Positions 1 to 43,707 of a DNA stretch of 43,707 nucleotides are shown one piece after another (positions within the stretch are counted from its first letter, which is position 1; the number at the start of each line of letters is the position of its first letter). This DNA is from a virus. A program made the translations under genes and the position numbers. The DNA is taken from the UHGV virus genome UHGV-0360526; one strand, written 5' to 3'. The notes beneath the pieces are model-generated. The model was not told where the DNA came from and made no database searches. It saw only the letters and a program-made list of their open reading frames with translations.

Positions 1-648
1 GTAATTGAAGAAACTGTAAAGAACGAGACTAAAGTTAACGAAGCACAACCGCCTGTGAAAGTTGAGCTTTTACCCTGCGTTAATGAAATACTCGGGGTGA
101 AATTCTTAACTTTTAGCCCGTATACTGACCTGGTTTTCGAACTTTATCAAGACCAGCCTTTCAACTTATTCACACTTGTCTGCACTTATAATGGTGATGT
201 TTTGGCGGTTGCACCTGGTCTCAATAGAGACAAATTACTTACAGGCACGGTTATTACTGAAATTCTTCTGCGGTTAATGCATAAGTTTGAAGGGCCTGAA
301 CTTGACAAAATCGCTGTTAAGTTAGCTGACTTACTAATCACTGCCGCCACCTGGTTGTGTTTTAACCCTTCTATCTATTTCCATTTCAGTACAAATATTC
401 TTCACGCCGTAACAGACGACGGTAAAAAGTATCGCATCTTAATTAAGGGTGGGGTGCAACAACCTTTGTTCTCTAGACAAAACTGCCATATTAAGTTTTC
501 GCCTGACTTGGTAGAAGTTTACGGTCAGCGAGTAGCGGCTGGCCACTACGACGCCCATCTCAGATTTTTCAATTACCTGTATGAAAAATTAGGGAAAGCT
601 GGCTTGACACCCAATCTTGCTTTTACAAACTCTGCCCCTTCTGCATGA
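1..648 (+). CDS. hypothetical protein, probably 5'-truncated at window edge
   Basis: Frame is open from base 1 to the stop at 646-648; listed ORF starts at GTG 55 but upstream codons are in-frame with no stop; followed by terminator hairpin. Confidence 0.5.
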   Translation, partial: VIEETVKNETKVNEAQPPVKVELLPCVNEILGVKFLTFSPYTDLVFELYQDQPFNLFTLVCTYNGDVLAVAPGLNRDKLLTGTVITEILLRLMHKFEGPELDKIAVKLADLLITAATWLCFNPSIYFHFSTNILHAVTDDGKKYRILIKGGVQQPLFSRQNCHIKFSPDLVEVYGQRVAAGHYDAHLRFFNYLYEKLGKAGLTPNLAFTNSAPSA

Positions 649-660
649 TGTTTAATAATT

Positions 661-692
661 GGGGAACTTCGGTTCCCCTTTCTTTTTTGTTT
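661..692 (+). terminator. rho-independent terminator
   Basis: Inverted repeat ggggaac-ttcg-gttcccc followed by T-rich run tttcttttttgttttt. Confidence 0.7.
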
Positions 693-742
693 TTACAACT
701 TTAGCGTATTGTTTTGAGACGACCTTTTAAGGAGTAATTAAC

Positions 743-1741
743 ATGGCTTTTATGAAGATTATAAAACATACCGCCACGGATTTAACAGTAGGTCGGTTAG
801 CACGTAGAGATATTCGCAACCCTCAACTTCAGGCATGTTTATCGGGCCCTAACGGCGCGGTGATTCGTGAGGCGTTGTGCAATAGTGAACTGAATACGTT
901 CTCTTTACAAAAAGGAAAAACAATCCAAGGGTTTATCATCACAAAACACATTTACGGCGACCCAACGTTACACTGCTTGTATATGCATGAAATTGTACCG
1001 GGTTGTTTGAACAAACTGAACCTGCTACTGGTACTCGACTATACCGGTTTTACGTATCTTAATCGAATCGCCAGTGGTGTAGAAGAAATCGCTGAGCTTA
1101 ATGACTTAGGATTTAGACACACCCACACTACGTATCGTTTAGGTACACGCTCGTTATTGGATATCGCTCTACCAACAAACGTGAAGAACATTTCCGGCGA
1201 TTTTTATAAAGAGCTAACCGCTGCACAACGTGAACAGCTTATGTTGCTTTTGGGTACGAGTGTCGTTGAAAACATCAACGCTGACCCTGTGAGTCGCTCA
1301 CGTCAAATCATGCCACAAGTCGAAACGTTGGTGGAGTTAGTACGTCATGTCAACCACCACACCTACGTTTGGATGGACGGCAACGATGTTGTGGGCGCGG
1401 TGCAAGTTAAATTGCGTAATCTTAACGAATGTGAATTAAAAGCCATTGCGGTAAGTGAGACACATCGGGGTCGTGGTATCGGACGGACTTTATTGTATCG
1501 TGCTCTACAAATTGCATCGACAACAGCGGCACCATTAGAGATAGGGTGTTTCAATAACAACCCTGCATTCAGGCACCTGGCCGTCGAATTATTTAAATTT
1601 CGCCCCTACGAATACGAACTTGTTTTAGTGCGTGACGAAAACGTCGTCAGTTGGGAGCGTCAGAAAAATCATGTCAGATTGGTGTTAGTCGACGAAGTGT
1701 CATCGTTACAAGGCGGATATAATGCGGAAACCGATAATTAA
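743..1741 (+). CDS. GNAT-family N-acetyltransferase-like protein
   Basis: 332-aa ORF; C-terminal segment AIAVSETHRGRGIGRTLLYRALQIA matches the GNAT acetyl-CoA binding motif (R/Q-x-x-G-x-G/A); RBS aaggag upstream. Confidence 0.45.
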   Translation: MAFMKIIKHTATDLTVGRLARRDIRNPQLQACLSGPNGAVIREALCNSELNTFSLQKGKTIQGFIITKHIYGDPTLHCLYMHEIVPGCLNKLNLLLVLDYTGFTYLNRIASGVEEIAELNDLGFRHTHTTYRLGTRSLLDIALPTNVKNISGDFYKELTAAQREQLMLLLGTSVVENINADPVSRSRQIMPQVETLVELVRHVNHHTYVWMDGNDVVGAVQVKLRNLNECELKAIAVSETHRGRGIGRTLLYRALQIASTTAAPLEIGCFNNNPAFRHLAVELFKFRPYEYELVLVRDENVVSWERQKNHVRLVLVDEVSSLQGGYNAETDN

Positions 1742-2537
1742 ATGGATGGGTGGGAAAACCCGCGTTTTGGGTGAATTACAAAAGGTCTTACCTAAACGTA
1801 CAACCTTTGTAGAACCGTTTGTGGGCGCAGGGTCTGTTTTCCTAAATACGAATTACAGCCGGTATATTCTATCGGATTCTAACCCCGATTTGATACGCTT
1901 ACTTTGTGTTGCGCGTGAACAGCCTGAAGAACTGATCGCTGCATCGCAACCGTTGTTCTTAGACGGTAATACCACTGTAAAGTATATGGAACGTCGTGAA
2001 CTGTTTAATAGCGGTAAATCGATGTCCGAAGTTGAACGTGCTGCAATGTTTTTATACTTAATGCGTCACGGTTATAACGGTATGTGTCGCTATAACAGTA
2101 GCGGTGGGTTCAATGTTCCGTTTGGACGTTACCCGAATGGGGTTTATTATCCATTAGAAGAAATTCGGGATTGGGCTAAACGTTGCGCAGAAGTTGATTA
2201 TCTGGAAATTGTTTGTGAGGACTTTCGTTCTGTATTAGCACGGACACCTGAGGATGCTGTGATTTATGCTGATCCTCCGTATATTCCGTTATCGGATACC
2301 GCGAAACACGCGCAATACCACCGTAAAGAATTCTCACAAACGGATCATCGTGAATTAGCCAAGTTACTACAGCAGCAGGTGGAACGTGGCAACAGCGTCG
2401 TGCTGTCAAATGCAGACACCCTACTCACCCGCGAAATTTATTACGGTTTTGAGTGGCGCAGTATTGAGGTCGGTCGCTATATGGGTGCGTCTGGGGCCGC
2501 CCGGAAAACGGTGACTGAATTACTGGGAGTGCTCTAA
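1722..2537 (+). CDS. dam: DNA adenine methyltransferase (Dam-like, N6-adenine MTase)
   Basis: N-terminal KWMGGK (Dam KWAGGK-like), SAM-binding FVGAGSV (FxGxG) and catalytic DPPY motifs in a 271-aa protein. Confidence 0.88.
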   Translation: MRKPIIKWMGGKTRVLGELQKVLPKRTTFVEPFVGAGSVFLNTNYSRYILSDSNPDLIRLLCVAREQPEELIAASQPLFLDGNTTVKYMERRELFNSGKSMSEVERAAMFLYLMRHGYNGMCRYNSSGGFNVPFGRYPNGVYYPLEEIRDWAKRCAEVDYLEIVCEDFRSVLARTPEDAVIYADPPYIPLSDTAKHAQYHRKEFSQTDHRELAKLLQQQVERGNSVVLSNADTLLTREIYYGFEWRSIEVGRYMGASGAARKTVTELLGVL

Positions 2538-3310
2538 TGCGCATAGTGGATATCCACGATTATCGTAATGACCATTTAGCAATTGGTGTGGACGGGAAAA
2601 TGGTTTCACTAACCCGTGTACGGAAAGGGTTACTGGAAAAGGACGTCATTCGCGAATCTGAAGATCCGACCTTTATCATTCTTTCGAACACGAATCAGCT
2701 GCAAGGAATCTTCTCCGGCCGCACTGACGGTAAGATTTTCTACATGTCAGCAATCGTTGTGTTTGCGAAGAAGAACATCAATTTCGCACAACTCAAACGG
2801 TTGTTAAATGTGGAGGTGTTTGATATCACCTACCCTGCCAACGACCTAAAACGTCGCGATCAGTTAATGGCGTTCTTGAGTATGCAACCGACGTCTATCG
2901 ACTATGACCTGACGTTTACTGAAGAACCCGAAGTTCCCACCGATTTACCTGATGTAGTTGACATTGAATCTCTAACGTTAGAAGAAACGTTTACGATTCC
3001 TAAGGTGGCTAATGTCAGTTTGGATACGTACTCCCTGGGATTGTTAGCTATTGGGGCTGCCGAAGGGCTGTGCTGTCGTAAAGACGGTAAAGTTGAAGGT
3101 ATCTTAGTCTATTCGAAAATCAACGAAAAGACGTTTGCAACCGAAGGTTTCTTCTATAACGACCGTACTTACGGGAATGCGCTCTTGACCGCATACTGCC
3201 GTATTGCGTATTTAAAGGGTGCAACCGTGCGTCTTACTTTTCCATACTCAGCACCTCCAGCAATGTCTGGTGTTGAAGTAGAAGCATTAACTGGCCATTT
3301 TATCTTTTAA
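2537..3310 (+). CDS. hypothetical protein
   Basis: 257-aa ORF; start ATG overlaps upstream stop (TAATG); no recognisable motif. Confidence 0.55.
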   Translation: MRIVDIHDYRNDHLAIGVDGKMVSLTRVRKGLLEKDVIRESEDPTFIILSNTNQLQGIFSGRTDGKIFYMSAIVVFAKKNINFAQLKRLLNVEVFDITYPANDLKRRDQLMAFLSMQPTSIDYDLTFTEEPEVPTDLPDVVDIESLTLEETFTIPKVANVSLDTYSLGLLAIGAAEGLCCRKDGKVEGILVYSKINEKTFATEGFFYNDRTYGNALLTAYCRIAYLKGATVRLTFPYSAPPAMSGVEVEALTGHFIF

Positions 3311-3319
3311 GGACATTGA

Positions 3320-3547
3320 ATGGAAATCAAACGTATTGTAACCAAAGACAAAAAGATTACTTATGTCGCAGGCGATAACGAATTCTCGGCGGTTATTAAT
3401 GATGAGAACGTGCTGATTATCGGTTATCCAGGTAAAGTCATTACTCGCAGTCATCAACGCGTGATTGACAAACTCATCGCCAAAGCGAAAGCACGTGACG
3501 GTGTTGGGTCAGTAGAAACCCATACCGGGTTGACGTTGGCACTCTAA
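3320..3547 (+). CDS. hypothetical small protein
   Basis: 75-aa ORF directly downstream of previous gene. Confidence 0.45.
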   Translation: MEIKRIVTKDKKITYVAGDNEFSAVINDENVLIIGYPGKVITRSHQRVIDKLIAKAKARDGVGSVETHTGLTLAL

Positions 3548-3585
3548 CCAGCAGGTAATATGACCTCTTAACTGGAGACTTAGAG

Positions 3586-4092
3586 ATGAAAGAGACTCTG
3601 GATTTTAATCAGCTGGAGCAGCACGATTTTGATCTCGGTGTTCGCGACTTAGAAGCTGACTACGAAACACGTTGTAAAGAATTCTTTAATCGCTACGGGC
3701 AACTGATTACCGGGGCATCTGAAGACACCGAATTCTCGTTAGACGATTTCGAAAAGATTCTGTCTTGCTTTATCACCGACAGCTTAGCGAAACAGGCGTT
3801 GCTGGTAGAACAGAACCTGCAAATGGTAGAGCCTACGGATGCTCACGCTGTGCTAAAAGAATCCATTATTCCGAACGACGAGATTATGGATGCGGTAGCA
3901 GGTATTCGCGGTACGTTCGACACAGCTGTGGAAGACTATACCGAACAGCTTCGTGAGTCTGGGCTAACGTTGTGTGCACCTGCGGGCGAACAGCTACCTT
4001 CTGAAGAAGAAACGGAAGAAGCACGCAGTCGCTTAGCACGTTATGTGATTACTTCTATTTTAGTAGACGATCGCGAAGAAAACGTACTGTAA
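3586..4092 (+). CDS. hypothetical acidic protein
   Basis: 168-aa ORF with RBS ggagac upstream; followed by terminator. Confidence 0.55.
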   Translation: MKETLDFNQLEQHDFDLGVRDLEADYETRCKEFFNRYGQLITGASEDTEFSLDDFEKILSCFITDSLAKQALLVEQNLQMVEPTDAHAVLKESIIPNDEIMDAVAGIRGTFDTAVEDYTEQLRESGLTLCAPAGEQLPSEEETEEARSRLARYVITSILVDDREENVL

Positions 4093-4097
4093 ACTTA

Positions 4098-4135
4098 CCC
4101 TCTCTCCGTTTGGAGAGAGGGAGTATTTATTTTTA
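4098..4135 (+). terminator. rho-independent terminator
   Basis: Stem ccctctctcc-gttt-ggagagaggg followed by tatttatttttacg. Confidence 0.75.
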
Positions 4136-4190
4136 CGCTTTCGTGTCTAATTATGCACACGTAAACAAAATTAATTGAGGAACAGCTTAA

Positions 4191-4526
4191 ATGTGGTTAA
4201 GTGCGATTCACCGTGATTTACCAAAACAAGAAATGGTATTTACTGTTGGCGAGCCAGCAACTGTAGTGGGTGTTGCTAAGTTCGAAAGGGTAGAAGAAGG
4301 CCAATTCGTCGTAGTGGACGACAACGAAAATGAATTCATGTTGTTCCACCCTGAGGTCGATACCTCTGAAATTTGTGAGGGTTCTCTTTTGTTGTCCTGG
4401 CAAGATCCTGAAACCGGCGCATGGAAGTGGCGTGTCGCTAAACCGACGCTTGAAACAGAATCTGCATACGTGACTGAACACGTATACGTGTTTGGGGAAA
4501 CTTATGTCGAACCAAAACCACACTAA
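4191..4526 (+). CDS. hypothetical protein
   Basis: 111-aa ORF; RBS gaggaa upstream of ATG. Confidence 0.5.
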   Translation: MWLSAIHRDLPKQEMVFTVGEPATVVGVAKFERVEEGQFVVVDDNENEFMLFHPEVDTSEICEGSLLLSWQDPETGAWKWRVAKPTLETESAYVTEHVYVFGETYVEPKPH

Positions 4527-4812
4527 TACCGACGAAACGAATTTACAGCGCTTGCAACGGGCACTAACTGCACCGCTAGGTGGCGAGATTCACGAACGTT
4601 GGATAATTGCGAGGGTGGTAGAAATTGACTATTCTCAGGATCAGTTACTGTTAAACAACTGCTCGTCGAACGTACCTTTCACGCTACCACGCGCCGTATT
4701 CCGTCTTACGCCCAACGTTGATGAAATACTGACTATTGACAGGAAACTTCTATCGATAGAGCTTCAGCATTTCCCGCTACCTGGTAAGTCGGTTAATATT
4801 GCGCTGTCCTAA
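4504..4812 (+). CDS. hypothetical protein (start uncertain, 4492 or 4504)
   Basis: ORF 4492-4812 overlaps upstream gene; internal ATG at 4504 reduces overlap. Confidence 0.4.
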   Translation: MSNQNHTNTDETNLQRLQRALTAPLGGEIHERWIIARVVEIDYSQDQLLLNNCSSNVPFTLPRAVFRLTPNVDEILTIDRKLLSIELQHFPLPGKSVNIALS

Positions 4813-4831
4813 TGACAGTCTAAAAAACTTA

Positions 4832-4862
4832 AGATATATTTCATCTATGTGAGAATTCTCAC
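4832..4862 (+). promoter_or_regulatory. conserved promoter-like motif (AGATATAT..TT.C.TA.G) plus 5' hairpin, copy 1
   Basis: aagatatatttcatctatg followed by hairpin gtgagaattctcac, 24 nt before ATG 4886; same motif and hairpin arrangement recur at 18688 and 23073. Confidence 0.45.
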
Positions 4863-4885
4863 TTAACTAAATGGAGTAATCTAAA

Positions 4886-5155
4886 ATGGGTAAGATTTAT
4901 ATTGTTGAGAAACGTGCGGGTAATGTTCTTTCCTATTACGAAGAAGGTAAACCTGAGAAAATTAAAACACTCAAACTCGACGGATTTGATGTGAAGAGTT
5001 TACGCAAGGGTGTGAAGATTACCTTTAAAGGTCTGACTCGCGTAAGTAACTTACACATTGTTAAGGCCGATGGTACGATGGTTGCGTTAGCACCTGTCAG
5101 TGCTGCGAAAACGACAGCAGGTCGTGGATGCTACGGTAGCAGTCGTAAGATTTAA
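4886..5155 (+). CDS. hypothetical small basic protein (monocistronic unit)
   Basis: 89-aa ORF bracketed by promoter-like motif upstream and terminator downstream. Confidence 0.6.
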   Translation: MGKIYIVEKRAGNVLSYYEEGKPEKIKTLKLDGFDVKSLRKGVKITFKGLTRVSNLHIVKADGTMVALAPVSAAKTTAGRGCYGSSRKI

Positions 5156-5161
5156 GCAGTG

Positions 5162-5200
5162 CCCCTCTCTCCGTTAGGAGAGAGGGTACTTTTATTTTTC
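5162..5200 (+). terminator. rho-independent terminator
   Basis: Stem cccctctctcc-gtta-ggagagaggg followed by tacttttatttttc; stem nearly identical to terminator at 4098. Confidence 0.75.
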
Positions 5201-5210
5201 TTCGAGGTGT

Positions 5211-5702
5211 GTGATGACAACGGTATTGGTAACAAAGGATTACATTTTAGCTGACCGACTTGTGGATTATGCTGGTACGGTTAAAGAATTGCCCAAACTG
5301 CATAAACACAAAAACAAGTTTGTTTTCTACACGGGCGAACGTGTACTGGACACCGAGTTTTGGAAAATGTCGATTACCGCTGCTATAGAAGAATATTTAG
5401 ACGAGGATAAACGTAAGAAGGTTGAGCCCTTGCTTGCGGATCTTATCGAAAAAGAGCGAATATACGATCAAATCGTCATTTTTACGGCTAGAGAAACACA
5501 TTGGCTGACGTTAGTAGCAGATAAGTTTAAAACGTTTGTAATAAATAAAAATGCGGTTTGGACAACGGGTTCTGGCGGAGGATTTGCGCGGGCCGCATGG
5601 GCAACTGGAATATCAGAAAAGAAAATTATGCCATTGGTAGGTTCTATTGATCCATCTAGCTCGACCACCTATGACTTGTTTTACAGGAAGCACTTACGAT
5701 GA
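5211..5702 (+). CDS. hypothetical protein
   Basis: 163-aa ORF; stop overlaps next start (ATGA). Confidence 0.55.
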   Translation: MMTTVLVTKDYILADRLVDYAGTVKELPKLHKHKNKFVFYTGERVLDTEFWKMSITAAIEEYLDEDKRKKVEPLLADLIEKERIYDQIVIFTARETHWLTLVADKFKTFVINKNAVWTTGSGGGFARAAWATGISEKKIMPLVGSIDPSSSTTYDLFYRKHLR

Positions 5703-6220
5703 AGATAAACGCTGTCTTAATTGGCGATGAAATATTCGTTAATACAAAAACACAATATTTGTATTACGAAGGTATTACTGTAATAGACGATTATTACGGT
5801 AAGTACGGTTGGTGGATTCCGTCCCCTAACTCCTTACGATTAGAAGATGCATTAACCGCCGAAAAGAACAAATTGGATAGCGATTGGACTTATATCAGTT
5901 CCGTAATTGACGTCAGCGGTCGAATTAAAGACGTCTATTGGGCTAAAGAGTCAGGGTGGCGTATTACGCTACACCAACCAACACCAGTAAGATTGTTGTA
6001 CGACCACTCGGACAGTTCAGAATTAGCGTTTACCATTGAGACGCTCTCGGTACGTAAGGATCTAGACAACGTAGGAAAAGGGAAGTGGTCTATTGAGCGC
6101 ATTGAGGAGATTCTCAGCCACTTTAAAGCTAACAACCAATTTAAACGTTGGTGCACGTTACCTGAGTTAGTAGAGGAGTTGAAAAAGCGGGATTGCAAAC
6201 CGCTGCCTTTTAACCCGTAG
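5699..6220 (+). CDS. hypothetical protein
   Basis: 173-aa ORF translationally coupled to upstream gene. Confidence 0.55.
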   Translation: MKINAVLIGDEIFVNTKTQYLYYEGITVIDDYYGKYGWWIPSPNSLRLEDALTAEKNKLDSDWTYISSVIDVSGRIKDVYWAKESGWRITLHQPTPVRLLYDHSDSSELAFTIETLSVRKDLDNVGKGKWSIERIEEILSHFKANNQFKRWCTLPELVEELKKRDCKPLPFNP

Positions 6221-6266
6221 TCTTTTTTACAACTGCGGCTATTTTAATGATTAGGAGAATATAGAG

Positions 6267-6662
6267 ATGACCGCAATAATAGGTATAATGTCAAGAAAAG
6301 CTGATGTCATTAAGACATTTATCGACCAATATAACAACTCACCGTATACGCGTCTTAGATTGCGTAAACCCCAGAATAGCACCGAATGGGTTCGCTGGTT
6401 TAATATTTGGGATAAAACAATAAGTAAAATCAATCCGTTATTCAGAATTAGGATTGAGCCTGCTTATTGGATTGTAATGGAAATATCGCTATTACGTATT
6501 CTCGAAAAACGTCCTATAGACGTAAAGACGATGTTTGGAATAGATACGTATAAAATGTTGAACAATGGTTTTGTGGGTAATGGGGAACACACGTTGTATC
6601 AAGCGATGCTGGAAATGTGTTTGTTCGATTTAGTTACTTACGAATTGGGGATTTCAAAATGA
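6267..6662 (+). CDS. hypothetical protein
   Basis: 131-aa ORF; RBS aggaga upstream. Confidence 0.5.
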   Translation: MTAIIGIMSRKADVIKTFIDQYNNSPYTRLRLRKPQNSTEWVRWFNIWDKTISKINPLFRIRIEPAYWIVMEISLLRILEKRPIDVKTMFGIDTYKMLNNGFVGNGEHTLYQAMLEMCLFDLVTYELGISK

Positions 6663-7123
6663 ATTACTTCGAATCTAAAGAAATTGTTGAGTTGTTTAAA
6701 CAGCGTGAGAAAACTGCTTTCCGTGACTTGTACGATTCTGATTATCGCCCACTGTTTGCGGTATTAATGCGACTGGATAAAGAACCCGAAGTCGCGTTAG
6801 CAGAGGTACAGCACCACCACGTCAGTTTCGTATTAACCGAAAACATGAGCCGGTGGGTAGACGGTATGCTGATCCGTATTGGGCTCTTGGAAACGCCGCA
6901 CCGTTGGGAAGTGGTTATTCAGAAATCACTGTTCCCACGGGAAGACATTTTCAACAAATATCGTCCGAAACAGTATTACAATCACGACGGGTCACCAAAA
7001 CGTCCTTTCCTGGCACCCCAACATTTTGTAACCTACGTAACGCTACGTTATAAAGACACCGTGGTGCCGTTTGACACCTATCTGGAAATGCGCGAGATAA
7101 TTTTAGGGAAGAATCCGTCATGA
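6659..7123 (+). CDS. hypothetical protein (start chosen at ATG overlapping upstream stop)
   Basis: ORF 6617-7123; ATG at 6659 forms ATGA overlap with stop of previous gene and has RBS gggga. Confidence 0.5.
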   Translation: MNYFESKEIVELFKQREKTAFRDLYDSDYRPLFAVLMRLDKEPEVALAEVQHHHVSFVLTENMSRWVDGMLIRIGLLETPHRWEVVIQKSLFPREDIFNKYRPKQYYNHDGSPKRPFLAPQHFVTYVTLRYKDTVVPFDTYLEMREIILGKNPS

Positions 7124-7602
7124 TTCAATTTTCCGTTGACGCAGAAAGATTAGCGTCATTTAAAGAGCGTGCTCAGTTTGCAGTTAAAAACGGCTATATT
7201 GAAAAAGGTGTTCGTGACACCTGCAAGCTAATCAACGACCATCCGCACTTGGCGACAATGTGGAGTTGTGAAGGTCACGGTATGTATTCTAAGTCACCTG
7301 GAAATCTGCATATCGTTTTTGCAACGGACGCTATTGGAAGTCAGATTCCAATGCAGCTTATGACTGAACTTGCAAAATCGGATTTACCGAATTTCTGGAA
7401 TCTTAGTTTGTGTCGTCTTTATATACCAGATGCGTACACAGATTTGGTATATCTTGAACCTGACTATGGATTAAATACCGATGACACTTCTTACTGGTCT
7501 TGGAAAATCGGATACATGTGCTTGATTAATCGTCCCGCGTTAATTGAGACACGTCAAGCTCTTTATAAAGCATTTCACACCGTATTAGTTGAGAATAAAT
7601 AA
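7120..7602 (+). CDS. hypothetical protein
   Basis: 160-aa ORF; ATGA overlap with upstream gene. Confidence 0.55.
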   Translation: MIQFSVDAERLASFKERAQFAVKNGYIEKGVRDTCKLINDHPHLATMWSCEGHGMYSKSPGNLHIVFATDAIGSQIPMQLMTELAKSDLPNFWNLSLCRLYIPDAYTDLVYLEPDYGLNTDDTSYWSWKIGYMCLINRPALIETRQALYKAFHTVLVENK

Positions 7603-8294
7603 TGGCTACCAAACAAAAGAAACCGCGTAACAAAAAGTATAACCCAAAAGCAGCCGCTAACCGTACTGCACACACCATTGCTGAAAATGCGTTAAACCGC
7701 ATTACTTTCGTCGGTAGCTCTATTCGCCCTATCGGTCCGTACGCAGGCCGTGGCTTCCAGTTTACAACGTCACCGCGTATGCGCATGGCAGCTACCGATA
7801 TGTTAATCGGTGGTTTGTTTGACGAGCCACGTAACTGGAAGCTGTGGGTTGCGCATCTGTACGAAACGGATAATGGTGTACAGGCAGAAACCATCGTGGC
7901 AACACTTGACGACTACACGTTAAGCGATTTCTGCCAACATGGCGATAAAATCATCAAGTCGCTACGCGAGACGGAAGAAAACTACTTCGGTTACGCTTTC
8001 GTTGCTGCACCTAACGAACGTTATGATTTTGACCAGGGAGAAGAACGCTTACTGGAAAACTTCATGCATTCGGGTCTGTTAGACAAATCCTTACACTTAC
8101 CTGAAGAAGAACTGATGGTTACGCGTAAGGATATGGTAACGCTACTGTTAGCCGATCGTGGTCGTTTTGATATCACCGAACCGCATGTACGTAAAGTACA
8201 GAAACTTGTGGATAAGGTGGACGAAACTGACCTGGACACTAACGAAGTCGCAACACGTATTCAAACCGTAGTAAACCAGATTGAGGATTACTAA
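7602..8294 (+). CDS. hypothetical protein with basic N-terminus
   Basis: 230-aa ORF; TAATG overlap; N-terminus KQKKPRNKKYNPK is strongly basic. Confidence 0.55.
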   Translation: MATKQKKPRNKKYNPKAAANRTAHTIAENALNRITFVGSSIRPIGPYAGRGFQFTTSPRMRMAATDMLIGGLFDEPRNWKLWVAHLYETDNGVQAETIVATLDDYTLSDFCQHGDKIIKSLRETEENYFGYAFVAAPNERYDFDQGEERLLENFMHSGLLDKSLHLPEEELMVTRKDMVTLLLADRGRFDITEPHVRKVQKLVDKVDETDLDTNEVATRIQTVVNQIEDY

Positions 8295-8296
8295 AC

Positions 8297-8827
8297 GTGA
8301 TAGCACGACTTGTGAGTTGGTTTAAGCAATGTCGGGCAAAGGCGGTCGAATGGCCGCCTATTACGCATGACGAGAAAGTAGTTTCTTTTTTGGAATATAA
8401 TAAAGACTTGAAAAGATTAGGTGAGTTAATGCACTTAACGGAACGTCAGGTTTTTGCTAAGATTTCAAGTAGTGCTTTACGTAAACGAATAATTCCTCAC
8501 CTATCCTTTTCAGGGCAGGTTTTTGCAATAGCGACAGAGGAATTTTTATCGGTGGTGGGCAATATAACTCCACGTATACGGTACTCGGCTACGGGTACAT
8601 CTGATGCGGTCGGTACAGTTGATTTCGGACGGTTGTATCAGAGCATTAAAAGTACGGGCCATATACATGTTAAACGGGTATCAGAAACTTCTGTGGTGAT
8701 TTATCATCGTACTGAGCATGATTTGTTAGGCCGAGTTATAACGCTAACAAATTTACGCAGTTTTTATGTTGACTTACTTACGGAGTTTTATCCAGAACCT
8801 TGGTGCTTTTTAAATGCGAATAAATGA
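8297..8827 (+). CDS. hypothetical protein (GTG start)
   Basis: 176-aa ORF beginning at GTG immediately after upstream stop. Confidence 0.4.
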   Translation: MIARLVSWFKQCRAKAVEWPPITHDEKVVSFLEYNKDLKRLGELMHLTERQVFAKISSSALRKRIIPHLSFSGQVFAIATEEFLSVVGNITPRIRYSATGTSDAVGTVDFGRLYQSIKSTGHIHVKRVSETSVVIYHRTEHDLLGRVITLTNLRSFYVDLLTEFYPEPWCFLNANK

Positions 8828-9026
8828 CGGATATATCATCTCAGCAATTGTTTCAACTACACTGATTGTAGCGATGTTGATGTTCTACGTTAAGACGTCT
8901 GACGAATCACGTAGAGACTCCCTTTATCGTGAATGTATGTCAGGCACTACTGTAGATAATCCACGTTACGCTGAATTAGTAATGGCGTGTACGGAATACG
9001 CTAATCGAATGGGAGGAGGGAAATGA
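8814..9026 (+). CDS. small membrane protein (one predicted TM helix)
   Basis: 70-aa ORF with hydrophobic stretch IISAIVSTTLIVAMLMFYV. Confidence 0.4.
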   Translation: MRINDGYIISAIVSTTLIVAMLMFYVKTSDESRRDSLYRECMSGTTVDNPRYAELVMACTEYANRMGGGK

Positions 9027-9220
9027 AAATTTGGTTACCGATTCTAGTATTTATCCTTATCGCAGGGGCACTCGCAAGTGCTGAGTTAGATAGCCGTACT
9101 TTAGAAACGAAACGTGAGTTGTATCAGGACTGTATAAAGGATTATACTCCAGGTACAGAGCTTCATGCACAAGCTGTAAGAAGTTGTGCGCTGATGGCTG
9201 AAACGCAGACTCGTTCCTAA
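9023..9220 (+). CDS. small membrane or secreted protein
   Basis: 65-aa ORF with N-terminal hydrophobic segment KIWLPILVFILIAGALASA; ATGA overlap with upstream gene. Confidence 0.45.
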   Translation: MKIWLPILVFILIAGALASAELDSRTLETKRELYQDCIKDYTPGTELHAQAVRSCALMAETQTRS

Positions 9221-9594
9221 TGCGTATCTGGACGCTACAACTCGCTAAGTGGCGGTTAGCTAAGCAGAAAGGATTTCACGCTGTGGATATCACCGTGAAG
9301 TCAGGGCGAAAGGAACTCGCCCCCGACTGGGATTTCCTAATGGCGTATAAATCTTCTGCCCAAGACGCTGTCGCTGAACGTGAGTACACGATAAAGTATT
9401 TGTACAAACTCGAACGACTGTTAGATACCGATGCCGAAACCTTAGTGTCGTTACTTAGACACGAAGATTTGGTTTTGATGTGTTATTGTCCCGCAGGTAA
9501 GTTCTGTCATCGTCACCTACTGGCGAACAAACTTCAAGAAGTGGGAATGTTGTTCGGTATCGACGTTGAGTTGTGTGGAGAATTAACCGAATGA
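9220..9594 (+). CDS. DUF488-like protein
   Basis: 124-aa ORF with C-terminal LMCYCPAGKFCHRHLLA resembling the conserved C-x-C...CHR signature I associate with DUF488; from memory, not searched. Confidence 0.35.
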   Translation: MRIWTLQLAKWRLAKQKGFHAVDITVKSGRKELAPDWDFLMAYKSSAQDAVAEREYTIKYLYKLERLLDTDAETLVSLLRHEDLVLMCYCPAGKFCHRHLLANKLQEVGMLFGIDVELCGELTE

Positions 9595-10028
9595 AAGTAA
9601 AAGCAACAATAGAAGTTATTCCTAAAAAGGAAATCGCAGTGTGTTCTGGTTTAATATTCGAGCAGCTGCGTAACGAATGCTATAACAGTGCCAACCCTGA
9701 AACGATATTTAGACGTCTATCGAGACATTGTCTAAATTACTGTCAAGTTGTTACGCCGACAAAGGATGGTGATATAGTCCAAGAACATTTGATTATTAAT
9801 GAACTCGTGGGTGGTGTTCTTAACAGAATGGAGCTTGAAGAAGTGAATGGTTCGTTAAAGCTTTATGCCGACTTTCGTCCATGTGGACCACTGGGTGATA
9901 AAGTAAATGAATTTATTCACGCGCACGGTTATGTAAACCTTAAACCACGTTTACACTATATCGATTCTAAAGTAGCTATGATTTCAACTATCGATATTGA
10001 CCTATCAAAACCTTCTGAAAATCACTAA
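9591..10028 (+). CDS. hypothetical protein (start at ATG overlapping upstream stop)
   Basis: ORF 9573-10028; ATG 9591 gives ATGA coupling. Confidence 0.5.
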   Translation: MKVKATIEVIPKKEIAVCSGLIFEQLRNECYNSANPETIFRRLSRHCLNYCQVVTPTKDGDIVQEHLIINELVGGVLNRMELEEVNGSLKLYADFRPCGPLGDKVNEFIHAHGYVNLKPRLHYIDSKVAMISTIDIDLSKPSENH

Positions 10029-10058
10029 CCGTCCTTGATTTTTAACTACAGAATAGTC

Positions 10059-10104
10059 TCCTACCGCCCGATTCTATGGGCGGTAGGAGTTTTTATTTTT
10101 TTTT
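10059..10104 (+). terminator. rho-independent terminator
   Basis: Stem ctcctaccgccc-gattctat-gggcggtaggag followed by tttttatttttttttg. Confidence 0.75.
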
Positions 10105-10120
10105 GATCTGGGAGGTTTTA

Positions 10121-10681
10121 GTGACTACTTACGTACCTGATTTAAGTCTGGCCTCAGCCGAATTGGTGGTCGCTTTAATCAACCACGATAACGGTTCACG
10201 GTTGTCTCTAAGCGAAATCCGTATTAGCAACACTACGGCAAACCCGTCCCCGACCACGTCGCGTCGTAACACAATGACAGAGATTACAAAAATCAGGAAA
10301 CCTGATGGCGCTTCTGTGGTTGTTTATTACGACCGTTTGGATGCGGACGAAGTGTTAGCGTCTGAACCTATTTTGATTTCGTTAGACGGTACTGAAGACA
10401 ACCTTCGCGACATTTTAGGTGTTGTAAATGAATTCTGCGGAACGAACTTACAACCCGAGGATTTACGTGCTTCAGATATCACCTTAGGTAACGAACCCAT
10501 TGCTGTTAACGTTGCCGACGATTCTCCTGCGTGGATGAATGCGTTTATGGTAACGTTATTCGATACAACCGAACGAGCATTAGCAAACGAAGATGATGCG
10601 ATCTTCTGTATTGGTGATGATGCTGTTCTTACCTTTGAGGTTCCAGATGACGACTCAGTTGAAGAAAACCCGGCTACATGA
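10121..10681 (+). CDS. hypothetical protein carrying a C-terminal domain shared with the 644-aa protein at 16081
   Basis: Listed ORF starts at 10076 inside the terminator hairpin; GTG at 10121 preceded by RBS ggagg is a more plausible start; C-terminus (YYDRL..CGTNLQPEDL..DDAVLTF) aligns with C-terminus of ORF 16081-18015. Confidence 0.5.
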   Translation: MTTYVPDLSLASAELVVALINHDNGSRLSLSEIRISNTTANPSPTTSRRNTMTEITKIRKPDGASVVVYYDRLDADEVLASEPILISLDGTEDNLRDILGVVNEFCGTNLQPEDLRASDITLGNEPIAVNVADDSPAWMNAFMVTLFDTTERALANEDDAIFCIGDDAVLTFEVPDDDSVEENPAT

Positions 10682-10887
10682 ACTTGACCGTTTTACCGGT
10701 AATGGAGGCCAATGCAAACTTTTATCAAAACTTAACAATCCCAAATCATGAAGCGCGGAGTTGGGCATCACTTTCACGTTAGAAGATGATGGATTAAAAC
10801 CAGTATAATAATCCGCTTATAAAAAATATTGGGGGGGGGTAAAGCACCTCTCCAGATCTTTTAGCTCCCGATAGAGAATTAAATATC

Positions 10888-13800
10888 ATGGCTAAAGCGG
10901 TAAAGAAAATTCGTTTACACGATTTACGTCCGTACACCGGCGATATCGGTGAAGGCGTTTTACTTTTTTCGAAAGACGAAAGGGATTATCAGTTACCTGT
11001 CCGAGAGATTGTTGCGGATATTGACACCGTCAGAAACGCGGTTGCTGACGCACAAACGGCTGCAGCCAAATCGCAACAGTCTGCAACAGAAGCTACGCAA
11101 GCAAAAGACTTAGCAGAAGCAGCGAAGCAAGAAACTGACACGTTAGCTTCCACCATTAGCGAGCAAGCGAAAACCGTTGCTACTAAAACTGCTGAGGTTA
11201 GCAAAAAACACGCTGAAGTTTTAGCCGCGAAAACTGCCGTAGATACCGTATCACAATCGGTAAATGAGAAAGCTCAAGCTGTTGCCACAAGCGAACAATC
11301 GGTGACGGCCGCAGTGGCAGATGTAACTAAGAAAGCAGAAACGGTTACGCAAAAAGCCGGGCAAGTACAACAGACGGCTACCAGTATCGCAAATACCGCA
11401 GCTTCAGTTGAGGCCAGTAAGGGCGCAGTGGAAAAGGTTGCTGCGCAGGTCACGAAAGATAAAGAAAGCTCAGAAGGCGCAGCTACGCGCTCGGAATCAG
11501 CTGCACTGCGTGCGGAGAAAATCGCTGCACAGGGCTTAATCGACGCTAGTACGACTGGTAAAGGTATCGTTAAACTTAACAATACCCTGACTAGCGAATC
11601 CGTGACGGAGGCTGCTACACCGTCTACAGTTAAGCAGTTGAATGACGAACTACAGTTAAAGGCTAACAAACATTCGCCGAATTTTACGGGTAAGCCGACG
11701 TCACCAACACCCCCGAAAGATTCAAACGACACGAGCATCTCCACAACGGCTTGGGTGCGTGCCGCGATTGCGGAATTGGTTGGGTCTTCACCTGAAACGT
11801 TAGATACCTTAGCGGAATTAGCCGAGGCGTTAGGTAATGACCCTAACTTCGCGACTACGATTACTGAGAAACTTGCGCAGAAGCAACCTATCAGTCCGCT
11901 ACTCACCGCTATTGCCGCAGTCACATCCGCAGCAAACAAGCTCCCCTATTTCACCGGTGCTAATAAAGTCGGATTAACTGACTTTACAGAAACAGCCAGA
12001 ACCCTGTTAGCGAAAGGGACAACTGCGGATATCATCAATTTCTTGGGATTAAAGGCCACTGTAGATAAAGCGAATGGCGCGTTACAGAAAAACTCTAACG
12101 GCGCTGATATCCCAGATAAAGAAACGTTTGCCCGCAATATCGGCCTATCGCCTGACACCTATCTGCGTTTCCGTGGCGAAATGCCTCTAGATGCTGATAT
12201 TAACACATTTGCTCCAAATACCAATTACACAGGAACGTGGGCTAAGTCGACATCAACCAATGCGTCGATGGCAAAACACTTCCCAGAAGACGGTGCGGTC
12301 GGTTATCTGGAAGTGTATAAAGCCGGTAATTACAGCGGTGCGCAACGTTTTACCTGTCGTAATGGTAACGTGTACAACCGTATGTTGTCAGGTGCGTGGA
12401 ATGGTGCCAATGGACCCTGGTCACCGTGGAGAATGGTAACTACTGGTGTACGTCCGTTATCTACCTCTATAGACTTGAACTCTCTGGGTGGCGCTGAGCA
12501 TATGGGTAACTGGCGAAACTCGTCCAGTTCGCTGGCTGTTTTTAGCAGACATTACCCTGAAGAAGGTGGTGGCGCGCAAGGCGTACTAGAAGTAATGGAA
12601 GGTGGTCTTTTCGGACGGTTGCAACGATACACCACACGTCGTGGTACGATGTATGTTCGTGGTTTGACCGCAACATGGGATTCATCAAACCCGCAATGGG
12701 AAGATTGGATTCAGGTTGGTTATCAGACTGACGGTGCTTTCTTTAAAGCCAATTTTAACGATCTCGTTAAACCGGGACGTTTCAGTGTCACTGGTGAAGC
12801 AACTAATGGTCCACTTACCGGTTCTTCTGGTGAAACCATATTAGGCGTTTGTGAAGTTACCTTACGCTTAGACGGTACAGGGGTCGAACAGAATTATACT
12901 ACATACGGTACGGGTGTAGAAACTAAAGGTCGTAAATTCCAACGTATCCGTACGGGTAACGCTTGGAGTGACTGGCGTGAGGTTTTCACATCGTATTCGC
13001 TTCCGCTGGTATTAGGTATCGGCGGTGAACGTGCGAATGTTGATCCTTTAGACTGGCAAACCTATGACTTTAAACCGGGTGAGTTAATCTGTACGCCGCT
13101 TAACACCATGAAAAACATTCCTGCGGGAATGGATTGGGGTGTTATTGACGGTAACTTAGTTAGCATTCTGGTTGGTCCATCAGATGGCGCATCCTCAGGC
13201 CGGAGTATGTTGGTTTGGCGTAGTACGGTGTCTACTGCCAACTATCGATTCTTTGCAGTACGTATCGCTGGTGAGAAAGGTAGTCGTACGATTACGCCAC
13301 GACAGATGCCTGTATTGAATGCAGCACACACCTGGGCAGAAAAACAGACCTTTGCAAAAGGGTTAGCAGGCGAGTTAACAGGCAATGCTTCAACCGCAAC
13401 GAAATTAAAGACCGCACGTAGAATTGGTGGAGTCGCTTTCGACGGTAGTGGTGATATTAACCTCCCAGGTGTTAACCAACAGGGCAATCAAAACACCACG
13501 GGTAATGCTGGTACAGCCACTAAACTTCAAACCGCCAGAAATATTAACGGTGTGAGGTTCGATGGTTCTGCTGACATCAACATCAACACTCTGGTGGGCC
13601 GTGGTCGGGTTACTGCTCTATCCGGATCAAACAAAGGTACGCCCGGTATTCAGATGTACGAAGTTTACAATAACGGTTATCCGACCGCTTATGGTAACTT
13701 GCTGCATTTGGGCGGTTCTACCGCAGTGGGTGAAGGTGAACTGTTAATCGGTTGGTCGGGCACGAGCGGTGCGCACGCACCCGTTTATATTCGTAGTCGT

Positions 13801-15486
13801 CGAGACACTAACGATGCACCGTGGTCAGATTGGGCACAAGTTTATACTGCCCGTGACAGTATTCCTGGTGTAAATGCTACCGGTAATCAAGATACTACCG
13901 GCAACGCCGCTACCGCGACGAAACTGAAAACCGCTCGCAGAATCGGCGGCGTTACCTTTGACGGTACTGGGGATATCAATTTACCAGGGGTTAACCAGCA
14001 AGGCAACCAGAATACGACAGGTAATGCAGCAACCGCTACCAAGTTACAAACAGGACGTAGGATCGGTGGTGTGGTTTTCGATGGGACGAAAGACGTTAAT
14101 CTTCCTGGAGTAAACCAAGCCGGTAACCAACCGACTACGGGGAATGCTGCGACTGCGACTAAGCTCCAGACTGCACGAAATATAGGTGGCGTAGCTTTTG
14201 ATGGCACTAAGGACATCAATTTACCTGGCGTAAACCAGACGGGTAATCAGTCGACCACCGGAAACGCGGCCACTGCAACAAAGTTGCAAACTGCAAGAAC
14301 CATCAACGGTATTGCGTTTGACGGCACTAAAAACATCGAAATAACGGCTGAGAGTTTAAATCTTGGTCAAACTGTAGAATTGGCCGGTGGGTCATTGCAG
14401 AAGAAACAGAACGGTGCCGATATTCCAGATAAAAGGAAATTCTTACGAAATGTTGGTGCCCCGAACACAACAACCATATCTTTTAATGGTGGTGCCGGAT
14501 GGTTCAAACTGGCAACTGTAACGATGCCACAAGCCAGTTCCGTGGTTTACATAAGCATGATTGGCGGTGCAGGGTTTAACGTTGGTTCCCCGCATCAAGC
14601 GGGTATTTCTGAGCTGGTTCTGCGCGCCGGGAATGGAAATCCAAAAGGTATCACTGGTGCTTTATGGCGACTGACCTCAGTCGGCTTTACTAATTTTGCA
14701 TGGGTGAATACATCTGGTGACACCTACGATATTTATGTTGAAATAGGTAATTACGCCACGGGTGTTAACATTCAGTGGGATTACACCAGTAACGCCAGCG
14801 TAACGATCCATACAACGCCAAGTTATACGGCTAATAAACCAGCAGGACTAACAGACGGAAACGTCTATCTGATTTATAGCACACACAACAAACCTAACGC
14901 TGGTGACATCGGTGCATTACCGTCAGGGGGCGGTACTATAGGTGGCGATTTAACCGTTAACGGTAAATTGGTCACTAAGTACCCTGATTTTCGAATCGCT
15001 TACGGCAACTACGGCTTTATGTTACGTAACGATGGTGCCAATACCTATTTCTTAGTAACCGACGCCGGACAAGCTGCAACGGGTTCCTGGAACGGACTAC
15101 GTCCGTTGTATTTTAATAACGCTAACGGCCAAGTAACCTTTGGTCATAACGTTACTGGCAGCGGTAACGGTTCGTTTAACGACGTACAGATTCGTTCTGA
15201 CCGTCGTAACAAACGTAATCTGGTGAAACTGGATAAAGCTTTGGATCGGTTAGAGTTACTAACCGGTTATTTGTACGAAATTCAGCATCCGGATGACGGT
15301 TGGCAAACCTCTGTAGGTCTAATTGCTCAAGACGCATTAGAAGCGTTACCTGAACTTGTGTCTGAGGATGATGATGCCATTTCAGGCGAAAAACGTTTAC
15401 GTCTAAATTACAATGGTGTTATTGCGCTGTTAGTAGAGGGTATGAAGTCTCTTCGCCGAGAGCTTAAAGAGCTTAAGGAGAAATAA
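10888..15486 (+). CDS. long tail fibre protein with tandem fibre repeats and C-terminal intramolecular chaperone (peptidase S74-like) domain
   Basis: 1532 aa; Ala/Thr/Gln-rich coiled-coil-like N-terminal region; six ~40-aa repeats (GNQxTTGNAATATKLQTARxIGGVxFDGTxDINLPGVNQ); C-terminal SDRRNKRN...GLIAQD...LRLNYNGVIALLVEG resembles the autoproteolytic chaperone domain of phage fibres/endosialidases. Confidence 0.8.
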   Translation: MAKAVKKIRLHDLRPYTGDIGEGVLLFSKDERDYQLPVREIVADIDTVRNAVADAQTAAAKSQQSATEATQAKDLAEAAKQETDTLASTISEQAKTVATKTAEVSKKHAEVLAAKTAVDTVSQSVNEKAQAVATSEQSVTAAVADVTKKAETVTQKAGQVQQTATSIANTAASVEASKGAVEKVAAQVTKDKESSEGAATRSESAALRAEKIAAQGLIDASTTGKGIVKLNNTLTSESVTEAATPSTVKQLNDELQLKANKHSPNFTGKPTSPTPPKDSNDTSISTTAWVRAAIAELVGSSPETLDTLAELAEALGNDPNFATTITEKLAQKQPISPLLTAIAAVTSAANKLPYFTGANKVGLTDFTETARTLLAKGTTADIINFLGLKATVDKANGALQKNSNGADIPDKETFARNIGLSPDTYLRFRGEMPLDADINTFAPNTNYTGTWAKSTSTNASMAKHFPEDGAVGYLEVYKAGNYSGAQRFTCRNGNVYNRMLSGAWNGANGPWSPWRMVTTGVRPLSTSIDLNSLGGAEHMGNWRNSSSSLAVFSRHYPEEGGGAQGVLEVMEGGLFGRLQRYTTRRGTMYVRGLTATWDSSNPQWEDWIQVGYQTDGAFFKANFNDLVKPGRFSVTGEATNGPLTGSSGETILGVCEVTLRLDGTGVEQNYTTYGTGVETKGRKFQRIRTGNAWSDWREVFTSYSLPLVLGIGGERANVDPLDWQTYDFKPGELICTPLNTMKNIPAGMDWGVIDGNLVSILVGPSDGASSGRSMLVWRSTVSTANYRFFAVRIAGEKGSRTITPRQMPVLNAAHTWAEKQTFAKGLAGELTGNASTATKLKTARRIGGVAFDGSGDINLPGVNQQGNQNTTGNAGTATKLQTARNINGVRFDGSADININTLVGRGRVTALSGSNKGTPGIQMYEVYNNGYPTAYGNLLHLGGSTAVGEGELLIGWSGTSGAHAPVYIRSRRDTNDAPWSDWAQVYTARDSIPGVNATGNQDTTGNAATATKLKTARRIGGVTFDGTGDINLPGVNQQGNQNTTGNAATATKLQTGRRIGGVVFDGTKDVNLPGVNQAGNQPTTGNAATATKLQTARNIGGVAFDGTKDINLPGVNQTGNQSTTGNAATATKLQTARTINGIAFDGTKNIEITAESLNLGQTVELAGGSLQKKQNGADIPDKRKFLRNVGAPNTTTISFNGGAGWFKLATVTMPQASSVVYISMIGGAGFNVGSPHQAGISELVLRAGNGNPKGITGALWRLTSVGFTNFAWVNTSGDTYDIYVEIGNYATGVNIQWDYTSNASVTIHTTPSYTANKPAGLTDGNVYLIYSTHNKPNAGDIGALPSGGGTIGGDLTVNGKLVTKYPDFRIAYGNYGFMLRNDGANTYFLVTDAGQAATGSWNGLRPLYFNNANGQVTFGHNVTGSGNGSFNDVQIRSDRRNKRNLVKLDKALDRLELLTGYLYEIQHPDDGWQTSVGLIAQDALEALPELVSEDDDAISGEKRLRLNYNGVIALLVEGMKSLRRELKELKEK
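13381..14361 (+). repeat. in-frame tandem coding repeats (~120 nt / 40 aa) within the tail fibre gene
   Basis: Two copies at 13381-13590 and four at 13882-14361 encode GNQxTTGNAATATKLQTARxIGGVxFDGTxDINLPGVNQ; copies differ mainly at synonymous positions. Confidence 0.8.
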
Positions 15487-15489
15487 AAA

Positions 15490-15993
15490 ATGGGGGTAGC
15501 ATCTGGATGGGTCGGTTCTTCGGCCAAGAACGAAACGGGCGAACAATGGATGAGCGCTGCTGGTAGTAAATTAGGACTGGGTAGACCTTTTATGATGAGT
15601 CAAATGGTGGGAAGATCTATGGGCTGTAAAATTGCAACCGCTGCATATAGCGATTCTTTAGGTAAGAAATGGGGCGCGGTAGGACCAAGCTGGCCGTTAA
15701 ACCAGAAAAATCAGGGAACCATTCAAAACGCTGGTAACTGCGGGGTGGGAACTTTAGTAGGTATCGAGTTACAGTTAACGACGGTAGTTGCTAACGCAAA
15801 GCCTACTTTAGCGGTTTACTTACAAGGCGGCAGAACCTCTAACATTACCGTAAATTTAGGTGGCAACACCTGCGCGCTGACCTATCAGCAGGTTATTAAC
15901 GGACAGCATTATTACTGGACTAATAACATCAGCGCTGCGTTCCAAAACGTGATGAAATCAACAGGCGCACTACGTGATTTGAGAATTAGCTAA
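15490..15993 (+). CDS. hypothetical Gly-rich protein downstream of tail fibre (possible fibre accessory or adhesin)
   Basis: 167-aa ORF starting 4 nt after the fibre stop; Gly/Asn-rich; function inferred only from position. Confidence 0.4.
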   Translation: MGVASGWVGSSAKNETGEQWMSAAGSKLGLGRPFMMSQMVGRSMGCKIATAAYSDSLGKKWGAVGPSWPLNQKNQGTIQNAGNCGVGTLVGIELQLTTVVANAKPTLAVYLQGGRTSNITVNLGGNTCALTYQQVINGQHYYWTNNISAAFQNVMKSTGALRDLRIS

Positions 15994-16080
15994 TTATTTT
16001 TCAAGTGGAAGCGCTTGAAATCGTAATCGGGGGGATGTTTTAAAAGACTTTCTACGTCCCCCTAAACTTAAAGGTGAGTT

Positions 16081-18015
16081 ATGATGTTGGTGCGCGATAT
16101 TAAAGATTACACCGAACTAACAGCATACGCGTTAAATTCGTTGTTAACACTTGACAAACCAGAAATATTCGACGAATCCGTCACGATGACGGTAGACCAA
16201 GAAACGAACTATGATTACGTTGGTCAAGTTACTGGTCGTGTTTCTGTGGCTAGTCCCACTGAATATAAAATTGCGATGTATACCTATACAACGGGAGAGT
16301 ACGCGCAAGGTGAATCACCATTAAACGAATCAGGTGAGTTTAATTTTAAACGAACATGGCCGGGGACAAAACAATTTCGTTTAATTAGAATTGCTGATGG
16401 CAAATGGATTTCTACGTTAGAGTTCCCATTGTGCATACGTAGTTACCATATGCCAGAAAACGCGGACCCTGAAACGATCAGGATTATGAAAGATCGTTGT
16501 TATACTTACGATCAGGCTGTTGCTACTCTTGCATTAATGGCCTACGGTCATGAAAAGGTAGAACAGTTTGTAAAAGGTCTTTTAGCGCTGGTCAATGAAG
16601 ACGGTGGTGTTAAATTCTACGTAAACCGACTTTCGGCTAAATCTTCGCGAAATTATTACCGTATGGGCAACGTCGCGTGGGTACTTTACGCTTTAGCTTT
16701 TTATCTTGAAAAATTTCCTGCCGGAAATCTAGCGGCACAGGTTCATGAAAAATTAACACTTTCCTTAACCTGGCTGGAAACTTATAAGGTAACGCAGGAG
16801 ACAGATCGCCGCAAAGGTTTATATCTTGGTGGAAAGGGTCGTTTTGTTACTACCGAATCAGGCGAACGTGTTTTTGAAGAAGACTACGTTGCACCTTTTG
16901 CGGCTTTAGAACATCAGGTAGATATTTGGTTCCTGTTCGAATTACTAGGGCGCGTCGGTTTTGATGCATACCAACAAAAAGCAGCGGACTTCGGTAATAG
17001 AATAGTAGAAGCTTTTTGGATGGAAGACGAAGGACGTTTTCGTCAGGGTGTGAGAGAAACAGAAGATGATAACGCAGCTGCGTTAGATCAGTCCAGTTGG
17101 GGTGGGCTATTTGCGGCCAAATTTAAACCAGAGTACGCCGAACGTTGTCACGCTTTTATGGAGAAATTTCGTTCGGAAACCTCTGAGTGTCGTGGCTACA
17201 CACCATACAAAACCGAGTTTGGTTACCCTACTGCTAAAGAAGGGGTGTGGGTTGAAGGTGCCGCCGGTGTTGCGTTATTCGAACGTCAGTTAGGAAATGA
17301 TAAACGTGCTGTTGAGATCATTAACGACTTAGATGTTCTTTTATCAGAATACGGTTATCGTGATTCTTGCGATGATCCTACCTACGATACGCTGCCGCCG
17401 TGGTGGTCAACCACAAACACTGCATGGGTGCTTTTAGTCTGTAAGCCAAGTAATTTTTGGCTTGTAGATAAGCCTCCTTTAACGGAGAGATATAATCCGC
17501 AGAATAAATTTTTACCAGATATTTCATTAAACTCTTTAAATCTTGTAATTTCGTTAGTGAATCACGATTTAAAAACAGATTACACGGAGTCTGATGTTGA
17601 AATCAGCAAGATTTCACTTAGCACGGAAGAAAATCGTGACACAACAGCGATAATGGAAATAAAACGTCCTAATAAACGGTCGTTACAGATCTATTACAAC
17701 CGTTTAACCGCAGCGCGGTGGTTAAACCAGCAACCTATTCTGGTAAAGGTCACCGGTAACGGTTTTACTACACGCGATCTGATCGACGGAATTAACGCGG
17801 CTTGTGGTTGTAATTTACAACCCGACGATCTTACTGACGACACATTTACCGTAGGGAAAGACGCTGTAACGTTACAGGTTTCACCCAACTCGTTAGGTTA
17901 TAAAGGTCAATTCTCCGTTCTGGTTTTCGGTAACGATGAAGAAGCCGCTGTGGTAAAAGACAACGATTTAATCGTTACCGCAGATAACCGTGTCTTAACA
18001 TTCGGAGGTCACTAA
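16081..18015 (+). CDS. putative (alpha/alpha)6-barrel glycoside-hydrolase-like virion protein with C-terminal fibre-docking-like domain
   Basis: 644 aa; central region has repeated helix-pair signatures (YDQAVATLALMAYG, NVAWVLYALAFY, LDQSSWGGL, TNTAWVLLV) typical of six-hairpin glycosidases; C-terminus homologous to ORF 10121-10681; enzyme assignment is tentative. Confidence 0.35.
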   Translation: MMLVRDIKDYTELTAYALNSLLTLDKPEIFDESVTMTVDQETNYDYVGQVTGRVSVASPTEYKIAMYTYTTGEYAQGESPLNESGEFNFKRTWPGTKQFRLIRIADGKWISTLEFPLCIRSYHMPENADPETIRIMKDRCYTYDQAVATLALMAYGHEKVEQFVKGLLALVNEDGGVKFYVNRLSAKSSRNYYRMGNVAWVLYALAFYLEKFPAGNLAAQVHEKLTLSLTWLETYKVTQETDRRKGLYLGGKGRFVTTESGERVFEEDYVAPFAALEHQVDIWFLFELLGRVGFDAYQQKAADFGNRIVEAFWMEDEGRFRQGVRETEDDNAAALDQSSWGGLFAAKFKPEYAERCHAFMEKFRSETSECRGYTPYKTEFGYPTAKEGVWVEGAAGVALFERQLGNDKRAVEIINDLDVLLSEYGYRDSCDDPTYDTLPPWWSTTNTAWVLLVCKPSNFWLVDKPPLTERYNPQNKFLPDISLNSLNLVISLVNHDLKTDYTESDVEISKISLSTEENRDTTAIMEIKRPNKRSLQIYYNRLTAARWLNQQPILVKVTGNGFTTRDLIDGINAACGCNLQPDDLTDDTFTVGKDAVTLQVSPNSLGYKGQFSVLVFGNDEEAAVVKDNDLIVTADNRVLTFGGH

Positions 18016-18635
18016 TGGCTGAACTGGTAGGAAAGGTGCGCATTCATGAACTGGAGACGCTTTCAGAAGACATCACGGGTGTAGTAGTCTTAGCGTCTAA
18101 GGAACAAACTGAATACCAACTCCCGATTGAGAAATTAGGGGGTGGTGAGGTTACAGTGAGCCCGTCGGCGAATAACATCCTTAAGTCTAACAGCGATGGG
18201 TTGTTTGTTGACGGCACTCATCCGATTGTACCAAAAATGGATGCAAAAACCTTATCGGGAAATATGGTGGTAGAAAAAACGTTGACAGGTGGTGCGGTAA
18301 TCTGCAAAACAACAGTTGACGTTAATAATAGACTGGGGATTTCGCAATTATCTGGAGTGTCAATTTATACCCAGTGTCTGTTGGAAAATAAATTGGTTTA
18401 CCTGGCAGAAGACGGCAGTATTATTGATGCGTACTTCTACATTAGTAATACAAAGAACACAGCCAGTACAATAACCCACACCATTCGGGTTGTCTTAGCG
18501 AAAGTACCTTCTAAAGTTGTCGATATCACCGATTTGTCTGAAACTGAGGTGCAGTATCAGGATGCTAATTTGCCTGTTAAGATCGTTATTAAGCATCTTA
18601 CAGGGACAACACTTTCCCAGAACGGAATGAAATAA
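18015..18635 (+). CDS. short tail-fibre-like protein sharing the N-terminal domain of the 1532-aa fibre
   Basis: 206 aa; N-terminus MAELVGKVRIHELETLSEDITGVVVLASKEQTEYQLPIEKL aligns with fibre N-terminus MAKAVKKIRLHDLRPYTGDIGEGVLLFSKDERDYQLPVREI; TAATG overlap with upstream gene. Confidence 0.55.
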   Translation: MAELVGKVRIHELETLSEDITGVVVLASKEQTEYQLPIEKLGGGEVTVSPSANNILKSNSDGLFVDGTHPIVPKMDAKTLSGNMVVEKTLTGGAVICKTTVDVNNRLGISQLSGVSIYTQCLLENKLVYLAEDGSIIDAYFYISNTKNTASTITHTIRVVLAKVPSKVVDITDLSETEVQYQDANLPVKIVIKHLTGTTLSQNGMK

Positions 18636-18641
18636 ATTTTA

Positions 18642-18687
18642 GGTAGTAGGGGCTTAGCCCCTACTACCTTTCTTTTTTTATTTTTTC
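18642..18687 (+). terminator. rho-independent terminator
   Basis: Stem ggtagtagggg-ctta-gcccctactacc followed by tttctttttttattttttc. Confidence 0.8.
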
Positions 18688-18732
18688 TCAGATATATATT
18701 ACCTAGAGGAGAGCGAAATTTACATTCGCTCT
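18688..18732 (+). promoter_or_regulatory. conserved promoter-like motif plus 5' hairpin, copy 2
   Basis: tcagatatatattacctag followed by hairpin agagcgaa-atttaca-ttcgctct; 28 nt before ATG 18760. Confidence 0.45.
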
Positions 18733-18759
18733 ATTAGTTATAGCCGAAAGGAGGATTAG

Positions 18760-19611
18760 ATGTATCACCCGTATTATCTCCCGCACATTCTAGCAAATAG
18801 GGACCCCGGTTATTACTACGAACAAACAAAAGGATCTTTTAATCGGCTCTACATTCGCGAATTTAATATCGATGAAATGACGGACGACCAGTATCTGGAG
18901 TATCTAAAAGACCTTTACGGTTTTTCAAAATCGAATAAAGGTGACTTTGGACGTTCCGCAGTCATTAGAGACGGCGAATATCGTCATTTGGCTAAGCCTG
19001 TTACGTACCCTATTGTTACACGCGCTTATACATCGGATAGGCAATATATCGCTGAGCTAAAATTTCCATTGCGGATAGACGGGCCCCAAATTAGCGCTAT
19101 AGAAGTAGAGATTCAACCAATTGCTGAAGACTATATTGAAGACTACTTCAAGAAAGCTAAAGACGTGCTCGAGGAGGGTTTAAGCTACTCTGAAGAAGGA
19201 ACGATTTGTCTTCTCTCGTTACTCTCGAAGACTTACGTCACAGCAAATTTTCGTATCTCCGATTCCAGTAACTACAATACACTTACCCCCTCTAAAACAA
19301 AACCTGTTTATTGGGACGATCGGTTAGTCGACAGACAACGCTGGCTTACTATCTTAGATATGGTAGAATTCGAGCCTCCTAAACACACCGAAGACAATTT
19401 TATTTTATTGCACAACTTCGAACCGATCTATATCCCGACGCATTTTGATCAAGCCTTACGTCATCGGTTGAAGTATGTGTTGGAATTACGGTACGGAAAG
19501 ATAAACGGACTAACCTGTTCCGGTGAATTGGGCGAAGAAGAACGCGAGAAGATAAAAATCGTGTTTGATAAATTAGTTGAAGATTACATTAAGAAGGAAG
19601 GGCAATTATGA
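18760..19611 (+). CDS. hypothetical protein
   Basis: 283-aa ORF with strong RBS aaggagg. Confidence 0.6.
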   Translation: MYHPYYLPHILANRDPGYYYEQTKGSFNRLYIREFNIDEMTDDQYLEYLKDLYGFSKSNKGDFGRSAVIRDGEYRHLAKPVTYPIVTRAYTSDRQYIAELKFPLRIDGPQISAIEVEIQPIAEDYIEDYFKKAKDVLEEGLSYSEEGTICLLSLLSKTYVTANFRISDSSNYNTLTPSKTKPVYWDDRLVDRQRWLTILDMVEFEPPKHTEDNFILLHNFEPIYIPTHFDQALRHRLKYVLELRYGKINGLTCSGELGEEEREKIKIVFDKLVEDYIKKEGQL

Positions 19612-20051
19612 AACCAAATACTACTAATGGCATTATGCTACTTTGTGATTCTGAAACGTTAGCAAATCGTATTCGTGGTTTGATGCAAGTACGTTGGCAG
19701 CAAAAGGTTCGCGTGGATTATGCTGCTCCGTTTGTTCACATTACCTGGTTGCCAGAAGCTGACGATTTCAAAGAAAGTATAACCACGAGAAGAATTAAAG
19801 AATGGTTATCGGCAATCATTAATAAACAGATTACCGTTATCAATTTCCAACTTTTCGGGACTACTGAAGAACATGAAATCTTGAAACAGTGTTTAAGAGC
19901 GTTGGCTGTTTCCTTTTCTGTTCGTGGTAGCTGCTACACGGCTTACTTTATCGGTTCACTTGAACTGTTTAAGAATACACTAATGCTTCAACTAAAAGAC
20001 GACTACAAACTTTTAGATAAAATCGATTTCGAATTCCCAGGTATGATTTAA
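19608..20051 (+). CDS. hypothetical protein
   Basis: 147-aa ORF, ATGA overlap with upstream gene. Confidence 0.55.
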   Translation: MKPNTTNGIMLLCDSETLANRIRGLMQVRWQQKVRVDYAAPFVHITWLPEADDFKESITTRRIKEWLSAIINKQITVINFQLFGTTEEHEILKQCLRALAVSFSVRGSCYTAYFIGSLELFKNTLMLQLKDDYKLLDKIDFEFPGMI

Positions 20052-20062
20052 GGAACTATAAC

Positions 20063-20842
20063 ATGTTACAGTTCGAACTCACCGAAGAAGAAAAAGTCAT
20101 CAGCAGGTTTAAGATCTCCCCTATCCCCACTGAAGAACAAATTAAGGAAATCGCTGAGTTACAAAAATCGTACACCTTTTACTATAAAGTTAAATCGGAA
20201 TCGTTTAACATTTTCTGGGTAGAAGGTGATGTCGATTTTCCTAACAAACTCATTAGTGCGATTACGGATATTTTAGTACGGCCTGTTGAGGTGTCTAAAG
20301 ATCCAGAATTACCCGATCAAATGACTTGTGGGCTAAAGGACAAGCCAACTACGAAAGGCAACGCTTACTACACAAAGGAGTTCCCACTTACCCCCAAACA
20401 AGCAGATAAAATTGGACCAATACTATACCATTTTTTCAGCGATAAATTCACGTATGTGATTGAAGACAACATGCTTAAAGTGAGCTATGAATATACTGCT
20501 TATCGAGCTCCTATAAATCAACTATTGAAAGATATAGAGGGCGAAAATATTCTGCTATTTACCGTTGAAAACATTACAGAAGCCGGTGCTGATGAGCTTA
20601 TCAGTGTTGTGAAAGGTGAATACAAGCTCGCCGAAATAATGATTTATCAAAGCAGATATCTTAAAGGTGACTTGCATCTCCTGATCAAAAACGAACCACG
20701 ACTTCTTAAAACTTTGGAAACCCATGCGAAGAAAATTAAGAGAGACAGTGAATCTTTTAAACACGTTCTCGAGAAATATGAGAAAGAAGTCAGCGAACGC
20801 CTTTCACGCCACTTTTTTGGGGGAGTTCGAAAATCACATTGA
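20063..20842 (+). CDS. hypothetical protein (possible C-terminal extension to 20906 through T6G5 tract)
   Basis: 259-aa ORF with RBS aagga; ends 23 nt after a T6G5 homopolymer; +1 frame stays open to 20906. Confidence 0.55.
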   Translation: MLQFELTEEEKVISRFKISPIPTEEQIKEIAELQKSYTFYYKVKSESFNIFWVEGDVDFPNKLISAITDILVRPVEVSKDPELPDQMTCGLKDKPTTKGNAYYTKEFPLTPKQADKIGPILYHFFSDKFTYVIEDNMLKVSYEYTAYRAPINQLLKDIEGENILLFTVENITEAGADELISVVKGEYKLAEIMIYQSRYLKGDLHLLIKNEPRLLKTLETHAKKIKRDSESFKHVLEKYEKEVSERLSRHFFGGVRKSH

Positions 20843-20948
20843 CAAATACGCCCAGTTGTTTGATAAGTTTTGTAACGAGATGAGAGAAATTCGAAATCTT
20901 AAATAACGAAGGTTTAATTACCCCACCATTTACCTAAAGGAGCATTAA

Positions 20949-21464
20949 ATGTCAGTAAATATTAACATGAATCTTTACACTAAACGTGAACGTCAGATTC
21001 TGGCGAATCAACCTGGTGTTACGACTATCGACGGTAAACCTATTGACCGTTTAAAAGTTATCGTTGCGCGAAATTGTCATGAACACGATTGGGATATCAC
21101 CTACTTCCGTTGCTGTTCGGTCGCAAACGCGCTTACTCAACTCTCTAACTATCACCCAGGACCGCTATTAAAAGACTGGGTTTGGTTAGTGCCAAGAACA
21201 CCCTCAGCAATTGAGTATCCTTCTGGGTTAGTCTATATTCGCCCCGTTGCTTACCCAGAACGCCTAAAGGAATATCTTGAAGTTATCTGGAACCGTCCTC
21301 GTAAAGAGCTGGCGACGATTATTAATTTACTGCAGCAGATCGATATCCCCGGCGTTTCGGATTTGAAACTCACGTCTCGTGATATTAACCAGGCTTACTG
21401 GGAACTGGAGTGGACTGAACCGAAATTCGAAAACACTAACCGCATCTTCTTGCACCGGGGGTAA
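20949..21464 (+). CDS. hypothetical protein
   Basis: 171-aa ORF; RBS aaaggag. Confidence 0.55.
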   Translation: MSVNINMNLYTKRERQILANQPGVTTIDGKPIDRLKVIVARNCHEHDWDITYFRCCSVANALTQLSNYHPGPLLKDWVWLVPRTPSAIEYPSGLVYIRPVAYPERLKEYLEVIWNRPRKELATIINLLQQIDIPGVSDLKLTSRDINQAYWELEWTEPKFENTNRIFLHRG

Positions 21465-21466
21465 AA

Positions 21467-21748
21467 ATGTTAGATTGGTTGTTGGGCTTAATTAACTCAC
21501 GTCAACAGGAGCTTTATAAAGAAAACACGCGGTTACGGCAGCAGCTTAGTAACAATCGTCAAACCAAACGACAATTAATTCGGATAGTAAAACAACAGGC
21601 GCGCTGTATACGCGATATCGATTATCAGTATCACCGACTGAATACCTTAGACCCAACAACAAAAGCTTTAGGCAGTACGATTGGACACGCACGTAAAGTC
21701 AGTCACGATGCGTTAGTTCGAATCGATACAGTAGAAGAGAAACTGTGA
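21467..21748 (+). CDS. hypothetical protein (predicted helical, basic)
   Basis: 93-aa ORF immediately downstream of previous gene. Confidence 0.5.
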   Translation: MLDWLLGLINSRQQELYKENTRLRQQLSNNRQTKRQLIRIVKQQARCIRDIDYQYHRLNTLDPTTKALGSTIGHARKVSHDALVRIDTVEEKL

Positions 21749-21782
21749 TTAGCTCTCCCTCGGGAACACCGAGGGAGATAAG

Positions 21783-22181
21783 GTGATTTACATGATGCGT
21801 TTAGTTTACTTAAAAAGGCGTTTGTTATTAAAAGCCCAACTGTTTGTTAACGGGAAAGTTAAAAACTGGCTGTGTGGTAAAAGGGTACAATATGTCGTTA
21901 AAGAAGGCGACTGGTATACGGAGGTTGTGACTTCCCCTAATGGCGAGCTTATAAACGTTACTATTCGTGACGTTTTGGTTAAGGTTGGCAGGGGAGGCGG
22001 TCTGTTGTTTGAATCAGAAACTATAAGAGTCGTTGCTAAACAATTGAAAGATGGTCGAGTTATATTCAATGTTACCGCCCAGAAATACTACGACAATTTA
22101 TTCGAGTGTCAACGAGCAATAGACAGAATGACCCGTGAGATGCGAAGAATGCACATTACGGAGATCACTATAGGAGTTTAA
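21783..22181 (+). CDS. hypothetical protein
   Basis: 132-aa ORF; GTG 21783 or ATG 21792 start; RBS gagggag lies in a hairpin. Confidence 0.5.
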   Translation: MIYMMRLVYLKRRLLLKAQLFVNGKVKNWLCGKRVQYVVKEGDWYTEVVTSPNGELINVTIRDVLVKVGRGGGLLFESETIRVVAKQLKDGRVIFNVTAQKYYDNLFECQRAIDRMTREMRRMHITEITIGV

Positions 22182-22492
22182 TGATGGAAAGTAAAATCAC
22201 AAACACATCGGTACCTGAGAACATTGTCAACTATATTCTCCGTGGTGGGTTGTTAGAAGACAATAAAGAAACGTGCGATAAACTCGTTTCTCAACTACTA
22301 CCTATTCGTTCAGAATACTGCGAAATCGTTATCTTAGGTTCCGAGTATTGCGTACGTTCTTACTGCCGTCGTTACGAAGCCTTACGCGTCCCTCGTACGT
22401 TAGGCGGTGTGATCTTGCTCATATCGTCTTTTCAAGATGCCCATGTGCGTGTGGCGACCTGGATTGCCAGAGGGGGTAACAGTGGTTTTTAA
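22181..22492 (+). CDS. hypothetical protein
   Basis: 103-aa ORF; TAATGATG junction with upstream gene. Confidence 0.5.
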   Translation: MMESKITNTSVPENIVNYILRGGLLEDNKETCDKLVSQLLPIRSEYCEIVILGSEYCVRSYCRRYEALRVPRTLGGVILLISSFQDAHVRVATWIARGGNSGF

Positions 22493-22790
22493 ATTGCTAG
22501 GTTTTGGAAAATGCAAATCGTGCACAAAGCACGAAGAATATATCAAGTTATTAGAAGAAACAGTTGAAACACAACAAGAACTTATCTCTGAATATCGTGC
22601 GAAAACCGGTTCAGTAGAATATTTGACTGTTCTCGTTTGTGCTATTGCTGAATTGGGTTGTGAGGGGAAATTGCCTAAAGAGGAGATATTAAAACTATTA
22701 AAAGAAAAAACGTCGTTTTACCGTAAAGATATTGAAGAGTGTAAACGTGAGGTTAAAAGAGCGAACTGGGAGATTATCAATGAAGCGTGA
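22482..22790 (+). CDS. hypothetical protein (start uncertain; listed ORF begins 22437)
   Basis: In-frame GTG at 22482 preceded by gaggggg minimises overlap with upstream gene. Confidence 0.4.
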   Translation: MVFKLLGFGKCKSCTKHEEYIKLLEETVETQQELISEYRAKTGSVEYLTVLVCAIAELGCEGKLPKEEILKLLKEKTSFYRKDIEECKREVKRANWEIINEA

Positions 22791-23061
22791 AACTATTGTA
22801 TTTTGTCAAAACGGTGATGTAAAACAATACCGGGGCAAGAAGTTAATTCGTACGTTAGAATACCGAGAAGCAAAACGTTTTGTTGAAGAGTGTGCGTGGT
22901 TGATGCACTACGAAGGGAACTATCGCGCCATCTTAGAAGCACCGCGTTTAGAACGTGCAGTTGCGCAGATGGCGATAGGTAATCCTAAGAACTGTTACCT
23001 GGCCCGTAAGCCAAAATACCTACAGCGTGTCTCGCTAGGTAGTTTTATTGCAGGATTTTAA
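22780..23061 (+). CDS. hypothetical protein (start uncertain; listed ORF begins 22732)
   Basis: In-frame ATG at 22780 with RBS gggag; overlaps upstream stop. Confidence 0.4.
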   Translation: MKRETIVFCQNGDVKQYRGKKLIRTLEYREAKRFVEECAWLMHYEGNYRAILEAPRLERAVAQMAIGNPKNCYLARKPKYLQRVSLGSFIAGF

Positions 23062-23072
23062 TAAAAATAATT

Positions 23073-23113
23073 TCAGATATATATTACCTAGGTGAGAGTA
23101 CAAAAGCTCTCAC
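23073..23113 (+). promoter_or_regulatory. conserved promoter-like motif plus 5' hairpin, copy 3
   Basis: tcagatatatattacctag identical to copy at 18688, followed by hairpin gtgagag-tacaaaag-ctctcac; 29 nt before ATG 23142. Confidence 0.45.
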
Positions 23114-23141
23114 TTAACGAACCATTTTAGGAGAATATACC

Positions 23142-23408
23142 ATGAACTTCACTAAAGCTGATTATGCTAAAGAATTCGTTTCTAAAGAAGATTACAAGTT
23201 TACTGTTGAACTAGACTACGTATTAACTGAAGATGAAAAAGATGCGCTGTATAAAGCGTTCCGCAAACACTTCGGTGCGTTGTTCTTTATGGGTTTCCGT
23301 AAAGACTCTATCGATATTGGCTATACTGTCGCAGTACGTACCGATGAGGAAATGTTCAATATGGTGTGTGAAATCGTCAGTACCATTACTGCTAAACGTG
23401 CGATTTAA
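23142..23408 (+). CDS. hypothetical small protein (monocistronic unit)
   Basis: 88-aa ORF with RBS aggag, bracketed by promoter-like motif and terminator. Confidence 0.6.
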   Translation: MNFTKADYAKEFVSKEDYKFTVELDYVLTEDEKDALYKAFRKHFGALFFMGFRKDSIDIGYTVAVRTDEEMFNMVCEIVSTITAKRAI

Positions 23409-23430
23409 CTTCAACGTTTAATTACACTAC

Positions 23431-23462
23431 AGGGTAAGGGATTCTCTTACCCTATTATTTCG
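23431..23462 (+). terminator. rho-independent terminator (moderate)
   Basis: Stem agggtaaggg-attct-cttaccct followed by attatttcg. Confidence 0.55.
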
Positions 23463-23489
23463 ATATGTAAAACTAAAAGGAAAATAAAA

Positions 23490-24266
23490 ATGAAAACTGT
23501 TGAGTTTAAAAATAGCAGTCTTTGGGCATACACGCACATCATTACGAGTTTCCTGAAAAACGTTACTTCGCACCTCGCTTATCAGTTTTGTGGAAATGAG
23601 CTCACTATCGGTGGTTTTAACGAGGAAGAATTAAAACGTGCAAAAGAGTTCATTGACGATGTTCTTCATGGCGACGCGACGTGTTTAGTTGCGAGTTACG
23701 TTGCTAAAGACAAAGGAAGATTAAACATCATGGCAATCTTCCGGGCGCTCTCCGAAAAAGTATACGAAGTTGAGAAGGTTAGTCATGGCGTTTATATTGT
23801 TTACTTTAAACGTTCAGCGGAGAAAAACACTGATAAACTTCTGGAGTATTTCGACTGTAACCCAGGGGAAGGTATGGATGTCTATACGCTCGGTTATGAT
23901 GGGGTACCTCACCGGAATAACCTTATTCGTATTGACGAACCTTTTTCAGTCAATGATAACTCCACGCCTATAGAGATGGTTCTGGTACACAAAGATCGTT
24001 TCGCGCATTACGATTCTGATACTGTTCAACGTGTCCTGAACAACGTTAATATTCAGTTTTCACAAACCGAGCACCTGGTACGTGCTTGTGTTAGGTCTAA
24101 TGGCACAACATCGTTTTTCCTCGAACGTCAAATCGTTTGGCAGACTTATCTGGCTTTGATGGAAGAACTCGATAGGATTGAACCAGTTCAGGTTGGTACA
24201 AATTGCTTATATTGGATAAAAACAAAGGGGTTCAAGAATGAAGACGCTCAATTCAGATTTGCGTGA
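23490..24266 (+). CDS. hypothetical protein
   Basis: 258-aa ORF. Confidence 0.55.
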   Translation: MKTVEFKNSSLWAYTHIITSFLKNVTSHLAYQFCGNELTIGGFNEEELKRAKEFIDDVLHGDATCLVASYVAKDKGRLNIMAIFRALSEKVYEVEKVSHGVYIVYFKRSAEKNTDKLLEYFDCNPGEGMDVYTLGYDGVPHRNNLIRIDEPFSVNDNSTPIEMVLVHKDRFAHYDSDTVQRVLNNVNIQFSQTEHLVRACVRSNGTTSFFLERQIVWQTYLALMEELDRIEPVQVGTNCLYWIKTKGFKNEDAQFRFA

Positions 24267-24666
24267 TTATATCCGTAAGTACCCAGCCAGTATTCCTGTA
24301 CTGGCATCGCTTACACTTTCAGGTACTGACGTTAACATCTTAACGGTGGAACAGTTCCACGAGATAATAAAAACCGCTTATAACTCCATTACCGCAACGT
24401 CAGTACGTAAACGTTGCGATTATCCCGACGGGGATTTCGGCACCGAGATGTTTACCGATTACGCGGTTGCGTTTCTGTTAGGACGACACTGTCTCGATAA
24501 ACTTAACACTGCTGTAGAAGGGGAAACAGTGACGGAAATAGTTAATGCTTGGCAGCAACGTATTCTGAACGACCCTTACTGCCGCCAGGCGTTAAAACGT
24601 ATGTCCACAACGGCGATTACAAACGACCAGCGTGCTTTAGAGTTCTTTAAGCACAACTACAGCTAA
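24238..24666 (+). CDS. hypothetical protein, paralog of ORF 25886-26317
   Basis: 142 aa; LNSDLRDYIRKYPASIPVLASL and C-terminal NDPYCRQALKRMS..RALEFFKHN align with the 25886 product. Confidence 0.55.
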   Translation: MKTLNSDLRDYIRKYPASIPVLASLTLSGTDVNILTVEQFHEIIKTAYNSITATSVRKRCDYPDGDFGTEMFTDYAVAFLLGRHCLDKLNTAVEGETVTEIVNAWQQRILNDPYCRQALKRMSTTAITNDQRALEFFKHNYS

Positions 24667-24687
24667 TTTACCAAAAGGAAAAATGAC

Positions 24688-25809
24688 ATGTTTAATATCG
24701 AAATTACCCCGCTCGTTAAAACTGAAATCCGTCCGGTTCCCGAAGCACAATTACTCGATCAACTTTATCGCATATTCCTGGATAAAGGTGTACATTTCCG
24801 TGTAGAGCAGGTCAACGATGAAAGCATCGTGTTCTACTGGACTCACAGCAATGATTACCTATGCGACACTATTGCGGCGGAAATCGGTGAGTTGCTCAAC
24901 CCGGTAGCCGAGAACGCCAAGGTAAAAGCGGCCGAGACAGAGCAACCGAAAGTCGAAGAGCAGCAGTGGTCTATAAACAATGAAGACTCGTCATACGTAA
25001 ATCAATATGATGTTGAAACGATCGAGAAAATTAAAGAGGCATTAAATATCCTCTATCCCGATGCCTTATACATTAGTCAAAAATACGACATGTTAGCTTT
25101 CAGGATGAAGGAATTCGATCCTAAGATCATGAAAGCTATTCGCATCATCGTTGCTCTGATCGTCAAAGACGCCGTTCGACTTATTTCGGTTCGTGATATC
25201 GGAAAAGAAGACGCAGATGCAGTCATGCGTAGTGCTGTTCACGAATACAAGGAGAAAATTCGTGGGTCTAATTATGTCGACGGCACGCTAACCGTGCTTG
25301 TTGATAATGATCCTGACGTTATTAAATGGTTCGAAGAACCGTATTCCTTTACTTACACTGGTCCAGAAGCCGAAGCGATTAATGATACCTTGACAGCTTT
25401 CTATCCTACCAAAGTAGAGACTAAACTCGAGGGCGAAAAACTCACCATTAAATGGAAATGGTGGGACGCTGCTCTTGACGAAGAAATTAGCAACCTCATT
25501 AATGAGATTGTTGACAATCGTCTACGTCTTCTGACAATCACTACTATTGAGAAAGAAGATGCCGATACGTTTATGCGTGATATCGCTCGTTGGTTTCCTG
25601 AGAAAGTCCGTCAGTGGACTTACACAGACAATACACTTACCATTCTACTCAACTATGAACCCGGTATTATCGGAAAGTTAAAAACTCATCTGCGTGACTT
25701 GTGGTCAGTTCGTTTTCTTAAAAATAATGAGCATTCGTTCGATGCTCTCTTTAGAGAAATATCTTCTGGCGCAGGCTGCGATTGCCCTGCTTGTCAAAAA
25801 TTTCGTTAA
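24688..25809 (+). CDS. hypothetical protein with internal duplication and C-terminal Cys cluster
   Basis: 373 aa; two related segments (KEDADAVMR..DGTLTVLVDNDPDVI and KEDADTFMRD..DNTLTILLNYEPGII); C-terminal GCDCPACQKF. Confidence 0.55.
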   Translation: MFNIEITPLVKTEIRPVPEAQLLDQLYRIFLDKGVHFRVEQVNDESIVFYWTHSNDYLCDTIAAEIGELLNPVAENAKVKAAETEQPKVEEQQWSINNEDSSYVNQYDVETIEKIKEALNILYPDALYISQKYDMLAFRMKEFDPKIMKAIRIIVALIVKDAVRLISVRDIGKEDADAVMRSAVHEYKEKIRGSNYVDGTLTVLVDNDPDVIKWFEEPYSFTYTGPEAEAINDTLTAFYPTKVETKLEGEKLTIKWKWWDAALDEEISNLINEIVDNRLRLLTITTIEKEDADTFMRDIARWFPEKVRQWTYTDNTLTILLNYEPGIIGKLKTHLRDLWSVRFLKNNEHSFDALFREISSGAGCDCPACQKFR

Positions 25810-25833
25810 TTGATGACTTTCTAAATTCATCTA

Positions 25834-25867
25834 AGGGGTGACAATTCACCCCTCTATTATTGTTTTT
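25834..25867 (+). terminator. rho-independent terminator
   Basis: Stem aggggtga-caat-tcacccct followed by ctattattgttttt. Confidence 0.7.
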
Positions 25868-25885
25868 ACCTAAAGGAGTATTAAA

Positions 25886-26317
25886 ATGTTTTTCGTATTA
25901 AATGATGAATTTCGTAACTACATTCGTAACAACCCTATTGCTCTGGGCGTTTTAGCAGGTTTCTGTCGTCCAAATACTGATTTCGATTTAGTTAAGTTAG
26001 AAGAATATCAGGAAATTGTGAATACTAACTACTTGCACATCTGTAGCTGGGGTAAACGTCCTCGCGAAGAGTACCCTATCGGTGAGTTAGGTGACAGTAT
26101 GCATCGTGACCAGAATCTGATGCACGAATTCGTTGAATACACACTGGAAAATCTTAACTATCCGCTTCTGGTCGACACTGTACCAGAAATGGTTGACGAA
26201 TGGTTAAGTCGTGTTTACAACGATCCTACTGCCAGCACTCTACTGAGTCAGATGTCGCAAACTTCTCGTGATATCGACACCCGGACCCTGATGTACTTAG
26301 CACACAACGTTCGTTAA
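25886..26317 (+). CDS. hypothetical protein, paralog of ORF 24238-24666
   Basis: 143 aa; RBS aaaggag; aligned motifs with the 24238 product. Confidence 0.55.
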   Translation: MFFVLNDEFRNYIRNNPIALGVLAGFCRPNTDFDLVKLEEYQEIVNTNYLHICSWGKRPREEYPIGELGDSMHRDQNLMHEFVEYTLENLNYPLLVDTVPEMVDEWLSRVYNDPTASTLLSQMSQTSRDIDTRTLMYLAHNVR

Positions 26318-26324
26318 TCTCACT

Positions 26325-26380
26325 CCGCTATAGGCTTCGGTCTATAGCGGAATTAATTTTCTTTCCCTTTTCTTTTTTTG
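26325..26380 (+). terminator. rho-independent terminator
   Basis: Stem ccgctatag-gcttcgg-tctatagcgg followed by long T-rich run. Confidence 0.75.
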
Positions 26381-26485
26381 TTATTTTGACGCTACGTTAC
26401 TTACCTTCTACTCGGCTATTCCTATGCTGGCTGAGGGATGTAAAACGACCTCTTAAACCTTTTTTACTTATTGTGAGTTAACGCG

Positions 26486-27334
26486 ATGTCTCTTACGTCA
26501 AAACAGAAACTGCTAAAACTCATCAACACTGAAAACAATATTGTTCCGCCATTGACCTTCAGTGATGTTGATATCGGCGAACCTACTGGTACTGGGGTTG
26601 ATACCCAGGTGGTTCTGACTTCTAAACTCAAAGGCGATGAGTCTACTACTTTAACCGTGACTTACCATCGTCGTAATTTGCCCGAATACCTAACAGGTGA
26701 GTTGGTATTCGGTAACGACGGTGTTGTAACTGCTGCAGATTTGCTTAATGCGATCAACGCAAAATACGATTTAAATATTCTGCCGTCGGATATCATTGAT
26801 GCGAAAGTTGAAGGTGAAACCCATCAGCTTACCGCTAACGAGAAATCCTACGAATGGTGTGGCGAGGTGACACTCACGCTACGCGACCCTATTGATCTGG
26901 CTAAATTGTTACCTGTTACTCAATTAGAAAACCTGGTAGAGTATCCGTCCACTAAGAAAGGTAACGCAGCGGTTTATTCTTATCCAATTGACTTCACCGC
27001 AGAAAAAGATTACCTCGATCCGATTACCATTAACGACACCGTAGACTTAGTAGAGTTAGCCACTAAACTGACTAACGTCGTTGATGAGAAATGGGTAAGT
27101 GTACCTAAGAACACTGCTAATAACCTGTACGGTGCTAAGGTTATCTACGACGGCCCTACCGCAGGTTTCGAAGGTGCAAATACGAAGTACACGCGTGTGC
27201 TGGTACTCGCCCTAAGCGGTATGTGTTCTAACCTGACCGGTAAACTGTTAATTCACTTTAACGGAACCGATCGTCCGAAGTCGAAGATTGAATTAGCCAA
27301 GACTAATTCGGTCTTACCGGGATTCTTAGATTAA
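26486..27334 (+). CDS. hypothetical protein, member 1 of a four-gene paralog family
   Basis: 282 aa; N-terminal pattern (L..LI.......TF.DVD.G.P......T.VVLT) shared with ORFs 27348, 30488, 31098. Confidence 0.55.
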   Translation: MSLTSKQKLLKLINTENNIVPPLTFSDVDIGEPTGTGVDTQVVLTSKLKGDESTTLTVTYHRRNLPEYLTGELVFGNDGVVTAADLLNAINAKYDLNILPSDIIDAKVEGETHQLTANEKSYEWCGEVTLTLRDPIDLAKLLPVTQLENLVEYPSTKKGNAAVYSYPIDFTAEKDYLDPITINDTVDLVELATKLTNVVDEKWVSVPKNTANNLYGAKVIYDGPTAGFEGANTKYTRVLVLALSGMCSNLTGKLLIHFNGTDRPKSKIELAKTNSVLPGFLD

Positions 27335-27347
27335 GAGGATTACAGTA

Positions 27348-27824
27348 ATGACCAGTCAAGAAACTATCTTCGATCTTATTAAAAAGGCTAACCCAGACGC
27401 TGAGTTCGACACCGCCAAAGTCACATTGGGCGAGCCCGTCGTAAGTACCGGTACGTACAACACCGAAATTACGGTTGTTCCGGTTAAGAATCTCGGTTAT
27501 GTTAATAAGCAAACGTTCCAGTATAACCGCATTGATGCAGGTTTGTATTTCCTCAACGTATTGCCGAAACTGTTAGTTGAAACAGCCGCCACAACTGCGG
27601 ACCTGTTGCCTGTAGTTAACGAGCAGTATGGCTTAACCCTTACCGAAGATGACGTATGGGTAGAGCAGGTTGGTCAGTTACCGCTGGACGGTAGTGCAAT
27701 CGAGCACGGTATTTTCTTCCGTCCCGAGTGTTTAACCTGGGTCGGTGGTTTTACAGTGCGGGTTGCGCGTAAACCGGCTGCTGAAACACGGCCAGCCAAG
27801 CCATCACGCGCTAAGAAGAAATAA
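27348..27824 (+). CDS. hypothetical protein, member 2 of the paralog family (basic C-terminal tail)
   Basis: 158 aa; RBS agagga; N-terminal family pattern; C-terminus RKPAAETRPAKPSRAKKK. Confidence 0.55.
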   Translation: MTSQETIFDLIKKANPDAEFDTAKVTLGEPVVSTGTYNTEITVVPVKNLGYVNKQTFQYNRIDAGLYFLNVLPKLLVETAATTADLLPVVNEQYGLTLTEDDVWVEQVGQLPLDGSAIEHGIFFRPECLTWVGGFTVRVARKPAAETRPAKPSRAKKK

Positions 27825-27828
27825 CGAC

Positions 27829-27862
27829 AGGGTGGGGTAATCCCACCCTCTTTTCTTTTTTT
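27829..27862 (+). terminator. rho-independent terminator
   Basis: Stem agggtgggg-taat-cccaccct followed by cttttctttttttg. Confidence 0.8.
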
Positions 27863-27885
27863 GTGTAAAAGAGGAGTTAAACAAA

Positions 27886-28476
27886 ATGGCCGAACGTTGG
27901 ACTAAAGAAGGTATTATTGGATCAAAAACAGATTTAGAGGGTGGGTACGTTAATGACCCCGACGATAAAGGTGGGGAAACCTGTCACGGGGTAACACTGA
28001 CAACCGCACGCGAATACGGGTATAAAGGAAGAATGAAAGATCTGACCCGTGCGCAAGCGTTTGATATTTACGATCGCGGTTGGTGGAAGAAACTTAAACT
28101 CGATGAGATTTTCGCTATCTCGCCCTTACTCGCAGACCGGATGTTTGATTTTGCTATTAACTCTGGCCGCGTTAACTGTGTGAAATCGTTACAACGTATT
28201 CTCAACGTTTTAAATAACGAAGGGAGACTTTACGCAGATATTGACACCGACGGGGGCATGGGGCCTAAAACGCTAGGTGCCCTGAATGCTTATCTGAATT
28301 ACCGTAAAGGTGAGGGGTTAGGCATCTTAATCTTTGCGTTAATCTCACACCAGGTAACCTACTACACAGAAATCTCCGAAAAACGTAAGAAGAATGAAAA
28401 ATTCGCTTACGGCTGGTACGGACGCGTGTACAGGGAAATGCCGGATTATGTAGTGAAGGCGGGGTTAGTAAAATGA
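27886..28476 (+). CDS. GH108-type muramidase (endolysin-like) with C-terminal peptidoglycan-binding region
   Basis: 196 aa; N-terminal LEGGYVNDPDDKGGETCHGVT matches the glycoside hydrolase family 108 signature; C-terminal DGGMGPKTLGALNAYL resembles the associated PG-binding domain. Confidence 0.8.
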   Translation: MAERWTKEGIIGSKTDLEGGYVNDPDDKGGETCHGVTLTTAREYGYKGRMKDLTRAQAFDIYDRGWWKKLKLDEIFAISPLLADRMFDFAINSGRVNCVKSLQRILNVLNNEGRLYADIDTDGGMGPKTLGALNAYLNYRKGEGLGILIFALISHQVTYYTEISEKRKKNEKFAYGWYGRVYREMPDYVVKAGLVK

Positions 28477-28577
28477 ACTGGTTTGCTAAACTCTTAGCAC
28501 TATTGTGGAAAGCGTTAACGTCTGGACGGAAACGTAAAGACGAAAAACGCGGGTACGAATTTTTCTGGTTTCTTTAA
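28473..28577 (+). CDS. small ORF (34 aa) overlapping muramidase stop; possible small lysis-associated peptide
   Basis: ATG 28473 forms ATGA overlap with the muramidase stop; MNWFAKLLALLWKALTSGRKRKDEKRGYEFFWFL is amphipathic/hydrophobic; too short for the ORF track. Confidence 0.25.
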   Translation: MNWFAKLLALLWKALTSGRKRKDEKRGYEFFWFL

Positions 28578-28592
28578 GGAAAGGTGTGGGTA

Positions 28593-29258
28593 ATGGAAAA
28601 GCTTCAATATAAACGTTTAGACAATAAGTGGTTTGTATTAACGGAGGATTACCATTATCCGTTTACGTTACGCGAGATTTATCACGACCACGTACACTTA
28701 GACCGTGCGGTTTATTTAACGGGTGTATTGCCTGACACACAACTGTGGTTAACCGCACCGAAAGGGTTCGTTACCGATTTAGCGTCAATTCCTGAACACC
28801 TCCAGGGAATTTTCCATCCTGACGGACCGTGGGCACCTGCGGCCTGCATTCACGACCTACTTTATCAAAAATGTAACACGGAGCGGAGCTATCCCATGAC
28901 ACCGGGCGGTAACGTTTCGCGTATTATCGATAAAGAGTTCTCTGACTTAACATTCCTGCGTATTATGCAGTCGTTGGAAATCTCGCCTTATATCTGCCAA
29001 ACATTTTATAAGGCCGTTGTTGAATTCGGCTGGGATTCCTACGTAGATCCTAATGCAGAACCATCCTACAACACTAACGCGTTTCGTACGTTAGATTACA
29101 ATCGAAACTATTTATTCGTTCGCGAGTTTAAGGAGCCTGCAATTCCTGACCACGAACGTATTGATATCACCACAGAACAACCCGTTAATGTCAAATACCT
29201 GAACATCAAACGTGCTTTTCTGTCTGGGAGGGAAGATGTTTCATCCAAATCCGAGTAA
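28593..29258 (+). CDS. hypothetical protein (possibly DUF1353-like)
   Basis: Listed ORF 28584-29258; ATG 28593 follows RBS aaggaaagg; motif FVTDLASIPEHLQ reminds me of DUF1353 but not verified. Confidence 0.4.
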   Translation: MEKLQYKRLDNKWFVLTEDYHYPFTLREIYHDHVHLDRAVYLTGVLPDTQLWLTAPKGFVTDLASIPEHLQGIFHPDGPWAPAACIHDLLYQKCNTERSYPMTPGGNVSRIIDKEFSDLTFLRIMQSLEISPYICQTFYKAVVEFGWDSYVDPNAEPSYNTNAFRTLDYNRNYLFVREFKEPAIPDHERIDITTEQPVNVKYLNIKRAFLSGREDVSSKSE

Positions 29259-29751
29259 CTTTAAACTCAAAGAGTTAGTACCACAATCGTACATCGCCAA
29301 ATACGGTGATTCTGCAATTCGGTTTATGAACCCGTTGTTAATGATTTCGCTACAGCAGATTCGTAACCGTTTCGGTAGAATGGTGATTAACTCAACCGCC
29401 GCACAACAACGCGGACTAAGAACCTTAGATTTCTTTATTAATCAAGAAAAGCCTAAGGGCGGCAGTTATAAACAACGTGCGTTACAGCTTTACGCCGATT
29501 CAGGAAGTCAACACAAATTCGGTAACGCAATTGATGCAACGTTGTTGGATAGCACCGTAAAACAGGTTCACGACTATATCGCTGCTAACCCTGACGAGTT
29601 TCCGTTCATTCACTTTATTGAATGTGACATCAGTTGGTTACACATCGACGTTCGTAACCAGCCTAACATTACTTTCTGGTCACCAAATCGAGGTACTGTG
29701 AAGGTTGTTAAGCAAAAACCAATCGATTGGAGCGCCTTAGTCGAGATTTAA
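29236..29751 (+). CDS. peptidase M15-like (zinc D-Ala-D-Ala carboxypeptidase fold) cell-wall peptidase
   Basis: SQHKFGNAIDA (H-x6-D zinc ligands) and downstream WLHIDVR match the M15 family signature; ATG 29236 with RBS ggaggg. Confidence 0.6.
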   Translation: MFHPNPSNFKLKELVPQSYIAKYGDSAIRFMNPLLMISLQQIRNRFGRMVINSTAAQQRGLRTLDFFINQEKPKGGSYKQRALQLYADSGSQHKFGNAIDATLLDSTVKQVHDYIAANPDEFPFIHFIECDISWLHIDVRNQPNITFWSPNRGTVKVVKQKPIDWSALVEI

Positions 29752-29834
29752 TTATTTCTAAGGTGTTTATACCTTATTTTGTATAAAGGCGCTTAGAATG
29801 CGTTTTACGCACGATTTGGCGGTTAAAATGAATA

Positions 29835-29875
29835 TACCCTACTCCCGATAAGGAGTAGGGTAGTTTTTATTATTC
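29835..29875. terminator. bidirectional terminator between convergent genes
   Basis: Stem taccctactcc-cgataa-ggagtagggta flanked by A/T runs on both sides; lies between plus-strand stop 29751 and minus-strand stop 29870. Confidence 0.7.
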
Positions 29876-30352
29876 CGCAGGATGGAGCATTGTTCCAGTG
29901 TCAGGCGCTACACCTTCTATACAGCGGAAGAACGTAATGCCTTTACCATCGCCCGTTTTATATTCTAAAGTAGAATACGCAAAAGTTGGTGTTTTTGAAA
30001 GTAAACCATTCACACGGTAGTAACGTTGTCCTGTGATAGGATCGATATTCCCATTAACTTTACCTAATAAATCTTTATAAAGTTGGGGCGACTCAATCTT
30101 ACCATTTGGCCAAGTGGCTACCCAGTTAGCACCAGTATCGACTACGGTTACTGAACCCAACATGAGGTTAGTCGAATTGACGACAGGTTTATAATTTACA
30201 AAATCTTGCTCTACACCCATACAGGTGTAAATAACCATGTCGTGTGGCTCTACGGGTACAGTCGAGAATTGACCGTTAGCGGTGGGTTGTAGGGCACATC
30301 CTGCTAATGAAAAAACACCAACCATAGCGATAAGAAAACGTTTTAGCATGTT
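29870..30352 (-). CDS. lipoprotein (signal peptide with lipobox LAGC), possible superinfection-exclusion or receptor-masking protein
   Basis: Listed ORF to 30409; ATG at 30352 with RBS aaggtga gives MLKRFLIAMVGVFSLAGCALQ, a classic lipoprotein signal; function inferred from context only. Confidence 0.6.
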   Translation of the reverse strand, partial: NMLKRFLIAMVGVFSLAGCALQPTANGQFSTVPVEPHDMVIYTCMGVEQDFVNYKPVVNSTNLMLGSVTVVDTGANWVATWPNGKIESPQLYKDLLGKVNGNIDPITGQRYYRVNGLLSKTPTFAYSTLEYKTGDGKGITFFRCIEGVAPDTGTMLHPAE

Positions 30353-30434
30353 TTCACCTTCTATAAAAAAGTTAAAAATAATAATTTTACAGACGACCCT
30401 TACTGCCATCTGTCATAACTATTAAAACCACTTC

Positions 30435-30440
30435 TATAAT
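30435..30440 (+). promoter_or_regulatory. candidate sigma70-like -10 box (TATAAT)
   Basis: Perfect TATAAT about 47 nt upstream of ATG 30488 in the divergent intergenic region; -35 match is poor. Confidence 0.25.
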
Positions 30441-30487
30441 CCGAACAATACTATGCAATCCACCCTGCCACACACGAGGTAAAAACG

Positions 30488-31033
30488 ATGGCTAAAGCTT
30501 TCAATCTGCAGCTCATTGAAGCTGTTAAAGCTAAAAACCCTGAAACTGCTTCTAAACTGACCGTAAATGATGTCGATTTCGGGGCCGTAGAAGCTTACAC
30601 CCCGACCGGTAAAAGCGACGCCCGTAACACTAAAGTTGTCCTGACAGCGAAAGAAAGCAGCGCTAACTTCACCGGTAATAAAGAATTTCATTATATCCGT
30701 CTGGCTTCCGCTAACCTGATCGGTGCCAAAGCTTACCAGCAGGAAGGTAGCCTCGAACTGGAAAACGCTGCCATTGTAGCCAAACTGAACGAAGAGATGG
30801 TTACTAAAGGTTATGTAGATGACGCGTTTGCAGAAGGCGAACTCACTATTGAGAAAACTGACGGCGAAAGCGGTGCTAAAGTTTACACTGTCAAAGTAAA
30901 CGATGCGCACATCAAATTCTTAGCCGGTACCATTGCCACCTTCACCTATACCAACCCGGTTCCTCCGAAGACAGCTCTGAGCGGGCTGGAAGGTGAACTC
31001 GATGGTTTCACCGCACCGGGTATCGGGGGCTAA
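30488..31033 (+). CDS. hypothetical protein, member 3 of the paralog family
   Basis: 181 aa; RBS gaggt; C-terminal GELDGFTAPG shared with member 4. Confidence 0.6.
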   Translation: MAKAFNLQLIEAVKAKNPETASKLTVNDVDFGAVEAYTPTGKSDARNTKVVLTAKESSANFTGNKEFHYIRLASANLIGAKAYQQEGSLELENAAIVAKLNEEMVTKGYVDDAFAEGELTIEKTDGESGAKVYTVKVNDAHIKFLAGTIATFTYTNPVPPKTALSGLEGELDGFTAPGIGG

Positions 31034-31037
31034 TTAA

Positions 31038-31070
31038 ATCGGGGGGGGGTAACCTCCCCGATATTTCTTT
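31038..31070 (+). terminator. hairpin containing G9 tract (weak terminator)
   Basis: atcggggggggg-taacct-ccccgat followed by atttcttt. Confidence 0.4.
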
Positions 31071-31097
31071 AACTCGTACTATTAAGGATTTAAGATA

Positions 31098-31628
31098 ATG
31101 GCTGCTACTAACCAGATGATGTTGGTCGCGCTTTATAATGCTGCTAACACTGAGCTACCACATCAGGTTACTGATAAAGAAGTGTCCTTTGGTCTCCCTA
31201 CTGCGCTGGAAGGCGAAAGTAAGAATACCAAAGTTACCATGACTGCACTGCCAGGTTCTGAGAATTTCAAAGGCGCTATCGAACTGCATTACGATCGTCT
31301 GGAACCGGGAGTTGTAGGACGTATTGAACTAACTGACGATCTGTCTCGTTGGGAAGATCAAAACGAATTGCGCGCATGGTTACAATATTACATCAACAAA
31401 GTAAAACCTGACGATGCTATCGCACCAGCTGACGTTTCTTATTCTACCGAAGACCAGAAAGACGAACATGAAAACGTCACTCTGCGTACGGTAACGTGCA
31501 CCGTTACTGAAAAGAACCTCCGTTATAAACCGGGCGTAATGGCAACTTTCGTAATTACACCGAAAGTTGTTGATAATCGTATTGACCTGGCCACCACCAA
31601 CGGTGAGCTGGACGGTTTTACGTCCTAA
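31098..31628 (+). CDS. hypothetical protein, member 4 of the paralog family
   Basis: 176 aa; RBS aagga; C-terminal NGELDGFTS. Confidence 0.6.
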   Translation: MAATNQMMLVALYNAANTELPHQVTDKEVSFGLPTALEGESKNTKVTMTALPGSENFKGAIELHYDRLEPGVVGRIELTDDLSRWEDQNELRAWLQYYINKVKPDDAIAPADVSYSTEDQKDEHENVTLRTVTCTVTEKNLRYKPGVMATFVITPKVVDNRIDLATTNGELDGFTS

Positions 31629-31641
31629 GAAAAAATAAAAA

Positions 31642-31682
31642 TACCTACCTCCTATTACGGGAGGTAGGTATACTTTTTTTTC
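31642..31682. terminator. bidirectional terminator between convergent genes
   Basis: Stem tacctacctcc-tattacg-ggaggtaggta with A-run upstream and T-run downstream; between plus-strand stop 31628 and minus-strand stop 31691. Confidence 0.8.
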
Positions 31683-31690
31683 GCTGTCGA

Positions 31691-32362
31691 TTACAGCCCT
31701 TGCTCTAACGCAAACGCTTTTATCGAATCGTAATCACGTGCTTCAGCCCAAGCCCTGACTTCTCTTTTCTGCTCAGACATTGCGTGGTGTAGTCTTTGAT
31801 CGCGCTCAACGATTGCTGCCAGCAACGTCTTGCACTGTTCTAACGTAAACGGTTCAATACGGGTGTTGTTAGCCGTTAACCAATACGCTGGCGCAGTTTC
31901 TGACTGAATATAACGACTCAGTGCTACCTGTGACTTCTCATCTGCCTGGAAAGTGAAATCACCTACCTGAATCTCAGCATAGCGTGCATCCTGATAACGG
32001 AATTCCAAAGCGCTTAGAATTTTCTGAACATCGGTAAAGATGTACCGCACCGTGGAACGTAAACCTGTACGAATTTCTTCCAGGTCAATCCCCAACGTGT
32101 CGTTAACAAAGTCTTTCGCTTTCTGTAGCGTAAACCGTGCTTCGATTTCAGACATGTCGTAGTTACGCATTTGTTCCAATGCTTCGCGATCAGACATCCC
32201 ATCAATCAACTTATAGTGCAGTAACGCACAAAACCCTGTACGGCCGTGATCTTCACTACCGATTTTCTCCATGTAGTTACCATGACGGTCAATCGGTAAA
32301 TCATGCGCAAAATAACGGCGACGGATTTCTTCTTTCGTTAAGCCTTCACCAGTAGCAGACAT
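31691..32362 (-). CDS. hypothetical protein (last gene of minus-strand operon)
   Basis: 223-aa ORF overlapping the start of the upstream gene. Confidence 0.55.
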   Translation of the reverse strand: MSATGEGLTKEEIRRRYFAHDLPIDRHGNYMEKIGSEDHGRTGFCALLHYKLIDGMSDREALEQMRNYDMSEIEARFTLQKAKDFVNDTLGIDLEEIRTGLRSTVRYIFTDVQKILSALEFRYQDARYAEIQVGDFTFQADEKSQVALSRYIQSETAPAYWLTANNTRIEPFTLEQCKTLLAAIVERDQRLHHAMSEQKREVRAWAEARDYDSIKAFALEQGL

Positions 32363-32910
32363 TCATCGTCTCCTTTAATCAACCCTAATTCGATTAACAA
32401 TTCAAAATCGATATGACGGAATCTTGTGTCGAAGTCCGATTCCCAATCGATACGGATACCCTGGCATTCTTCTGGCGTTAGCTCAGGAAAAATCACGGTA
32501 TTAAATTTCTCTCGCTCATCGTAAAACCCATCAATCGGTGAGTTCGGGTTACGTGTTGCGAAGATAGTAATGCCGGGGAAGGACAATGCCAACACAGTGA
32601 TAGATTCTGCGCTGGGTTCGCTTAAAGAGCGGCGTAGAAACGCAATTTTGTGACGTGGGAAATCCAATACCCGTTCTTCAAACCCTGGGTTACGTTTTTC
32701 AATTTCCGCGACCGACAGGTCAGTAAGTTCGGTGCAGTACATTGGGATGATTACAGTCACGCCGTGACGAATCAGTAAGCGTTTTACGTCATCGGTAAAA
32801 TCTTCACCGTTAATCACCACATAACAACCGAATAGCTTACTGTTTTCCAGAAACTTATCCAGAAGTCGAATTCTACGCTTCGTAATATTGTTGATCAGAA
32901 TTGGTTTCAT
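32338..32910 (-). CDS. hypothetical protein
   Basis: 190-aa ORF; start overlaps the 3' end of the radical SAM gene. Confidence 0.5.
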   Translation of the reverse strand: MKPILINNITKRRIRLLDKFLENSKLFGCYVVINGEDFTDDVKRLLIRHGVTVIIPMYCTELTDLSVAEIEKRNPGFEERVLDFPRHKIAFLRRSLSEPSAESITVLALSFPGITIFATRNPNSPIDGFYDEREKFNTVIFPELTPEECQGIRIDWESDFDTRFRHIDFELLIELGLIKGDDECLLLVKA

Positions 32911-34195
32911 CTTTGGCTTCTCTTAATAATTTTTCCTTTTGGGCACGTTCACGAACACAGCGTGGGCAATAACACATGCTCGTGTCGTGGAACGCTTTTG
33001 CTGACGTCGTACCCATCTTCTGTTTCCAGTATTCCGCCACCATCAGTTTCGCTGTCGTCCAGCCACACTGACGACGTTCAGCGTGATACGCTTTACGGTC
33101 TTCTAACGTTCCTTCCCCGTTCTCGTAAGAAGCCGCCGCACAGCTACCACAAGCGTGTTTCATCGGACAACCTAAACAGGTCTCTGGGTAGTTGGTATAT
33201 TGCGTTTGAATCTCTTCTAACAATTTACCGTTGTCCAGACTGACGAATTCCCGACCTACCAACTCAAACACCGCAGAACGCGACGTTACCGTTGACATAA
33301 AGCGGTTACAGCCAAAGATCTTACGGTCAAATCCTAAGCACGTCATGTGGGTTAACGTCCCGCAGAACGGACGTAAACGTTCTGGGTTCAACCGTACAGT
33401 GTCATTATACAGTAACTGGTCACGCCAGTTCGGTTCCCAAATCGTATCGAAATCCAACCCTTCTGGAATGATGTGCGATAAGATATTACGTGGATTGGTG
33501 TGTAATCCTTTTTCAACCCAATAATCTATCACATCCATCATCTGTAAAGCGATTGATGTCGCCATGCTACGCGGCATAACGTCTTCGAAGGTTACGTTCC
33601 CAGAAATTGTCCCACCGCCAGTAATGTCAATTAATGACTTCATCCCCGCAGCATAGAACGGCAGTGTTTCTAACGTAAAGGTCGCTTTTACGCCGAGTTC
33701 TGCAATACCAACCTCTTTTAAGTAATTATAGCCACGTACTGCGGCTTCGTAAGAACCCTGACGCGTCGTTGTGAAGATACGATAGCGGTCATGGGATTCA
33801 GGTAAACCATCAATCGAAACCCCAACCGAAAGTTTGTCTTTCCAACGTTCTACAATCTCACGGTTCAACGGACGATCTAACAGCGTTCCGTTCGTGGAGA
33901 TACTAAACATAAACGGTCGGTTGTGTTCTTTACACAACTGCTCAGCGGTTTCAAACGCAGCCAGCAGCAGTTTAGGCTGCATGAACGGTTCACCACCGAT
34001 AATGTCGATAATAACTTCGACATTCGGTTCGTTTTTATCACGTTCAAAACAGGCGTGTAAGAAATCAACAATGTCAGCCGCTTTGTTGTTACGTGGGTAC
34101 TTACGTTCGTAGCAATATTCGCAGTCCAGGTTACACGAAAGGTTGGTTACGATCTGATACGTTAACTGCTTAGGGAATTCATTTACTTGACTCAT
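32873..34195 (-). CDS. radical SAM enzyme with C-terminal SPASM-like domain (peptide-maturase-like)
   Basis: 440 aa; CNLDCEYC (CxxxCxxC) near N-terminus, GGEP SAM-binding motif, C-terminal Cys clusters CGTLTHMTCLGFDRKIFGCNRF and CLGCPMKHACGSCAAAS. Confidence 0.8.
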   Translation of the reverse strand: MSQVNEFPKQLTYQIVTNLSCNLDCEYCYERKYPRNNKAADIVDFLHACFERDKNEPNVEVIIDIIGGEPFMQPKLLLAAFETAEQLCKEHNRPFMFSISTNGTLLDRPLNREIVERWKDKLSVGVSIDGLPESHDRYRIFTTTRQGSYEAAVRGYNYLKEVGIAELGVKATFTLETLPFYAAGMKSLIDITGGGTISGNVTFEDVMPRSMATSIALQMMDVIDYWVEKGLHTNPRNILSHIIPEGLDFDTIWEPNWRDQLLYNDTVRLNPERLRPFCGTLTHMTCLGFDRKIFGCNRFMSTVTSRSAVFELVGREFVSLDNGKLLEEIQTQYTNYPETCLGCPMKHACGSCAAASYENGEGTLEDRKAYHAERRQCGWTTAKLMVAEYWKQKMGTTSAKAFHDTSMCYCPRCVRERAQKEKLLREAKDETNSDQQYYEA

Positions 34196-35102
34196 TTGCC
34201 GCCCCTCTATTACGTCCTGCCATCACTACGCGACGAATATATTCGTACGCCTCTACACCGATAGAGAAGGCCAGTTGGTTACATCCCGATTCCAGAACGT
34301 TAGGTGCATTCTGGAGTTGGTGCTCACCACCGTCTGCATTAATCCAAAGACTTTCGCTGCAAACGTTACACCCTTCTTCAAACACTTTACTTACTGTAAA
34401 GCCGCATTCACGACCATTTACTACATTCAGTCGTTCAATGTTGTCCTGAACCTGATAGTAGCCGTAAATAAAGTTCATGACGTGGTCAGGCGATAAAGGT
34501 TTTGGCATTTTCGCGTCTAAGAGTAACGTCATTGCACGGAAACCGTAATGGTAAATCGCGCTGTGCAGCTGAATAATATCTTCGTGCCAGCGTTTGTCCC
34601 CTAAACGGTCCCGTGTCAGGACACCCCAAGTCTGGACATTATCCAGCTCGTAGATCGTTTCCAGTGCTTCGTAACAGCCTTCGTCAATAAAGCGCATAAA
34701 CGGGCGCTCAGACGACTTAAACCCATCGATGCTAACGTAGACATTGTCAAACTGTTTTAGCAACGGGAGATGCGATTTACGCATCTTTAAGCCATTGGTA
34801 TACAACTGGTGTTTGAGTTCTGGACGAATCACTTTTAATTCGTCAACAAACGCCTCAATTTTACGGGTTGCCAGTAATGGCTCACCACCCGTCCACTGAA
34901 TTTCGGTAATGGTTGGATTAGCTTCCAGCGCTTCCAAAATTCGCTCACGTTGAAACTCTCGCGGAGAATCTTCACGATTCATGTAATAGGCTCCACCGCA
35001 GAAGCTACAATCCAGGTTACACTTGGACGTAGCGACTACGGACAATACGGTGGGTTTATCGTATAAACGATTCGATAACCTTGGTTCTGCATTGGTTGTC
35101 AT
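34179..35102 (-). CDS. radical SAM enzyme (second, shorter paralog-like)
   Basis: 307 aa; CNLDCSFC (CxxxCxxC), GGEPLL motif, C-terminal Cys residues ECG..GCNVCSES..GCNQ; 17-nt overlap with downstream rSAM gene. Confidence 0.75.
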   Translation of the reverse strand: MTTNAEPRLSNRLYDKPTVLSVVATSKCNLDCSFCGGAYYMNREDSPREFQRERILEALEANPTITEIQWTGGEPLLATRKIEAFVDELKVIRPELKHQLYTNGLKMRKSHLPLLKQFDNVYVSIDGFKSSERPFMRFIDEGCYEALETIYELDNVQTWGVLTRDRLGDKRWHEDIIQLHSAIYHYGFRAMTLLLDAKMPKPLSPDHVMNFIYGYYQVQDNIERLNVVNGRECGFTVSKVFEEGCNVCSESLWINADGGEHQLQNAPNVLESGCNQLAFSIGVEAYEYIRRVVMAGRNRGAANESSK

Positions 35103-35123
35103 TGCAGGTGACTCCGGTCGTTT

Positions 35124-36023
35124 TTAAATATAATCAATGGCGAACAAAGGATCGTCGTCTACGTTAGCACCAGGGGTTAACAAGAATGGAGAGTTATACG
35201 CTTCCAAAATACGATTAAGGTCTTTATAACGGACATTTAAACGTTCTAAATCCGCTAACGTTACGTTACGGTCCAACACCGCCGACACTGCTGCTTTCTC
35301 TTCGTCAGTTAACGTGACTTTCGTCATTAAGAAACTAACGAGTTTTGCCAGATCCGCTTCTGTTGACGGATGCTCGCCAATACGTGTTTGAATCAAATGC
35401 TGCATCCAAGGCTTACGGATGCGTTTTGTGATTTCGTGTTCATCCGTCAGGGCAACCCACACGGAACGTTCACGGTCCCACACGAACTTATAGCTGTACG
35501 CCATTAAATCCGCTAAGCAATTAATCCCTAACGCTTCGTACCCTTCAATTTCGATATACGATTCCGTATCGAAATAGTTCTTCGTTTCTGGTGTTACCAG
35601 AGTAAAGAAATACGGGAACGAGCCTAAGTAATCTGGCGACCACCAACGACGGGCAACCGGTTTTGCACCCATTTCTTCAAATGGGGTAAAGAACAATTCC
35701 ATATCTACGGAGTTATTCAAAATCCCGTCACTAAAGAAATATTTACCCGCAACCAGTTTACCACGCAACTCGGAGTCACCGGTAAAAACCACTACACTTT
35801 CTGCCGTCAGATCACGAATCTTAAACGTATTTTCTACACGATAGTTTTTACGATCGGTAAAGAAACGTCCGCGCACTTTAGGCCATTCGCCCGGCAACTG
35901 TGTCAGCAGACGAACTTCATCTGCTAAATGTGCACGTACGGAATCAGGGGAAGAAATGTGAAGTGGATGATTGAAAATTGTTTTGTACGCTAAATGTAAA
36001 TCATTCTTCATCGATTGCTCCAA
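35124..36023 (-). CDS. hypothetical protein between Cys-rich peptide genes and radical SAM genes
   Basis: 299-aa ORF with RBS ggag; no recognisable motif. Confidence 0.5.
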   Translation of the reverse strand: MEQSMKNDLHLAYKTIFNHPLHISSPDSVRAHLADEVRLLTQLPGEWPKVRGRFFTDRKNYRVENTFKIRDLTAESVVVFTGDSELRGKLVAGKYFFSDGILNNSVDMELFFTPFEEMGAKPVARRWWSPDYLGSFPYFFTLVTPETKNYFDTESYIEIEGYEALGINCLADLMAYSYKFVWDRERSVWVALTDEHEITKRIRKPWMQHLIQTRIGEHPSTEADLAKLVSFLMTKVTLTDEEKAAVSAVLDRNVTLADLERLNVRYKDLNRILEAYNSPFLLTPGANVDDDPLFAIDYI

Positions 36024-36160
36024 TTATTTCGCGGTCAAACGGACATTCAGGGTATAGAAACCACCGCACCATTACCTACCGGTAACTTGAAACTCAGTAG
36101 TAAACCCGTACGATTAACTCGGTTATTGCGTAATAGACATACTACCACTGGAGGGCTTAG

Positions 36161-36367
36161 TTACCTTCCCCCCGCACCTTTACTACAGCTACCACTGCAC
36201 GACCAGCTACATCCGCCGTTACAGTTATAATGGCTTAAAGGTAAACCGGCAAGGTTATTGGTTGAAGACACGGTGCCCTGGTTTGCAATATAGTTGTTTG
36301 CGTTAGCGGTCGTAATATACCCTTCCGCTGTTACTAACCGATCACGAAGGTTCTTAAGGCTAATCAC
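36161..36367 (-). CDS. CxxxC-repeat Cys-rich peptide 3 (short core)
   Basis: Listed ORF 36161-36433 overlaps peptide 2 out of frame; GTG at 36367 preceded by gggagg gives VISLKNLRDRL..., matching the leaders of peptides 1 and 2; core CNGGCSWSCSGSCSKGAGGR. Confidence 0.5.
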   Translation of the reverse strand: MISLKNLRDRLVTAEGYITTANANNYIANQGTVSSTNNLAGLPLSHYNCNGGCSWSCSGSCSKGAGGR

Positions 36368-36369
36368 AA

Positions 36370-36768
36370 TTACCTCCCAGAACAGCCACCGGAGCAAGCA
36401 CCAGAGCAGCCTGCAGAACAGTTTCCTACACACGAGTTAGAACAACTCCCCGTACAGCTTCCTGAACAGCCACCAGAACAGGTATTCGAACATCCACTAC
36501 AGCCTGCACTACAACCTGATACACAGTTTGCAGAACAGGAAGAACCACAGCCGCCTGATGCGTTCCCTGTACAACCACCAGAACAGCTCGAACAGGTCCA
36601 GCTACAGCTCCCACCACAGTCATAGTGGTTGCGAGCTTGCCCACCGAATAAGTCTGCGTTGTTCGTCGCTTTCCCACGAATATAGTTTTGTACTGCACCC
36701 GTATTCTTCAATGCAGTGTTGTCAATGTTATTTAGCCGCGCTTGTAGCGCAGGTAATCCAATTGCCAT
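36370..36768 (-). CDS. CxxxC-repeat Cys-rich peptide 2 (putative radical SAM substrate)
   Basis: 132 aa; ~50-aa leader MAIGLPALQARL... then ~80-aa core of about 20 Cys, mostly in C-x-x-x register with Ser/Gly between. Confidence 0.6.
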   Translation of the reverse strand: MAIGLPALQARLNNIDNTALKNTGAVQNYIRGKATNNADLFGGQARNHYDCGGSCSWTCSSCSGGCTGNASGGCGSSCSANCVSGCSAGCSGCSNTCSGGCSGSCTGSCSNSCVGNCSAGCSGACSGGCSGR

Positions 36769-36778
36769 TTTTCACCTC

Positions 36779-37177
36779 TTAGGTTGGGCCAGAACAGCCA
36801 CCGGAGCAAGCACCAGAACAACCCGTAGAACAACGGCCCGAGCAAGCACCTCCACAGGTCCCACTGCAACCTGAGCAGCCGCCGGAACACGTTGAACTAC
36901 ATCCAGTACACTGGTTACCACACGCGGATGAACAGCTACCTACACACACCGACGTACAGGTGCCCGAACAACTCGTACAGCCATGCGTACAACCGTTTGA
37001 GCACGTCCAGCTACAGCTTCCCCCGCAGTCTAACCGACTTGGCGTCCAACCCGAAAAAGTGTCGGCGGCATTATGTGCTTTCGACGCAACTTGCGGATCA
37101 ACACGTGGGCCAGTTGCCATTTGGTTCTCTACGTTGGTGATTCGGTCACGTACATTTTTAACACTGATCGCCATCAC
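36779..37177 (-). CDS. CxxxC-repeat Cys-rich peptide 1 (putative radical SAM substrate)
   Basis: 132 aa; leader MMAISVKNVRDRI...SRLDCGG then core with 21 Cys (CSWTCSNGCTHGC...CSGACSGGCSG); RBS aagga; ATG at 37174 also possible. Confidence 0.6.
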   Translation of the reverse strand: MMAISVKNVRDRITNVENQMATGPRVDPQVASKAHNAADTFSGWTPSRLDCGGSCSWTCSNGCTHGCTSCSGTCTSVCVGSCSSACGNQCTGCSSTCSGGCSGCSGTCGGACSGRCSTGCSGACSGGCSGPT

Positions 37178-37184
37178 GTATCCT

Positions 37185-37231
37185 TAAAATAAAAAAGAAT
37201 GGAGGACTACGCCCATAAGCATAGTTCCTCC
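37185..37231 (-). terminator. rho-independent terminator between fibre gene and Cys-rich peptide genes
   Basis: On minus strand: stem ggaggaact-atgcttatgggcgt-agtcctcc followed by attcttttttatttt, ending ~10 nt before the RBS of peptide 1. Confidence 0.65.
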
Positions 37232-37241
37232 TGTAATAAAG

Positions 37242-38441
37242 TTATTTCGTACCCGCTTCTGCCTGAACGTCATCACGGGACGTCAAGTTAGCGTTAACGT
37301 GCACTGGAGCCTGAACCACACCGCCGTATTTCTTGTGGAGATAACCTGTGTGCGGGTTATCCGCCGCAATATGGTTTTGTAGGTTCTGATTCGCCTGACT
37401 GATTGCGTTCGTGTTATTCGCAACCTGTTGTTTAAGCGCATCCAGGTTTTGTTGCAGATTATCAATTTTCTGATCGGACTCATTACCCCGTTGTTCTAAC
37501 GCAGCAATGCGCTGAATCGCTTGGTTGAGTTTGGTGTTCAGATCGTTGATATTTTTCTGTAACTGTAACACTAGCGAATTTAGGTTCGCCAATGCCAATG
37601 CCATCTTCTGGTAGTTTTGGGCAACGATGTTAAGTTGGTCGTTCCACGCTTCCAAAGATTTGACAACAGCATCAATACGTTTTCCTAACGCTTCGTCTGC
37701 TTTCTTCAACGCATTAATATCAGTAATGGTTGCATCGATGGCAGATTGTACGTCACGGATAAGTGCACGGATCTCCGTTTCTGTTAACCCGTTAACCTGA
37801 TGAATATCCAGATGGTGGACATTACCCGTGGCGTTAATGTGCGCGTTCAGCGCGTCCAGGAAATCGTTTTTCAGGCTTTCGAGAATCGCTTTGATGTTCT
37901 CAAGCTGTACAGCATCACCCGCCGTTATCGCATCTTTGATGCCAGCGAGCACTGTAATGATATATTCGAAGCCGTAAATATCGCCGACGTCTTTATACGT
38001 TGGTGCCGAAGGAAACGTGTCCGGCACATTTCGCAAGTCTTTAAAGCCAACAGTTCGATTATCGAGATTCAGCTCGGCAATCGCCTGTTCTATCGCGGGC
38101 ACGTTTGCCGACTGCGGACCCCCGACTACTTGCGCTGATACCGTGATATCGGTCGGAATCGCGGTGTTCGTTACAACAACCGCCATTACCACTTCCCGGT
38201 TCTTCGTCAATTTCTCGTAAGCCGGGTGTGCAAAAATCAACTCGTAGTCCGTTCCGCGCTCATACGTCGCGTCGGGTCGATTGGCAACCCGCAAGCGGAA
38301 CGTATCAGCATAAAACGGTCCGTCAGGAAAAGCAAACGCACGGTTAACTTTACCTGTACCTAACGTAATCTGACGCTCCACGGCGTTAGAGGTTAGGCTT
38401 CCCGTTAAATCTAAAGGGTATTGGTATACAATGGAGGCCAT
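37242..38441 (-). CDS. tail-fibre-like protein (N-terminal attachment domain plus long coiled coil)
   Basis: Listed ORF to 38549; ATG at 38441 with RBS aaggagag gives MASIVYQYPLDL; N-terminus shares the P-x-G-P-F-Y motif region with the 1727-aa protein; C-terminal half is heptad-rich. Confidence 0.6.
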   Translation of the reverse strand: MASIVYQYPLDLTGSLTSNAVERQITLGTGKVNRAFAFPDGPFYADTFRLRVANRPDATYERGTDYELIFAHPAYEKLTKNREVVMAVVVTNTAIPTDITVSAQVVGGPQSANVPAIEQAIAELNLDNRTVGFKDLRNVPDTFPSAPTYKDVGDIYGFEYIITVLAGIKDAITAGDAVQLENIKAILESLKNDFLDALNAHINATGNVHHLDIHQVNGLTETEIRALIRDVQSAIDATITDINALKKADEALGKRIDAVVKSLEAWNDQLNIVAQNYQKMALALANLNSLVLQLQKNINDLNTKLNQAIQRIAALEQRGNESDQKIDNLQQNLDALKQQVANNTNAISQANQNLQNHIAADNPHTGYLHKKYGGVVQAPVHVNANLTSRDDVQAEAGTK

Positions 38442-38481
38442 GGCCACTCTCCTTAATCCGAGACGTCCTTGTCTCGTGGCG

Positions 38482-41400
38482 TTAAGATGTAAACATAAGA
38501 TTGAACTGGAGCTTATCGATATCGCGGGTTTGTGCTGGGTTAACCGCATCGTACGTGGTTGCCACGTAGACCGTTAATGTCCCGTCAGCAAACGAGGTTT
38601 TCACCGGTGGCGTAGTCCCTGTTTGTCCGTCGGTTACAATGACGACAGGTTGAGCCGGGAGTTGATGGAACTGACCCTTAACCGCTTTATACACCAAACC
38701 AGATTGTGCTGCTAACTCCGTGTCGGTATACACGATAAACGGTGTGTCGATATCTGTCTGTTTAATGACAGTGTTCGACTCAACGTCAATCAACTGAACA
38801 GCACCGAACTTCGTACGGTAGCTATCGTATTCATTTTTTGGAATGACAAACGTAGCATGTATACGGACTTCTTCGGCTGGCTTAAATCCGGCGTGTTCTT
38901 TTTCCAGATAACTGTTAGCGGTTAACGTTACTGTCTGTTCAGCCATCGTACCGCCAGACTGGTTTAACCCGTAACGAACTTGGGTTATACCTGTCGGAGC
39001 CGCAAGCCTGATTTTTAGTCTACGATTAGCGGTGCCGGGATTACCAGGCACTTTAACACGCAGACTCAGCGCCAGATATGCATTCGCACCGGTAGTCGGT
39101 TTCGTATACGCGCCCAACCACTTCATGTTCGCAGTTGCCGCTTGACTGTTCTCAGAAGCAGTAGCCGCAGCAACGTTTGCAGCAACCGCTTTCTGCCAGA
39201 ACTGGTCAGCGCAGTTTTCATACGCTACTCTACCGATACTTTTATAACCTGCGTAGGTTTCCTGTATCGGTAGCTTGGGTCGTGTTGTAACCCCGTTCAA
39301 CGCATTCCATTTCTGACCATCGACATACCCCGCACCATTACTCGCAGATGCCGTAGGGGCTTTCAGTGGTTGGTTAACTAAGGTTTGAAGTGGACCCGTT
39401 TTTCGATCGTACGCCGCTGCAACGTCGTGCTGATCTCTAACGGCAGCATGTTCTTCTAATTCACGAACCCTGCCTAGTCGTTTCACTTTATCGATGTTGA
39501 TAGCAACTATGCGCTTTTTATCGGTTGTAACTGTACCAACAAATAATCGCGAAGTCGTATCCGGCAGCTTTTCCAGACCGATCTGATATTGAGCCTTCGA
39601 ACCTACAAGAGCAGCATGAACATAGAACGTCTGGTTAGCATGGTTTTCTGGGAATTCGTTGCTTAAATCCACCGACCACGTCGGTAATGTATAGCTATTA
39701 CTACCGAAATCTAACCTGACCTCTTCCGTCAAGTATAGAATCCAACCTTCCGCGGTTTCCACGCCTGCGATAATAACTGCCTGCCCCGCTGTTGAGAATG
39801 TGGTATCATTAACGAACTCTTCGACTGTGTATGCGTTACCTGAACAGAAAACGCGGTCAGCTTTAGAGAAAATTCGTGCCATCTTGTCCCAATTACCCGC
39901 ACCCATGTAACAACCAGATTCTGGGTTGTGGGCAGGAGCCATCTGACGCAACTGTGACTTACCGGGAACTCGCGTCCAACCCGACCCAGGGTTAAAGGTA
40001 TACTTCGCAGCGTAACCCAAAGCATTTAGGTCCCCGATATTCCGTATTGTCAGCGTATAAGGTAGCCATAGACCGAAGTTTACACCGTCGGCAGAAGCAA
40101 AAATTGGCTGGCCTACACGTCGCGTTTTATTACCCGCTTCTTCCCTCAGAGACTGATAACTTAAGCCGTAATCAAGGTCTAAGAACCAATCTACCAGCTT
40201 AAAGGTTGCAGAATTAAAACGTAGATAACCGTTTTCTTTAGTCGGACTCACCATGAAGTAATAGATGTCGAGGACTCGACGTCCGTTACTCAAGGTTTTC
40301 ATGCATGAGACTTGTAATAAGTCGAACTCACAAACAGTGTTAATGCCTAGCAACCAGAGTGCAAACAACGCGTTGCCGCTTTGGTGTGCTGCGCTGATGC
40401 GCTCGTTCGCGTAACCGTTTGCTTGGCCAGATGGTGCACCATCGACAATCATCCTAATCATTTTCTGGCGATCCGCTTCCTCTAACGTCAGCCGTTCTGA
40501 TGACAGGGCAAAGTTACCGTAGATGTTCCGATATGGAAAGGTTTCCGCTTTCGTCAAATACCAACCATTTAACTGACCGTGACGCTCCTCAGGAGTCATA
40601 CATGCAGCCATACAGCTTAACTGTTCGTAAAGGGTTGCATCAACTTCTCGACGGTTGTTGTTCGGGCCATAACCGCTATATCCGGGAACGTCATAAGGTT
40701 TACTTGGGTCAACTTCTACTTCGATCGTATAGCGGTTGCGCGGATTGGATAACCATACTTTGTTTGAGCCACCGATACCAACAGGATGAGAAAGACCGAT
40801 GGTATAGATAGAACCACGACCTTTATCCCAAGTAAATGTTGCTTCGCCTGAGGTATTGTTTGGGTTATCATAACGCAGATAATCAAAAAACTCTTTGCCT
40901 TGCGTACTTTTAATAGTAACATTCGGCATCTGGTCCGCATCGTTAATCTGCCAGCAGGAAAGCATCATTCCTGAGACATTAGGTTTAGCATACGTCGCAA
41001 AACAACGATTGTTTGCTTGGCCGCCACCCCACTTACGACTGGTTTCTACAGTTGAGCCATCCGCGTACGATAGTCTGGTAGCATCAACCTTAATGGGGAA
41101 ACGTTCGGCACCCTCTAACGTAACTCTGCCCGTTAACGTATCGATTGTGAAACTTGTTGACCATTGACGGAAATTAATCGTCGTACCGTCGGCAGCCGCA
41201 AACCACACGCTGGGTACATGGTTCACACGAATCACGCTGTCGCGTACCGCACAAGCATGGTTACATTCTGGACCGTGAACAAAGTTGTGACCGATTGTCC
41301 ATTTAGCCCGTGCCTCTGGCGGGTAATACGTAAAGAACTGACCAGTCTGCGACTCTTCGGTCTTCTGGCCAATTCTTAGGCAGAGGTTATCTCCGAATTG

Positions 41401-43665
41401 CCCCATTTCTCCGGTTAGGGTTACACGTTCAAATTCTAACTCAGTATTGGTAGTCAAATCGGCTTTACGTAAACGCCATACCGCCACAGCATAAGCAGAG
41501 TTATTTACCGTGGAACGAAGAAGATAAACGTGGTCGTCAACTAACACAACATCGTCGGCTTCTGGCCAAGGATTCCAGGTTTGTTCCACAGTACCGCTGG
41601 GGTTGCCATTACGGTACTTAGGCATTGTAACACGACATACCACCGTGTGTTTACTGTGGTCCATCGAACCATTGAACAACACCAAATAACGGTTATTGTC
41701 AGAACCCAGACAAATAATCGCTTCCTGGCCACCGATCAATATCGCTTTTAAGGTCACCCCAGGGTATTTACTCATCCCAACAGGATGGTATTTCACCGAA
41801 GTTTGCTGAGGGTTCACAAACACATTCGACGTATTGATATCAGCATAGCCGTAGTAAATCGCCTCTGTACCAGGTACGCCATTAGAAGCATTACGTAACG
41901 AATAAACTTTACCTTGTTGATATCCTACAACACCTTTCTGATAGGACTGGTTCTTTGTAAAACCTGAATAATTACCGAGCGCCGGAATGGGTAAGAAGTT
42001 TTTGTTACCGAACTTCGCCCCACCGACAGTCCACGCAGGTAAGATGGTATTCAGTTTATCAGAAACTTTCTTGATCTCTTTTGCGAACAACCACCCTTGA
42101 CGCGAAGTGACAGCTTTATCGTTCGTGGTATCAATCGCATCCCACAACTGTAAGATACCATCCACAGTCGCACTGCCAATCGGGACATTATCCAAATCGG
42201 CGGTAGTGTGCGTGTGCTCCTTCACACTTTTATTTTTCAGCACATTCGCTAACGCTTTTGTTACCGGTTTAGCGATCGGCATGGTGTTTTCCATCTTATC
42301 GATACCGAAATCGGTTTTCGTTAAGGTTAACACCATTTTATCGCCTGTCTTAACAAACCCTTTACCGTTAACCGTGTAGTCATCGTCAACGTACAAGTCT
42401 AACCGGTCTTTTAATTCGGTCACCGCCTTTTGGGAAATAGCAGTGCCTAGTGCTACGGAGGTTGCGATATTCGTAATCGAAAACACCCCATAAACCGACT
42501 CGGTTGCTGTGGGAATATTCGCGTTCAACGTTAGCGGATTAGACTGCTTCGCTGTACCGTACGGTTTTACGGTGTCTGATGGTTTGAAATAGGCGTTCGC
42601 TTCAAGTAACGTTACAGACGTCAGGTACATGTTCACCATTTCTGGTGTAACCAAATACACAGAGTTGTAAACCGGCGCTAATACATCTTGTTCTGTCCCA
42701 GAGTGTACCCAAAGCGTATTCAGCCCCGCACTAAATTCAACCGCCAAACCCGATTCGTTGTTGTCCTGGTCTGCTTTAATCACCAACGGTTGCGGTGAGG
42801 TAATTAACCACTTATCACCACGGATACTGATGATGTGTCCGCCTGCGGTTTTAAACGTCAGTTCGTTACCGTTCGTGCTGCCCCATCGACCGTAAACAGT
42901 GCCGAGGGCTTCACCCATTAACTGATCAACGTCTGATTGCTCAATACCCGCCGAACCCATCAGCGTAGCCAATTCGTCAATCGTCAGTCCAAACGCTTTT
43001 GTAGCGTCGACAGCACGTCCCAAAACCGGAAGGGCACCAACATCAGTGGTCGTATACTGGTGTGCGTTAGGATTAAGGTGGTGTTGGTATAACTCCTCGT
43101 CGAAAACCTTTTTACCGTTCTCGTAAATCAGGTTAGTGACTTCGGTAAACGCTGCATCTAACTCTGTTGAACGTTGAACGATTTTCTTACGGATGTCGTT
43201 TAACGCTTTAACAACCTCATCCCTCAGAATAGCTTCTTCTAAGTTAGCAGGAGGATCGATGGGTTGAATAACTGGCGCATACGCCATTAACTCTGACCAG
43301 TCCACGTTACGTGGGTCTTTCAGGTCAGTACGAACTAAGAACTTTCCGATTTCAGATTGTGGTACACGATACTGGCGTGCTACCCCTAAAATCTCATATT
43401 CGATTTCTGTTGCGGTCAGCAACATGAACCCGCCATAAATCTGATCTTGTTCAGCTTCTGCGAGTTCTTTAAAGTAATAGCCTAAATAGTAGTCCAACCC
43501 CTCAATCAGAGTACGACGTCCGTTAGGCGCGGTATCGTCGGCTACTGTGAGTTTTAATCCGATACGATAAAAAGGTCCTTCAGGCGGAATGACCACATTA
43601 AATCGGTTAGGGTACGTCGCTGTGCTTAACGTACCGTTAAACTGCGCCGCGTCTTCTCTCGGCAT
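38482..43665 (-). CDS. giant virion protein (1727 aa), putative tailspike / receptor-binding protein
   Basis: Single uninterrupted ORF; N-terminal region (NRFNVVIPPEGPFYRIGLKLTV) homologous to N-terminus of the adjacent fibre-like protein; RBS aggagt; remainder unassigned. Confidence 0.6.
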   Translation of the reverse strand: MPREDAAQFNGTLSTATYPNRFNVVIPPEGPFYRIGLKLTVADDTAPNGRRTLIEGLDYYLGYYFKELAEAEQDQIYGGFMLLTATEIEYEILGVARQYRVPQSEIGKFLVRTDLKDPRNVDWSELMAYAPVIQPIDPPANLEEAILRDEVVKALNDIRKKIVQRSTELDAAFTEVTNLIYENGKKVFDEELYQHHLNPNAHQYTTTDVGALPVLGRAVDATKAFGLTIDELATLMGSAGIEQSDVDQLMGEALGTVYGRWGSTNGNELTFKTAGGHIISIRGDKWLITSPQPLVIKADQDNNESGLAVEFSAGLNTLWVHSGTEQDVLAPVYNSVYLVTPEMVNMYLTSVTLLEANAYFKPSDTVKPYGTAKQSNPLTLNANIPTATESVYGVFSITNIATSVALGTAISQKAVTELKDRLDLYVDDDYTVNGKGFVKTGDKMVLTLTKTDFGIDKMENTMPIAKPVTKALANVLKNKSVKEHTHTTADLDNVPIGSATVDGILQLWDAIDTTNDKAVTSRQGWLFAKEIKKVSDKLNTILPAWTVGGAKFGNKNFLPIPALGNYSGFTKNQSYQKGVVGYQQGKVYSLRNASNGVPGTEAIYYGYADINTSNVFVNPQQTSVKYHPVGMSKYPGVTLKAILIGGQEAIICLGSDNNRYLVLFNGSMDHSKHTVVCRVTMPKYRNGNPSGTVEQTWNPWPEADDVVLVDDHVYLLRSTVNNSAYAVAVWRLRKADLTTNTELEFERVTLTGEMGQFGDNLCLRIGQKTEESQTGQFFTYYPPEARAKWTIGHNFVHGPECNHACAVRDSVIRVNHVPSVWFAAADGTTINFRQWSTSFTIDTLTGRVTLEGAERFPIKVDATRLSYADGSTVETSRKWGGGQANNRCFATYAKPNVSGMMLSCWQINDADQMPNVTIKSTQGKEFFDYLRYDNPNNTSGEATFTWDKGRGSIYTIGLSHPVGIGGSNKVWLSNPRNRYTIEVEVDPSKPYDVPGYSGYGPNNNRREVDATLYEQLSCMAACMTPEERHGQLNGWYLTKAETFPYRNIYGNFALSSERLTLEEADRQKMIRMIVDGAPSGQANGYANERISAAHQSGNALFALWLLGINTVCEFDLLQVSCMKTLSNGRRVLDIYYFMVSPTKENGYLRFNSATFKLVDWFLDLDYGLSYQSLREEAGNKTRRVGQPIFASADGVNFGLWLPYTLTIRNIGDLNALGYAAKYTFNPGSGWTRVPGKSQLRQMAPAHNPESGCYMGAGNWDKMARIFSKADRVFCSGNAYTVEEFVNDTTFSTAGQAVIIAGVETAEGWILYLTEEVRLDFGSNSYTLPTWSVDLSNEFPENHANQTFYVHAALVGSKAQYQIGLEKLPDTTSRLFVGTVTTDKKRIVAINIDKVKRLGRVRELEEHAAVRDQHDVAAAYDRKTGPLQTLVNQPLKAPTASASNGAGYVDGQKWNALNGVTTRPKLPIQETYAGYKSIGRVAYENCADQFWQKAVAANVAAATASENSQAATANMKWLGAYTKPTTGANAYLALSLRVKVPGNPGTANRRLKIRLAAPTGITQVRYGLNQSGGTMAEQTVTLTANSYLEKEHAGFKPAEEVRIHATFVIPKNEYDSYRTKFGAVQLIDVESNTVIKQTDIDTPFIVYTDTELAAQSGLVYKAVKGQFHQLPAQPVVIVTDGQTGTTPPVKTSFADGTLTVYVATTYDAVNPAQTRDIDKLQFNLMFTS

Positions 43666-43707
43666 CGTAAAGACTCCTACTTTTAAATAAAATGGATACC
43701 CCTCCCC

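Follow-up and report, generated by a model that had tools for sequence, protein, structure and literature searches.

Nucleus-forming jumbo phages serve as model systems and are candidates for therapy. The locus considered here raises the question of what such a phage does with a lipoprotein of its own, that is, whether a protein sent to the envelope of the infected cell alters the cell surface, takes part in lysis or holds it back, or leaves the cell on the new particles. The gene was found in UHGV virus genome UHGV-0360526, of which the whole 43,707-nucleotide stretch analysed is referred to below as the window. New here are a correction to the gene model, the recognition of SPN3US gp159 and Goslar gp88 as orthologs, a predicted barrel fold, the invariant pairing of the gene with DUF7941 or other fibre genes, a case against a role as a spanin, and a caution on the assignment of the protein to the virion.

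The gene and its flanking DNA

The lipoprotein precursor is encoded on the minus strand at 29870-30349 (159 aa plus stop). A scan of the minus-strand ORFs put its start ATG at 30347-30349 and its stop codon at 29870-29872. The initial annotation had given the gene as 29870-30352, of which the lower end stands and the upper end is one codon too high, because the translation of 29870-30352 begins 'NM LKRF...', with an extra leading Asn. The ATG is preceded, at a distance of 4 nt, by the Shine-Dalgarno sequence GAAGGTGA (30354-30361, minus strand), and the AAGGTG/AGGGTG block at this site is kept in close relatives. A longer, 179-aa version of the protein, starting from the ATG at 30409, was rejected, as it has no ribosome-binding site and the homologs all begin MLKR or MKR.

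The gene had been described as the only one on the minus strand in the first 31 kb. This is reasonable, since every other minus-strand ORF of 90 aa or more in that part of the window falls within a longer ORF of the plus strand. The proposal that it is transcribed on its own, with a bidirectional terminator downstream, is likewise borne out by a hairpin at 29835-29862 (11-12 pairs, 6 of them G-C), which resembles an intrinsic terminator on both strands, with T-runs on either one, and which separates the lipoprotein gene from the convergent M15-like gene on the plus strand. At its other end, the lipoprotein gene shares a divergent intergenic region of 138 bp (30350-30487) with the DUF7941 gene that starts at 30488. 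This region presumably holds putative promoters of both genes, and conserved blocks are visible in it across close relatives. A σ70 promoter scan returned fewer sites than in shuffled sequence. The string TTTTTAC precedes several genes, yet it is not enriched (13 sites vs 18 expected), and the φKZ-late-like motif WTATGH showed no intergenic enrichment (P=0.74).

A predicted outer membrane lipoprotein

The first 18 residues of the product read as a signal peptide with a lipobox (M1-C18; 30296-30349, minus strand), in which MLKRFLIAMVGVFSLAG stands before the predicted cleavage point and C directly after it. K3 and R4 stand in the n-region, FLIAMVGVFS makes up the h-region, and the lipobox is L15-A16-G17-C18, confirming the LAGC lipobox that had been noticed at the outset. 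Its Cys is invariant, and the lipobox as a whole conserved, across 24 homologs, and no other ORF in the window has a lipobox. The codon of Cys18 is TGT at 30296-30298 (minus strand), and the mature part counted from this residue is 142 aa long. Residue +2 is Ala in the window protein and A, S, Q, V or K in the homologs, never Asp. By the Lol rule of enterobacteria, lipoproteins that do not carry Asp at +2 are sorted to the outer membrane, and the Lol pathway should therefore bring this protein there, its +2 residue being Ala. In the expected sequence of events, Cys18 would be diacylglyceryl-modified, signal peptidase II would then cleave the precursor, N-acylation would follow, and the Lol pathway would carry the lipidated protein to the outer membrane. 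By its predicted localisation, the gene product is thus an outer membrane lipoprotein of the phage.

Family, relatives and selection

The window protein matches PHROG 9559, a family labelled 'unknown function', with E=2.3e-66, and Goslar gp88 matches the HMM of the same family with E=3.2e-21. On these sequence comparisons, the window protein is an ortholog of SPN3US gp159 (SPN3US_0159) and of Goslar gp88 (Goslar_00088 = HOV27_gp088); all belong to one family and we found no feature in which they differ. Between 17 and 24 homologs were gathered for the analyses reported here. Homologs are present in 55 phage records, all of them jumbo phages of Erwinia, Salmonella, Escherichia or Proteus, and a profile search of 1.84 billion representative proteins gave 16 hits only. 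As judged from these searches, the family is confined to the Chimalliviridae of enterobacteria with genomes of ~220-250 kb, in the SPN3US/Goslar clade, and the window is part of a Chimalliviridae genome of ~225-250 kb from the SPN3US group. The closest relative of the window protein, 96% identical, is encoded on a 225-kb IMG/VR contig, and identity to the proteins of named phages is 47-59%. Databases label members of the family only as 'hypothetical protein' or 'lipoprotein', the UniProt entries named 'Lipoprotein' being those of the Erwinia phages Asesino, Kwan and Huxley.

Compared with a relative that is 91% identical, the gene has a dN/dS of 0.13, falling to 0.07 for the mature part alone, and the changes lie mostly in the signal peptide. 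The gene is under purifying selection, and this ratio together with the 55 phage records confirms that it is a real gene and no chance ORF. Its divergence tracks that of the DUF7941 genes and outpaces that of the adjacent enzymes, with identities of 91/71/47% against 99/96/78% for the M15-like gene. In one lineage, the lipoprotein and DUF4376 genes are saturated at synonymous sites and the flanking genes are not, which indicates mosaic exchange.

Predicted fold and conserved loop

AlphaFold2, run with the family alignment, predicts eight β-strands with a mean pLDDT of 79.6 and ~90 in the core. The strands are modelled as an eight-stranded β-barrel of about residues 31-144 (29918-30259, minus strand). 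Cys43 lies on strand 1 and Cys143 on strand 8, strands that would adjoin each other once the barrel is closed, which makes a disulfide staple between the two Cys residues probable in the model. Across 24 sequences, reaching down to 30% identity, the invariant or nearly invariant positions are the lipobox Cys, Cys43, Cys143 and several Gly and Arg residues. Conservation peaks in the loop motif S87-P-Q-L-Y-K-D-L-L-G-K97 (30059-30091, minus strand), which lies between predicted strands 4 and 5 and does not vary among any of the 18 SPN3US-type sequences. The remainder of the protein drops to 45% identity in these sequences, and ES.QLY is kept in the Goslar-type sequences. With a pLDDT of 84-91, the loop is well ordered in the model, and it is likely to be a binding surface, although a putative one.

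The barrel itself is a generic fold. Scans of the window protein against Pfam, NCBIfam and PADLOC assigned it to no family, nor did Pfam match any of the 24 family members at E up to 10. PADLOC-DB at E up to 1 gave no family for either the window protein or Goslar gp88. A Foldseek search against the PDB returned nothing under E 0.01. A lipocalin of the Blc kind was rejected, with no Pfam match and with Foldseek lipocalin matches no better than E 0.028 and TM 0.36. The sole match of a profile search against PDB sequences was TrwH, and this match was confined to the signal peptide. Searching BFVD recovered the family itself plus weak matches, including a protein of phage RB49 annotated as an LprI-like lysozyme inhibitor (E 1.7e-3). 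There is also a weak resemblance of the predicted barrel to MliC/PliC and PhiA, to which we return below.

Conservation of the genomic neighbourhood

In the window, the lipoprotein gene has genes for a GH108 endolysin (27886-28476), a DUF1353 protein and an M15-like protein (29236-29751) on one side and two small DUF7941 genes on the other. The nearer of these two (30488-31033, plus strand) encodes 181 aa and is an ortholog of SPN3US gp160, as identified by Pfam DUF7941, PHROG 4862 and synteny. DUF7941 is a family found only in chimalliviruses, and its proteins form head-to-tail filaments, for which anchoring at the peripheral baseplate has been proposed and a host-recognition 'cloud' suggested (bioRxiv 10.64898/2026.04.21.720040). 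SPN3US gp160 is present at >300 copies per virion (PMC5694885).

Synteny was compared over 15 SPN3US-like loci from IMG/VR and five Goslar-type loci, the latter at 30-35% identity. At each of the 15 SPN3US-like loci, the lipoprotein gene is divergent from a DUF7941 gene of ~175 aa, across a gap of 125-168 bp, and this small DUF7941 gene is the one neighbour kept in every SPN3US-like relative. The downstream neighbour varies, being M15-like at six loci, DUF1353 at five and something else at four. In the ChrisDB/Caitlin/Huxley type (4/15 loci), the endolysin block has moved beyond the DUF7941 genes, and operons containing DUF7941 genes flank the lipoprotein gene on both sides. At all five Goslar-type loci, the gene is co-oriented with its neighbours and sits among tail-fibre, Caudo_TAP, DUF4376 or DUF7941 genes. 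In one arrangement it immediately follows a P1-S-like tail-fibre gene and the gene for a fibre chaperone (Caudo_TAP or DUF4376); in the other it lies between genes for long DUF7941 proteins with LRR, DUF285 or TIM-barrel domains. None of the five loci has a recognisable lysis gene nearby. Over these 20 related loci, the constant neighbours are therefore DUF7941 fibre or tail-fibre genes and not the endolysin. The initial annotation had spoken of phage lipoproteins 'placed near receptor-binding or lysis genes' in general; for this gene, the link with receptor-binding genes holds throughout the set.

Masking of a surface ligand as the preferred reading

Because the gene is always found among genes for host-recognition fibres, a change to the cell surface is more probable than the bursting of the cell, and the lipoprotein probably acts in the former way. 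Our preferred reading, which we put forward tentatively from the position of the gene and the predicted localisation of its product, is that it may be an abundant outer membrane lipoprotein that masks or alters the surface ligand of the phage itself, as the initial annotation had proposed in speaking of superinfection-exclusion or receptor-masking factors. The lipoprotein would be made in large amounts together with the fibres and, within the infected cell's envelope, would act stoichiometrically on a structure that the fibres or tail of the same phage recognise. This would keep superinfecting particles out and, after lysis, would spare the progeny, with their micrometres of sticky filaments, from being lost on cell debris. 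A stoichiometric role fits the abundance of Goslar gp88, for which LFQ area/mass is 79 vs 110 for the major capsid protein. The points that speak for masking are the conserved lipoprotein features, the confident barrel model, the restriction to one clade, the synteny with fibre genes and purifying selection.

The precedent for masking is Llp of phage T5, an outer membrane lipoprotein encoded beside the gene for the receptor-binding protein; it is expressed early and binds FhuA. Like Llp (PDB 8a60, 7qjf), the window protein would be a phage outer membrane lipoprotein with a small β-rich domain containing a disulfide, here a predicted one, and its gene is a transcription unit of its own beside receptor-binding genes. 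The role proposed here, as a guard against both superinfection and the loss of progeny on debris, is also that of Llp. The two proteins differ in their mature domains, which are 142 aa in the window protein, with a predicted eight-stranded barrel, and 61 aa in Llp, and they may differ in timing, since expression of the Goslar ortholog may be late whereas llp is early. When compared by hhalign with the Llp sequence, verified against PDB 8a60_B ('lytic conversion lipoprotein'), the alignment covered 12 signal-peptide columns only, at a probability of 16%, and showed no sequence link between the mature domains. By this analogy, the logic of T5 Llp would have been reached with an unrelated fold. 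Small outer membrane lipoproteins are also known in Cor (T1/φ80/N15), the exclusion lipoproteins of prophages and λ Bor, which change the cell surface and whose genes adjoin tail-fibre genes or are morons. Unlike these, the window protein matches no Pfam or PADLOC model, nor any PHROG model of that kind, and its carrier is a strictly lytic jumbo phage.

Some observations count against masking. The receptor of SPN3US is the flagellum (PMC11428620), which lies beyond the direct reach of a lipoprotein that faces the periplasm, although a secondary receptor is possible. The invariance of the loop over phages of Erwinia, Salmonella and Proteus suggests a conserved target and not a variable receptor. 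Among small barrels of solved structure, moreover, the best match is PliC-like. Finally, the Goslar ortholog has been reported as virion-associated by authors who did not invoke contamination.

Alternative functions

Two of the alternatives concern lysis. The lipoprotein might disrupt the outer membrane after the neighbouring endolysin has acted, either as an atypical o-spanin or as a disruptor of a new kind, and this we consider very improbable, although it shares with o-spanins of the λ Rz1 type that it is an outer membrane lipoprotein of a phage with a Gram-negative host, encoded near the endolysin in some genomes (at ~1.4 kb from the GH108 endolysin gene in the window), and although its Goslar ortholog appears abundant late in infection. 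In Erwinia phage RAY, moreover, a spanin-like overlapped pair adjoins the DUF7941 cluster, so lysis genes can occupy such regions; the lipobox ORF of that pair, Pro-rich and overlapped, was rejected as a homolog. However, no type-II membrane protein that could be the i-spanin partner is encoded within, overlapping or next to the lipoprotein gene. A u-spanin of the T1 gp11 kind does not fit either, as there is no C-terminal transmembrane domain and the signal peptide is the sole hydrophobic segment. The 142-aa mature domain is confidently predicted as a folded barrel, where an o-spanin of the Rz1 type is short, Pro-rich and extended. The whole SPN3US genome was assembled and then scanned for spanin-like genes, which yielded gp204, with an N-terminal transmembrane domain, a coiled coil and a Pro-rich tail, and gp205, which begins 10 nt after gp204, has the lipobox LLTGC and is Pro-rich. 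PHROGs label both as unknown; from their sequences we infer that they may form a separated two-component spanin, and with this spanin-like pair of its own SPN3US would not need a lipoprotein of the window type as its o-spanin. The initial annotation had already held an o-spanin to be the less likely option, and the missing partner gene, the folded barrel and gp204/gp205 all agree with this. The linkage to the endolysin is, as described above, not conserved over related loci, and a 34-aa cationic amphipathic ORF that overlaps the endolysin stop codon is another candidate for a membrane-active factor. The lipoprotein could instead hold lysis back, as a periplasmic regulator anchored in the outer membrane that restrains a peptidoglycan hydrolase in the manner of MliC, PliC or PhiA. 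It would bind an enzyme of its own phage (the GH108 endolysin or the M15-like peptidase) or else lysins that come from superinfecting virions or from lysed cells nearby, and would guard against premature lysis or lysis from without, as T4 Spackle does. This we judge unlikely. What suggests it is the predicted architecture, an eight-stranded barrel at the outer membrane or in the periplasm with Cys residues on its first and last strands (forming a disulfide in MliC/PliC and PhiA and, in the model, probably here too), together with the weak BFVD match to the RB49 protein and the presence of the GH108 endolysin and M15-like genes within two genes in the window and in most SPN3US-like genomes. Brucella PhiA, whose eight strands form a flattened barrel with a disulfide between Cys76 and Cys154 and which lacks the SGxxY lysozyme-binding motif (PMC8334348), is the closest solved small barrel to the window protein by rmsd and identity, and SGxxY is likewise absent from the alignment of our family. 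Yet PhiA itself gave no inhibition in vitro (PMC8334348). The Pfam model for MliC (PF09864) matched 0 of 24 members at E up to 10, and hhalign of the family profile against an MliC/PliC alignment, whose E. coli sequence was verified against PDB 2f09, returned a probability of 0.5%. The profile search against PDB sequences found neither MliC nor PliC. With these sequence tests negative, the likeness to MliC is one of fold and topology only, and adjacency to the endolysin is lost at 4 of 15 SPN3US-like and 5 of 5 Goslar-like loci.

The other two alternatives place the protein on the particle, and they turn on the Goslar data. Table S4 of the Goslar cryo-EM preprint gives gp88 at ~740 copies per virion (490-1160), with 78% coverage from 20 peptides; the preprint describes it as 'lacking a clearly predicted function', and its text makes no mention of a lipoprotein. 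These values are explained most economically if, at lysis, the outer membrane contains the lipoprotein in very large amounts and fragments of the envelope carry it through purification. It might instead be a true particle-associated protein, joining the DUF7941 filaments or the tail fibres after lysis or by some other route, as its place among ten unmodelled proteins at an estimated >200 copies per virion and the invariable linkage of its gene to DUF7941 genes would suggest. We give this a slim chance, since an exported lipoprotein is topologically apart from virions that assemble in the cytoplasm, and since other envelope proteins were recovered along with it. For the Goslar preparation, the A-E section of the peptide list has 29 rows for OmpC, 19 for OmpA and 17 for OmpF, along with Lpp and Pal. 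One OmpA peptide there has an area of 2.2e5, and the best peptide of gp88 in the same sample reaches 5.3e5. The authors of the Goslar work themselves reported contamination of the preparation with nucleus shell and PhuZ, and the virion proteomes of SPN3US list gp158 and gp160, with gp159 absent. Given the lipoprotein signal of gp88 and a peptide table rich in Omp proteins, its assignment to the Goslar virion needs re-testing. It is equally doubtful, in our estimate, that the lipoprotein serves the fibre cloud as a dedicated partner, anchored in the outer membrane, binding DUF7941 filaments and leaving the cell on the particles. Such a partner might, for example, cap, release or tether the filaments at lysis, and a lipoprotein bound to filaments would leave on particles, which would explain the number of copies estimated per Goslar virion.

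Significance for the envelope biology of jumbo phages

To our knowledge, the functions that jumbo phages direct at the host envelope, such as superinfection exclusion, progeny release and the control of lysis, are almost unstudied. The lipoprotein gene offers a compact, conserved and tractable entry to this biology, as its product is exported, as predicted from its signal, and abundant, and the gene is linked to DUF7941. Published Goslar data should also be reread, as gp88, one of the ten unassigned 'virion-associated' proteins of highest abundance, bears a lipoprotein signal. A partner of the fibre cloud, if the lipoprotein is one, would be the first case of a lipoprotein shown to work outside the cell as part of the host-recognition apparatus of a tailed phage. 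If the preferred reading, a role like that of T5 Llp, is true, then the masking of a receptor or ligand would have arisen convergently, with an unrelated fold and in a very different phage lineage.

Mosaic exchange and rearrangement around the lipoprotein locus

When L010, a related locus representing the lineage of homolog entry P0002, is compared with the window, synonymous sites are saturated only in the lipoprotein gene (29870-30349, minus strand) and in the fibre-chaperone-type DUF4376 gene (31691-32362). At the amino acid level the two products are 71% and 67% identical respectively, against 90-97% for the flanking genes, and this disparity between saturated synonymous sites and well-conserved flanks indicates that both genes were swapped by mosaic replacement in the P0002-type lineage. 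The lipoprotein and DUF4376 genes may co-vary. The neighbourhood has also been rearranged in the four ChrisDB/Caitlin/Huxley-type loci (L026, L027, L030 and L032), where the block of endolysin and DUF1353 genes is inverted relative to the window and lies between the DUF4376 gene and the genes of the DUF7941 fibre-cloud family. An M15-like gene was detected neither in these four loci nor in five further SPN3US-like loci.

Two entries of the representative library, P0025 and P0029 (~170 aa each), contain segments of the lipoprotein ortholog SPN3US gp159 in permuted order. They look like block-scrambled versions of gp159, and are probably artefactual gene models of the source assemblies.

Terminator-like hairpins built on a nine-G run (GGGGGGGGGTAACCTCCCC) occur at 31038-31062 and about 10830-10860; a comparable G9 element lies upstream of a tail-fibre gene encoding 1532 aa.

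Candidate lysis genes and small transmembrane ORFs in the window and in related phages

Immediately after the endolysin gene (27886-28476), a plus-strand ORF at 28473-28577 encodes a cationic, amphipathic product of 34 aa (MNWFAKLLALLWKALTSGRKRKDEKRGYEFFWFL), its start codon overlapping the endolysin stop codon (ATGA). Two relatives carry it as an annotated gene, with 97% identity in both; it had no match in PHROG and could be a membrane-active lysis peptide, either disruptin-like or holin-like. Within the structural gene block, two small overlapping plus-strand ORFs of 70 and 65 aa (8814-9026 and 9023-9220) each have a single N-terminal transmembrane segment; they look like paralogs of each other, and neither matched PHROG.

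In SPN3US (JN641803), gp204 and gp205 (180017-180976; L015 31518-32477) have the appearance of a separated i-/o-spanin pair that is not annotated as such: gp204 has an N-terminal transmembrane domain, a coiled coil and a tail rich in Pro, and gp205 (159 aa) has a lipobox, LLTGC. A second lysin of SPN3US, gp198 (175058-175780), is of the transglycosylase type, and its N-terminus is signal-like. In Erwinia phage RAY (KU886224, L017; region 16158-16932, minus strand), a Pro-rich lipobox ORF at 16158-16661, adjoining the DUF7941 cluster, starts inside gp15 in a different frame and shares its stop codon with gp14. The arrangement is an overlapped, spanin-like architecture, and the annotated start of gp14 looks incorrect.

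Cysteine-rich paralogs beside radical-SAM genes

Two Cys-rich paralogs of 132 aa (36370-36768 and 36779-37177) and a partial copy (36161-36433) adjoin two radical-SAM genes (32873-34195 and 34179-35102), all on the minus strand. The last ~75 residues of both full-length paralogs are nearly all Cys, Gly, Ser or Thr, with CxxxC repeats (as in CGGSCSWTCSSCSGGCTG). The layout is kept in SPN3US (gp163-166), and is reminiscent of a RiPP or sactipeptide-like substrate accompanied by its maturases.

What the first reader, a model, noticed from the sequence alone, without database searches (positions are those of the whole stretch)
32873..37177. Phage-borne radical SAM / CxxxC-repeat peptide cluster embedded in a tail-fibre module
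Three tandem genes for Cys-rich proteins (about 20 Cys each in the two long ones, mostly spaced C-x-x-x with Ser/Gly) lie immediately upstream of a 299-aa unknown gene and two radical SAM genes (CNLDCEYC and CNLDCSFC, GGEP motifs; the larger with SPASM-like C-terminal Cys clusters). The genes are co-directional and tightly packed (the two rSAM genes overlap by 17 nt). Cys-repeat peptides paired with rSAM/SPASM maturases are a known bacterial RiPP-type arrangement (I recall a 'CXXX repeat peptide' class but cannot verify it here). I do not know of such a system described in a phage tail-fibre region. Products could be crosslinked virion components, a bacteriocin-like factor or a host-directed effector.
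Basis: partly seen in the sequence, partly recalled or inferred. Interest (0 to 1): 0.92.

Follow-up and report, generated by a model that had tools for sequence, protein, structure and literature searches.

The report
Cysteine-repeat tail-fibre proteins with radical-SAM maturases
A giant phage encodes three small proteins made largely of Cys-x-x-x repeats next to two radical SAM enzymes inside its tail-fibre genes; in unrelated phages the same repeat is the C-terminal end of the tail fibre itself, so it is most likely an enzyme-crosslinked fibre part, a kind of virion modification I could not find described.

Summary
On the minus strand lie three paralogous Cys-repeat genes (131, 132 and 68 aa; 21, 20 and 4 Cys), a 295-aa unknown gene, a 307-aa radical SAM gene and a 440-aa radical SAM/SPASM gene. 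They sit between tail proteins (homologues of SPN3US gp168 and gp167) and a DUF4376 gene, and a terminator closes the block.

The window is an SPN3US-like jumbo phage. The Cys-repeat genes are conserved with a fixed Cys count and are under purifying selection in the Cys frame. They are missing or called in the wrong frame in SPN3US and in Erwinia phage pEa_SNUABM_29.

The key result comes from distant homologues of the SPASM enzyme (31-40% identity) in P2-like and lambda-like prophages and viral contigs. They again follow tail-fibre genes and pair with a homologue of the 295-aa protein. There the Cys repeat is the C-terminal domain of the tail-fibre protein itself. Of 80 viral loci with a related enzyme, 75 carry such a repeat, against 3 of 71 control loci.

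The best reading is a fibre component crosslinked by phage radical SAM enzymes, not a secreted RiPP. The chemistry, probably thioethers, is inferred. The system is related to the uncharacterised CXXX-repeat family (TIGR04114/04115) but falls below its cut-offs. I found no literature on it.

The parts
38482..43665 (-). 1727-aa tail protein, homologue of SPN3US gp168. It is the first gene of the co-directional block.
   Evidence: ORF. It matches phrog_7449 over its full length. SPN3US gp168 is a tail protein similar to phiKZ gp131, which lies at the baseplate periphery and fibres (PMC5105663). gp168 was detected in the virion (PMC5694885 Suppl. Table 1).
37242..38441 (-). ~399-aa coiled-coil virion protein, homologue of SPN3US gp167. 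The ORF extends to 38549, but the start at Met37 agrees with the relatives.
   Evidence: It matches phrog_2163 'virion structural protein' at 8e-103 from residue 36. Coiled-coil-type hits cover 255-395. gp167 is an abundant non-head virion protein in SPN3US.
36779..37174 (-). CysA: 131 aa, made of an N-terminal ~50-aa helical segment and a 78-aa Cys-x-x-x repeat with 21 Cys.
   Evidence: It matches phrog_6085 at 1.5e-40. All 13 relatives examined have 21 Cys. pN/pS is 0.24-0.33 in this frame. It is not annotated in SPN3US.
36370..36768 (-). CysB: 132 aa, a paralogue of CysA with 20 Cys.
   Evidence: It matches phrog_6085 at 2.5e-39. It scores 19.4 bits against TIGR04114 (cut-off 20). pN/pS is 0.26-0.31. 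SPN3US gp166 is a wrong-frame call of this gene.
36161..36367 (-). CysC: 68 aa, a short paralogue with the same N-terminal segment and junction motif (HYNCNGGCSWSC) but only 4 Cys.
   Evidence: It has a GTG start preceded by GGGAGG. Orthologues were found in 9 of the 11 relatives scanned, with 2-4 Cys. It matches phrog_6085 at 2.3e-24.
35124..36011 (-). 295-aa accessory protein, homologue of SPN3US gp165. It is the strictly co-occurring third component of the system and has an unknown fold.
34179..35102 (-). 307-aa radical SAM enzyme with CNLDCSFC, GGEP and a C-terminal C-x-x-C ... G-C motif.
   Evidence: Pfam Radical_SAM scores 53 bits. The closest solved relative is SkfB (6efn, E 3e-6). It is homologous to the prophage partners (E 2e-15). 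It is fused to the SPASM enzyme in P0109 and L110. The conserved C-terminal Cys are shown.
32873..34195 (-). 440-aa radical SAM/SPASM enzyme, the presumed main maturase of the Cys-repeat proteins.
   Evidence: Pfam Radical_SAM scores 57 bits. PapB scores 116.8 and TIGR04115 scores 114.7 bits, and the TIGR04115 alignment covers 10-371 of the protein. The SPASM Cys are conserved. The closest solved relative is CteB (5wgg, E 6e-14).
32338..32910 (-). 190-aa unknown protein, homologue of SPN3US gp162. It overlaps the SPASM gene by 38 nt and is conserved downstream in the jumbo relatives.
   Evidence: It matches phrog_7988. Whether it belongs to the system is not established.
31691..32362 (-). 223-aa DUF4376 protein, homologue of SPN3US gp161. 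It is the last gene of the block and has weak tail-fibre-family matches.
   Evidence: Pfam DUF4376 at 5e-11. phrog_8169, with weak hits to tail fibre phrog_1807.
31641..31671 (.). Bidirectional intrinsic-terminator-like hairpin with a 12-13 bp stem and T runs on both sides. It closes the minus-strand block.
   Evidence: No other minus-strand terminator-like site was reported between 43665 and 31691.

Best explanation
The cluster is a tail-fibre maturation module.

CysA, CysB and CysC are small fibre-tip-like proteins. Each has a short N-terminal helical (probably coiled-coil) segment and a fibre-type junction motif (NAD-x-F/L-x-G-Q ... Y-x-C-x-G-S/T-C-S-W-S/T-C). A long run of C-S/T-G-x units follows.

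Late in infection, in the host cytoplasm, the 440-aa rSAM/SPASM enzyme would act on the Cys-repeat region before or during fibre assembly. The 307-aa rSAM enzyme would help it, and the two are fused into one protein in some phages. The 295-aa accessory protein is possibly a substrate-presenting partner, because the enzyme has no N-terminal recognition domain.

The most likely chemistry is many intramolecular Cys-derived thioether crosslinks. These would turn a Gly/Ser-rich, otherwise unstructured tail into a covalently laddered, reduction-insensitive and protease-resistant rod or knob. This part would stay in the virion at the distal end of a fibre.

What is shown: gene content, conservation, purifying selection, strict co-occurrence of enzyme, accessory protein and repeat, and fusion of the repeat to tail-fibre proteins elsewhere.

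What is inferred: that the enzymes modify the repeats, the type of bond, that CysA-C are in the virion, and the role of the 295-aa protein.
For: 1. Enzyme and repeat co-occur far beyond this phage.
- 75 of 80 viral loci with a related rSAM/SPASM carry a Cys-x2-3 repeat ORF within 6 kb. In the listing most lie on the enzyme's strand, ending within about 2 kb upstream of it.
- Only 3 of 71 control loci around other rSAM families do.

2. In the enzyme's own clade the module is constant. All 31 loci have the repeat and a homologue of the 295-aa protein. 26 also have the small rSAM, and it is fused to the SPASM enzyme in L110.

3. The repeat is part of tail fibres.
- In a Campylobacter pinnipediorum P2-like prophage, the 384-aa fibre (Pfam Phage_tail_fib, 1.8e-40) ends in GCNGCSGSCSGSCSSGCTACSGCSGSC.
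- In a Deferribacter abyssi lambda-like prophage, a 302-aa fibre-repeat protein ends in about 100 aa of the repeat. It shows the window's junction motif, YYRCSDCSWTCSS.
- L105, L110, L103 and L111 combine PHROG tail-fibre families (2e-40, 3e-32, 2e-10, 2e-9). All but L105 also match phrog_6085, the family of CysA-C, at their C-terminus; L105's C-terminal repeat was found by pattern only.
- The upstream genes are GpJ/Phage-tail_3, or Baseplate_J plus Tail_P2_I.

4. The window's genes lie in one co-directional block between tail proteins and a terminator. Their SPN3US homologues gp167-gp173 are virion proteins, while gp161-gp165 were not detected, as expected for enzymes or chaperones.

5. The Cys count is fixed: 21 in CysA across six genera, while the residues between the Cys vary. 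pN/pS is about 0.3.

6. The nearest characterised relatives of both enzymes make Cys thioethers. By profile these are PapB, SCIFF and QhpD. By solved structure they are CteB (5wgg) and SkfB (6efn). Their chemistry is taken from established knowledge of those enzymes.

7. No peptidase or exporter is present in the block.
Against: - No experiment shows modification, and none shows CysA-C in any virion.
- The SPN3US virion proteomes could not have found them, because the genes were not in the search database. A ~80-residue core with almost no Lys or Arg would also escape tryptic MS.
- The repeats contain no Asp or Glu, which are the acceptors used by PapB and QhpD. The bond type is therefore open.
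- The AF2 model of CysB is uninformative (pLDDT 46.5).
- The fold of the 295-aa protein matches nothing known, so its role is a guess.
- In the jumbo phages the repeat sits on separate small proteins, so the fibre association rests on homology with the fused forms and on gene position.
- Canonical bacterial CXXX systems (L015, L017, L019) lie beside ABC exporters. Related enzymes therefore do make exported peptides.
Confidence: 0.55

Rival explanations
1. It is a classical RiPP. CysA-C are precursors whose N-terminal ~50 aa is a leader. The rSAM enzymes crosslink the core, the leader is removed, and the product is released at lysis. It would then act as a bacteriocin-like, signalling or host-directed peptide and would not be part of the virion.
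For: - The enzyme is closest to peptide maturases: PapB, TIGR04115, SCIFF and CcpM.
- The precursor layout resembles a leader followed by a core.
- Bacterial CXXX systems with exporters exist (L015, L017, L019).
- Acidobacterial versions carry twin-arginine-type signals (L021).
Against: - The block has no protease or transporter.
- In this enzyme clade the 'leader' is a real tail-fibre protein in other phages.
- The position after fibre, J or baseplate genes holds in three unrelated tail types.
- The Cys number is fixed across genera. I take this to be unusual for repeat RiPPs (my own inference).
Confidence: 0.12
2. The Cys repeats are metal- or Fe-S-binding, or disulfide-bonded, structural elements that need no enzymatic modification. 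This would be comparable to the metal-binding tips of T4 fibres. The rSAM enzymes would act on something else, such as another fibre residue or a small molecule.
For: - Tail fibres commonly bind metals along their axis (T4 gp37 and gp12; established knowledge).
- A protein with 16% Cys could chelate metals.
- No acidic acceptor residues occur in the repeats.
Against: - The repeat co-occurs almost strictly with this one enzyme lineage: 75 of 80 loci against 3 of 71 controls.
- The repeat, the 295-aa protein and the enzyme co-occur in 31 of 31 clade loci.
- Both enzymes are nearest to Cys-thioether formers.
- Spacing of i,i+4 in Gly/Ser-rich sequence is not a known metal site (my own inference).
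Confidence: 0.12
3. The Cys-repeat module is an assembly device that is later discarded. It would act as a trimerisation nucleus or an intramolecular-chaperone-like domain, and the separate CysA-C proteins would be trans-acting chaperones. The rSAM enzymes would make it functional only transiently.
For: - The module occupies the genomic place where fibre chaperones (P2 G, lambda Tfa, T4 gp38) usually lie (gene order known from those phages).
- C-terminal chaperone domains that are cleaved off are known in fibres and tailspikes (established knowledge).
- gp161-gp166 were not detected in the SPN3US virion.
Against: - The non-detection is uninformative for CysA-C, which were not in the database.
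- No protease domain adjoins the repeat.
- Investing one or two rSAM enzymes and up to 92 Cys (L114) in a disposable domain seems costly.
- The repeat length is conserved as in a structural ruler.
Confidence: 0.1
4. It is an artefact. The Cys-rich ORFs are chance open frames in GC-rich repetitive DNA, and the published annotations in other frames or on the other strand are right.
For: SPN3US and pEa_SNUABM_29 annotate other frames or strands here. Several frames are open across the repeat.
Against: - pN/pS is 0.24-0.39 in the Cys frame, against 0.8-4.4 in the other frames.
- Shine-Dalgarno sequences and start codons are present.
- The N-terminal segments and the Cys count are conserved across six genera.
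- A PHROG family exists for these proteins.
- The same domain is fused in frame to fibre proteins.
Confidence: 0.01

Closest known systems
CXXX-repeat peptide system of NCBIfam/TIGRFAMs (TIGR04114 target, TIGR04115 rSAM/SPASM maturase, TIGR04116 partner). It was defined in silico, and I found no biochemical study of it.
   Same: - The target consists of tandem Cys-x-x-x units next to an rSAM/SPASM enzyme that has no N-terminal recognition domain.
- The window's enzyme aligns to TIGR04115 over almost the full profile.
- Phage contigs include a true member: L114 scores 434 bits next to a protein with 92 Cys.
   Different: - The window's enzyme scores 114.7 bits against a cut-off of 350. CysB scores 19.4 against a cut-off of 20.
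- No TIGR04116 protein is present.
- The partners are instead a 295-aa protein of a small separate family (44 cluster representatives) and a second rSAM enzyme.
- No exporter is present.
- The target is a tail-fibre module or is fused to a tail fibre.
PapB/freyrasin and other ranthipeptide or SCIFF maturases (CteB, PDB 5wgg)
   Same: - PapB is the best-scoring profile family (116.8 bits), and CteB is the closest solved structure (E 6e-14).
- Their substrates are Cys-rich and receive several thioether links. PapB acts on repeated C-x3-D units (established knowledge).
   Different: - The score is below the PapB cut-off of 340.
- No Asp or Glu acceptors occur in the repeats.
- There is no RRE domain: CteB residues 1-104 have no counterpart.
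- The substrate is a 68-480 aa protein tied to the virion, not a short exported peptide.
QhpD/QhpC, in which an rSAM/SPASM enzyme crosslinks the small subunit of quinohemoprotein amine dehydrogenase
   Same: An rSAM/SPASM enzyme installs Cys thioethers in a protein that remains a structural subunit of a larger assembly (established knowledge). TIGR03906 is among the hits (61 bits, up to 117 bits for phage relatives).
   Different: The similarity is distant. QhpC has three links to Asp or Glu, not a 20-unit repeat. It is not viral.
SkfB (PDB 6efn), a twitch-domain rSAM thioether synthase
   Same: It is the closest solved relative of the 307-aa enzyme (E 3e-6). Both have a short C-terminal Cys motif in place of a full SPASM domain.
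   Different: The similarity is weak and covers only the rSAM core. No function has been shown for the phage enzyme. It is dispensable in some phages (L103, L105, L108).
Tail-fibre assembly chaperones, and covalent virion crosslinks such as HK97 capsid chainmail
   Same: The genes lie directly after the fibre gene, where chaperones are encoded. The idea that covalent crosslinks harden a virion part is established for HK97 (established knowledge).
   Different: Known fibre chaperones are not enzymes. HK97 crosslinks are autocatalytic isopeptides. An enzyme-made, radical-SAM-dependent crosslink in a virion protein was not found in the literature searched.

Membership tests
Radical SAM superfamily (both enzymes) | CX3CX2C cluster motif and a match to Pfam PF04055 above the gathering score | tested here: met
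   CNLDCEYC scores 57 bits and CNLDCSFC scores 53 bits, against a cut-off of 29.5. Cys21, Cys25 and Cys28 are invariant in 17 homologues.
SPASM subgroup (440-aa enzyme) | C-terminal seven-Cys pattern for auxiliary Fe-S clusters (CX9-15GX4C ... CX2CX5CX3C ... C) | tested here: met
   Cys278/286, G288, Cys296, Cys340-x2-Cys343-x5-Cys349-x2-Cys352 and Cys377 are invariant or nearly so. The full-length alignment to SPASM maturase profiles runs through this region. Caveats: the last spacing is x2 rather than x3, and Pfam's SPASM model gave no hit at E<=0.01.
CXXX-repeat system (TIGR04114/04115/04116) | Maturase reaches the TIGR04115 cut-off of 350 bits | tested here: not met
   It scores 114.7 bits. 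Relatives in the same clade score 112-195 bits. More distant phage enzymes score 262-434 bits, and only L114 passes.
CXXX-repeat system (TIGR04114/04115/04116) | Target protein with tandem CXXX repeats (TIGR04114 cut-off 20 bits) | tested here: inconclusive
   CysB scores 19.4 bits. CysA and CysC have no hit at E<=0.01. By direct inspection, 86% of Cys spacings are exactly 4.
CXXX-repeat system (TIGR04114/04115/04116) | ~90-aa TIGR04116 partner protein encoded next to the maturase | tested here: not met
   None of the nine proteins of the block matches it. The model does work on a bacterial locus, scoring 89.6 bits on L017. hhalign of the 295-aa family against that protein gives 5% probability.
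PapB-type ranthipeptide system | Maturase reaches the NF047865 cut-off of 340 bits | tested here: not met
   It scores 116.8 bits.
PapB-type ranthipeptide system | Substrate with C-x3-D/E units (acidic acceptor residues) | tested here: not met
   No Asp or Glu was found at any position between Cys in 434 units from 11 phages.
RiPP (general definition) | Leader removed by a protease and product released or exported | not testable with these tools
   No peptidase or transporter family matched any protein of the block. Cleavage itself needs experiment.
RiPP (general definition) | Precursor actually modified by the neighbouring enzyme | not testable with these tools
   Only co-occurrence is available.
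Phage tail-fibre protein (for CysA-C) | Homology to, or physical fusion with, recognised tail-fibre proteins | tested here: met
   The phrog_6085 module of CysA-C forms the C-terminus of proteins that also match tail-fibre PHROGs (L110, L103, L111). L105 matches tail-fibre PHROGs and carries the repeat by pattern only. The Campylobacter prophage protein matching Pfam Phage_tail_fib likewise ends in the repeat.
Phage tail-fibre protein (for CysA-C) | Presence in the virion | not tested
   The published SPN3US virion proteomes used an annotation without these genes.

The most novel reading that the evidence does not exclude
Many tailed phages build the distal end of a tail fibre from a Cys-x-x-x repeat, and phage-encoded radical SAM enzymes convert it into a ladder of thioether (or other radical-made) crosslinks. 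The phages include jumbo phiKZ-like, P2-like and lambda-like types, from Enterobacteria, Campylobacter, Deferribacter and gut Clostridia. This would be the first enzyme-installed, radical-SAM-dependent covalent modification of a virus structural protein. It would give the orphan CXXX-repeat maturase family a biological role. It would also define a new type of redox-insensitive receptor-binding or fibre-stiffening structure.
Probability: 0.45. Interest if true: 0.9.

Novelty: new variant of a known kind. Interest (0 to 1): 0.8.

Why it matters
If the reading is right, phages use radical SAM chemistry to manufacture a part of the virion, not to reprogramme host metabolism or make a secreted peptide.

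Consequences if true:
- It would be a new way to stabilise an extracellular protein where disulfides are unreliable, as in reducing, anaerobic habitats. This link to habitat is my inference.
- It would give a first function to a widespread family that was predicted only in silico: CXXX repeats with their rSAM/SPASM maturase.
- It would flag three conserved genes that are missing or mis-called in SPN3US and pEa_SNUABM_29 and patchily annotated in other relatives. SPN3US is the genetic model for this phage group, so its proteomics and structural work has been blind to them.
- The system is directly testable in SPN3US with Salmonella.
- The enzymes could be of use for making multiply crosslinked repeat proteins.

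Tried and rejected
- Structure of CysB. AF2 with 16 homologues gave pLDDT 46.5, with only an N-terminal helix predicted. It says nothing about the repeat.
- The genome-contig scan was swamped by the generic CNLxCxYC motif. It missed the prophages found through the protein search. Only L013-L021 were informative, and L022-L092 were reused as a control set.
- Pfam family PF27846 is listed on many CXXX-tailed relatives. It is not in the local Pfam copy, so it could not be identified.
- Campylobacter CP220-type phage rSAM genes match only the rSAM core at about 22% identity. I set them aside as unrelated.
- The 149-nt spacer between CysC and the 295-aa gene has no stable fold (z = 0.34) and no match in phages.
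- The sigma-70 promoter scan was at background level. It is not meaningful for a phage with its own RNA polymerases.
- All ten literature searches found nothing on this system.

Full report
**What is in the window**

The finding's coordinates (32873-37177) hold six co-directional genes on the minus strand.

| Gene | Coordinates | Size | Notes |
|---|---|---|---|
| CysA | 36779-37174 | 131 aa | 21 Cys |
| CysB | 36370-36768 | 132 aa | 20 Cys |
| CysC | 36161-36367 | 68 aa | 4 Cys; GTG start after GGGAGG |
| Unknown gene | 35124-36011 | 295 aa | see correction below |
| rSAM gene | 34179-35102 | 307 aa | CNLDCSFC, GGEP |
| rSAM gene | 32873-34195 | 440 aa | CNLDCEYC, GGEP |

The orthologues show the shorter forms.
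- The block continues upstream with a 1727-aa protein and a ~399-aa coiled-coil protein.
- It continues downstream with overlapping 190-aa and 223-aa (DUF4376) genes.
- It ends at a strong bidirectional terminator-like hairpin at 31641-31671.

**Which phage this is**

- The window is from an SPN3US-like (phiKZ-related) jumbo phage.
- The 440-aa protein is 100% identical on the 225-kb contig IMGVR_UViG_3300029126_000001.
- It is 82% identical to SPN3US gp163 and 60-83% identical to proteins of Erwinia, Cronobacter, Escherichia and Proteus jumbo phages.
- Gene order is the same in Seoulvirus, Erskinevirus, Wellingtonvirus, Derbicusvirus and Machinavirus.
- In SPN3US the upstream genes gp168 and gp167 are tail-associated virion proteins. 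gp168 resembles phiKZ gp131, located at the baseplate periphery and fibres (PMC5105663).
- gp167-gp173 were detected in purified virions, whereas gp161-gp166 were not (PMC5694885 Suppl. Table 1).
- 'Embedded in a tail or tail-fibre module' is therefore correct.

**The Cys-rich genes are real genes**

- All relatives examined encode CysA and CysB, and CysC orthologues were found in 9 of the 11 relatives scanned. CysA has 21 Cys in every one. CysB has 20-23, although the residues between the Cys vary.
- Of 440 Cys-Cys spacings, 378 are 4 and 56 are 3. The unit is C-[S>G>T]-[G>S>A]-[G/S/T/N], with no acidic residue.
- Between the window and four relatives, pN/pS is 0.24-0.39 in the Cys frame and 0.8-4.4 in the other two. 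This holds in the N-terminal 50 codons and in the repeat.
- All three proteins belong to one PHROG of unknown function, phrog_6085.
- Annotation is poor. SPN3US gp166 is a wrong-frame call of CysB, and CysA and CysC are not called. Erwinia phage pEa_SNUABM_29 annotates opposite-strand ORFs over CysA and CysB.
- As a result, the published SPN3US proteomes could not have detected these proteins.

**The enzymes**

*The 440-aa enzyme*
- It matches Pfam Radical_SAM.
- Among NCBIfam models it scores best against PapB ranthipeptide maturases (116.8 bits) and the CXXX-repeat maturase TIGR04115 (114.7 bits, aligned over residues 10-371). Both scores are far below the curated cut-offs of 340 and 350.
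- An alignment of 17 homologues down to 28% identity keeps the three rSAM Cys and a SPASM-type set: C278/286/296, C340-x2-C343-x5-C349-x2-C352 and C377.
- Its closest solved relative is the SCIFF thioether synthase CteB (5wgg, E 6e-14). The alignment starts at CteB residue 105, so the phage enzyme lacks CteB's N-terminal peptide-recognition domain.

*The 307-aa enzyme*
- It is an rSAM protein with a conserved C-terminal C-x(1-2)-C ... G-C motif.
- Its closest solved relative is the thioether synthase SkfB (6efn, E 3e-6).

*The 295-aa protein*
- It gives a confident model (pLDDT 86.5, pTM 0.81).
- An exhaustive profile search of 1.84 billion cluster representatives finds only 44 relatives.

**The decisive evidence comes from distant relatives**

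The protein search found homologues of the 440-aa enzyme at 33-40% identity in bacterial genomes. Both cases examined are prophages.

*Campylobacter pinnipediorum, P2-like prophage*
- The gene order is baseplate J, tail protein I, a 384-aa fibre, a 250-aa protein, the rSAM/SPASM enzyme, a small rSAM, DUF1353 and sheath.
- The fibre matches Pfam Phage_tail_fib (1.8e-40) and ends in ...GCNGCSGSCSGSCSSGCTACSGCSGSCSGK....

*Deferribacter abyssi, lambda-like prophage*
- GpJ is followed by a 302-aa protein with fibre repeats. It ends in about 100 aa of Cys repeat.
- The repeat is introduced by GGQAGSYYRCSDCSWTCSS, the same junction as the window's CysB (FGGQARNHYDCGGSCSWTCSS).
- A 250-aa protein, a small rSAM and the rSAM/SPASM enzyme follow.

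*Homology of the partners*
- The 250-aa proteins are homologues of the window's 295-aa protein (E 3e-10 and, weakly, 0.028).
- The small rSAMs are homologues of the 307-aa enzyme (E 2e-15).

**How general the association is**

- A scan of IMG/VR gave 80 loci with related enzymes. 75 carry a Cys-x2-3 repeat ORF within 6 kb. Most are on the same strand and just upstream.
- Only 3 of 71 loci around rSAM enzymes of other families do (0.88 Mb).
- With local HMMs, all 31 loci of the window's enzyme clade contain the repeat and a homologue of the 295-aa protein.
  - 26 contain the small rSAM.
  - It is fused to the SPASM enzyme in L110, as in protein P0109.
  - It is absent from L103, L105 and L108.
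- The repeat-bearing proteins L105, L110, L103 and L111 match tail-fibre PHROGs (2e-40, 3e-32, 2e-10, 2e-9). L110, L103 and L111 also match phrog_6085 at their C-terminus.
- Their upstream neighbours are GpJ/Phage-tail_3, or Baseplate_J plus Tail_P2_I.
- The module therefore travels with tail-fibre genes in at least three unrelated tail architectures. The phrog_6085 domain of CysA-C is a C-terminal tail-fibre domain.
- In sequenced phages, the 440-aa enzyme's orthologues (64 records covering at least 80% of it), the CysB N-terminus (62 records) and the 295-aa protein (62 full-length records) occur in the same set of taxa.

**Relation to the known CXXX family**

- The more distant viral enzymes (24-28% identity) score 262-434 bits on TIGR04115. 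One, L114, passes the cut-off and sits beside a 480-aa protein with 92 Cys.
- Classical bacterial loci (L015, L017, L019) have a ~700-aa enzyme, ABC exporters and small neighbouring partner proteins. The L017 partner matches TIGR04116 at 89.6 bits.
- The window's system lacks TIGR04116 and any exporter. It uses a different accessory protein and a second rSAM.
- It is therefore a separate, phage tail-associated branch of the same broad kind, not a member by the curated criteria.

**Most likely mechanism**

- CysA-C look like minimal fibre ends. Each has a helix at residues 5-34, predicted at low confidence (pLDDT 49-68). That region aligns with the segment just upstream of the repeat in longer homologues. 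The fibre junction motif and the repeat follow.
- I infer that the rSAM/SPASM enzyme crosslinks the repeat in the cytoplasm, helped by the small rSAM and the 295-aa protein. The product would be incorporated at the distal part of a fibre.
- Thioether formation is favoured because every characterised near relative of either enzyme forms Cys thioethers (PapB, CteB/SCIFF, QhpD, SkfB). That statement rests on established knowledge of those enzymes.
- The acceptor residue is unknown, because the usual Asp or Glu acceptors are absent. The conserved Trp in C-S-W-S/T-C leaves room for a different link at that site.
- None of this is shown experimentally.

**Rivals**

- A secreted RiPP is disfavoured by the fusions, the gene position and the lack of a protease or exporter.
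- An unmodified metal-binding element is disfavoured by the near-strict co-occurrence with the enzyme.
- A disposable assembly domain cannot be excluded.
- A non-coding artefact is excluded by the selection analysis.

**Literature**

All ten full-text searches found nothing that links radical SAM enzymes to tail fibres or describes the Cys-repeat genes. Terms included SPN3US, radical SAM, tail fiber/fibre, SPASM, thioether, ranthipeptide, CXXX repeat and TIGR04115. The library does not cover most subscription journals, so prior description cannot be ruled out.

**Verdict**

The system is best described as a new, phage tail-fibre-associated variant of the CXXX-repeat/rSAM-SPASM kind. It is widespread, unannotated in the model phage and directly testable.

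Noticed in passing
L002 (SPN3US NC_027402) 9115-10144; L001 (pEa_SNUABM_29) 14031-15053: The three Cys-repeat genes are mis-annotated in published genomes. SPN3US gp166 is a wrong-frame ORF over CysB, and CysA and CysC are not called. pEa_SNUABM_29 genes 267 and 268 are opposite-strand ORFs. Other relatives annotate them only patchily.
   Followed up: yes
window 37178-37241, minus strand: The spacer between the gp167-like gene and CysA holds a GGAGGAC...GTCCTCC hairpin with a loop of about 16 nt. ATTCTTTTTTATTTT follows it, and there are two TATG motifs. It could be an attenuator or terminator, or a phage late-promoter region. The terminator scan allows loops of at most 8 nt, so it did not report this site.
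   Followed up: no
window 36012-36160: A 149-nt non-coding spacer lies between CysC and the 295-aa gene. SPN3US and pEa_SNUABM_29 have only about 20-30 nt here. It has no stable fold (z = 0.34) and no match in the phage collection.
   Followed up: yes
window 37242-38441 and 38482-43665: The gp167-like protein and the N-terminal ~580 aa of the 1727-aa protein both match phrog_2163 (8e-103 and 2e-42). The small virion protein therefore looks like a paralogue of the N-terminal part of the large one.
   Followed up: partly
P0109 (668 aa) and L110 5131-7191 (686 aa): In some phages the small rSAM and the rSAM/SPASM enzyme are fused into one polypeptide. This argues that the two enzymes of the window work together.
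   Followed up: partly
L114 3786-5228, L013 and L014 about 4400-6300: Some CXXX proteins are extreme. A viral one has 480 aa and 92 Cys. In Margulisbacteria/Termititenax genomes, Cys-repeat runs recur in one frame over about 1.4 kb next to related enzymes, and there they include Asp, Glu and Lys.
   Followed up: no
proteins P0165, P0166, P0171, P0174 and others: Many CXXX-tailed relatives carry a precomputed Pfam family, PF27846.1. It is absent from the local Pfam copy, so its name and definition could not be read.
   Followed up: partly
L021 5842-6938 (Acidobacteriaceae MAG): Two CXXX-tailed proteins with twin-arginine-like signal sequences (RRQFLR...) lie directly upstream of a related 391-aa rSAM enzyme. 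This is an apparently exported bacterial version of the system.
   Followed up: no
window 11001-12000, inside the 1532-aa ORF at 10888-15486: AT skew is unusually high here (0.26, against 0.15 or less in absolute value everywhere else in the window) and GC is 0.50. This suggests a compositionally odd or repetitive segment of a large protein gene.
   Followed up: no
Salmonella phage SPFM records (e.g. LR535904-LR535917): Several SPFM genomes give only fragmentary tblastn matches to the rSAM and 295-aa genes, while their near-identical sisters match over the full length. This is consistent with frameshift-rich assemblies rather than gene loss.
   Followed up: no

Follow-up and report, generated by a model that had tools for sequence, protein, structure and literature searches.

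The window, the whole 43,707-nt stretch of viral DNA analysed here (UHGV-0360526), is that of an SPN3US-like jumbo phage, a giant phage of the Salmonella/Erwinia type, as judged from its sequence. In this window, three small cysteine-repeat genes (g1, g2 and g3) are followed by genes for an accessory protein and two radical-SAM enzymes (rSAM2 and rSAM1). The cassette is flanked by gp167/gp168-like tail proteins and by a DUF4376 protein, all encoded on one strand (Table 1). SPN3US gp168 is a phiKZ gp131-like protein of the baseplate periphery and fibre (PMC5105663). In the supplement of the SPN3US paper, gp163 and gp164 appear only in the table of genes common to several phages. The hairpin upstream of g1 has a z-score of -5.07, and none of 200 shuffled sequences was equally stable. 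No significant RNA structure was found in the spacer between g3 and the accessory gene.

Table 1. Genes and other features of the cassette region, from upstream to downstream on the minus strand.
Feature	Coordinates	Strand	Evidence
1727-aa protein, SPN3US gp168-like	38482..43665	-	SPN3US annotation, PMC5105663
Virion structural protein, SPN3US gp167-like, coiled coil, directly upstream of g1	37242..38444	-	phrog_2163, 8e-103; SPN3US annotation
Terminator-like hairpin and U-run between gp167-like gene and g1	37186..37231	-	dG -21.4 kcal/mol
g1, CXXX-repeat protein, 131 aa, 21 Cys	36779..37174	-	ORF and Cys count, phrog_6085, substitution bias
g2, CXXX-repeat paralogue, 132 aa, 20 Cys	36370..36768	-	ORF, phrog_6085, invariant Cys columns
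Gene-conversion patch, 3′ end of g2	36377..36405	-	Identity to g1 36789-36817; divergence from L006
g3, short paralogue, 68 aa, 4 Cys, GTG start	36161..36367	-	ORF, phrog_6085, invariant Cys columns
Accessory protein, 295 aa, phrog_8030, SPN3US gp165 homologue	35124..36011	-
rSAM2, small radical-SAM enzyme, 307 aa, SPN3US gp164 homologue	34179..35102	-	CX3CX2C motif
rSAM1, SPASM-type radical-SAM enzyme, 440 aa, SPN3US gp163 homologue, presumed CXXX maturase	32873..34195	-	PapB, TIGR04115 and CteB matches
190-aa protein, phrog_7988, overlaps the end of rSAM1	32338..32910	-
223-aa DUF4376 protein, last gene of the run	31691..32362	-	Weak matches to tail-fibre PHROG families
Bidirectional terminator-like hairpin closing the minus-strand gene run	31641..31671

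Three cysteine-repeat genes

Each of the three genes encodes a conserved N-terminal part and a Cys-rich C-terminal part of differing length, and here the open reading frames and the alignment agree with the sequence-only reading that preceded this work. A ribosome-binding site lies upstream of each gene. g1 starts at the ATG at 37174, which has an AAGGA 6 nt ahead of it; a GTG at 37177 stands too near this ribosome-binding site to serve as the start. The GGAGG that precedes the GTG start of g3 lies within the 3′ end of g2.

The common N-terminal region is 48–50 aa long (49 aa in g1), and the first Cys is residue 50, 51 and 49 in g1, g2 and g3, respectively. The motifs SRLDCGG, NHYDCGG and SHYNCNGG, previously described as the ends of leaders, are all present. 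The three proteins share an invariant C-x-G-x-C-S-W junction (DCGGSCSW in g1), followed by C-[S/T]-G-x repeats. Cys residues are spaced by 4 in 17 of the 20 intervals of g1 and in 16 of the 19 of g2, whose tract lacks one Cys (GNASGG). Earlier Cys counts of 21, 20 and 5 hold for g1 and g2; g3 has 4.

The similarity among the N-terminal parts is no artefact of composition. They align with invariant residues, and phrog_6085 is matched by g1 (E = 1.5e-40), g2 (E = 2.5e-39) and g3 (E = 2.3e-24). A Pfam search gave no match for g1–g3 or for the 295-aa accessory protein. Each N-terminal part has a short amphipathic, heptad-patterned helix and then an N-x-x-D-x-[LF]-x-G...[HY]-Y segment, which resembles tail fibres. 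AlphaFold modelling of g2 with 36 sequences gave a pLDDT of 44.5 and no confident fold, so that only the helical propensity of residues 5–34 is readable. Two g3-type proteins, P0213 and P0216, carry C-terminal extensions without counterpart in the window.

The other open reading frames called on both strands are artefacts, as had been proposed, and the substitutions relative to the orthologues fit the Cys frame only. When g1 was compared with its counterpart in contig L010, 11, 5 and 73 differences fell at codon positions 1, 2 and 3, respectively; 67 codon changes were synonymous and 10 non-synonymous. All Cys columns are invariant: 21 in g1 (9 sequences aligned), 20 in g2 (8 sequences) and 4 in g3 (7 sequences). 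SPN3US gp166, which overlies g2, and Parshik gp178 are GenBank calls in wrong frames over Cys-repeat genes. Because the g1 and g3 homologues are unannotated and gp166 is in the wrong frame, the published SPN3US proteomes were unable to detect homologues of g1–g3. In many deposited genomes such genes have no call, or one in the wrong frame, which makes virion proteomes blind to them.

An initial megablast search of the phage collection with this region gave no match, and a protein-level search was required. SPN3US-like and Erwinia-phage-like contigs have orthologues of g1–g3 in the same order, and the accessory proteins of these contigs are only 54–75% identical to that of the window. The trio with identical Cys counts (21/20/4) is kept in 12 related phage contigs, and g3 is its most conserved member. 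The nearly identical 3′ ends of g1 and g2 had been ascribed to recent duplication or gene conversion. Ordered orthologues in diverged contigs, with the very same 21, 20 and 4 Cys, speak against recent duplication, whereas gene conversion is supported. A run of 29 nt is identical between the 3′ ends of g1 and g2, and outside this run the two proteins are only ∼53% identical. When g2 was compared with L006, 6 of the 22 differences were bunched in 36385–36403. On this comparison of sequences, the identical 3′ ends represent a short tract of gene conversion that is peculiar to this lineage. The notion of a variable core is correct in part: core length differs between paralogues, but within each orthologue set it is fixed rather than hypervariable.

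Two radical-SAM enzymes and an accessory protein

rSAM1 combines the CX3CX2C motif with a C-terminal Cys-rich motif of the CX2CX5CX3C auxiliary-cluster type, here CX2CX5CX2C, as expected of a SPASM enzyme; the Pfam SPASM model gave no match to it at E ≤ 0.01. Its Cys sets C21/C25/C28, C278/C286/C296, C340-X2-C343-X5-C349-X2-C352 and C377 are invariant in 4 sequences that are 52–93% identical. The PapB model NF047865 matched rSAM1 along its full length with E = 1.2e-33 and 116.8 bits, far below its cutoff of 340 bits. TIGR04115 matched over model positions 3–345 of 359 with E = 6.5e-33 and 114.7 bits, below its cutoff of 350 bits. Judged by these profiles, rSAM1 is a distant relative of TIGR04115 and no equivalog. 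The best solved relative of rSAM1 is the thioether synthase CteB (PDB 5wgg, E = 5.8e-14). A pattern-based scan of a bacterial genome collection for rSAM1 found only generic radical-SAM genes, 27–28% identical, with no CXXX tract beside them.

The rSAM2 of the window and its paralogue in L010, an extra copy that is 63% identical, share four conserved C-terminal Cys residues. A homologue of rSAM2 is also present in L023. For the 295-aa accessory protein no similar fold was found, and its fold is apparently new. A homologue of this protein occurs in 4 of the 6 other cassette types whose DNA was read, and it was confirmed for L023 and L024.

Since g1–g3 lie directly upstream of two radical-SAM enzymes, one of them of the SPASM peptide-maturase type, their products are very probably substrates of post-translational modification. 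The accessory gene and both radical-SAM genes adjoin g1–g3, in support of a substrate-and-maturase relation.

Related cassettes and fused modules in other phages

The cassette recurs across very different phages. In L005, a distant phage with another genomic neighbourhood, the CXXX genes, accessory gene, rSAM2 and rSAM1 stand in the same order, and a phrog_7988 gene follows rSAM1 there too. The called neighbours of the L005 cassette included no recognisable tail gene. Seven distant loci with DNA (L023, L024, L026, L027, L028, L029 and L030) carry rSAM1 homologues that are 34–40% identical. A CXXX-bearing ORF lies directly upstream at all seven, and a second radical-SAM gene is paired with the first at at least six. 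In L024, a DUF4376 gene is again close downstream of the radical-SAM pair. The cassette is within tail-gene runs in 5 of 8 contexts, and it is carried by jumbo myoviruses, by prophages whose tail protein is of the lambda-J type, and by contigs that have T7-type terminase or tail-fibre genes.

At three of the seven loci (L023, L026 and L028), the junction motif and CXXX tract form the C-terminus of a larger fibre-like protein. Collagen repeats are present in the L026 protein, for which phrog_5073 (tail fiber) gave a match at 6.5e-52. HxH and YYTETE repeats occur in the L023 protein, which also matches the Pfam phage-tail-repeat family weakly; the same repeats were seen in L028, in sequence only. 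L027 and L029 each have a CXXX ORF that encodes a free-standing peptide of ∼75 aa whose N-terminus is short, and the L027 peptide scored 26 bits against TIGR04114 (cutoff 20).

A profile search of 1.84 billion representative proteins gave 39 matches, of which ∼10 are proteins of 185–313 aa with the module at the C-terminus. Tail-fibre PHROG families matched the N-terminal parts of 5 of the 7 such proteins scanned. Two matches, P0227 and P0228, were discarded as spurious. Overall, the module forms the C-terminal end of ∼200–430-aa proteins in other phages, several of them with tail-fibre features. In fibre-like proteins, it is the C-terminal part that phrog_6085 matches, and several of these proteins have tail-fibre PHROG or collagen matches at their N-terminal ends; in the window, the cassette has tail and baseplate genes as neighbours.

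Possible functions of the cassette

We favour, with a probability of about 0.55, the reading that g1–g3 are small fibre-type structural proteins (mini-fibres or fibre tips) that are cross-linked by radical-SAM enzymes in the cytoplasm and keep their N-terminal part. The chemistry that we infer is as follows. rSAM1 would act on the tract again and again and convert Cys thiols to carbon-sulfur (thioether-type) cross-links, as PapB and CteB do. rSAM2 may add a second modification or serve some of the sites, and the accessory protein may present or recognise the conserved N-terminal region with its junction. This region would stay uncleaved. In the virion, the cross-linked proteins would join the gp167-/gp168-like proteins in the baseplate or fibre apparatus and form a rigid distal element that is insensitive to proteases and redox. 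Such covalent stabilisation would take place in the cytoplasm, which is reducing and does not allow disulfides. In favour of this reading are the constrained coding frame, the full-length matches of rSAM1 to peptide maturases, the linkage of the cassette in very different phages, the fusion of the module to tail-fibre-like proteins and the place of the cassette among tail genes of the window. Against it stand the low scores of rSAM1 relative to the curated cutoffs, the L005 cassette without a recognisable tail gene among its called neighbours, the free peptides of L027 and L029 and the low-confidence model of g2.

More tentatively, and on balance short of an even chance, the four-part cassette (CXXX module, accessory protein and two radical-SAM enzymes) may install a cytoplasmic thioether ladder in the distal end of tail fibres. 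If so, this would be the first virion structural protein matured by radical SAM, and the receptor-binding apparatus would be hardened by a cytoplasmic stand-in for disulfide bonds. It would connect radical-SAM peptide chemistry with the structure of phage tail fibres, so far separate fields, and provide the uncharacterised group of CXXX-repeat maturases with a function and a natural substrate. It would also give a reason for the two radical-SAM genes among the tail genes of SPN3US-type giant phages, and a way for a virus to make covalently stapled extracellular structures inside a reducing cell. A compact, genetically encoded system of repetitive cross-linking might be of use in protein engineering. 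Our literature search found no description of this phage cassette; its matches were unrelated.

A classical RiPP cluster is the strongest alternative, although an unlikely one. Here the 48–50-aa leaders would guide the enzymes and then be cut, and thioether-rich cores freed at lysis would be bioactive (antimicrobial, signalling or metal-binding). The conserved leader, the core and the modifying enzymes adjoining the precursor genes are arranged as in classical RiPPs, and the maturases are SPASM-type relatives of PapB, CteB and the CXXX-repeat maturase. Several precursor paralogues with cores of different length fit as well, as do the free short CXXX peptides of L027 and L029, which resemble ordinary precursors and of which that of L027 exceeds the TIGR04114 cutoff. 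However, tail-fibre-like proteins contain a homologue of the putative leader as an internal segment, with the Cys tract as no more than the C-terminal end of a 270–430-aa protein, and this makes it doubtful that the N-terminal part of g1–g3 is a classical leader cleaved before export. Orthologues do not diversify in core length or Cys number, both of which are fixed, and the location of most cassettes in tail-gene runs also argues against such a cluster. Among the scanned genes of the window (31691–43665), none matched a peptidase or transporter family. Among genes adjoining the cassettes of L005 and L023–L030, no peptidase or transporter Pfam was listed, save an M15 peptidase ∼5 kb downstream in L028. 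That M15 peptidase looks like a lysis gene.

Still less probable is that g1–g3 are Cys-rich proteins that bind metal or iron-sulfur clusters, either metallothionein-like or as metal-stapled fibre needles, in which the Cys stay thiolates and the radical-SAM enzymes act elsewhere or on the junction only. The strict conservation of Cys number and spacing and the HxH repeats of some fused fibres would suit such proteins, and the tip of T4 gp37 consists of metal-stapled trimers with His-Fe sites. On the other hand, the CXXX ORF directly upstream of the SPASM enzyme at every one of the seven distant loci, and of a paired second radical-SAM gene at six or more of them, argues for a substrate-enzyme relation, and the models closest to the enzyme are those of thioether-forming peptide maturases and of the CXXX-repeat maturase. 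Finally, that this is low-complexity DNA with its true genes in other frames or on the opposite strand, as annotated for gp166 and gp178 in two GenBank records and as long open frames in several frames of both strands might suggest, is extremely improbable given the substitution pattern, the invariant Cys columns, the ribosome-binding sites and the HMM matches down to E = 1e-40.

The mini-fibre reading can be compared with known systems. In the TIGR04114/TIGR04115 system (PF27846, tSAM_targ_Cxxx_rpt), targets with a Cys at every fourth residue likewise adjoin a SPASM-type enzyme, and g2 scored 19.4 bits against TIGR04114 (E = 0.0011; cutoff 20), with g1 and g3 not reported. In contrast to that system, the window targets are 68–132 aa long, with a fibre-like N-terminal part of 48–50 aa and a CSW junction. 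The phage cassette also adds a second radical-SAM enzyme and a ∼220–300-aa protein without detectable fold relative, and its setting is that of phage tail-fibre modules. We know of no characterised product of the TIGR04114/TIGR04115 system, and our literature search found no paper naming it.

The PapB/freyrasin ranthipeptide system (NF047865) provides the best-scoring characterised enzyme model for rSAM1. Like PapB, rSAM1 has its CX3CX2C motif right at the start, without an N-terminal recognition domain before it, and its substrate would be a repeated Cys-X3 unit. Freyrasin has six motifs of Cys-X3-Asp. In contrast, g1 and g2 have ∼20 units, and the C-[S/T]-G-[G/S/T] units of g1–g3 contain no acidic residue and lack an Asp acceptor. 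CteB, the enzyme of the SCIFF system (TIGR03974), is also of the SPASM type and links Cys to a carbon atom. Residue 19 of rSAM1 aligns near position 105 of CteB and of the TIGR03974 model, which indicates that rSAM1 is without the ∼100-aa N-terminal substrate-recognition domain. Compared with SCIFF, g1–g3 have nothing like the layout of six Cys in 45 residues.

No radical-SAM-modified fibre tip was found in the searchable literature. Radical-SAM hardening of a virus attachment apparatus looks like an undescribed mechanism rather than an ordinary antibiotic-peptide cluster. Phage fibres with specialised C-terminal tips (collagen-like, HxH-repeat and T7 gp17-type) are a structural parallel, and the module ends proteins of this kind in L023, L026, L028 and P0225–P0241. 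Compared with these fibre tips, the module in jumbo phages is detached as three separate small proteins.

Three Cys-repeat genes and their coding frame

Three genes, g1, g2 and g3, lie in tandem on the minus strand at 36161-37177. The interval between Cys residues is 4 in 17 of 20 cases in g1 and 16 of 19 in g2, and the repeat unit is C-[S/T]-G-[G/S/T]. The three products have in common an invariant junction, C-x-G-x-C-S-W. The g1 and g2 N-termini carry hydrophobic residues at positions 5, 8, 12, 15 and 19, each one less in g3, in a heptad pattern. All three matched phrog_6085, a PHROG family of unknown function (E = 1.5e-40, 2.5e-39 and 2.3e-24 for g1, g2 and g3), and g2 reached 19.4 bits against TIGR04114, the model for CXXX targets, which has a cutoff of 20. 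The sequence-only reading had described the genes correctly, except that it gave g3 5 Cys instead of 4.

Coordinates of the features in the window and in the compared contigs
Feature	Source	Coordinates	Strand	Details
g1	window	36779-37174	-	131 aa; 21 Cys, first at residue 50; ATG start, AAGGA 6 nt upstream
g2	window	36370-36768	-	132 aa; 20 Cys, first at residue 51; ATG start
g3	window	36161-36367	-	68 aa; 4 Cys, first at residue 49; GTG start, GGAGG within g2 end
Accessory protein	window	35124-36011	-	295 aa; phrog_8030
rSAM2	window	34179-35102	-	307 aa; CX3CX2C; four C-terminal Cys conserved in L010 paralogue
rSAM1	window	32873-34195	-	440 aa; CX3CX2C and conserved SPASM-like Cys sets
190-aa protein	window	32338-32910	-	phrog_7988; overlaps rSAM1 gene end
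Terminator-like hairpin, bidirectional	window	31641-31671		perfect hairpin; stem of 12-13 bp, flanked by a T-run at either end
Terminator-like hairpin with U-run	window	37186-37231	-	dG -21.4 kcal/mol, z = -5.1; between gp167-like gene and g1
Large tail-fibre gene	window	10888-15486	+
Large tail-fibre gene	window	16081-18015	+
Extra radical-SAM gene	L010	4392-5303
Extra radical-SAM gene	L011	4393-5304
gp166 (ACQ60_gp100)	SPN3US (L001)	4477-4812		alternative frame over g2 homologue
gp178	Parshik (L002)	4099-4434		opposite strand, over g1 homologue
S-AdoMet lyase domain gene	L024	234-1007
S-AdoMet lyase domain gene	L024	1807-2502

In orthologue comparisons, differences concentrated at third positions of the Cys-frame codons. 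Between g1 and its counterpart in the related contig L010, they numbered 11, 5 and 73 at codon positions 1, 2 and 3; of the codon changes, 67 were synonymous and 10 were not. The Cys columns (21, 20 and 4) were invariant across all orthologues compared, and Cys occurred in no other column. The shared PHROG match and these patterns show that the similarity of g1-g3 is real and that the genes are translated in the Cys frame. The region holds many further ORFs on both strands, which are by-products of the 12-nt periodicity; the third-position bias and invariant Cys columns bear out the earlier view that these small ORFs are artefacts. The GenBank calls gp166 of SPN3US and gp178 of Parshik are periodicity by-products as well, called in the wrong frame or strand. 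In SPN3US, as in many Salmonella phage records, the g1 and g3 homologues are unannotated, and tblastn matches there carry the annotation 'none'.

Protein searches showed collinearity of the region with Salmonella phage SPN3US (Seoulvirus) and with phages of the Erwinia Machinavirus group. The phage collection searched held no near-identical record; the nearest contig was IMGVR_UViG_3300029126_000001 (L006), with 95.8% identity across 12 kb. Twelve IMG/VR contigs carry the trio with its gene order unchanged; their accessory proteins are 54-100% identical to that of the window, and the Cys counts were exactly 21, 20 and 4 in each. L005, a phage contig far more distant, likewise has a pair of long paralogues and a short one (15, 16 and 2 Cys). 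The paralogues are therefore old, and the recent duplication proposed earlier was not borne out. Comparison with related phages, suggested as a way to see core-length variation, showed a fixed Cys number instead.

The alternative proposal, gene conversion, fared better. The window copies of g1 and g2 have a 29-nt identical run in common at their 3′ ends, whereas the longest shared run in L006 is 14 nt. Between the two contigs, 6 of the 22 differences over 36150-37200 fall inside 36385-36403, exactly within the shared patch. This is the mark of a short conversion tract in the window's lineage. L010 and L011 carry another identical patch, of 32 nt, at the junction motif.

Enzymes and neighbouring genes

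Downstream of the trio, on the same strand, come in order the genes for the accessory protein, the small radical-SAM enzyme rSAM2 and the SPASM-type radical-SAM enzyme rSAM1. The top NCBIfam models for rSAM1 were PapB (E = 1.2e-33) and, nearly full length, TIGR04115 (E = 6.5e-33; "radical SAM peptide maturase, CXXX-repeat target family"); both scores are well under the curated cutoffs. The nearest solved protein is the thioether synthase CteB, but rSAM1 is without the ~100-aa N-terminal domain of CteB-type enzymes. Among defined systems, the CXXX-repeat target with its maturase (TIGR04114, TIGR04115, PF27846 of NCBIfam/Pfam) comes closest; compared with it, the window enzyme falls under the curated cutoff, while its target is a borderline case. 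Of characterised relatives, PapB/freyrasin and SCIFF/CteB are the nearest, but the cassette lacks the defining features of both. In L010 and L011, a third radical-SAM gene, a 63%-identical rSAM2 paralogue, is inserted between g1 and g2, and the usual downstream pair is kept.

The 190-aa protein may be a further cassette component, since L005 has a counterpart (25% identical) at the same position in its cassette. A DUF4376 protein with weak tail-fibre matches lies downstream of the enzymes on the same strand. At the bidirectional hairpin, the minus-strand run of tail and cassette genes meets a plus-strand gene. Two genes upstream of g1 have SPN3US homologues: gp167, which is a virion structural protein, and gp168, a tail protein resembling phiKZ gp131, a baseplate-periphery protein (PMC5105663). 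The g1 ribosome-binding site directly follows the other, strong hairpin, which suggests that the dosage of the small genes is controlled separately. With its two large plus-strand tail-fibre genes, the window is rich in fibre genes on both strands. The product of 1532 aa has matches to many tail-fibre PHROG families, and its end is a domain like that of the T4 long-tail-fibre distal subunit.

Tail-fibre association and the role of g1-g3

We compared contigs of rSAM1 homologues with 34-40% identity. A CXXX-bearing ORF lay directly upstream of the radical-SAM genes in all seven loci with DNA, and a second radical-SAM gene was called beside the SPASM enzyme in six. In a prophage-like tail region of a Deferribacter abyssi contig (L023), with a GpJ-type tail protein, the ORF encodes a 302-aa fibre that bears HxH and YYTETEVD repeats and terminates in "KATNADQLGGQAGSYYRCSDCSWTCSS" and 28 Cys. 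L026, with a T7-type terminase, has a 432-aa collagen-like fibre (phrog_5073, 6.5e-52) ending in "KLAGQPSTYYRCSSGCSWTCS...", and a second GpJ-type tail region (L028) has a 273-aa fibre that ends in the same way. In the ~170 kb phage contig L024 and the short phage-like contig L030, the CXXX tail is on proteins whose N-terminal domain differs; in L024 the enzyme pair is followed by a DUF4376 gene. The other two loci encode free, unannotated CXXX peptides of ~75 aa. That of L027 follows a T7-tail-fibre-like gene and passed TIGR04114 (26 bits); that of L029 follows a large unannotated gene, with a T7-type terminase gene downstream. The L023 and L024 genes that separate the CXXX ORF from the enzymes are distantly homologous to the window's accessory protein.

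When 1.84 billion representative proteins were searched exhaustively with a profile of the N-terminal and junction part, only 39 matched. About 10 were proteins of 185-313 aa with the module C-terminal, and 5 of 7 scanned matched tail-fibre, tail-collar-fibre or minor-tail PHROG families in their N-terminal part. Some g3-type proteins, such as P0213 (210 aa) and P0216 (147 aa), have an extra C-terminal domain of ~80-140 aa after a short, internal Cys tract; the window has no counterpart of these domains.

The g1-g3 products are almost certainly substrates of the adjoining radical-SAM enzymes, and to this extent the earlier precursor idea holds; the supposed leader, however, is homologous to a segment within tail-fibre-like proteins, the one just ahead of their Cys tract. 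In no version of the cassette did we detect a peptidase or exporter family. These two points and the undiversified Cys number count against a classical RiPP, cleaved and released, which we consider unlikely. Together with the company of tail-fibre genes in very different phages, they favour g1-g3 as mini-fibre or fibre-tip proteins (probability about 0.55), which would be covalently cross-linked in the cytoplasm and then incorporated into the baseplate or fibre apparatus. We infer the thioether chemistry, the split of labour between rSAM1 and rSAM2, the role of the accessory protein and the virion location. Metal-binding Cys proteins are a less probable reading than a RiPP, and a wrong-frame or non-coding artefact is highly improbable. 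The structural, fibre reading would be of high interest if true; the open-access literature searched held no description of the cassette or of a radical-SAM-modified tail fibre.

Two genes with S-AdoMet lyase domains lie ~3-5 kb upstream of the L024 cassette, and the same is seen in L025. A SAM-destroying function beside SAM-dependent enzymes is an odd arrangement.

Follow-up and report, generated by a model that had tools for sequence, protein, structure and literature searches.

A candidate phage promoter nested in a terminator-type hairpin between the fibre and Cys-rich peptide genes of an SPN3US-like jumbo phage

How are genes expressed that lie directly behind a terminator, in a gap that seems too short for a promoter? 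The question is raised by one junction in a 43,707-nt stretch of viral DNA (UHGV-0360526, here called the window), where a hairpin followed by a U-tract separates a fibre gene from a run of Cys-rich peptide and radical-SAM (rSAM) genes. A preliminary description of this DNA held that no promoter fits there, that the peptide/rSAM genes must be reached by read-through or antitermination, and that their expression would be a fixed fraction of fibre transcription. On balance we favour a different reading, in which a terminator and a promoter would be nested in the 64-nt spacer between the fibre and Cys-rich genes of this phiKZ-related jumbo phage.

Protein-level matches identify the window as part of an SPN3US-like, phiKZ-related jumbo phage. 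No deposited phage matched the junction region in a DNA search at near identity, and relatives were found by protein only. The 435-aa 'fibre' shares 76% aa identity with gp167 ('virion structural protein 20') of the Salmonella phage SPN3US, homologues in the Erwinia phages Asesino, phiEaH2, ChrisDB, Wellington and others are 63-77% identical, and IMG/VR contigs are 94-99% identical to the window at this protein. The fibre reading frame is open back to 38549, and the start conserved in annotated homologues is the ATG at 38441 (MASIVYQYPL...). The genes around the junction are as follows.

37242..38441, minus strand, fibre or 'virion structural protein 20' gene (phrog_2163, E = 8e-103)
36779..37174, minus strand, Cys-rich gene 1, 131 aa from the ATG at 37174 (phrog_6085, E = 1.5e-40)
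36370..36768, minus strand, Cys-rich gene 2, 132 aa (phrog_6085, E = 2.5e-39)
36161..36367, minus strand, Cys-rich gene 3, short, about 68 aa from a GTG start; homologous ORFs of 68-72 aa are annotated in relatives
31691..36023, minus strand, rest of the putative transcription unit, with a 299-aa gene (phrog_8030), two radical-SAM genes, a 190-aa gene and a 223-aa DUF4376 gene
31640..31680, bidirectional terminator hairpin between convergent genes (-26.7 kcal/mol, T/A runs on both sides), which closes the minus-strand unit

No other hairpin with a T-tract was found on the minus strand between 37187 and 31690. The gene order is kept in all relatives: a 1727-aa gene, the fibre gene, two or three Cys-rich genes of about 130 aa (phrog_6085), the 299-aa gene (phrog_8030), two radical-SAM genes, the 190-aa gene and the DUF4376 gene. 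One distant fibre homologue (L023) comes without Cys-rich genes and is uninformative for the junction. A literature search returned no paper on the Cys-rich/rSAM cluster and no transcriptome of an SPN3US-like phage. Reading along the minus strand of the window, the junction consists of the following elements.

37244-37242, minus strand, fibre stop codon TAA, read from the sequence
between the fibre stop TAA and the inverted repeat, minus strand, CTTTATTACA
37236-37233, minus strand, TTAC box, candidate upstream element of the phiKZ middle type, at -22 to -19 from the loop G
37231-37201, minus strand, whole terminator-type hairpin, 6 bp, a bulged A and 7 bp, with a 4-nt loop
37231-37218, minus strand, 5' arm of the hairpin, GGAGGA-(A bulge)-CTATGCT
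37217-37214, minus strand, loop TATG, candidate start-site motif of a phage RNAP, with predicted +1 at G37214
37213-37201, minus strand, 3' arm of the hairpin, GGCGTAG-TCCTCC
37200-37186, minus strand, ATTCTTTTTTATTTT, with 12 T; its final base is the first A of the RBS
37200-37187, minus strand, T-tract ATTCTTTTTTATTT, the terminator U-tract, and a U-rich leader if RNA starts at 37214
37186-37182, minus strand, RBS AAGGA of Cys-rich gene 1, of which AAGG is invariant among relatives
37177 and 37174, minus strand, GTG and ATG respectively, the ATG being the start conserved in relatives

The hairpin and U-tract between the fibre stop codon and Cys-rich gene 1 are confirmed. The stem begins 10 nt past the stop codon in sense orientation, and the hairpin alone folds with -18.2 kcal/mol; a 40-nt segment containing it reaches -19.7 kcal/mol (z = -5.7 against shuffles), and z is -2.97 against dinucleotide shuffles for its 91-nt context. 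The baseline from random 40-mers of SPN3US is a mean of -6.6 kcal/mol with a 1% quantile of -15.0, and the strength of the junction hairpin is on par with that of the best canonical terminators of the window. Its position needs a correction, as the element was said to end about 10 nt before the RBS; the T-tract directly adjoins the RBS and ends about 12 nt from the ATG, and 14 nt lie between the end of the stem and the RBS. The hairpin is unidirectional, because its plus-strand copy has no T-tract 3' of the stem. A simple consensus terminator scan did not pick it up, owing to the bulge and to the scanner's limits on stem and loop, and a fixed-width terminator scan of SPN3US missed the 33-nt hairpin at its own copy of the junction. 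The sequence features of an intrinsic terminator are all present, namely a GC-rich stem with a short loop, an adjoining T-tract, a position downstream of a stop codon, and covariation of the stem among relatives. A small ORF beginning at the loop ATG (MGVVLHSFLF and a stop in the window) was considered and rejected, its frame, its stop and any RBS not being conserved in relatives.

These features could belong to a plain intrinsic terminator passed by partial read-through or antitermination, with the Cys-rich/rSAM genes having no promoter of their own and the loop being incidental or there for hairpin stability. We regard this account as possible but doubtful. The junction hairpin and T-tract are canonical and conserved, as it predicts, and a second site in the window points the same way: the RBS of the 1727-aa gene directly follows a plain terminator whose loop reads TGTAA and which lacks TATG, so that read-through junctions probably exist in this phage. 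Furthermore, conditional read-through has been reported for terminators of phiKZ, as has possible antitermination for 201phi2-1 (PMC10914365, PMC11512511).

The argument against a promoter holds for host-type sites, and a consensus scan for sigma-70 promoters (-35/-10 hexamers with a 16-18-nt spacer) found none between 37178 and 37241. Yet that same interval contains a TTAC-N15-TATG of the phage-RNAP type, and the predicted start at G37214 falls inside it. The deduction that no promoter can be present is not supported, because the clade encodes its own multisubunit RNAPs and the promoter core in phiKZ is the compact TATG; the dependence of the peptide/rSAM genes on read-through or antitermination, which presupposes host-type promoters, is not supported. 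Motifs of the middle and late promoters of phiKZ were reportedly described by Ceyssens in 2014, as cited by others. The non-virion RNAP (nvRNAP) of phiKZ initiates at the G of 5'-TATG-3', a motif in which every base is needed and which does not suffice alone (PMC4666361), and the late promoter is written as T(-3)ATG(+1) (PMC4666361, PMC12809450). The middle promoters carry AAanTTACc centred near -24, at times together with TATG (PMC4666361; review PMC7598289), and are not used in vitro by the purified phiKZ nvRNAP (PMC4666361). In a 2026 structure, the beta-like subunit GP123 reads TATG on the opened, single-stranded non-template strand (PMC12809450). The junction has an exact TTAC-N15-TATG match whose TATG is the hairpin loop, and at sequence level both promoter elements, TTAC and TATG, are in place.

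SPN3US, with a completely assembled genome and 264 annotated CDS, served as the test set for this promoter grammar. Between -60 and -20 of its start codons TATG shows a 2-3x enrichment, whereas the reverse complement CATA is not enriched, and TTAC peaks about 20 nt further upstream than TATG. Among 41 intergenic upstream TATGs, 9 have TTAC exactly at -22 to -19, often as AAAATTAC. With the 15-nt spacer the pair TTAC-N15-TATG occurs 24 times, against 1-8 times for every other spacer from 8 to 23 nt. Fifteen of these 24 sites are intergenic in a genome that is 6.4% intergenic, and 10 lie no more than 80 nt upstream of an annotated start on the same strand, as compared with 0-1 for other spacers. 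The SPN3US copy of the fibre/Cys junction (G144258, minus strand) is one of the 24, and precedes a Cys-rich gene that GenBank leaves unannotated. The 40-nt leader predicted for the window is within the 21-59 nt range typical of the SPN3US sites.

The window alone shows no enrichment of TTAC-N15-TATG (3 matches against 1.9 expected), and the motif signal emerges clearly only when other spacer lengths serve as controls in a complete annotated genome, that of SPN3US. Two of the three window matches are intergenic and face the next gene, one at 37236-37214 (minus) and the other at 4133-4155 (plus). The latter and its SPN3US homologue at 100137-100159 keep TTAC, TATG and the 15-nt spacing, and the sequence of the spacer has fully diverged.

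SPN3US encodes several fragments of RNA polymerase beta and beta'; no RNAP genes were found within the window. Matches to the solved phiKZ nvRNAP subunits pair gp23 of SPN3US with phiKZ gp55, gp34 with gp71, and gp77 with GP123, and PDB searches with SPN3US gp22, gp36, gp42 and gp78 gave no phiKZ nvRNAP match. In the TATG pocket of GP123, 5 of 14 residues are identical in gp77 (Phe151, Asn186, Ser330, His331 and Ser402) and 3 of 14 are conservative, the 6 others differing or falling in gaps; the changes from GP123 to gp77 include Tyr406 to Trp, Gln466 to Glu and Ser144 to Cys. This partial conservation of the pocket lends weak, non-decisive support to the TATG reading.

The comparison drew on Seoulvirus, Erskinevirus, Machinavirus, Wellingtonvirus and the IMG/VR contigs of the window's metagenomic clade, which together gave 22 homologous junctions (18 distinct). 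The hairpin was found in 22 of 22, with -17.6 to -24.1 kcal/mol and z from -5 to -6.5. Among 13 distinct hairpins, compensatory two-sided changes affect 10 or more of some 15 positions in the stem, such as -6 (GC x6, CG x7), -8 (AT x6, GC x7), -9 (TA x8, CG x4) and -10 (CG x9, TA x4). These counts come from individual MFE folds, in which pairs are indexed by the 5' partner and the 5' arm has a fixed length from the loop G. From a MAFFT alignment RNAalifold recovered no more than 6 pairs, as differently placed bulges put the 3' arms out of register.

While the stems vary, the loop TATGG is invariant in all 22 junctions. The other invariant blocks of the aligned junctions are the AC of the TTAC box (15 aligned junctions), the AAGG of the RBS and the start ATGGC, and all relatives share the start of Cys-rich gene 1, ATGGCGAT (ATG 37174). 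The TTAC-to-TATG spacing is fixed at 15 nt, or 16 nt in the Wellington group, and Asesino and phiEaH2 have AAAC instead of TTAC; between loop and RBS, relatives have anywhere from 23 to 27 nt. A terminator accounts for the covarying stem, but not for a loop of invariant sequence or for a box held at fixed distance outside the stem. Both the invariance of TATGG next to a freely varying stem and the fixed TTAC spacing are left unexplained by the plain-terminator account, as is the match to a motif that is about 5-fold enriched at its exact spacing upstream of SPN3US genes. The canonical terminators of the clade also differ in their loops, which are tetraloops of the UUCG/CGAA type and not TATG; they are commonly followed by TTTTTAC and, 15 nt on, by TATG. 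The region 3' of the stem is T-rich in all relatives, with a weak T-tract in SNUABM_4, ChrisDB and Wellington, and given these weak tracts the termination efficiency may differ among relatives.

A conserved loop on a covarying stem is also the classic signature of a protein-binding RNA hairpin. The junction could accordingly act at the RNA level, as a 3'-end stabilisation or processing site which parts the fibre mRNA from the Cys-rich mRNA after transcription, its UAUGG loop being bound by an RNase or an RNA-binding protein of the phage or the host. We consider this improbable, as it does not predict that the loop should be a known start-site motif with TTAC at promoter spacing outside the hairpin. 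At the gathering threshold Rfam gave no match in the window, neither to an antitermination site of the nut/put type nor to a known cis-regulatory RNA.

The anatomy of the junction, its conservation and covariation, the motif counts and the polymerase homologues are observed; from them we infer termination at this hairpin, initiation at 37214 and the form of polymerase that would use the site. In the nested terminator and promoter reading, a polymerase arriving from the 1727-aa and fibre genes would transcribe the whole inverted repeat, and the RNA hairpin at 37231-37201 with the U-tract at 37200-37187 would terminate most fibre transcripts or stabilise their 3' ends; phiKZ-type polymerases do use terminators of the hairpin/T-tract kind in vivo (PMC10914365, PMC11512511). 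The same DNA would serve as a promoter of the phage non-virion RNAP, with TTAC at -22 to -19 (37236-37233), the loop TATG, and +1 at G37214. RNA starting there would contain the 3' arm only; because the 5' arm is absent, such transcripts could not form the hairpin and would escape the terminator. In them the T-tract would become part of a U-rich 40-nt leader ahead of the RBS, and this leader is predicted to be unstructured, its folding being no greater than that of shuffled sequence (z = 0.14). The RNAs from G37214 would express Cys-rich genes 1-3, and probably also the 299-aa gene, the radical-SAM genes and the downstream genes as far as the terminator near 31660. A start site of their own probably serves the downstream Cys-rich genes, which then would not have to rely on read-through. 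The net effect would be a Cys-rich/rSAM module insulated from fibre transcription and not set at a fixed fraction of it as had been proposed, although partial read-through may still contribute at this junction.

To what extent do hairpin and promoter motif belong together? In SPN3US, a strong hairpin accompanies only 2 of the 15 intergenic TTAC-N15-TATG sites, namely the fibre/Cys junction (-20.8 kcal/mol) and a site at 72661 (-18.1 kcal/mol), which has no T-tract. The other intergenic sites fold at background level, and 11-13 of the 15 are without a significant hairpin. Since most of these sites have no hairpin, the hairpin is a separate element superimposed on the promoter-like motif. Over the window as a whole, hairpins with a TATG loop show no enrichment: there are 27, and shuffled sequence gives 32.

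The hairpin could instead act in the DNA as a structure-dependent promoter, comparable in principle to those of phage N4: extruded as a cruciform or hairpin, it would present single-stranded TATG to the beta-lobe pocket, with termination secondary or absent. Such a role would agree with the binding of TATG by GP123 only after the non-template strand opens (PMC12809450), with the additional determinants of the phiKZ promoter P119L, which are undefined and have no sequence consensus (PMC12809450, PMC4666361), and with the hairpin lacking a T-tract at SPN3US 72661. However, the scarcity of hairpins at the intergenic sites means that promoters of this kind do not generally need the structure, T-tracts follow the hairpin at all the other nested sites, as terminators need, and replacing the upstream sequence in P119L has only modest effects (PMC4666361). 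We rate this cruciform promoter as low in probability as the RNA-level element. Hardly less unlikely is a dual role, in which the 31-nt palindrome would both stop incoming transcription as RNA and nucleate initiation as DNA, breathing or extrusion exposing the TATG of the loop. If true, the palindrome would provide the 'missing determinant' through which a motif of 4 nt can suffice at some promoters of jumbo phages.

Intrinsic terminators, TATG/TTAC promoters of the phiKZ type and read-through terminators are all already known. Partial terminators such as T-phi of T7 and those of the lambda type set downstream expression by read-through and have no promoter inside the hairpin. The junction resembles them in placing a terminator between structural genes, where downstream genes could receive a fraction of the upstream transcription, but differs in the promoter-like motif conserved inside its hairpin. 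The hairpin promoters of the N4 virion RNAP serve a single-subunit polymerase and have a 5-7-bp stem, a 3-nt loop and a start downstream of the hairpin, which every promoter of that class needs in order to be recognised. A promoter associated with a DNA hairpin is the common element; here, in contrast, the polymerase would be multisubunit, the stem has 13 bp and the loop 4 nt, and most sites of the class have no hairpin, so that the junction is not of the N4 type.

The phiKZ nvRNAP promoters are closer, sharing the 4-nt start motif, a TTAC box at similar distance, homologous polymerase subunits in the clade and 5'UTR distances typical of genes. The candidate sites described here differ in being sharply bipartite with a fixed 15-nt spacer and, at the junction, built into a terminator hairpin. 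The terminators of phiKZ and 201phi2-1 (GC stem-loop and TTATK; Putzeys 2024, PMC10914365; PMC11512511) likewise have a hairpin with a T-rich tail that is coupled to TATG. In phiKZ, however, TATG comes after the stem, in the tail, whereas here it is the loop, so that the initiating RNA would omit the 5' arm; the phiKZ stems also form a family (CCYCCCC), and the stems here are variable. Of 38 hairpin/T-tail elements in the first 50 kb of phiKZ, 12 carry TATG no more than 6 nt from the stem, against 1.3-1.9 expected, in agreement with the published terminator consensus ...GGBYTTATK (PMC10914365). At the level of predicted elements, the physical coupling of terminator hairpins to the start-site motif extends across the group, and the in-loop geometry is a distinct variant. 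A 2026 preprint reportedly describes promoter-terminator coupling in bacteria generally. Our literature search turned up neither a start-site motif described as the loop of a terminator hairpin that covaries across four genera, nor a transcription start inside such a hairpin.

If the nested reading is correct, a giant phage with its own polymerases packs its stop and start signals into one 31-nt hairpin, and the Cys-rich/radical-SAM module could have a timing and dosage independent of the structural fibre genes. The middle and late promoters of the group were described in a 2020 review as not predictable by bioinformatics (PMC7598289). TTAC-N15-TATG in SPN3US would be a computable promoter class and bears on why TATG is necessary but insufficient, that is, on how a 4-nt promoter gains specificity, the evidence being wholly computational. 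The reading predicts exact starts, namely G37214 for the window and G144258 for SPN3US, a model phage that is amenable to genetics. For annotation, a caution follows: arguments of the type 'no room for a promoter' that rest on sigma-70 geometry are not transferable to phages with their own RNAPs.

The phage also uses the same elements side by side. In a tandem terminator-then-promoter layout of about 98 nt (window 4093-4190, SPN3US 100095-100192), a GC hairpin and T-tract are followed by TTAC, N15, TATG, a leader and an RBS. The fibre/Cys junction has the same parts in 64 nt, with the promoter inside the hairpin, and nesting would thus save space. A minority class of sites has this compact arrangement, with TATG at the hairpin loop, then a T-tract and then an RBS, in short spacers between genes of the same strand. 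Its members are three SPN3US sites (105760, 200917 and 225623), the fibre/Cys junction, and the window site at 10055-10092, where the stem differs from that of the SPN3US homologue and the loop TATG is kept.

Across the whole SPN3US genome (records L010-L014), which belongs to an annotated Salmonella phage related to the virus studied here, the bipartite motif TTAC-N15-TATG is sharply defined, with 24 copies at this spacing and 1-8 at each of the other spacers from 8 to 23, and the majority of the copies lie immediately upstream of genes. The motif looks like a computable promoter class of SPN3US-like phages. According to a 2020 review (PMC7598289), such phages have middle and late promoters that bioinformatics cannot predict. 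The motif was matched in the window at the following positions.

4133-4155, plus strand: TTAC-N15-TATG copy
37214-37236, minus strand: TTAC-N15-TATG copy, in the spacer between the fibre gene and Cys-rich gene 1

In phiKZ 1-50000 (L033), TATG lies no more than 6 nt past the stem in 12 of the 38 GC-hairpin/T-tail elements (1.3-1.9 expected), indicating an overlap between the start motif of late promoters and the published terminator tail 'TTATK'. No comment on this overlap was found in the sections consulted of the paper describing the terminator motif. Hairpins that carry TATG in the loop or enclose it were located at two further sites.

Window 10055-10092, plus strand: 13-bp hairpin with loop CGATTCTATG; a T-tract follows, then an RBS with a GTG start codon at ~10118
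SPN3US 72645-72675 (L011 22645-22675), plus strand: TTAC-N15-TATG inside a strong hairpin (-18.1 kcal/mol) without a T-tract

The homologue of the former in SPN3US (105760-105795) keeps the loop TATG on a different stem sequence. The gene start placed at the loop ATG (10076) in a mechanical ORF list is probably wrong. Only the latter site gives a hint that a hairpin around TATG might act at the DNA level. It lies downstream of the major capsid gene and is followed by an early-promoter-like box.

Another junction lies upstream of the gene of 1727 aa that precedes the fibre gene.

Window 43666-43707, minus strand (also L031 2215-2400): two hairpins, then a T-tract continuous with the RBS

The second hairpin has a TGTAA loop and lacks TATG. 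Judged from its sequence, this junction is a true terminator without a visible promoter, and it is a better candidate for read-through or antitermination than the fibre/Cys-rich junction.

AT-rich boxes in the window, each with a small hairpin after it and lying ahead of short unannotated ORFs, are similar to the AT-rich consensus of early (virion-RNAP) promoters in phiKZ-like phages.

~18690-18710, plus strand: near-identical copy of CAGATATATATTACCTAG
~23078-23096, plus strand: near-identical copy of CAGATATATATTACCTAG
~4835-4850, plus strand: looser copy of CAGATATATATTACCTAG

In the window, the tail-fibre module contains the Cys-rich genes and, adjoining them, genes for two radical-SAM enzymes and for a conserved protein of 299 aa (32873-35102, minus strand).

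36779-37174, minus strand: Cys-rich protein, ~131 aa (phrog_6085)
36370-36768, minus strand: Cys-rich protein, ~131 aa (phrog_6085)
36161-36367, minus strand: Cys-rich protein, ~68 aa

In all three proteins a fibre-like N-terminus precedes dense CxxxC/GGCSG repeats (phrog_6085). By its gene content, the cluster resembles a RiPP-like maturation system that may act on virion-associated proteins; a literature search on the cluster found no paper. Comparison of L001, L004 and L024-L027 revealed that the Cys-rich genes are unannotated in many GenBank records, including SPN3US (143745-144285; L001 7743-8283), the SPFM series, SPAsTU and Caitlin, and that an antisense ORF is annotated instead in Parshik, Huxley, ChrisDB and several SNUABM phages.
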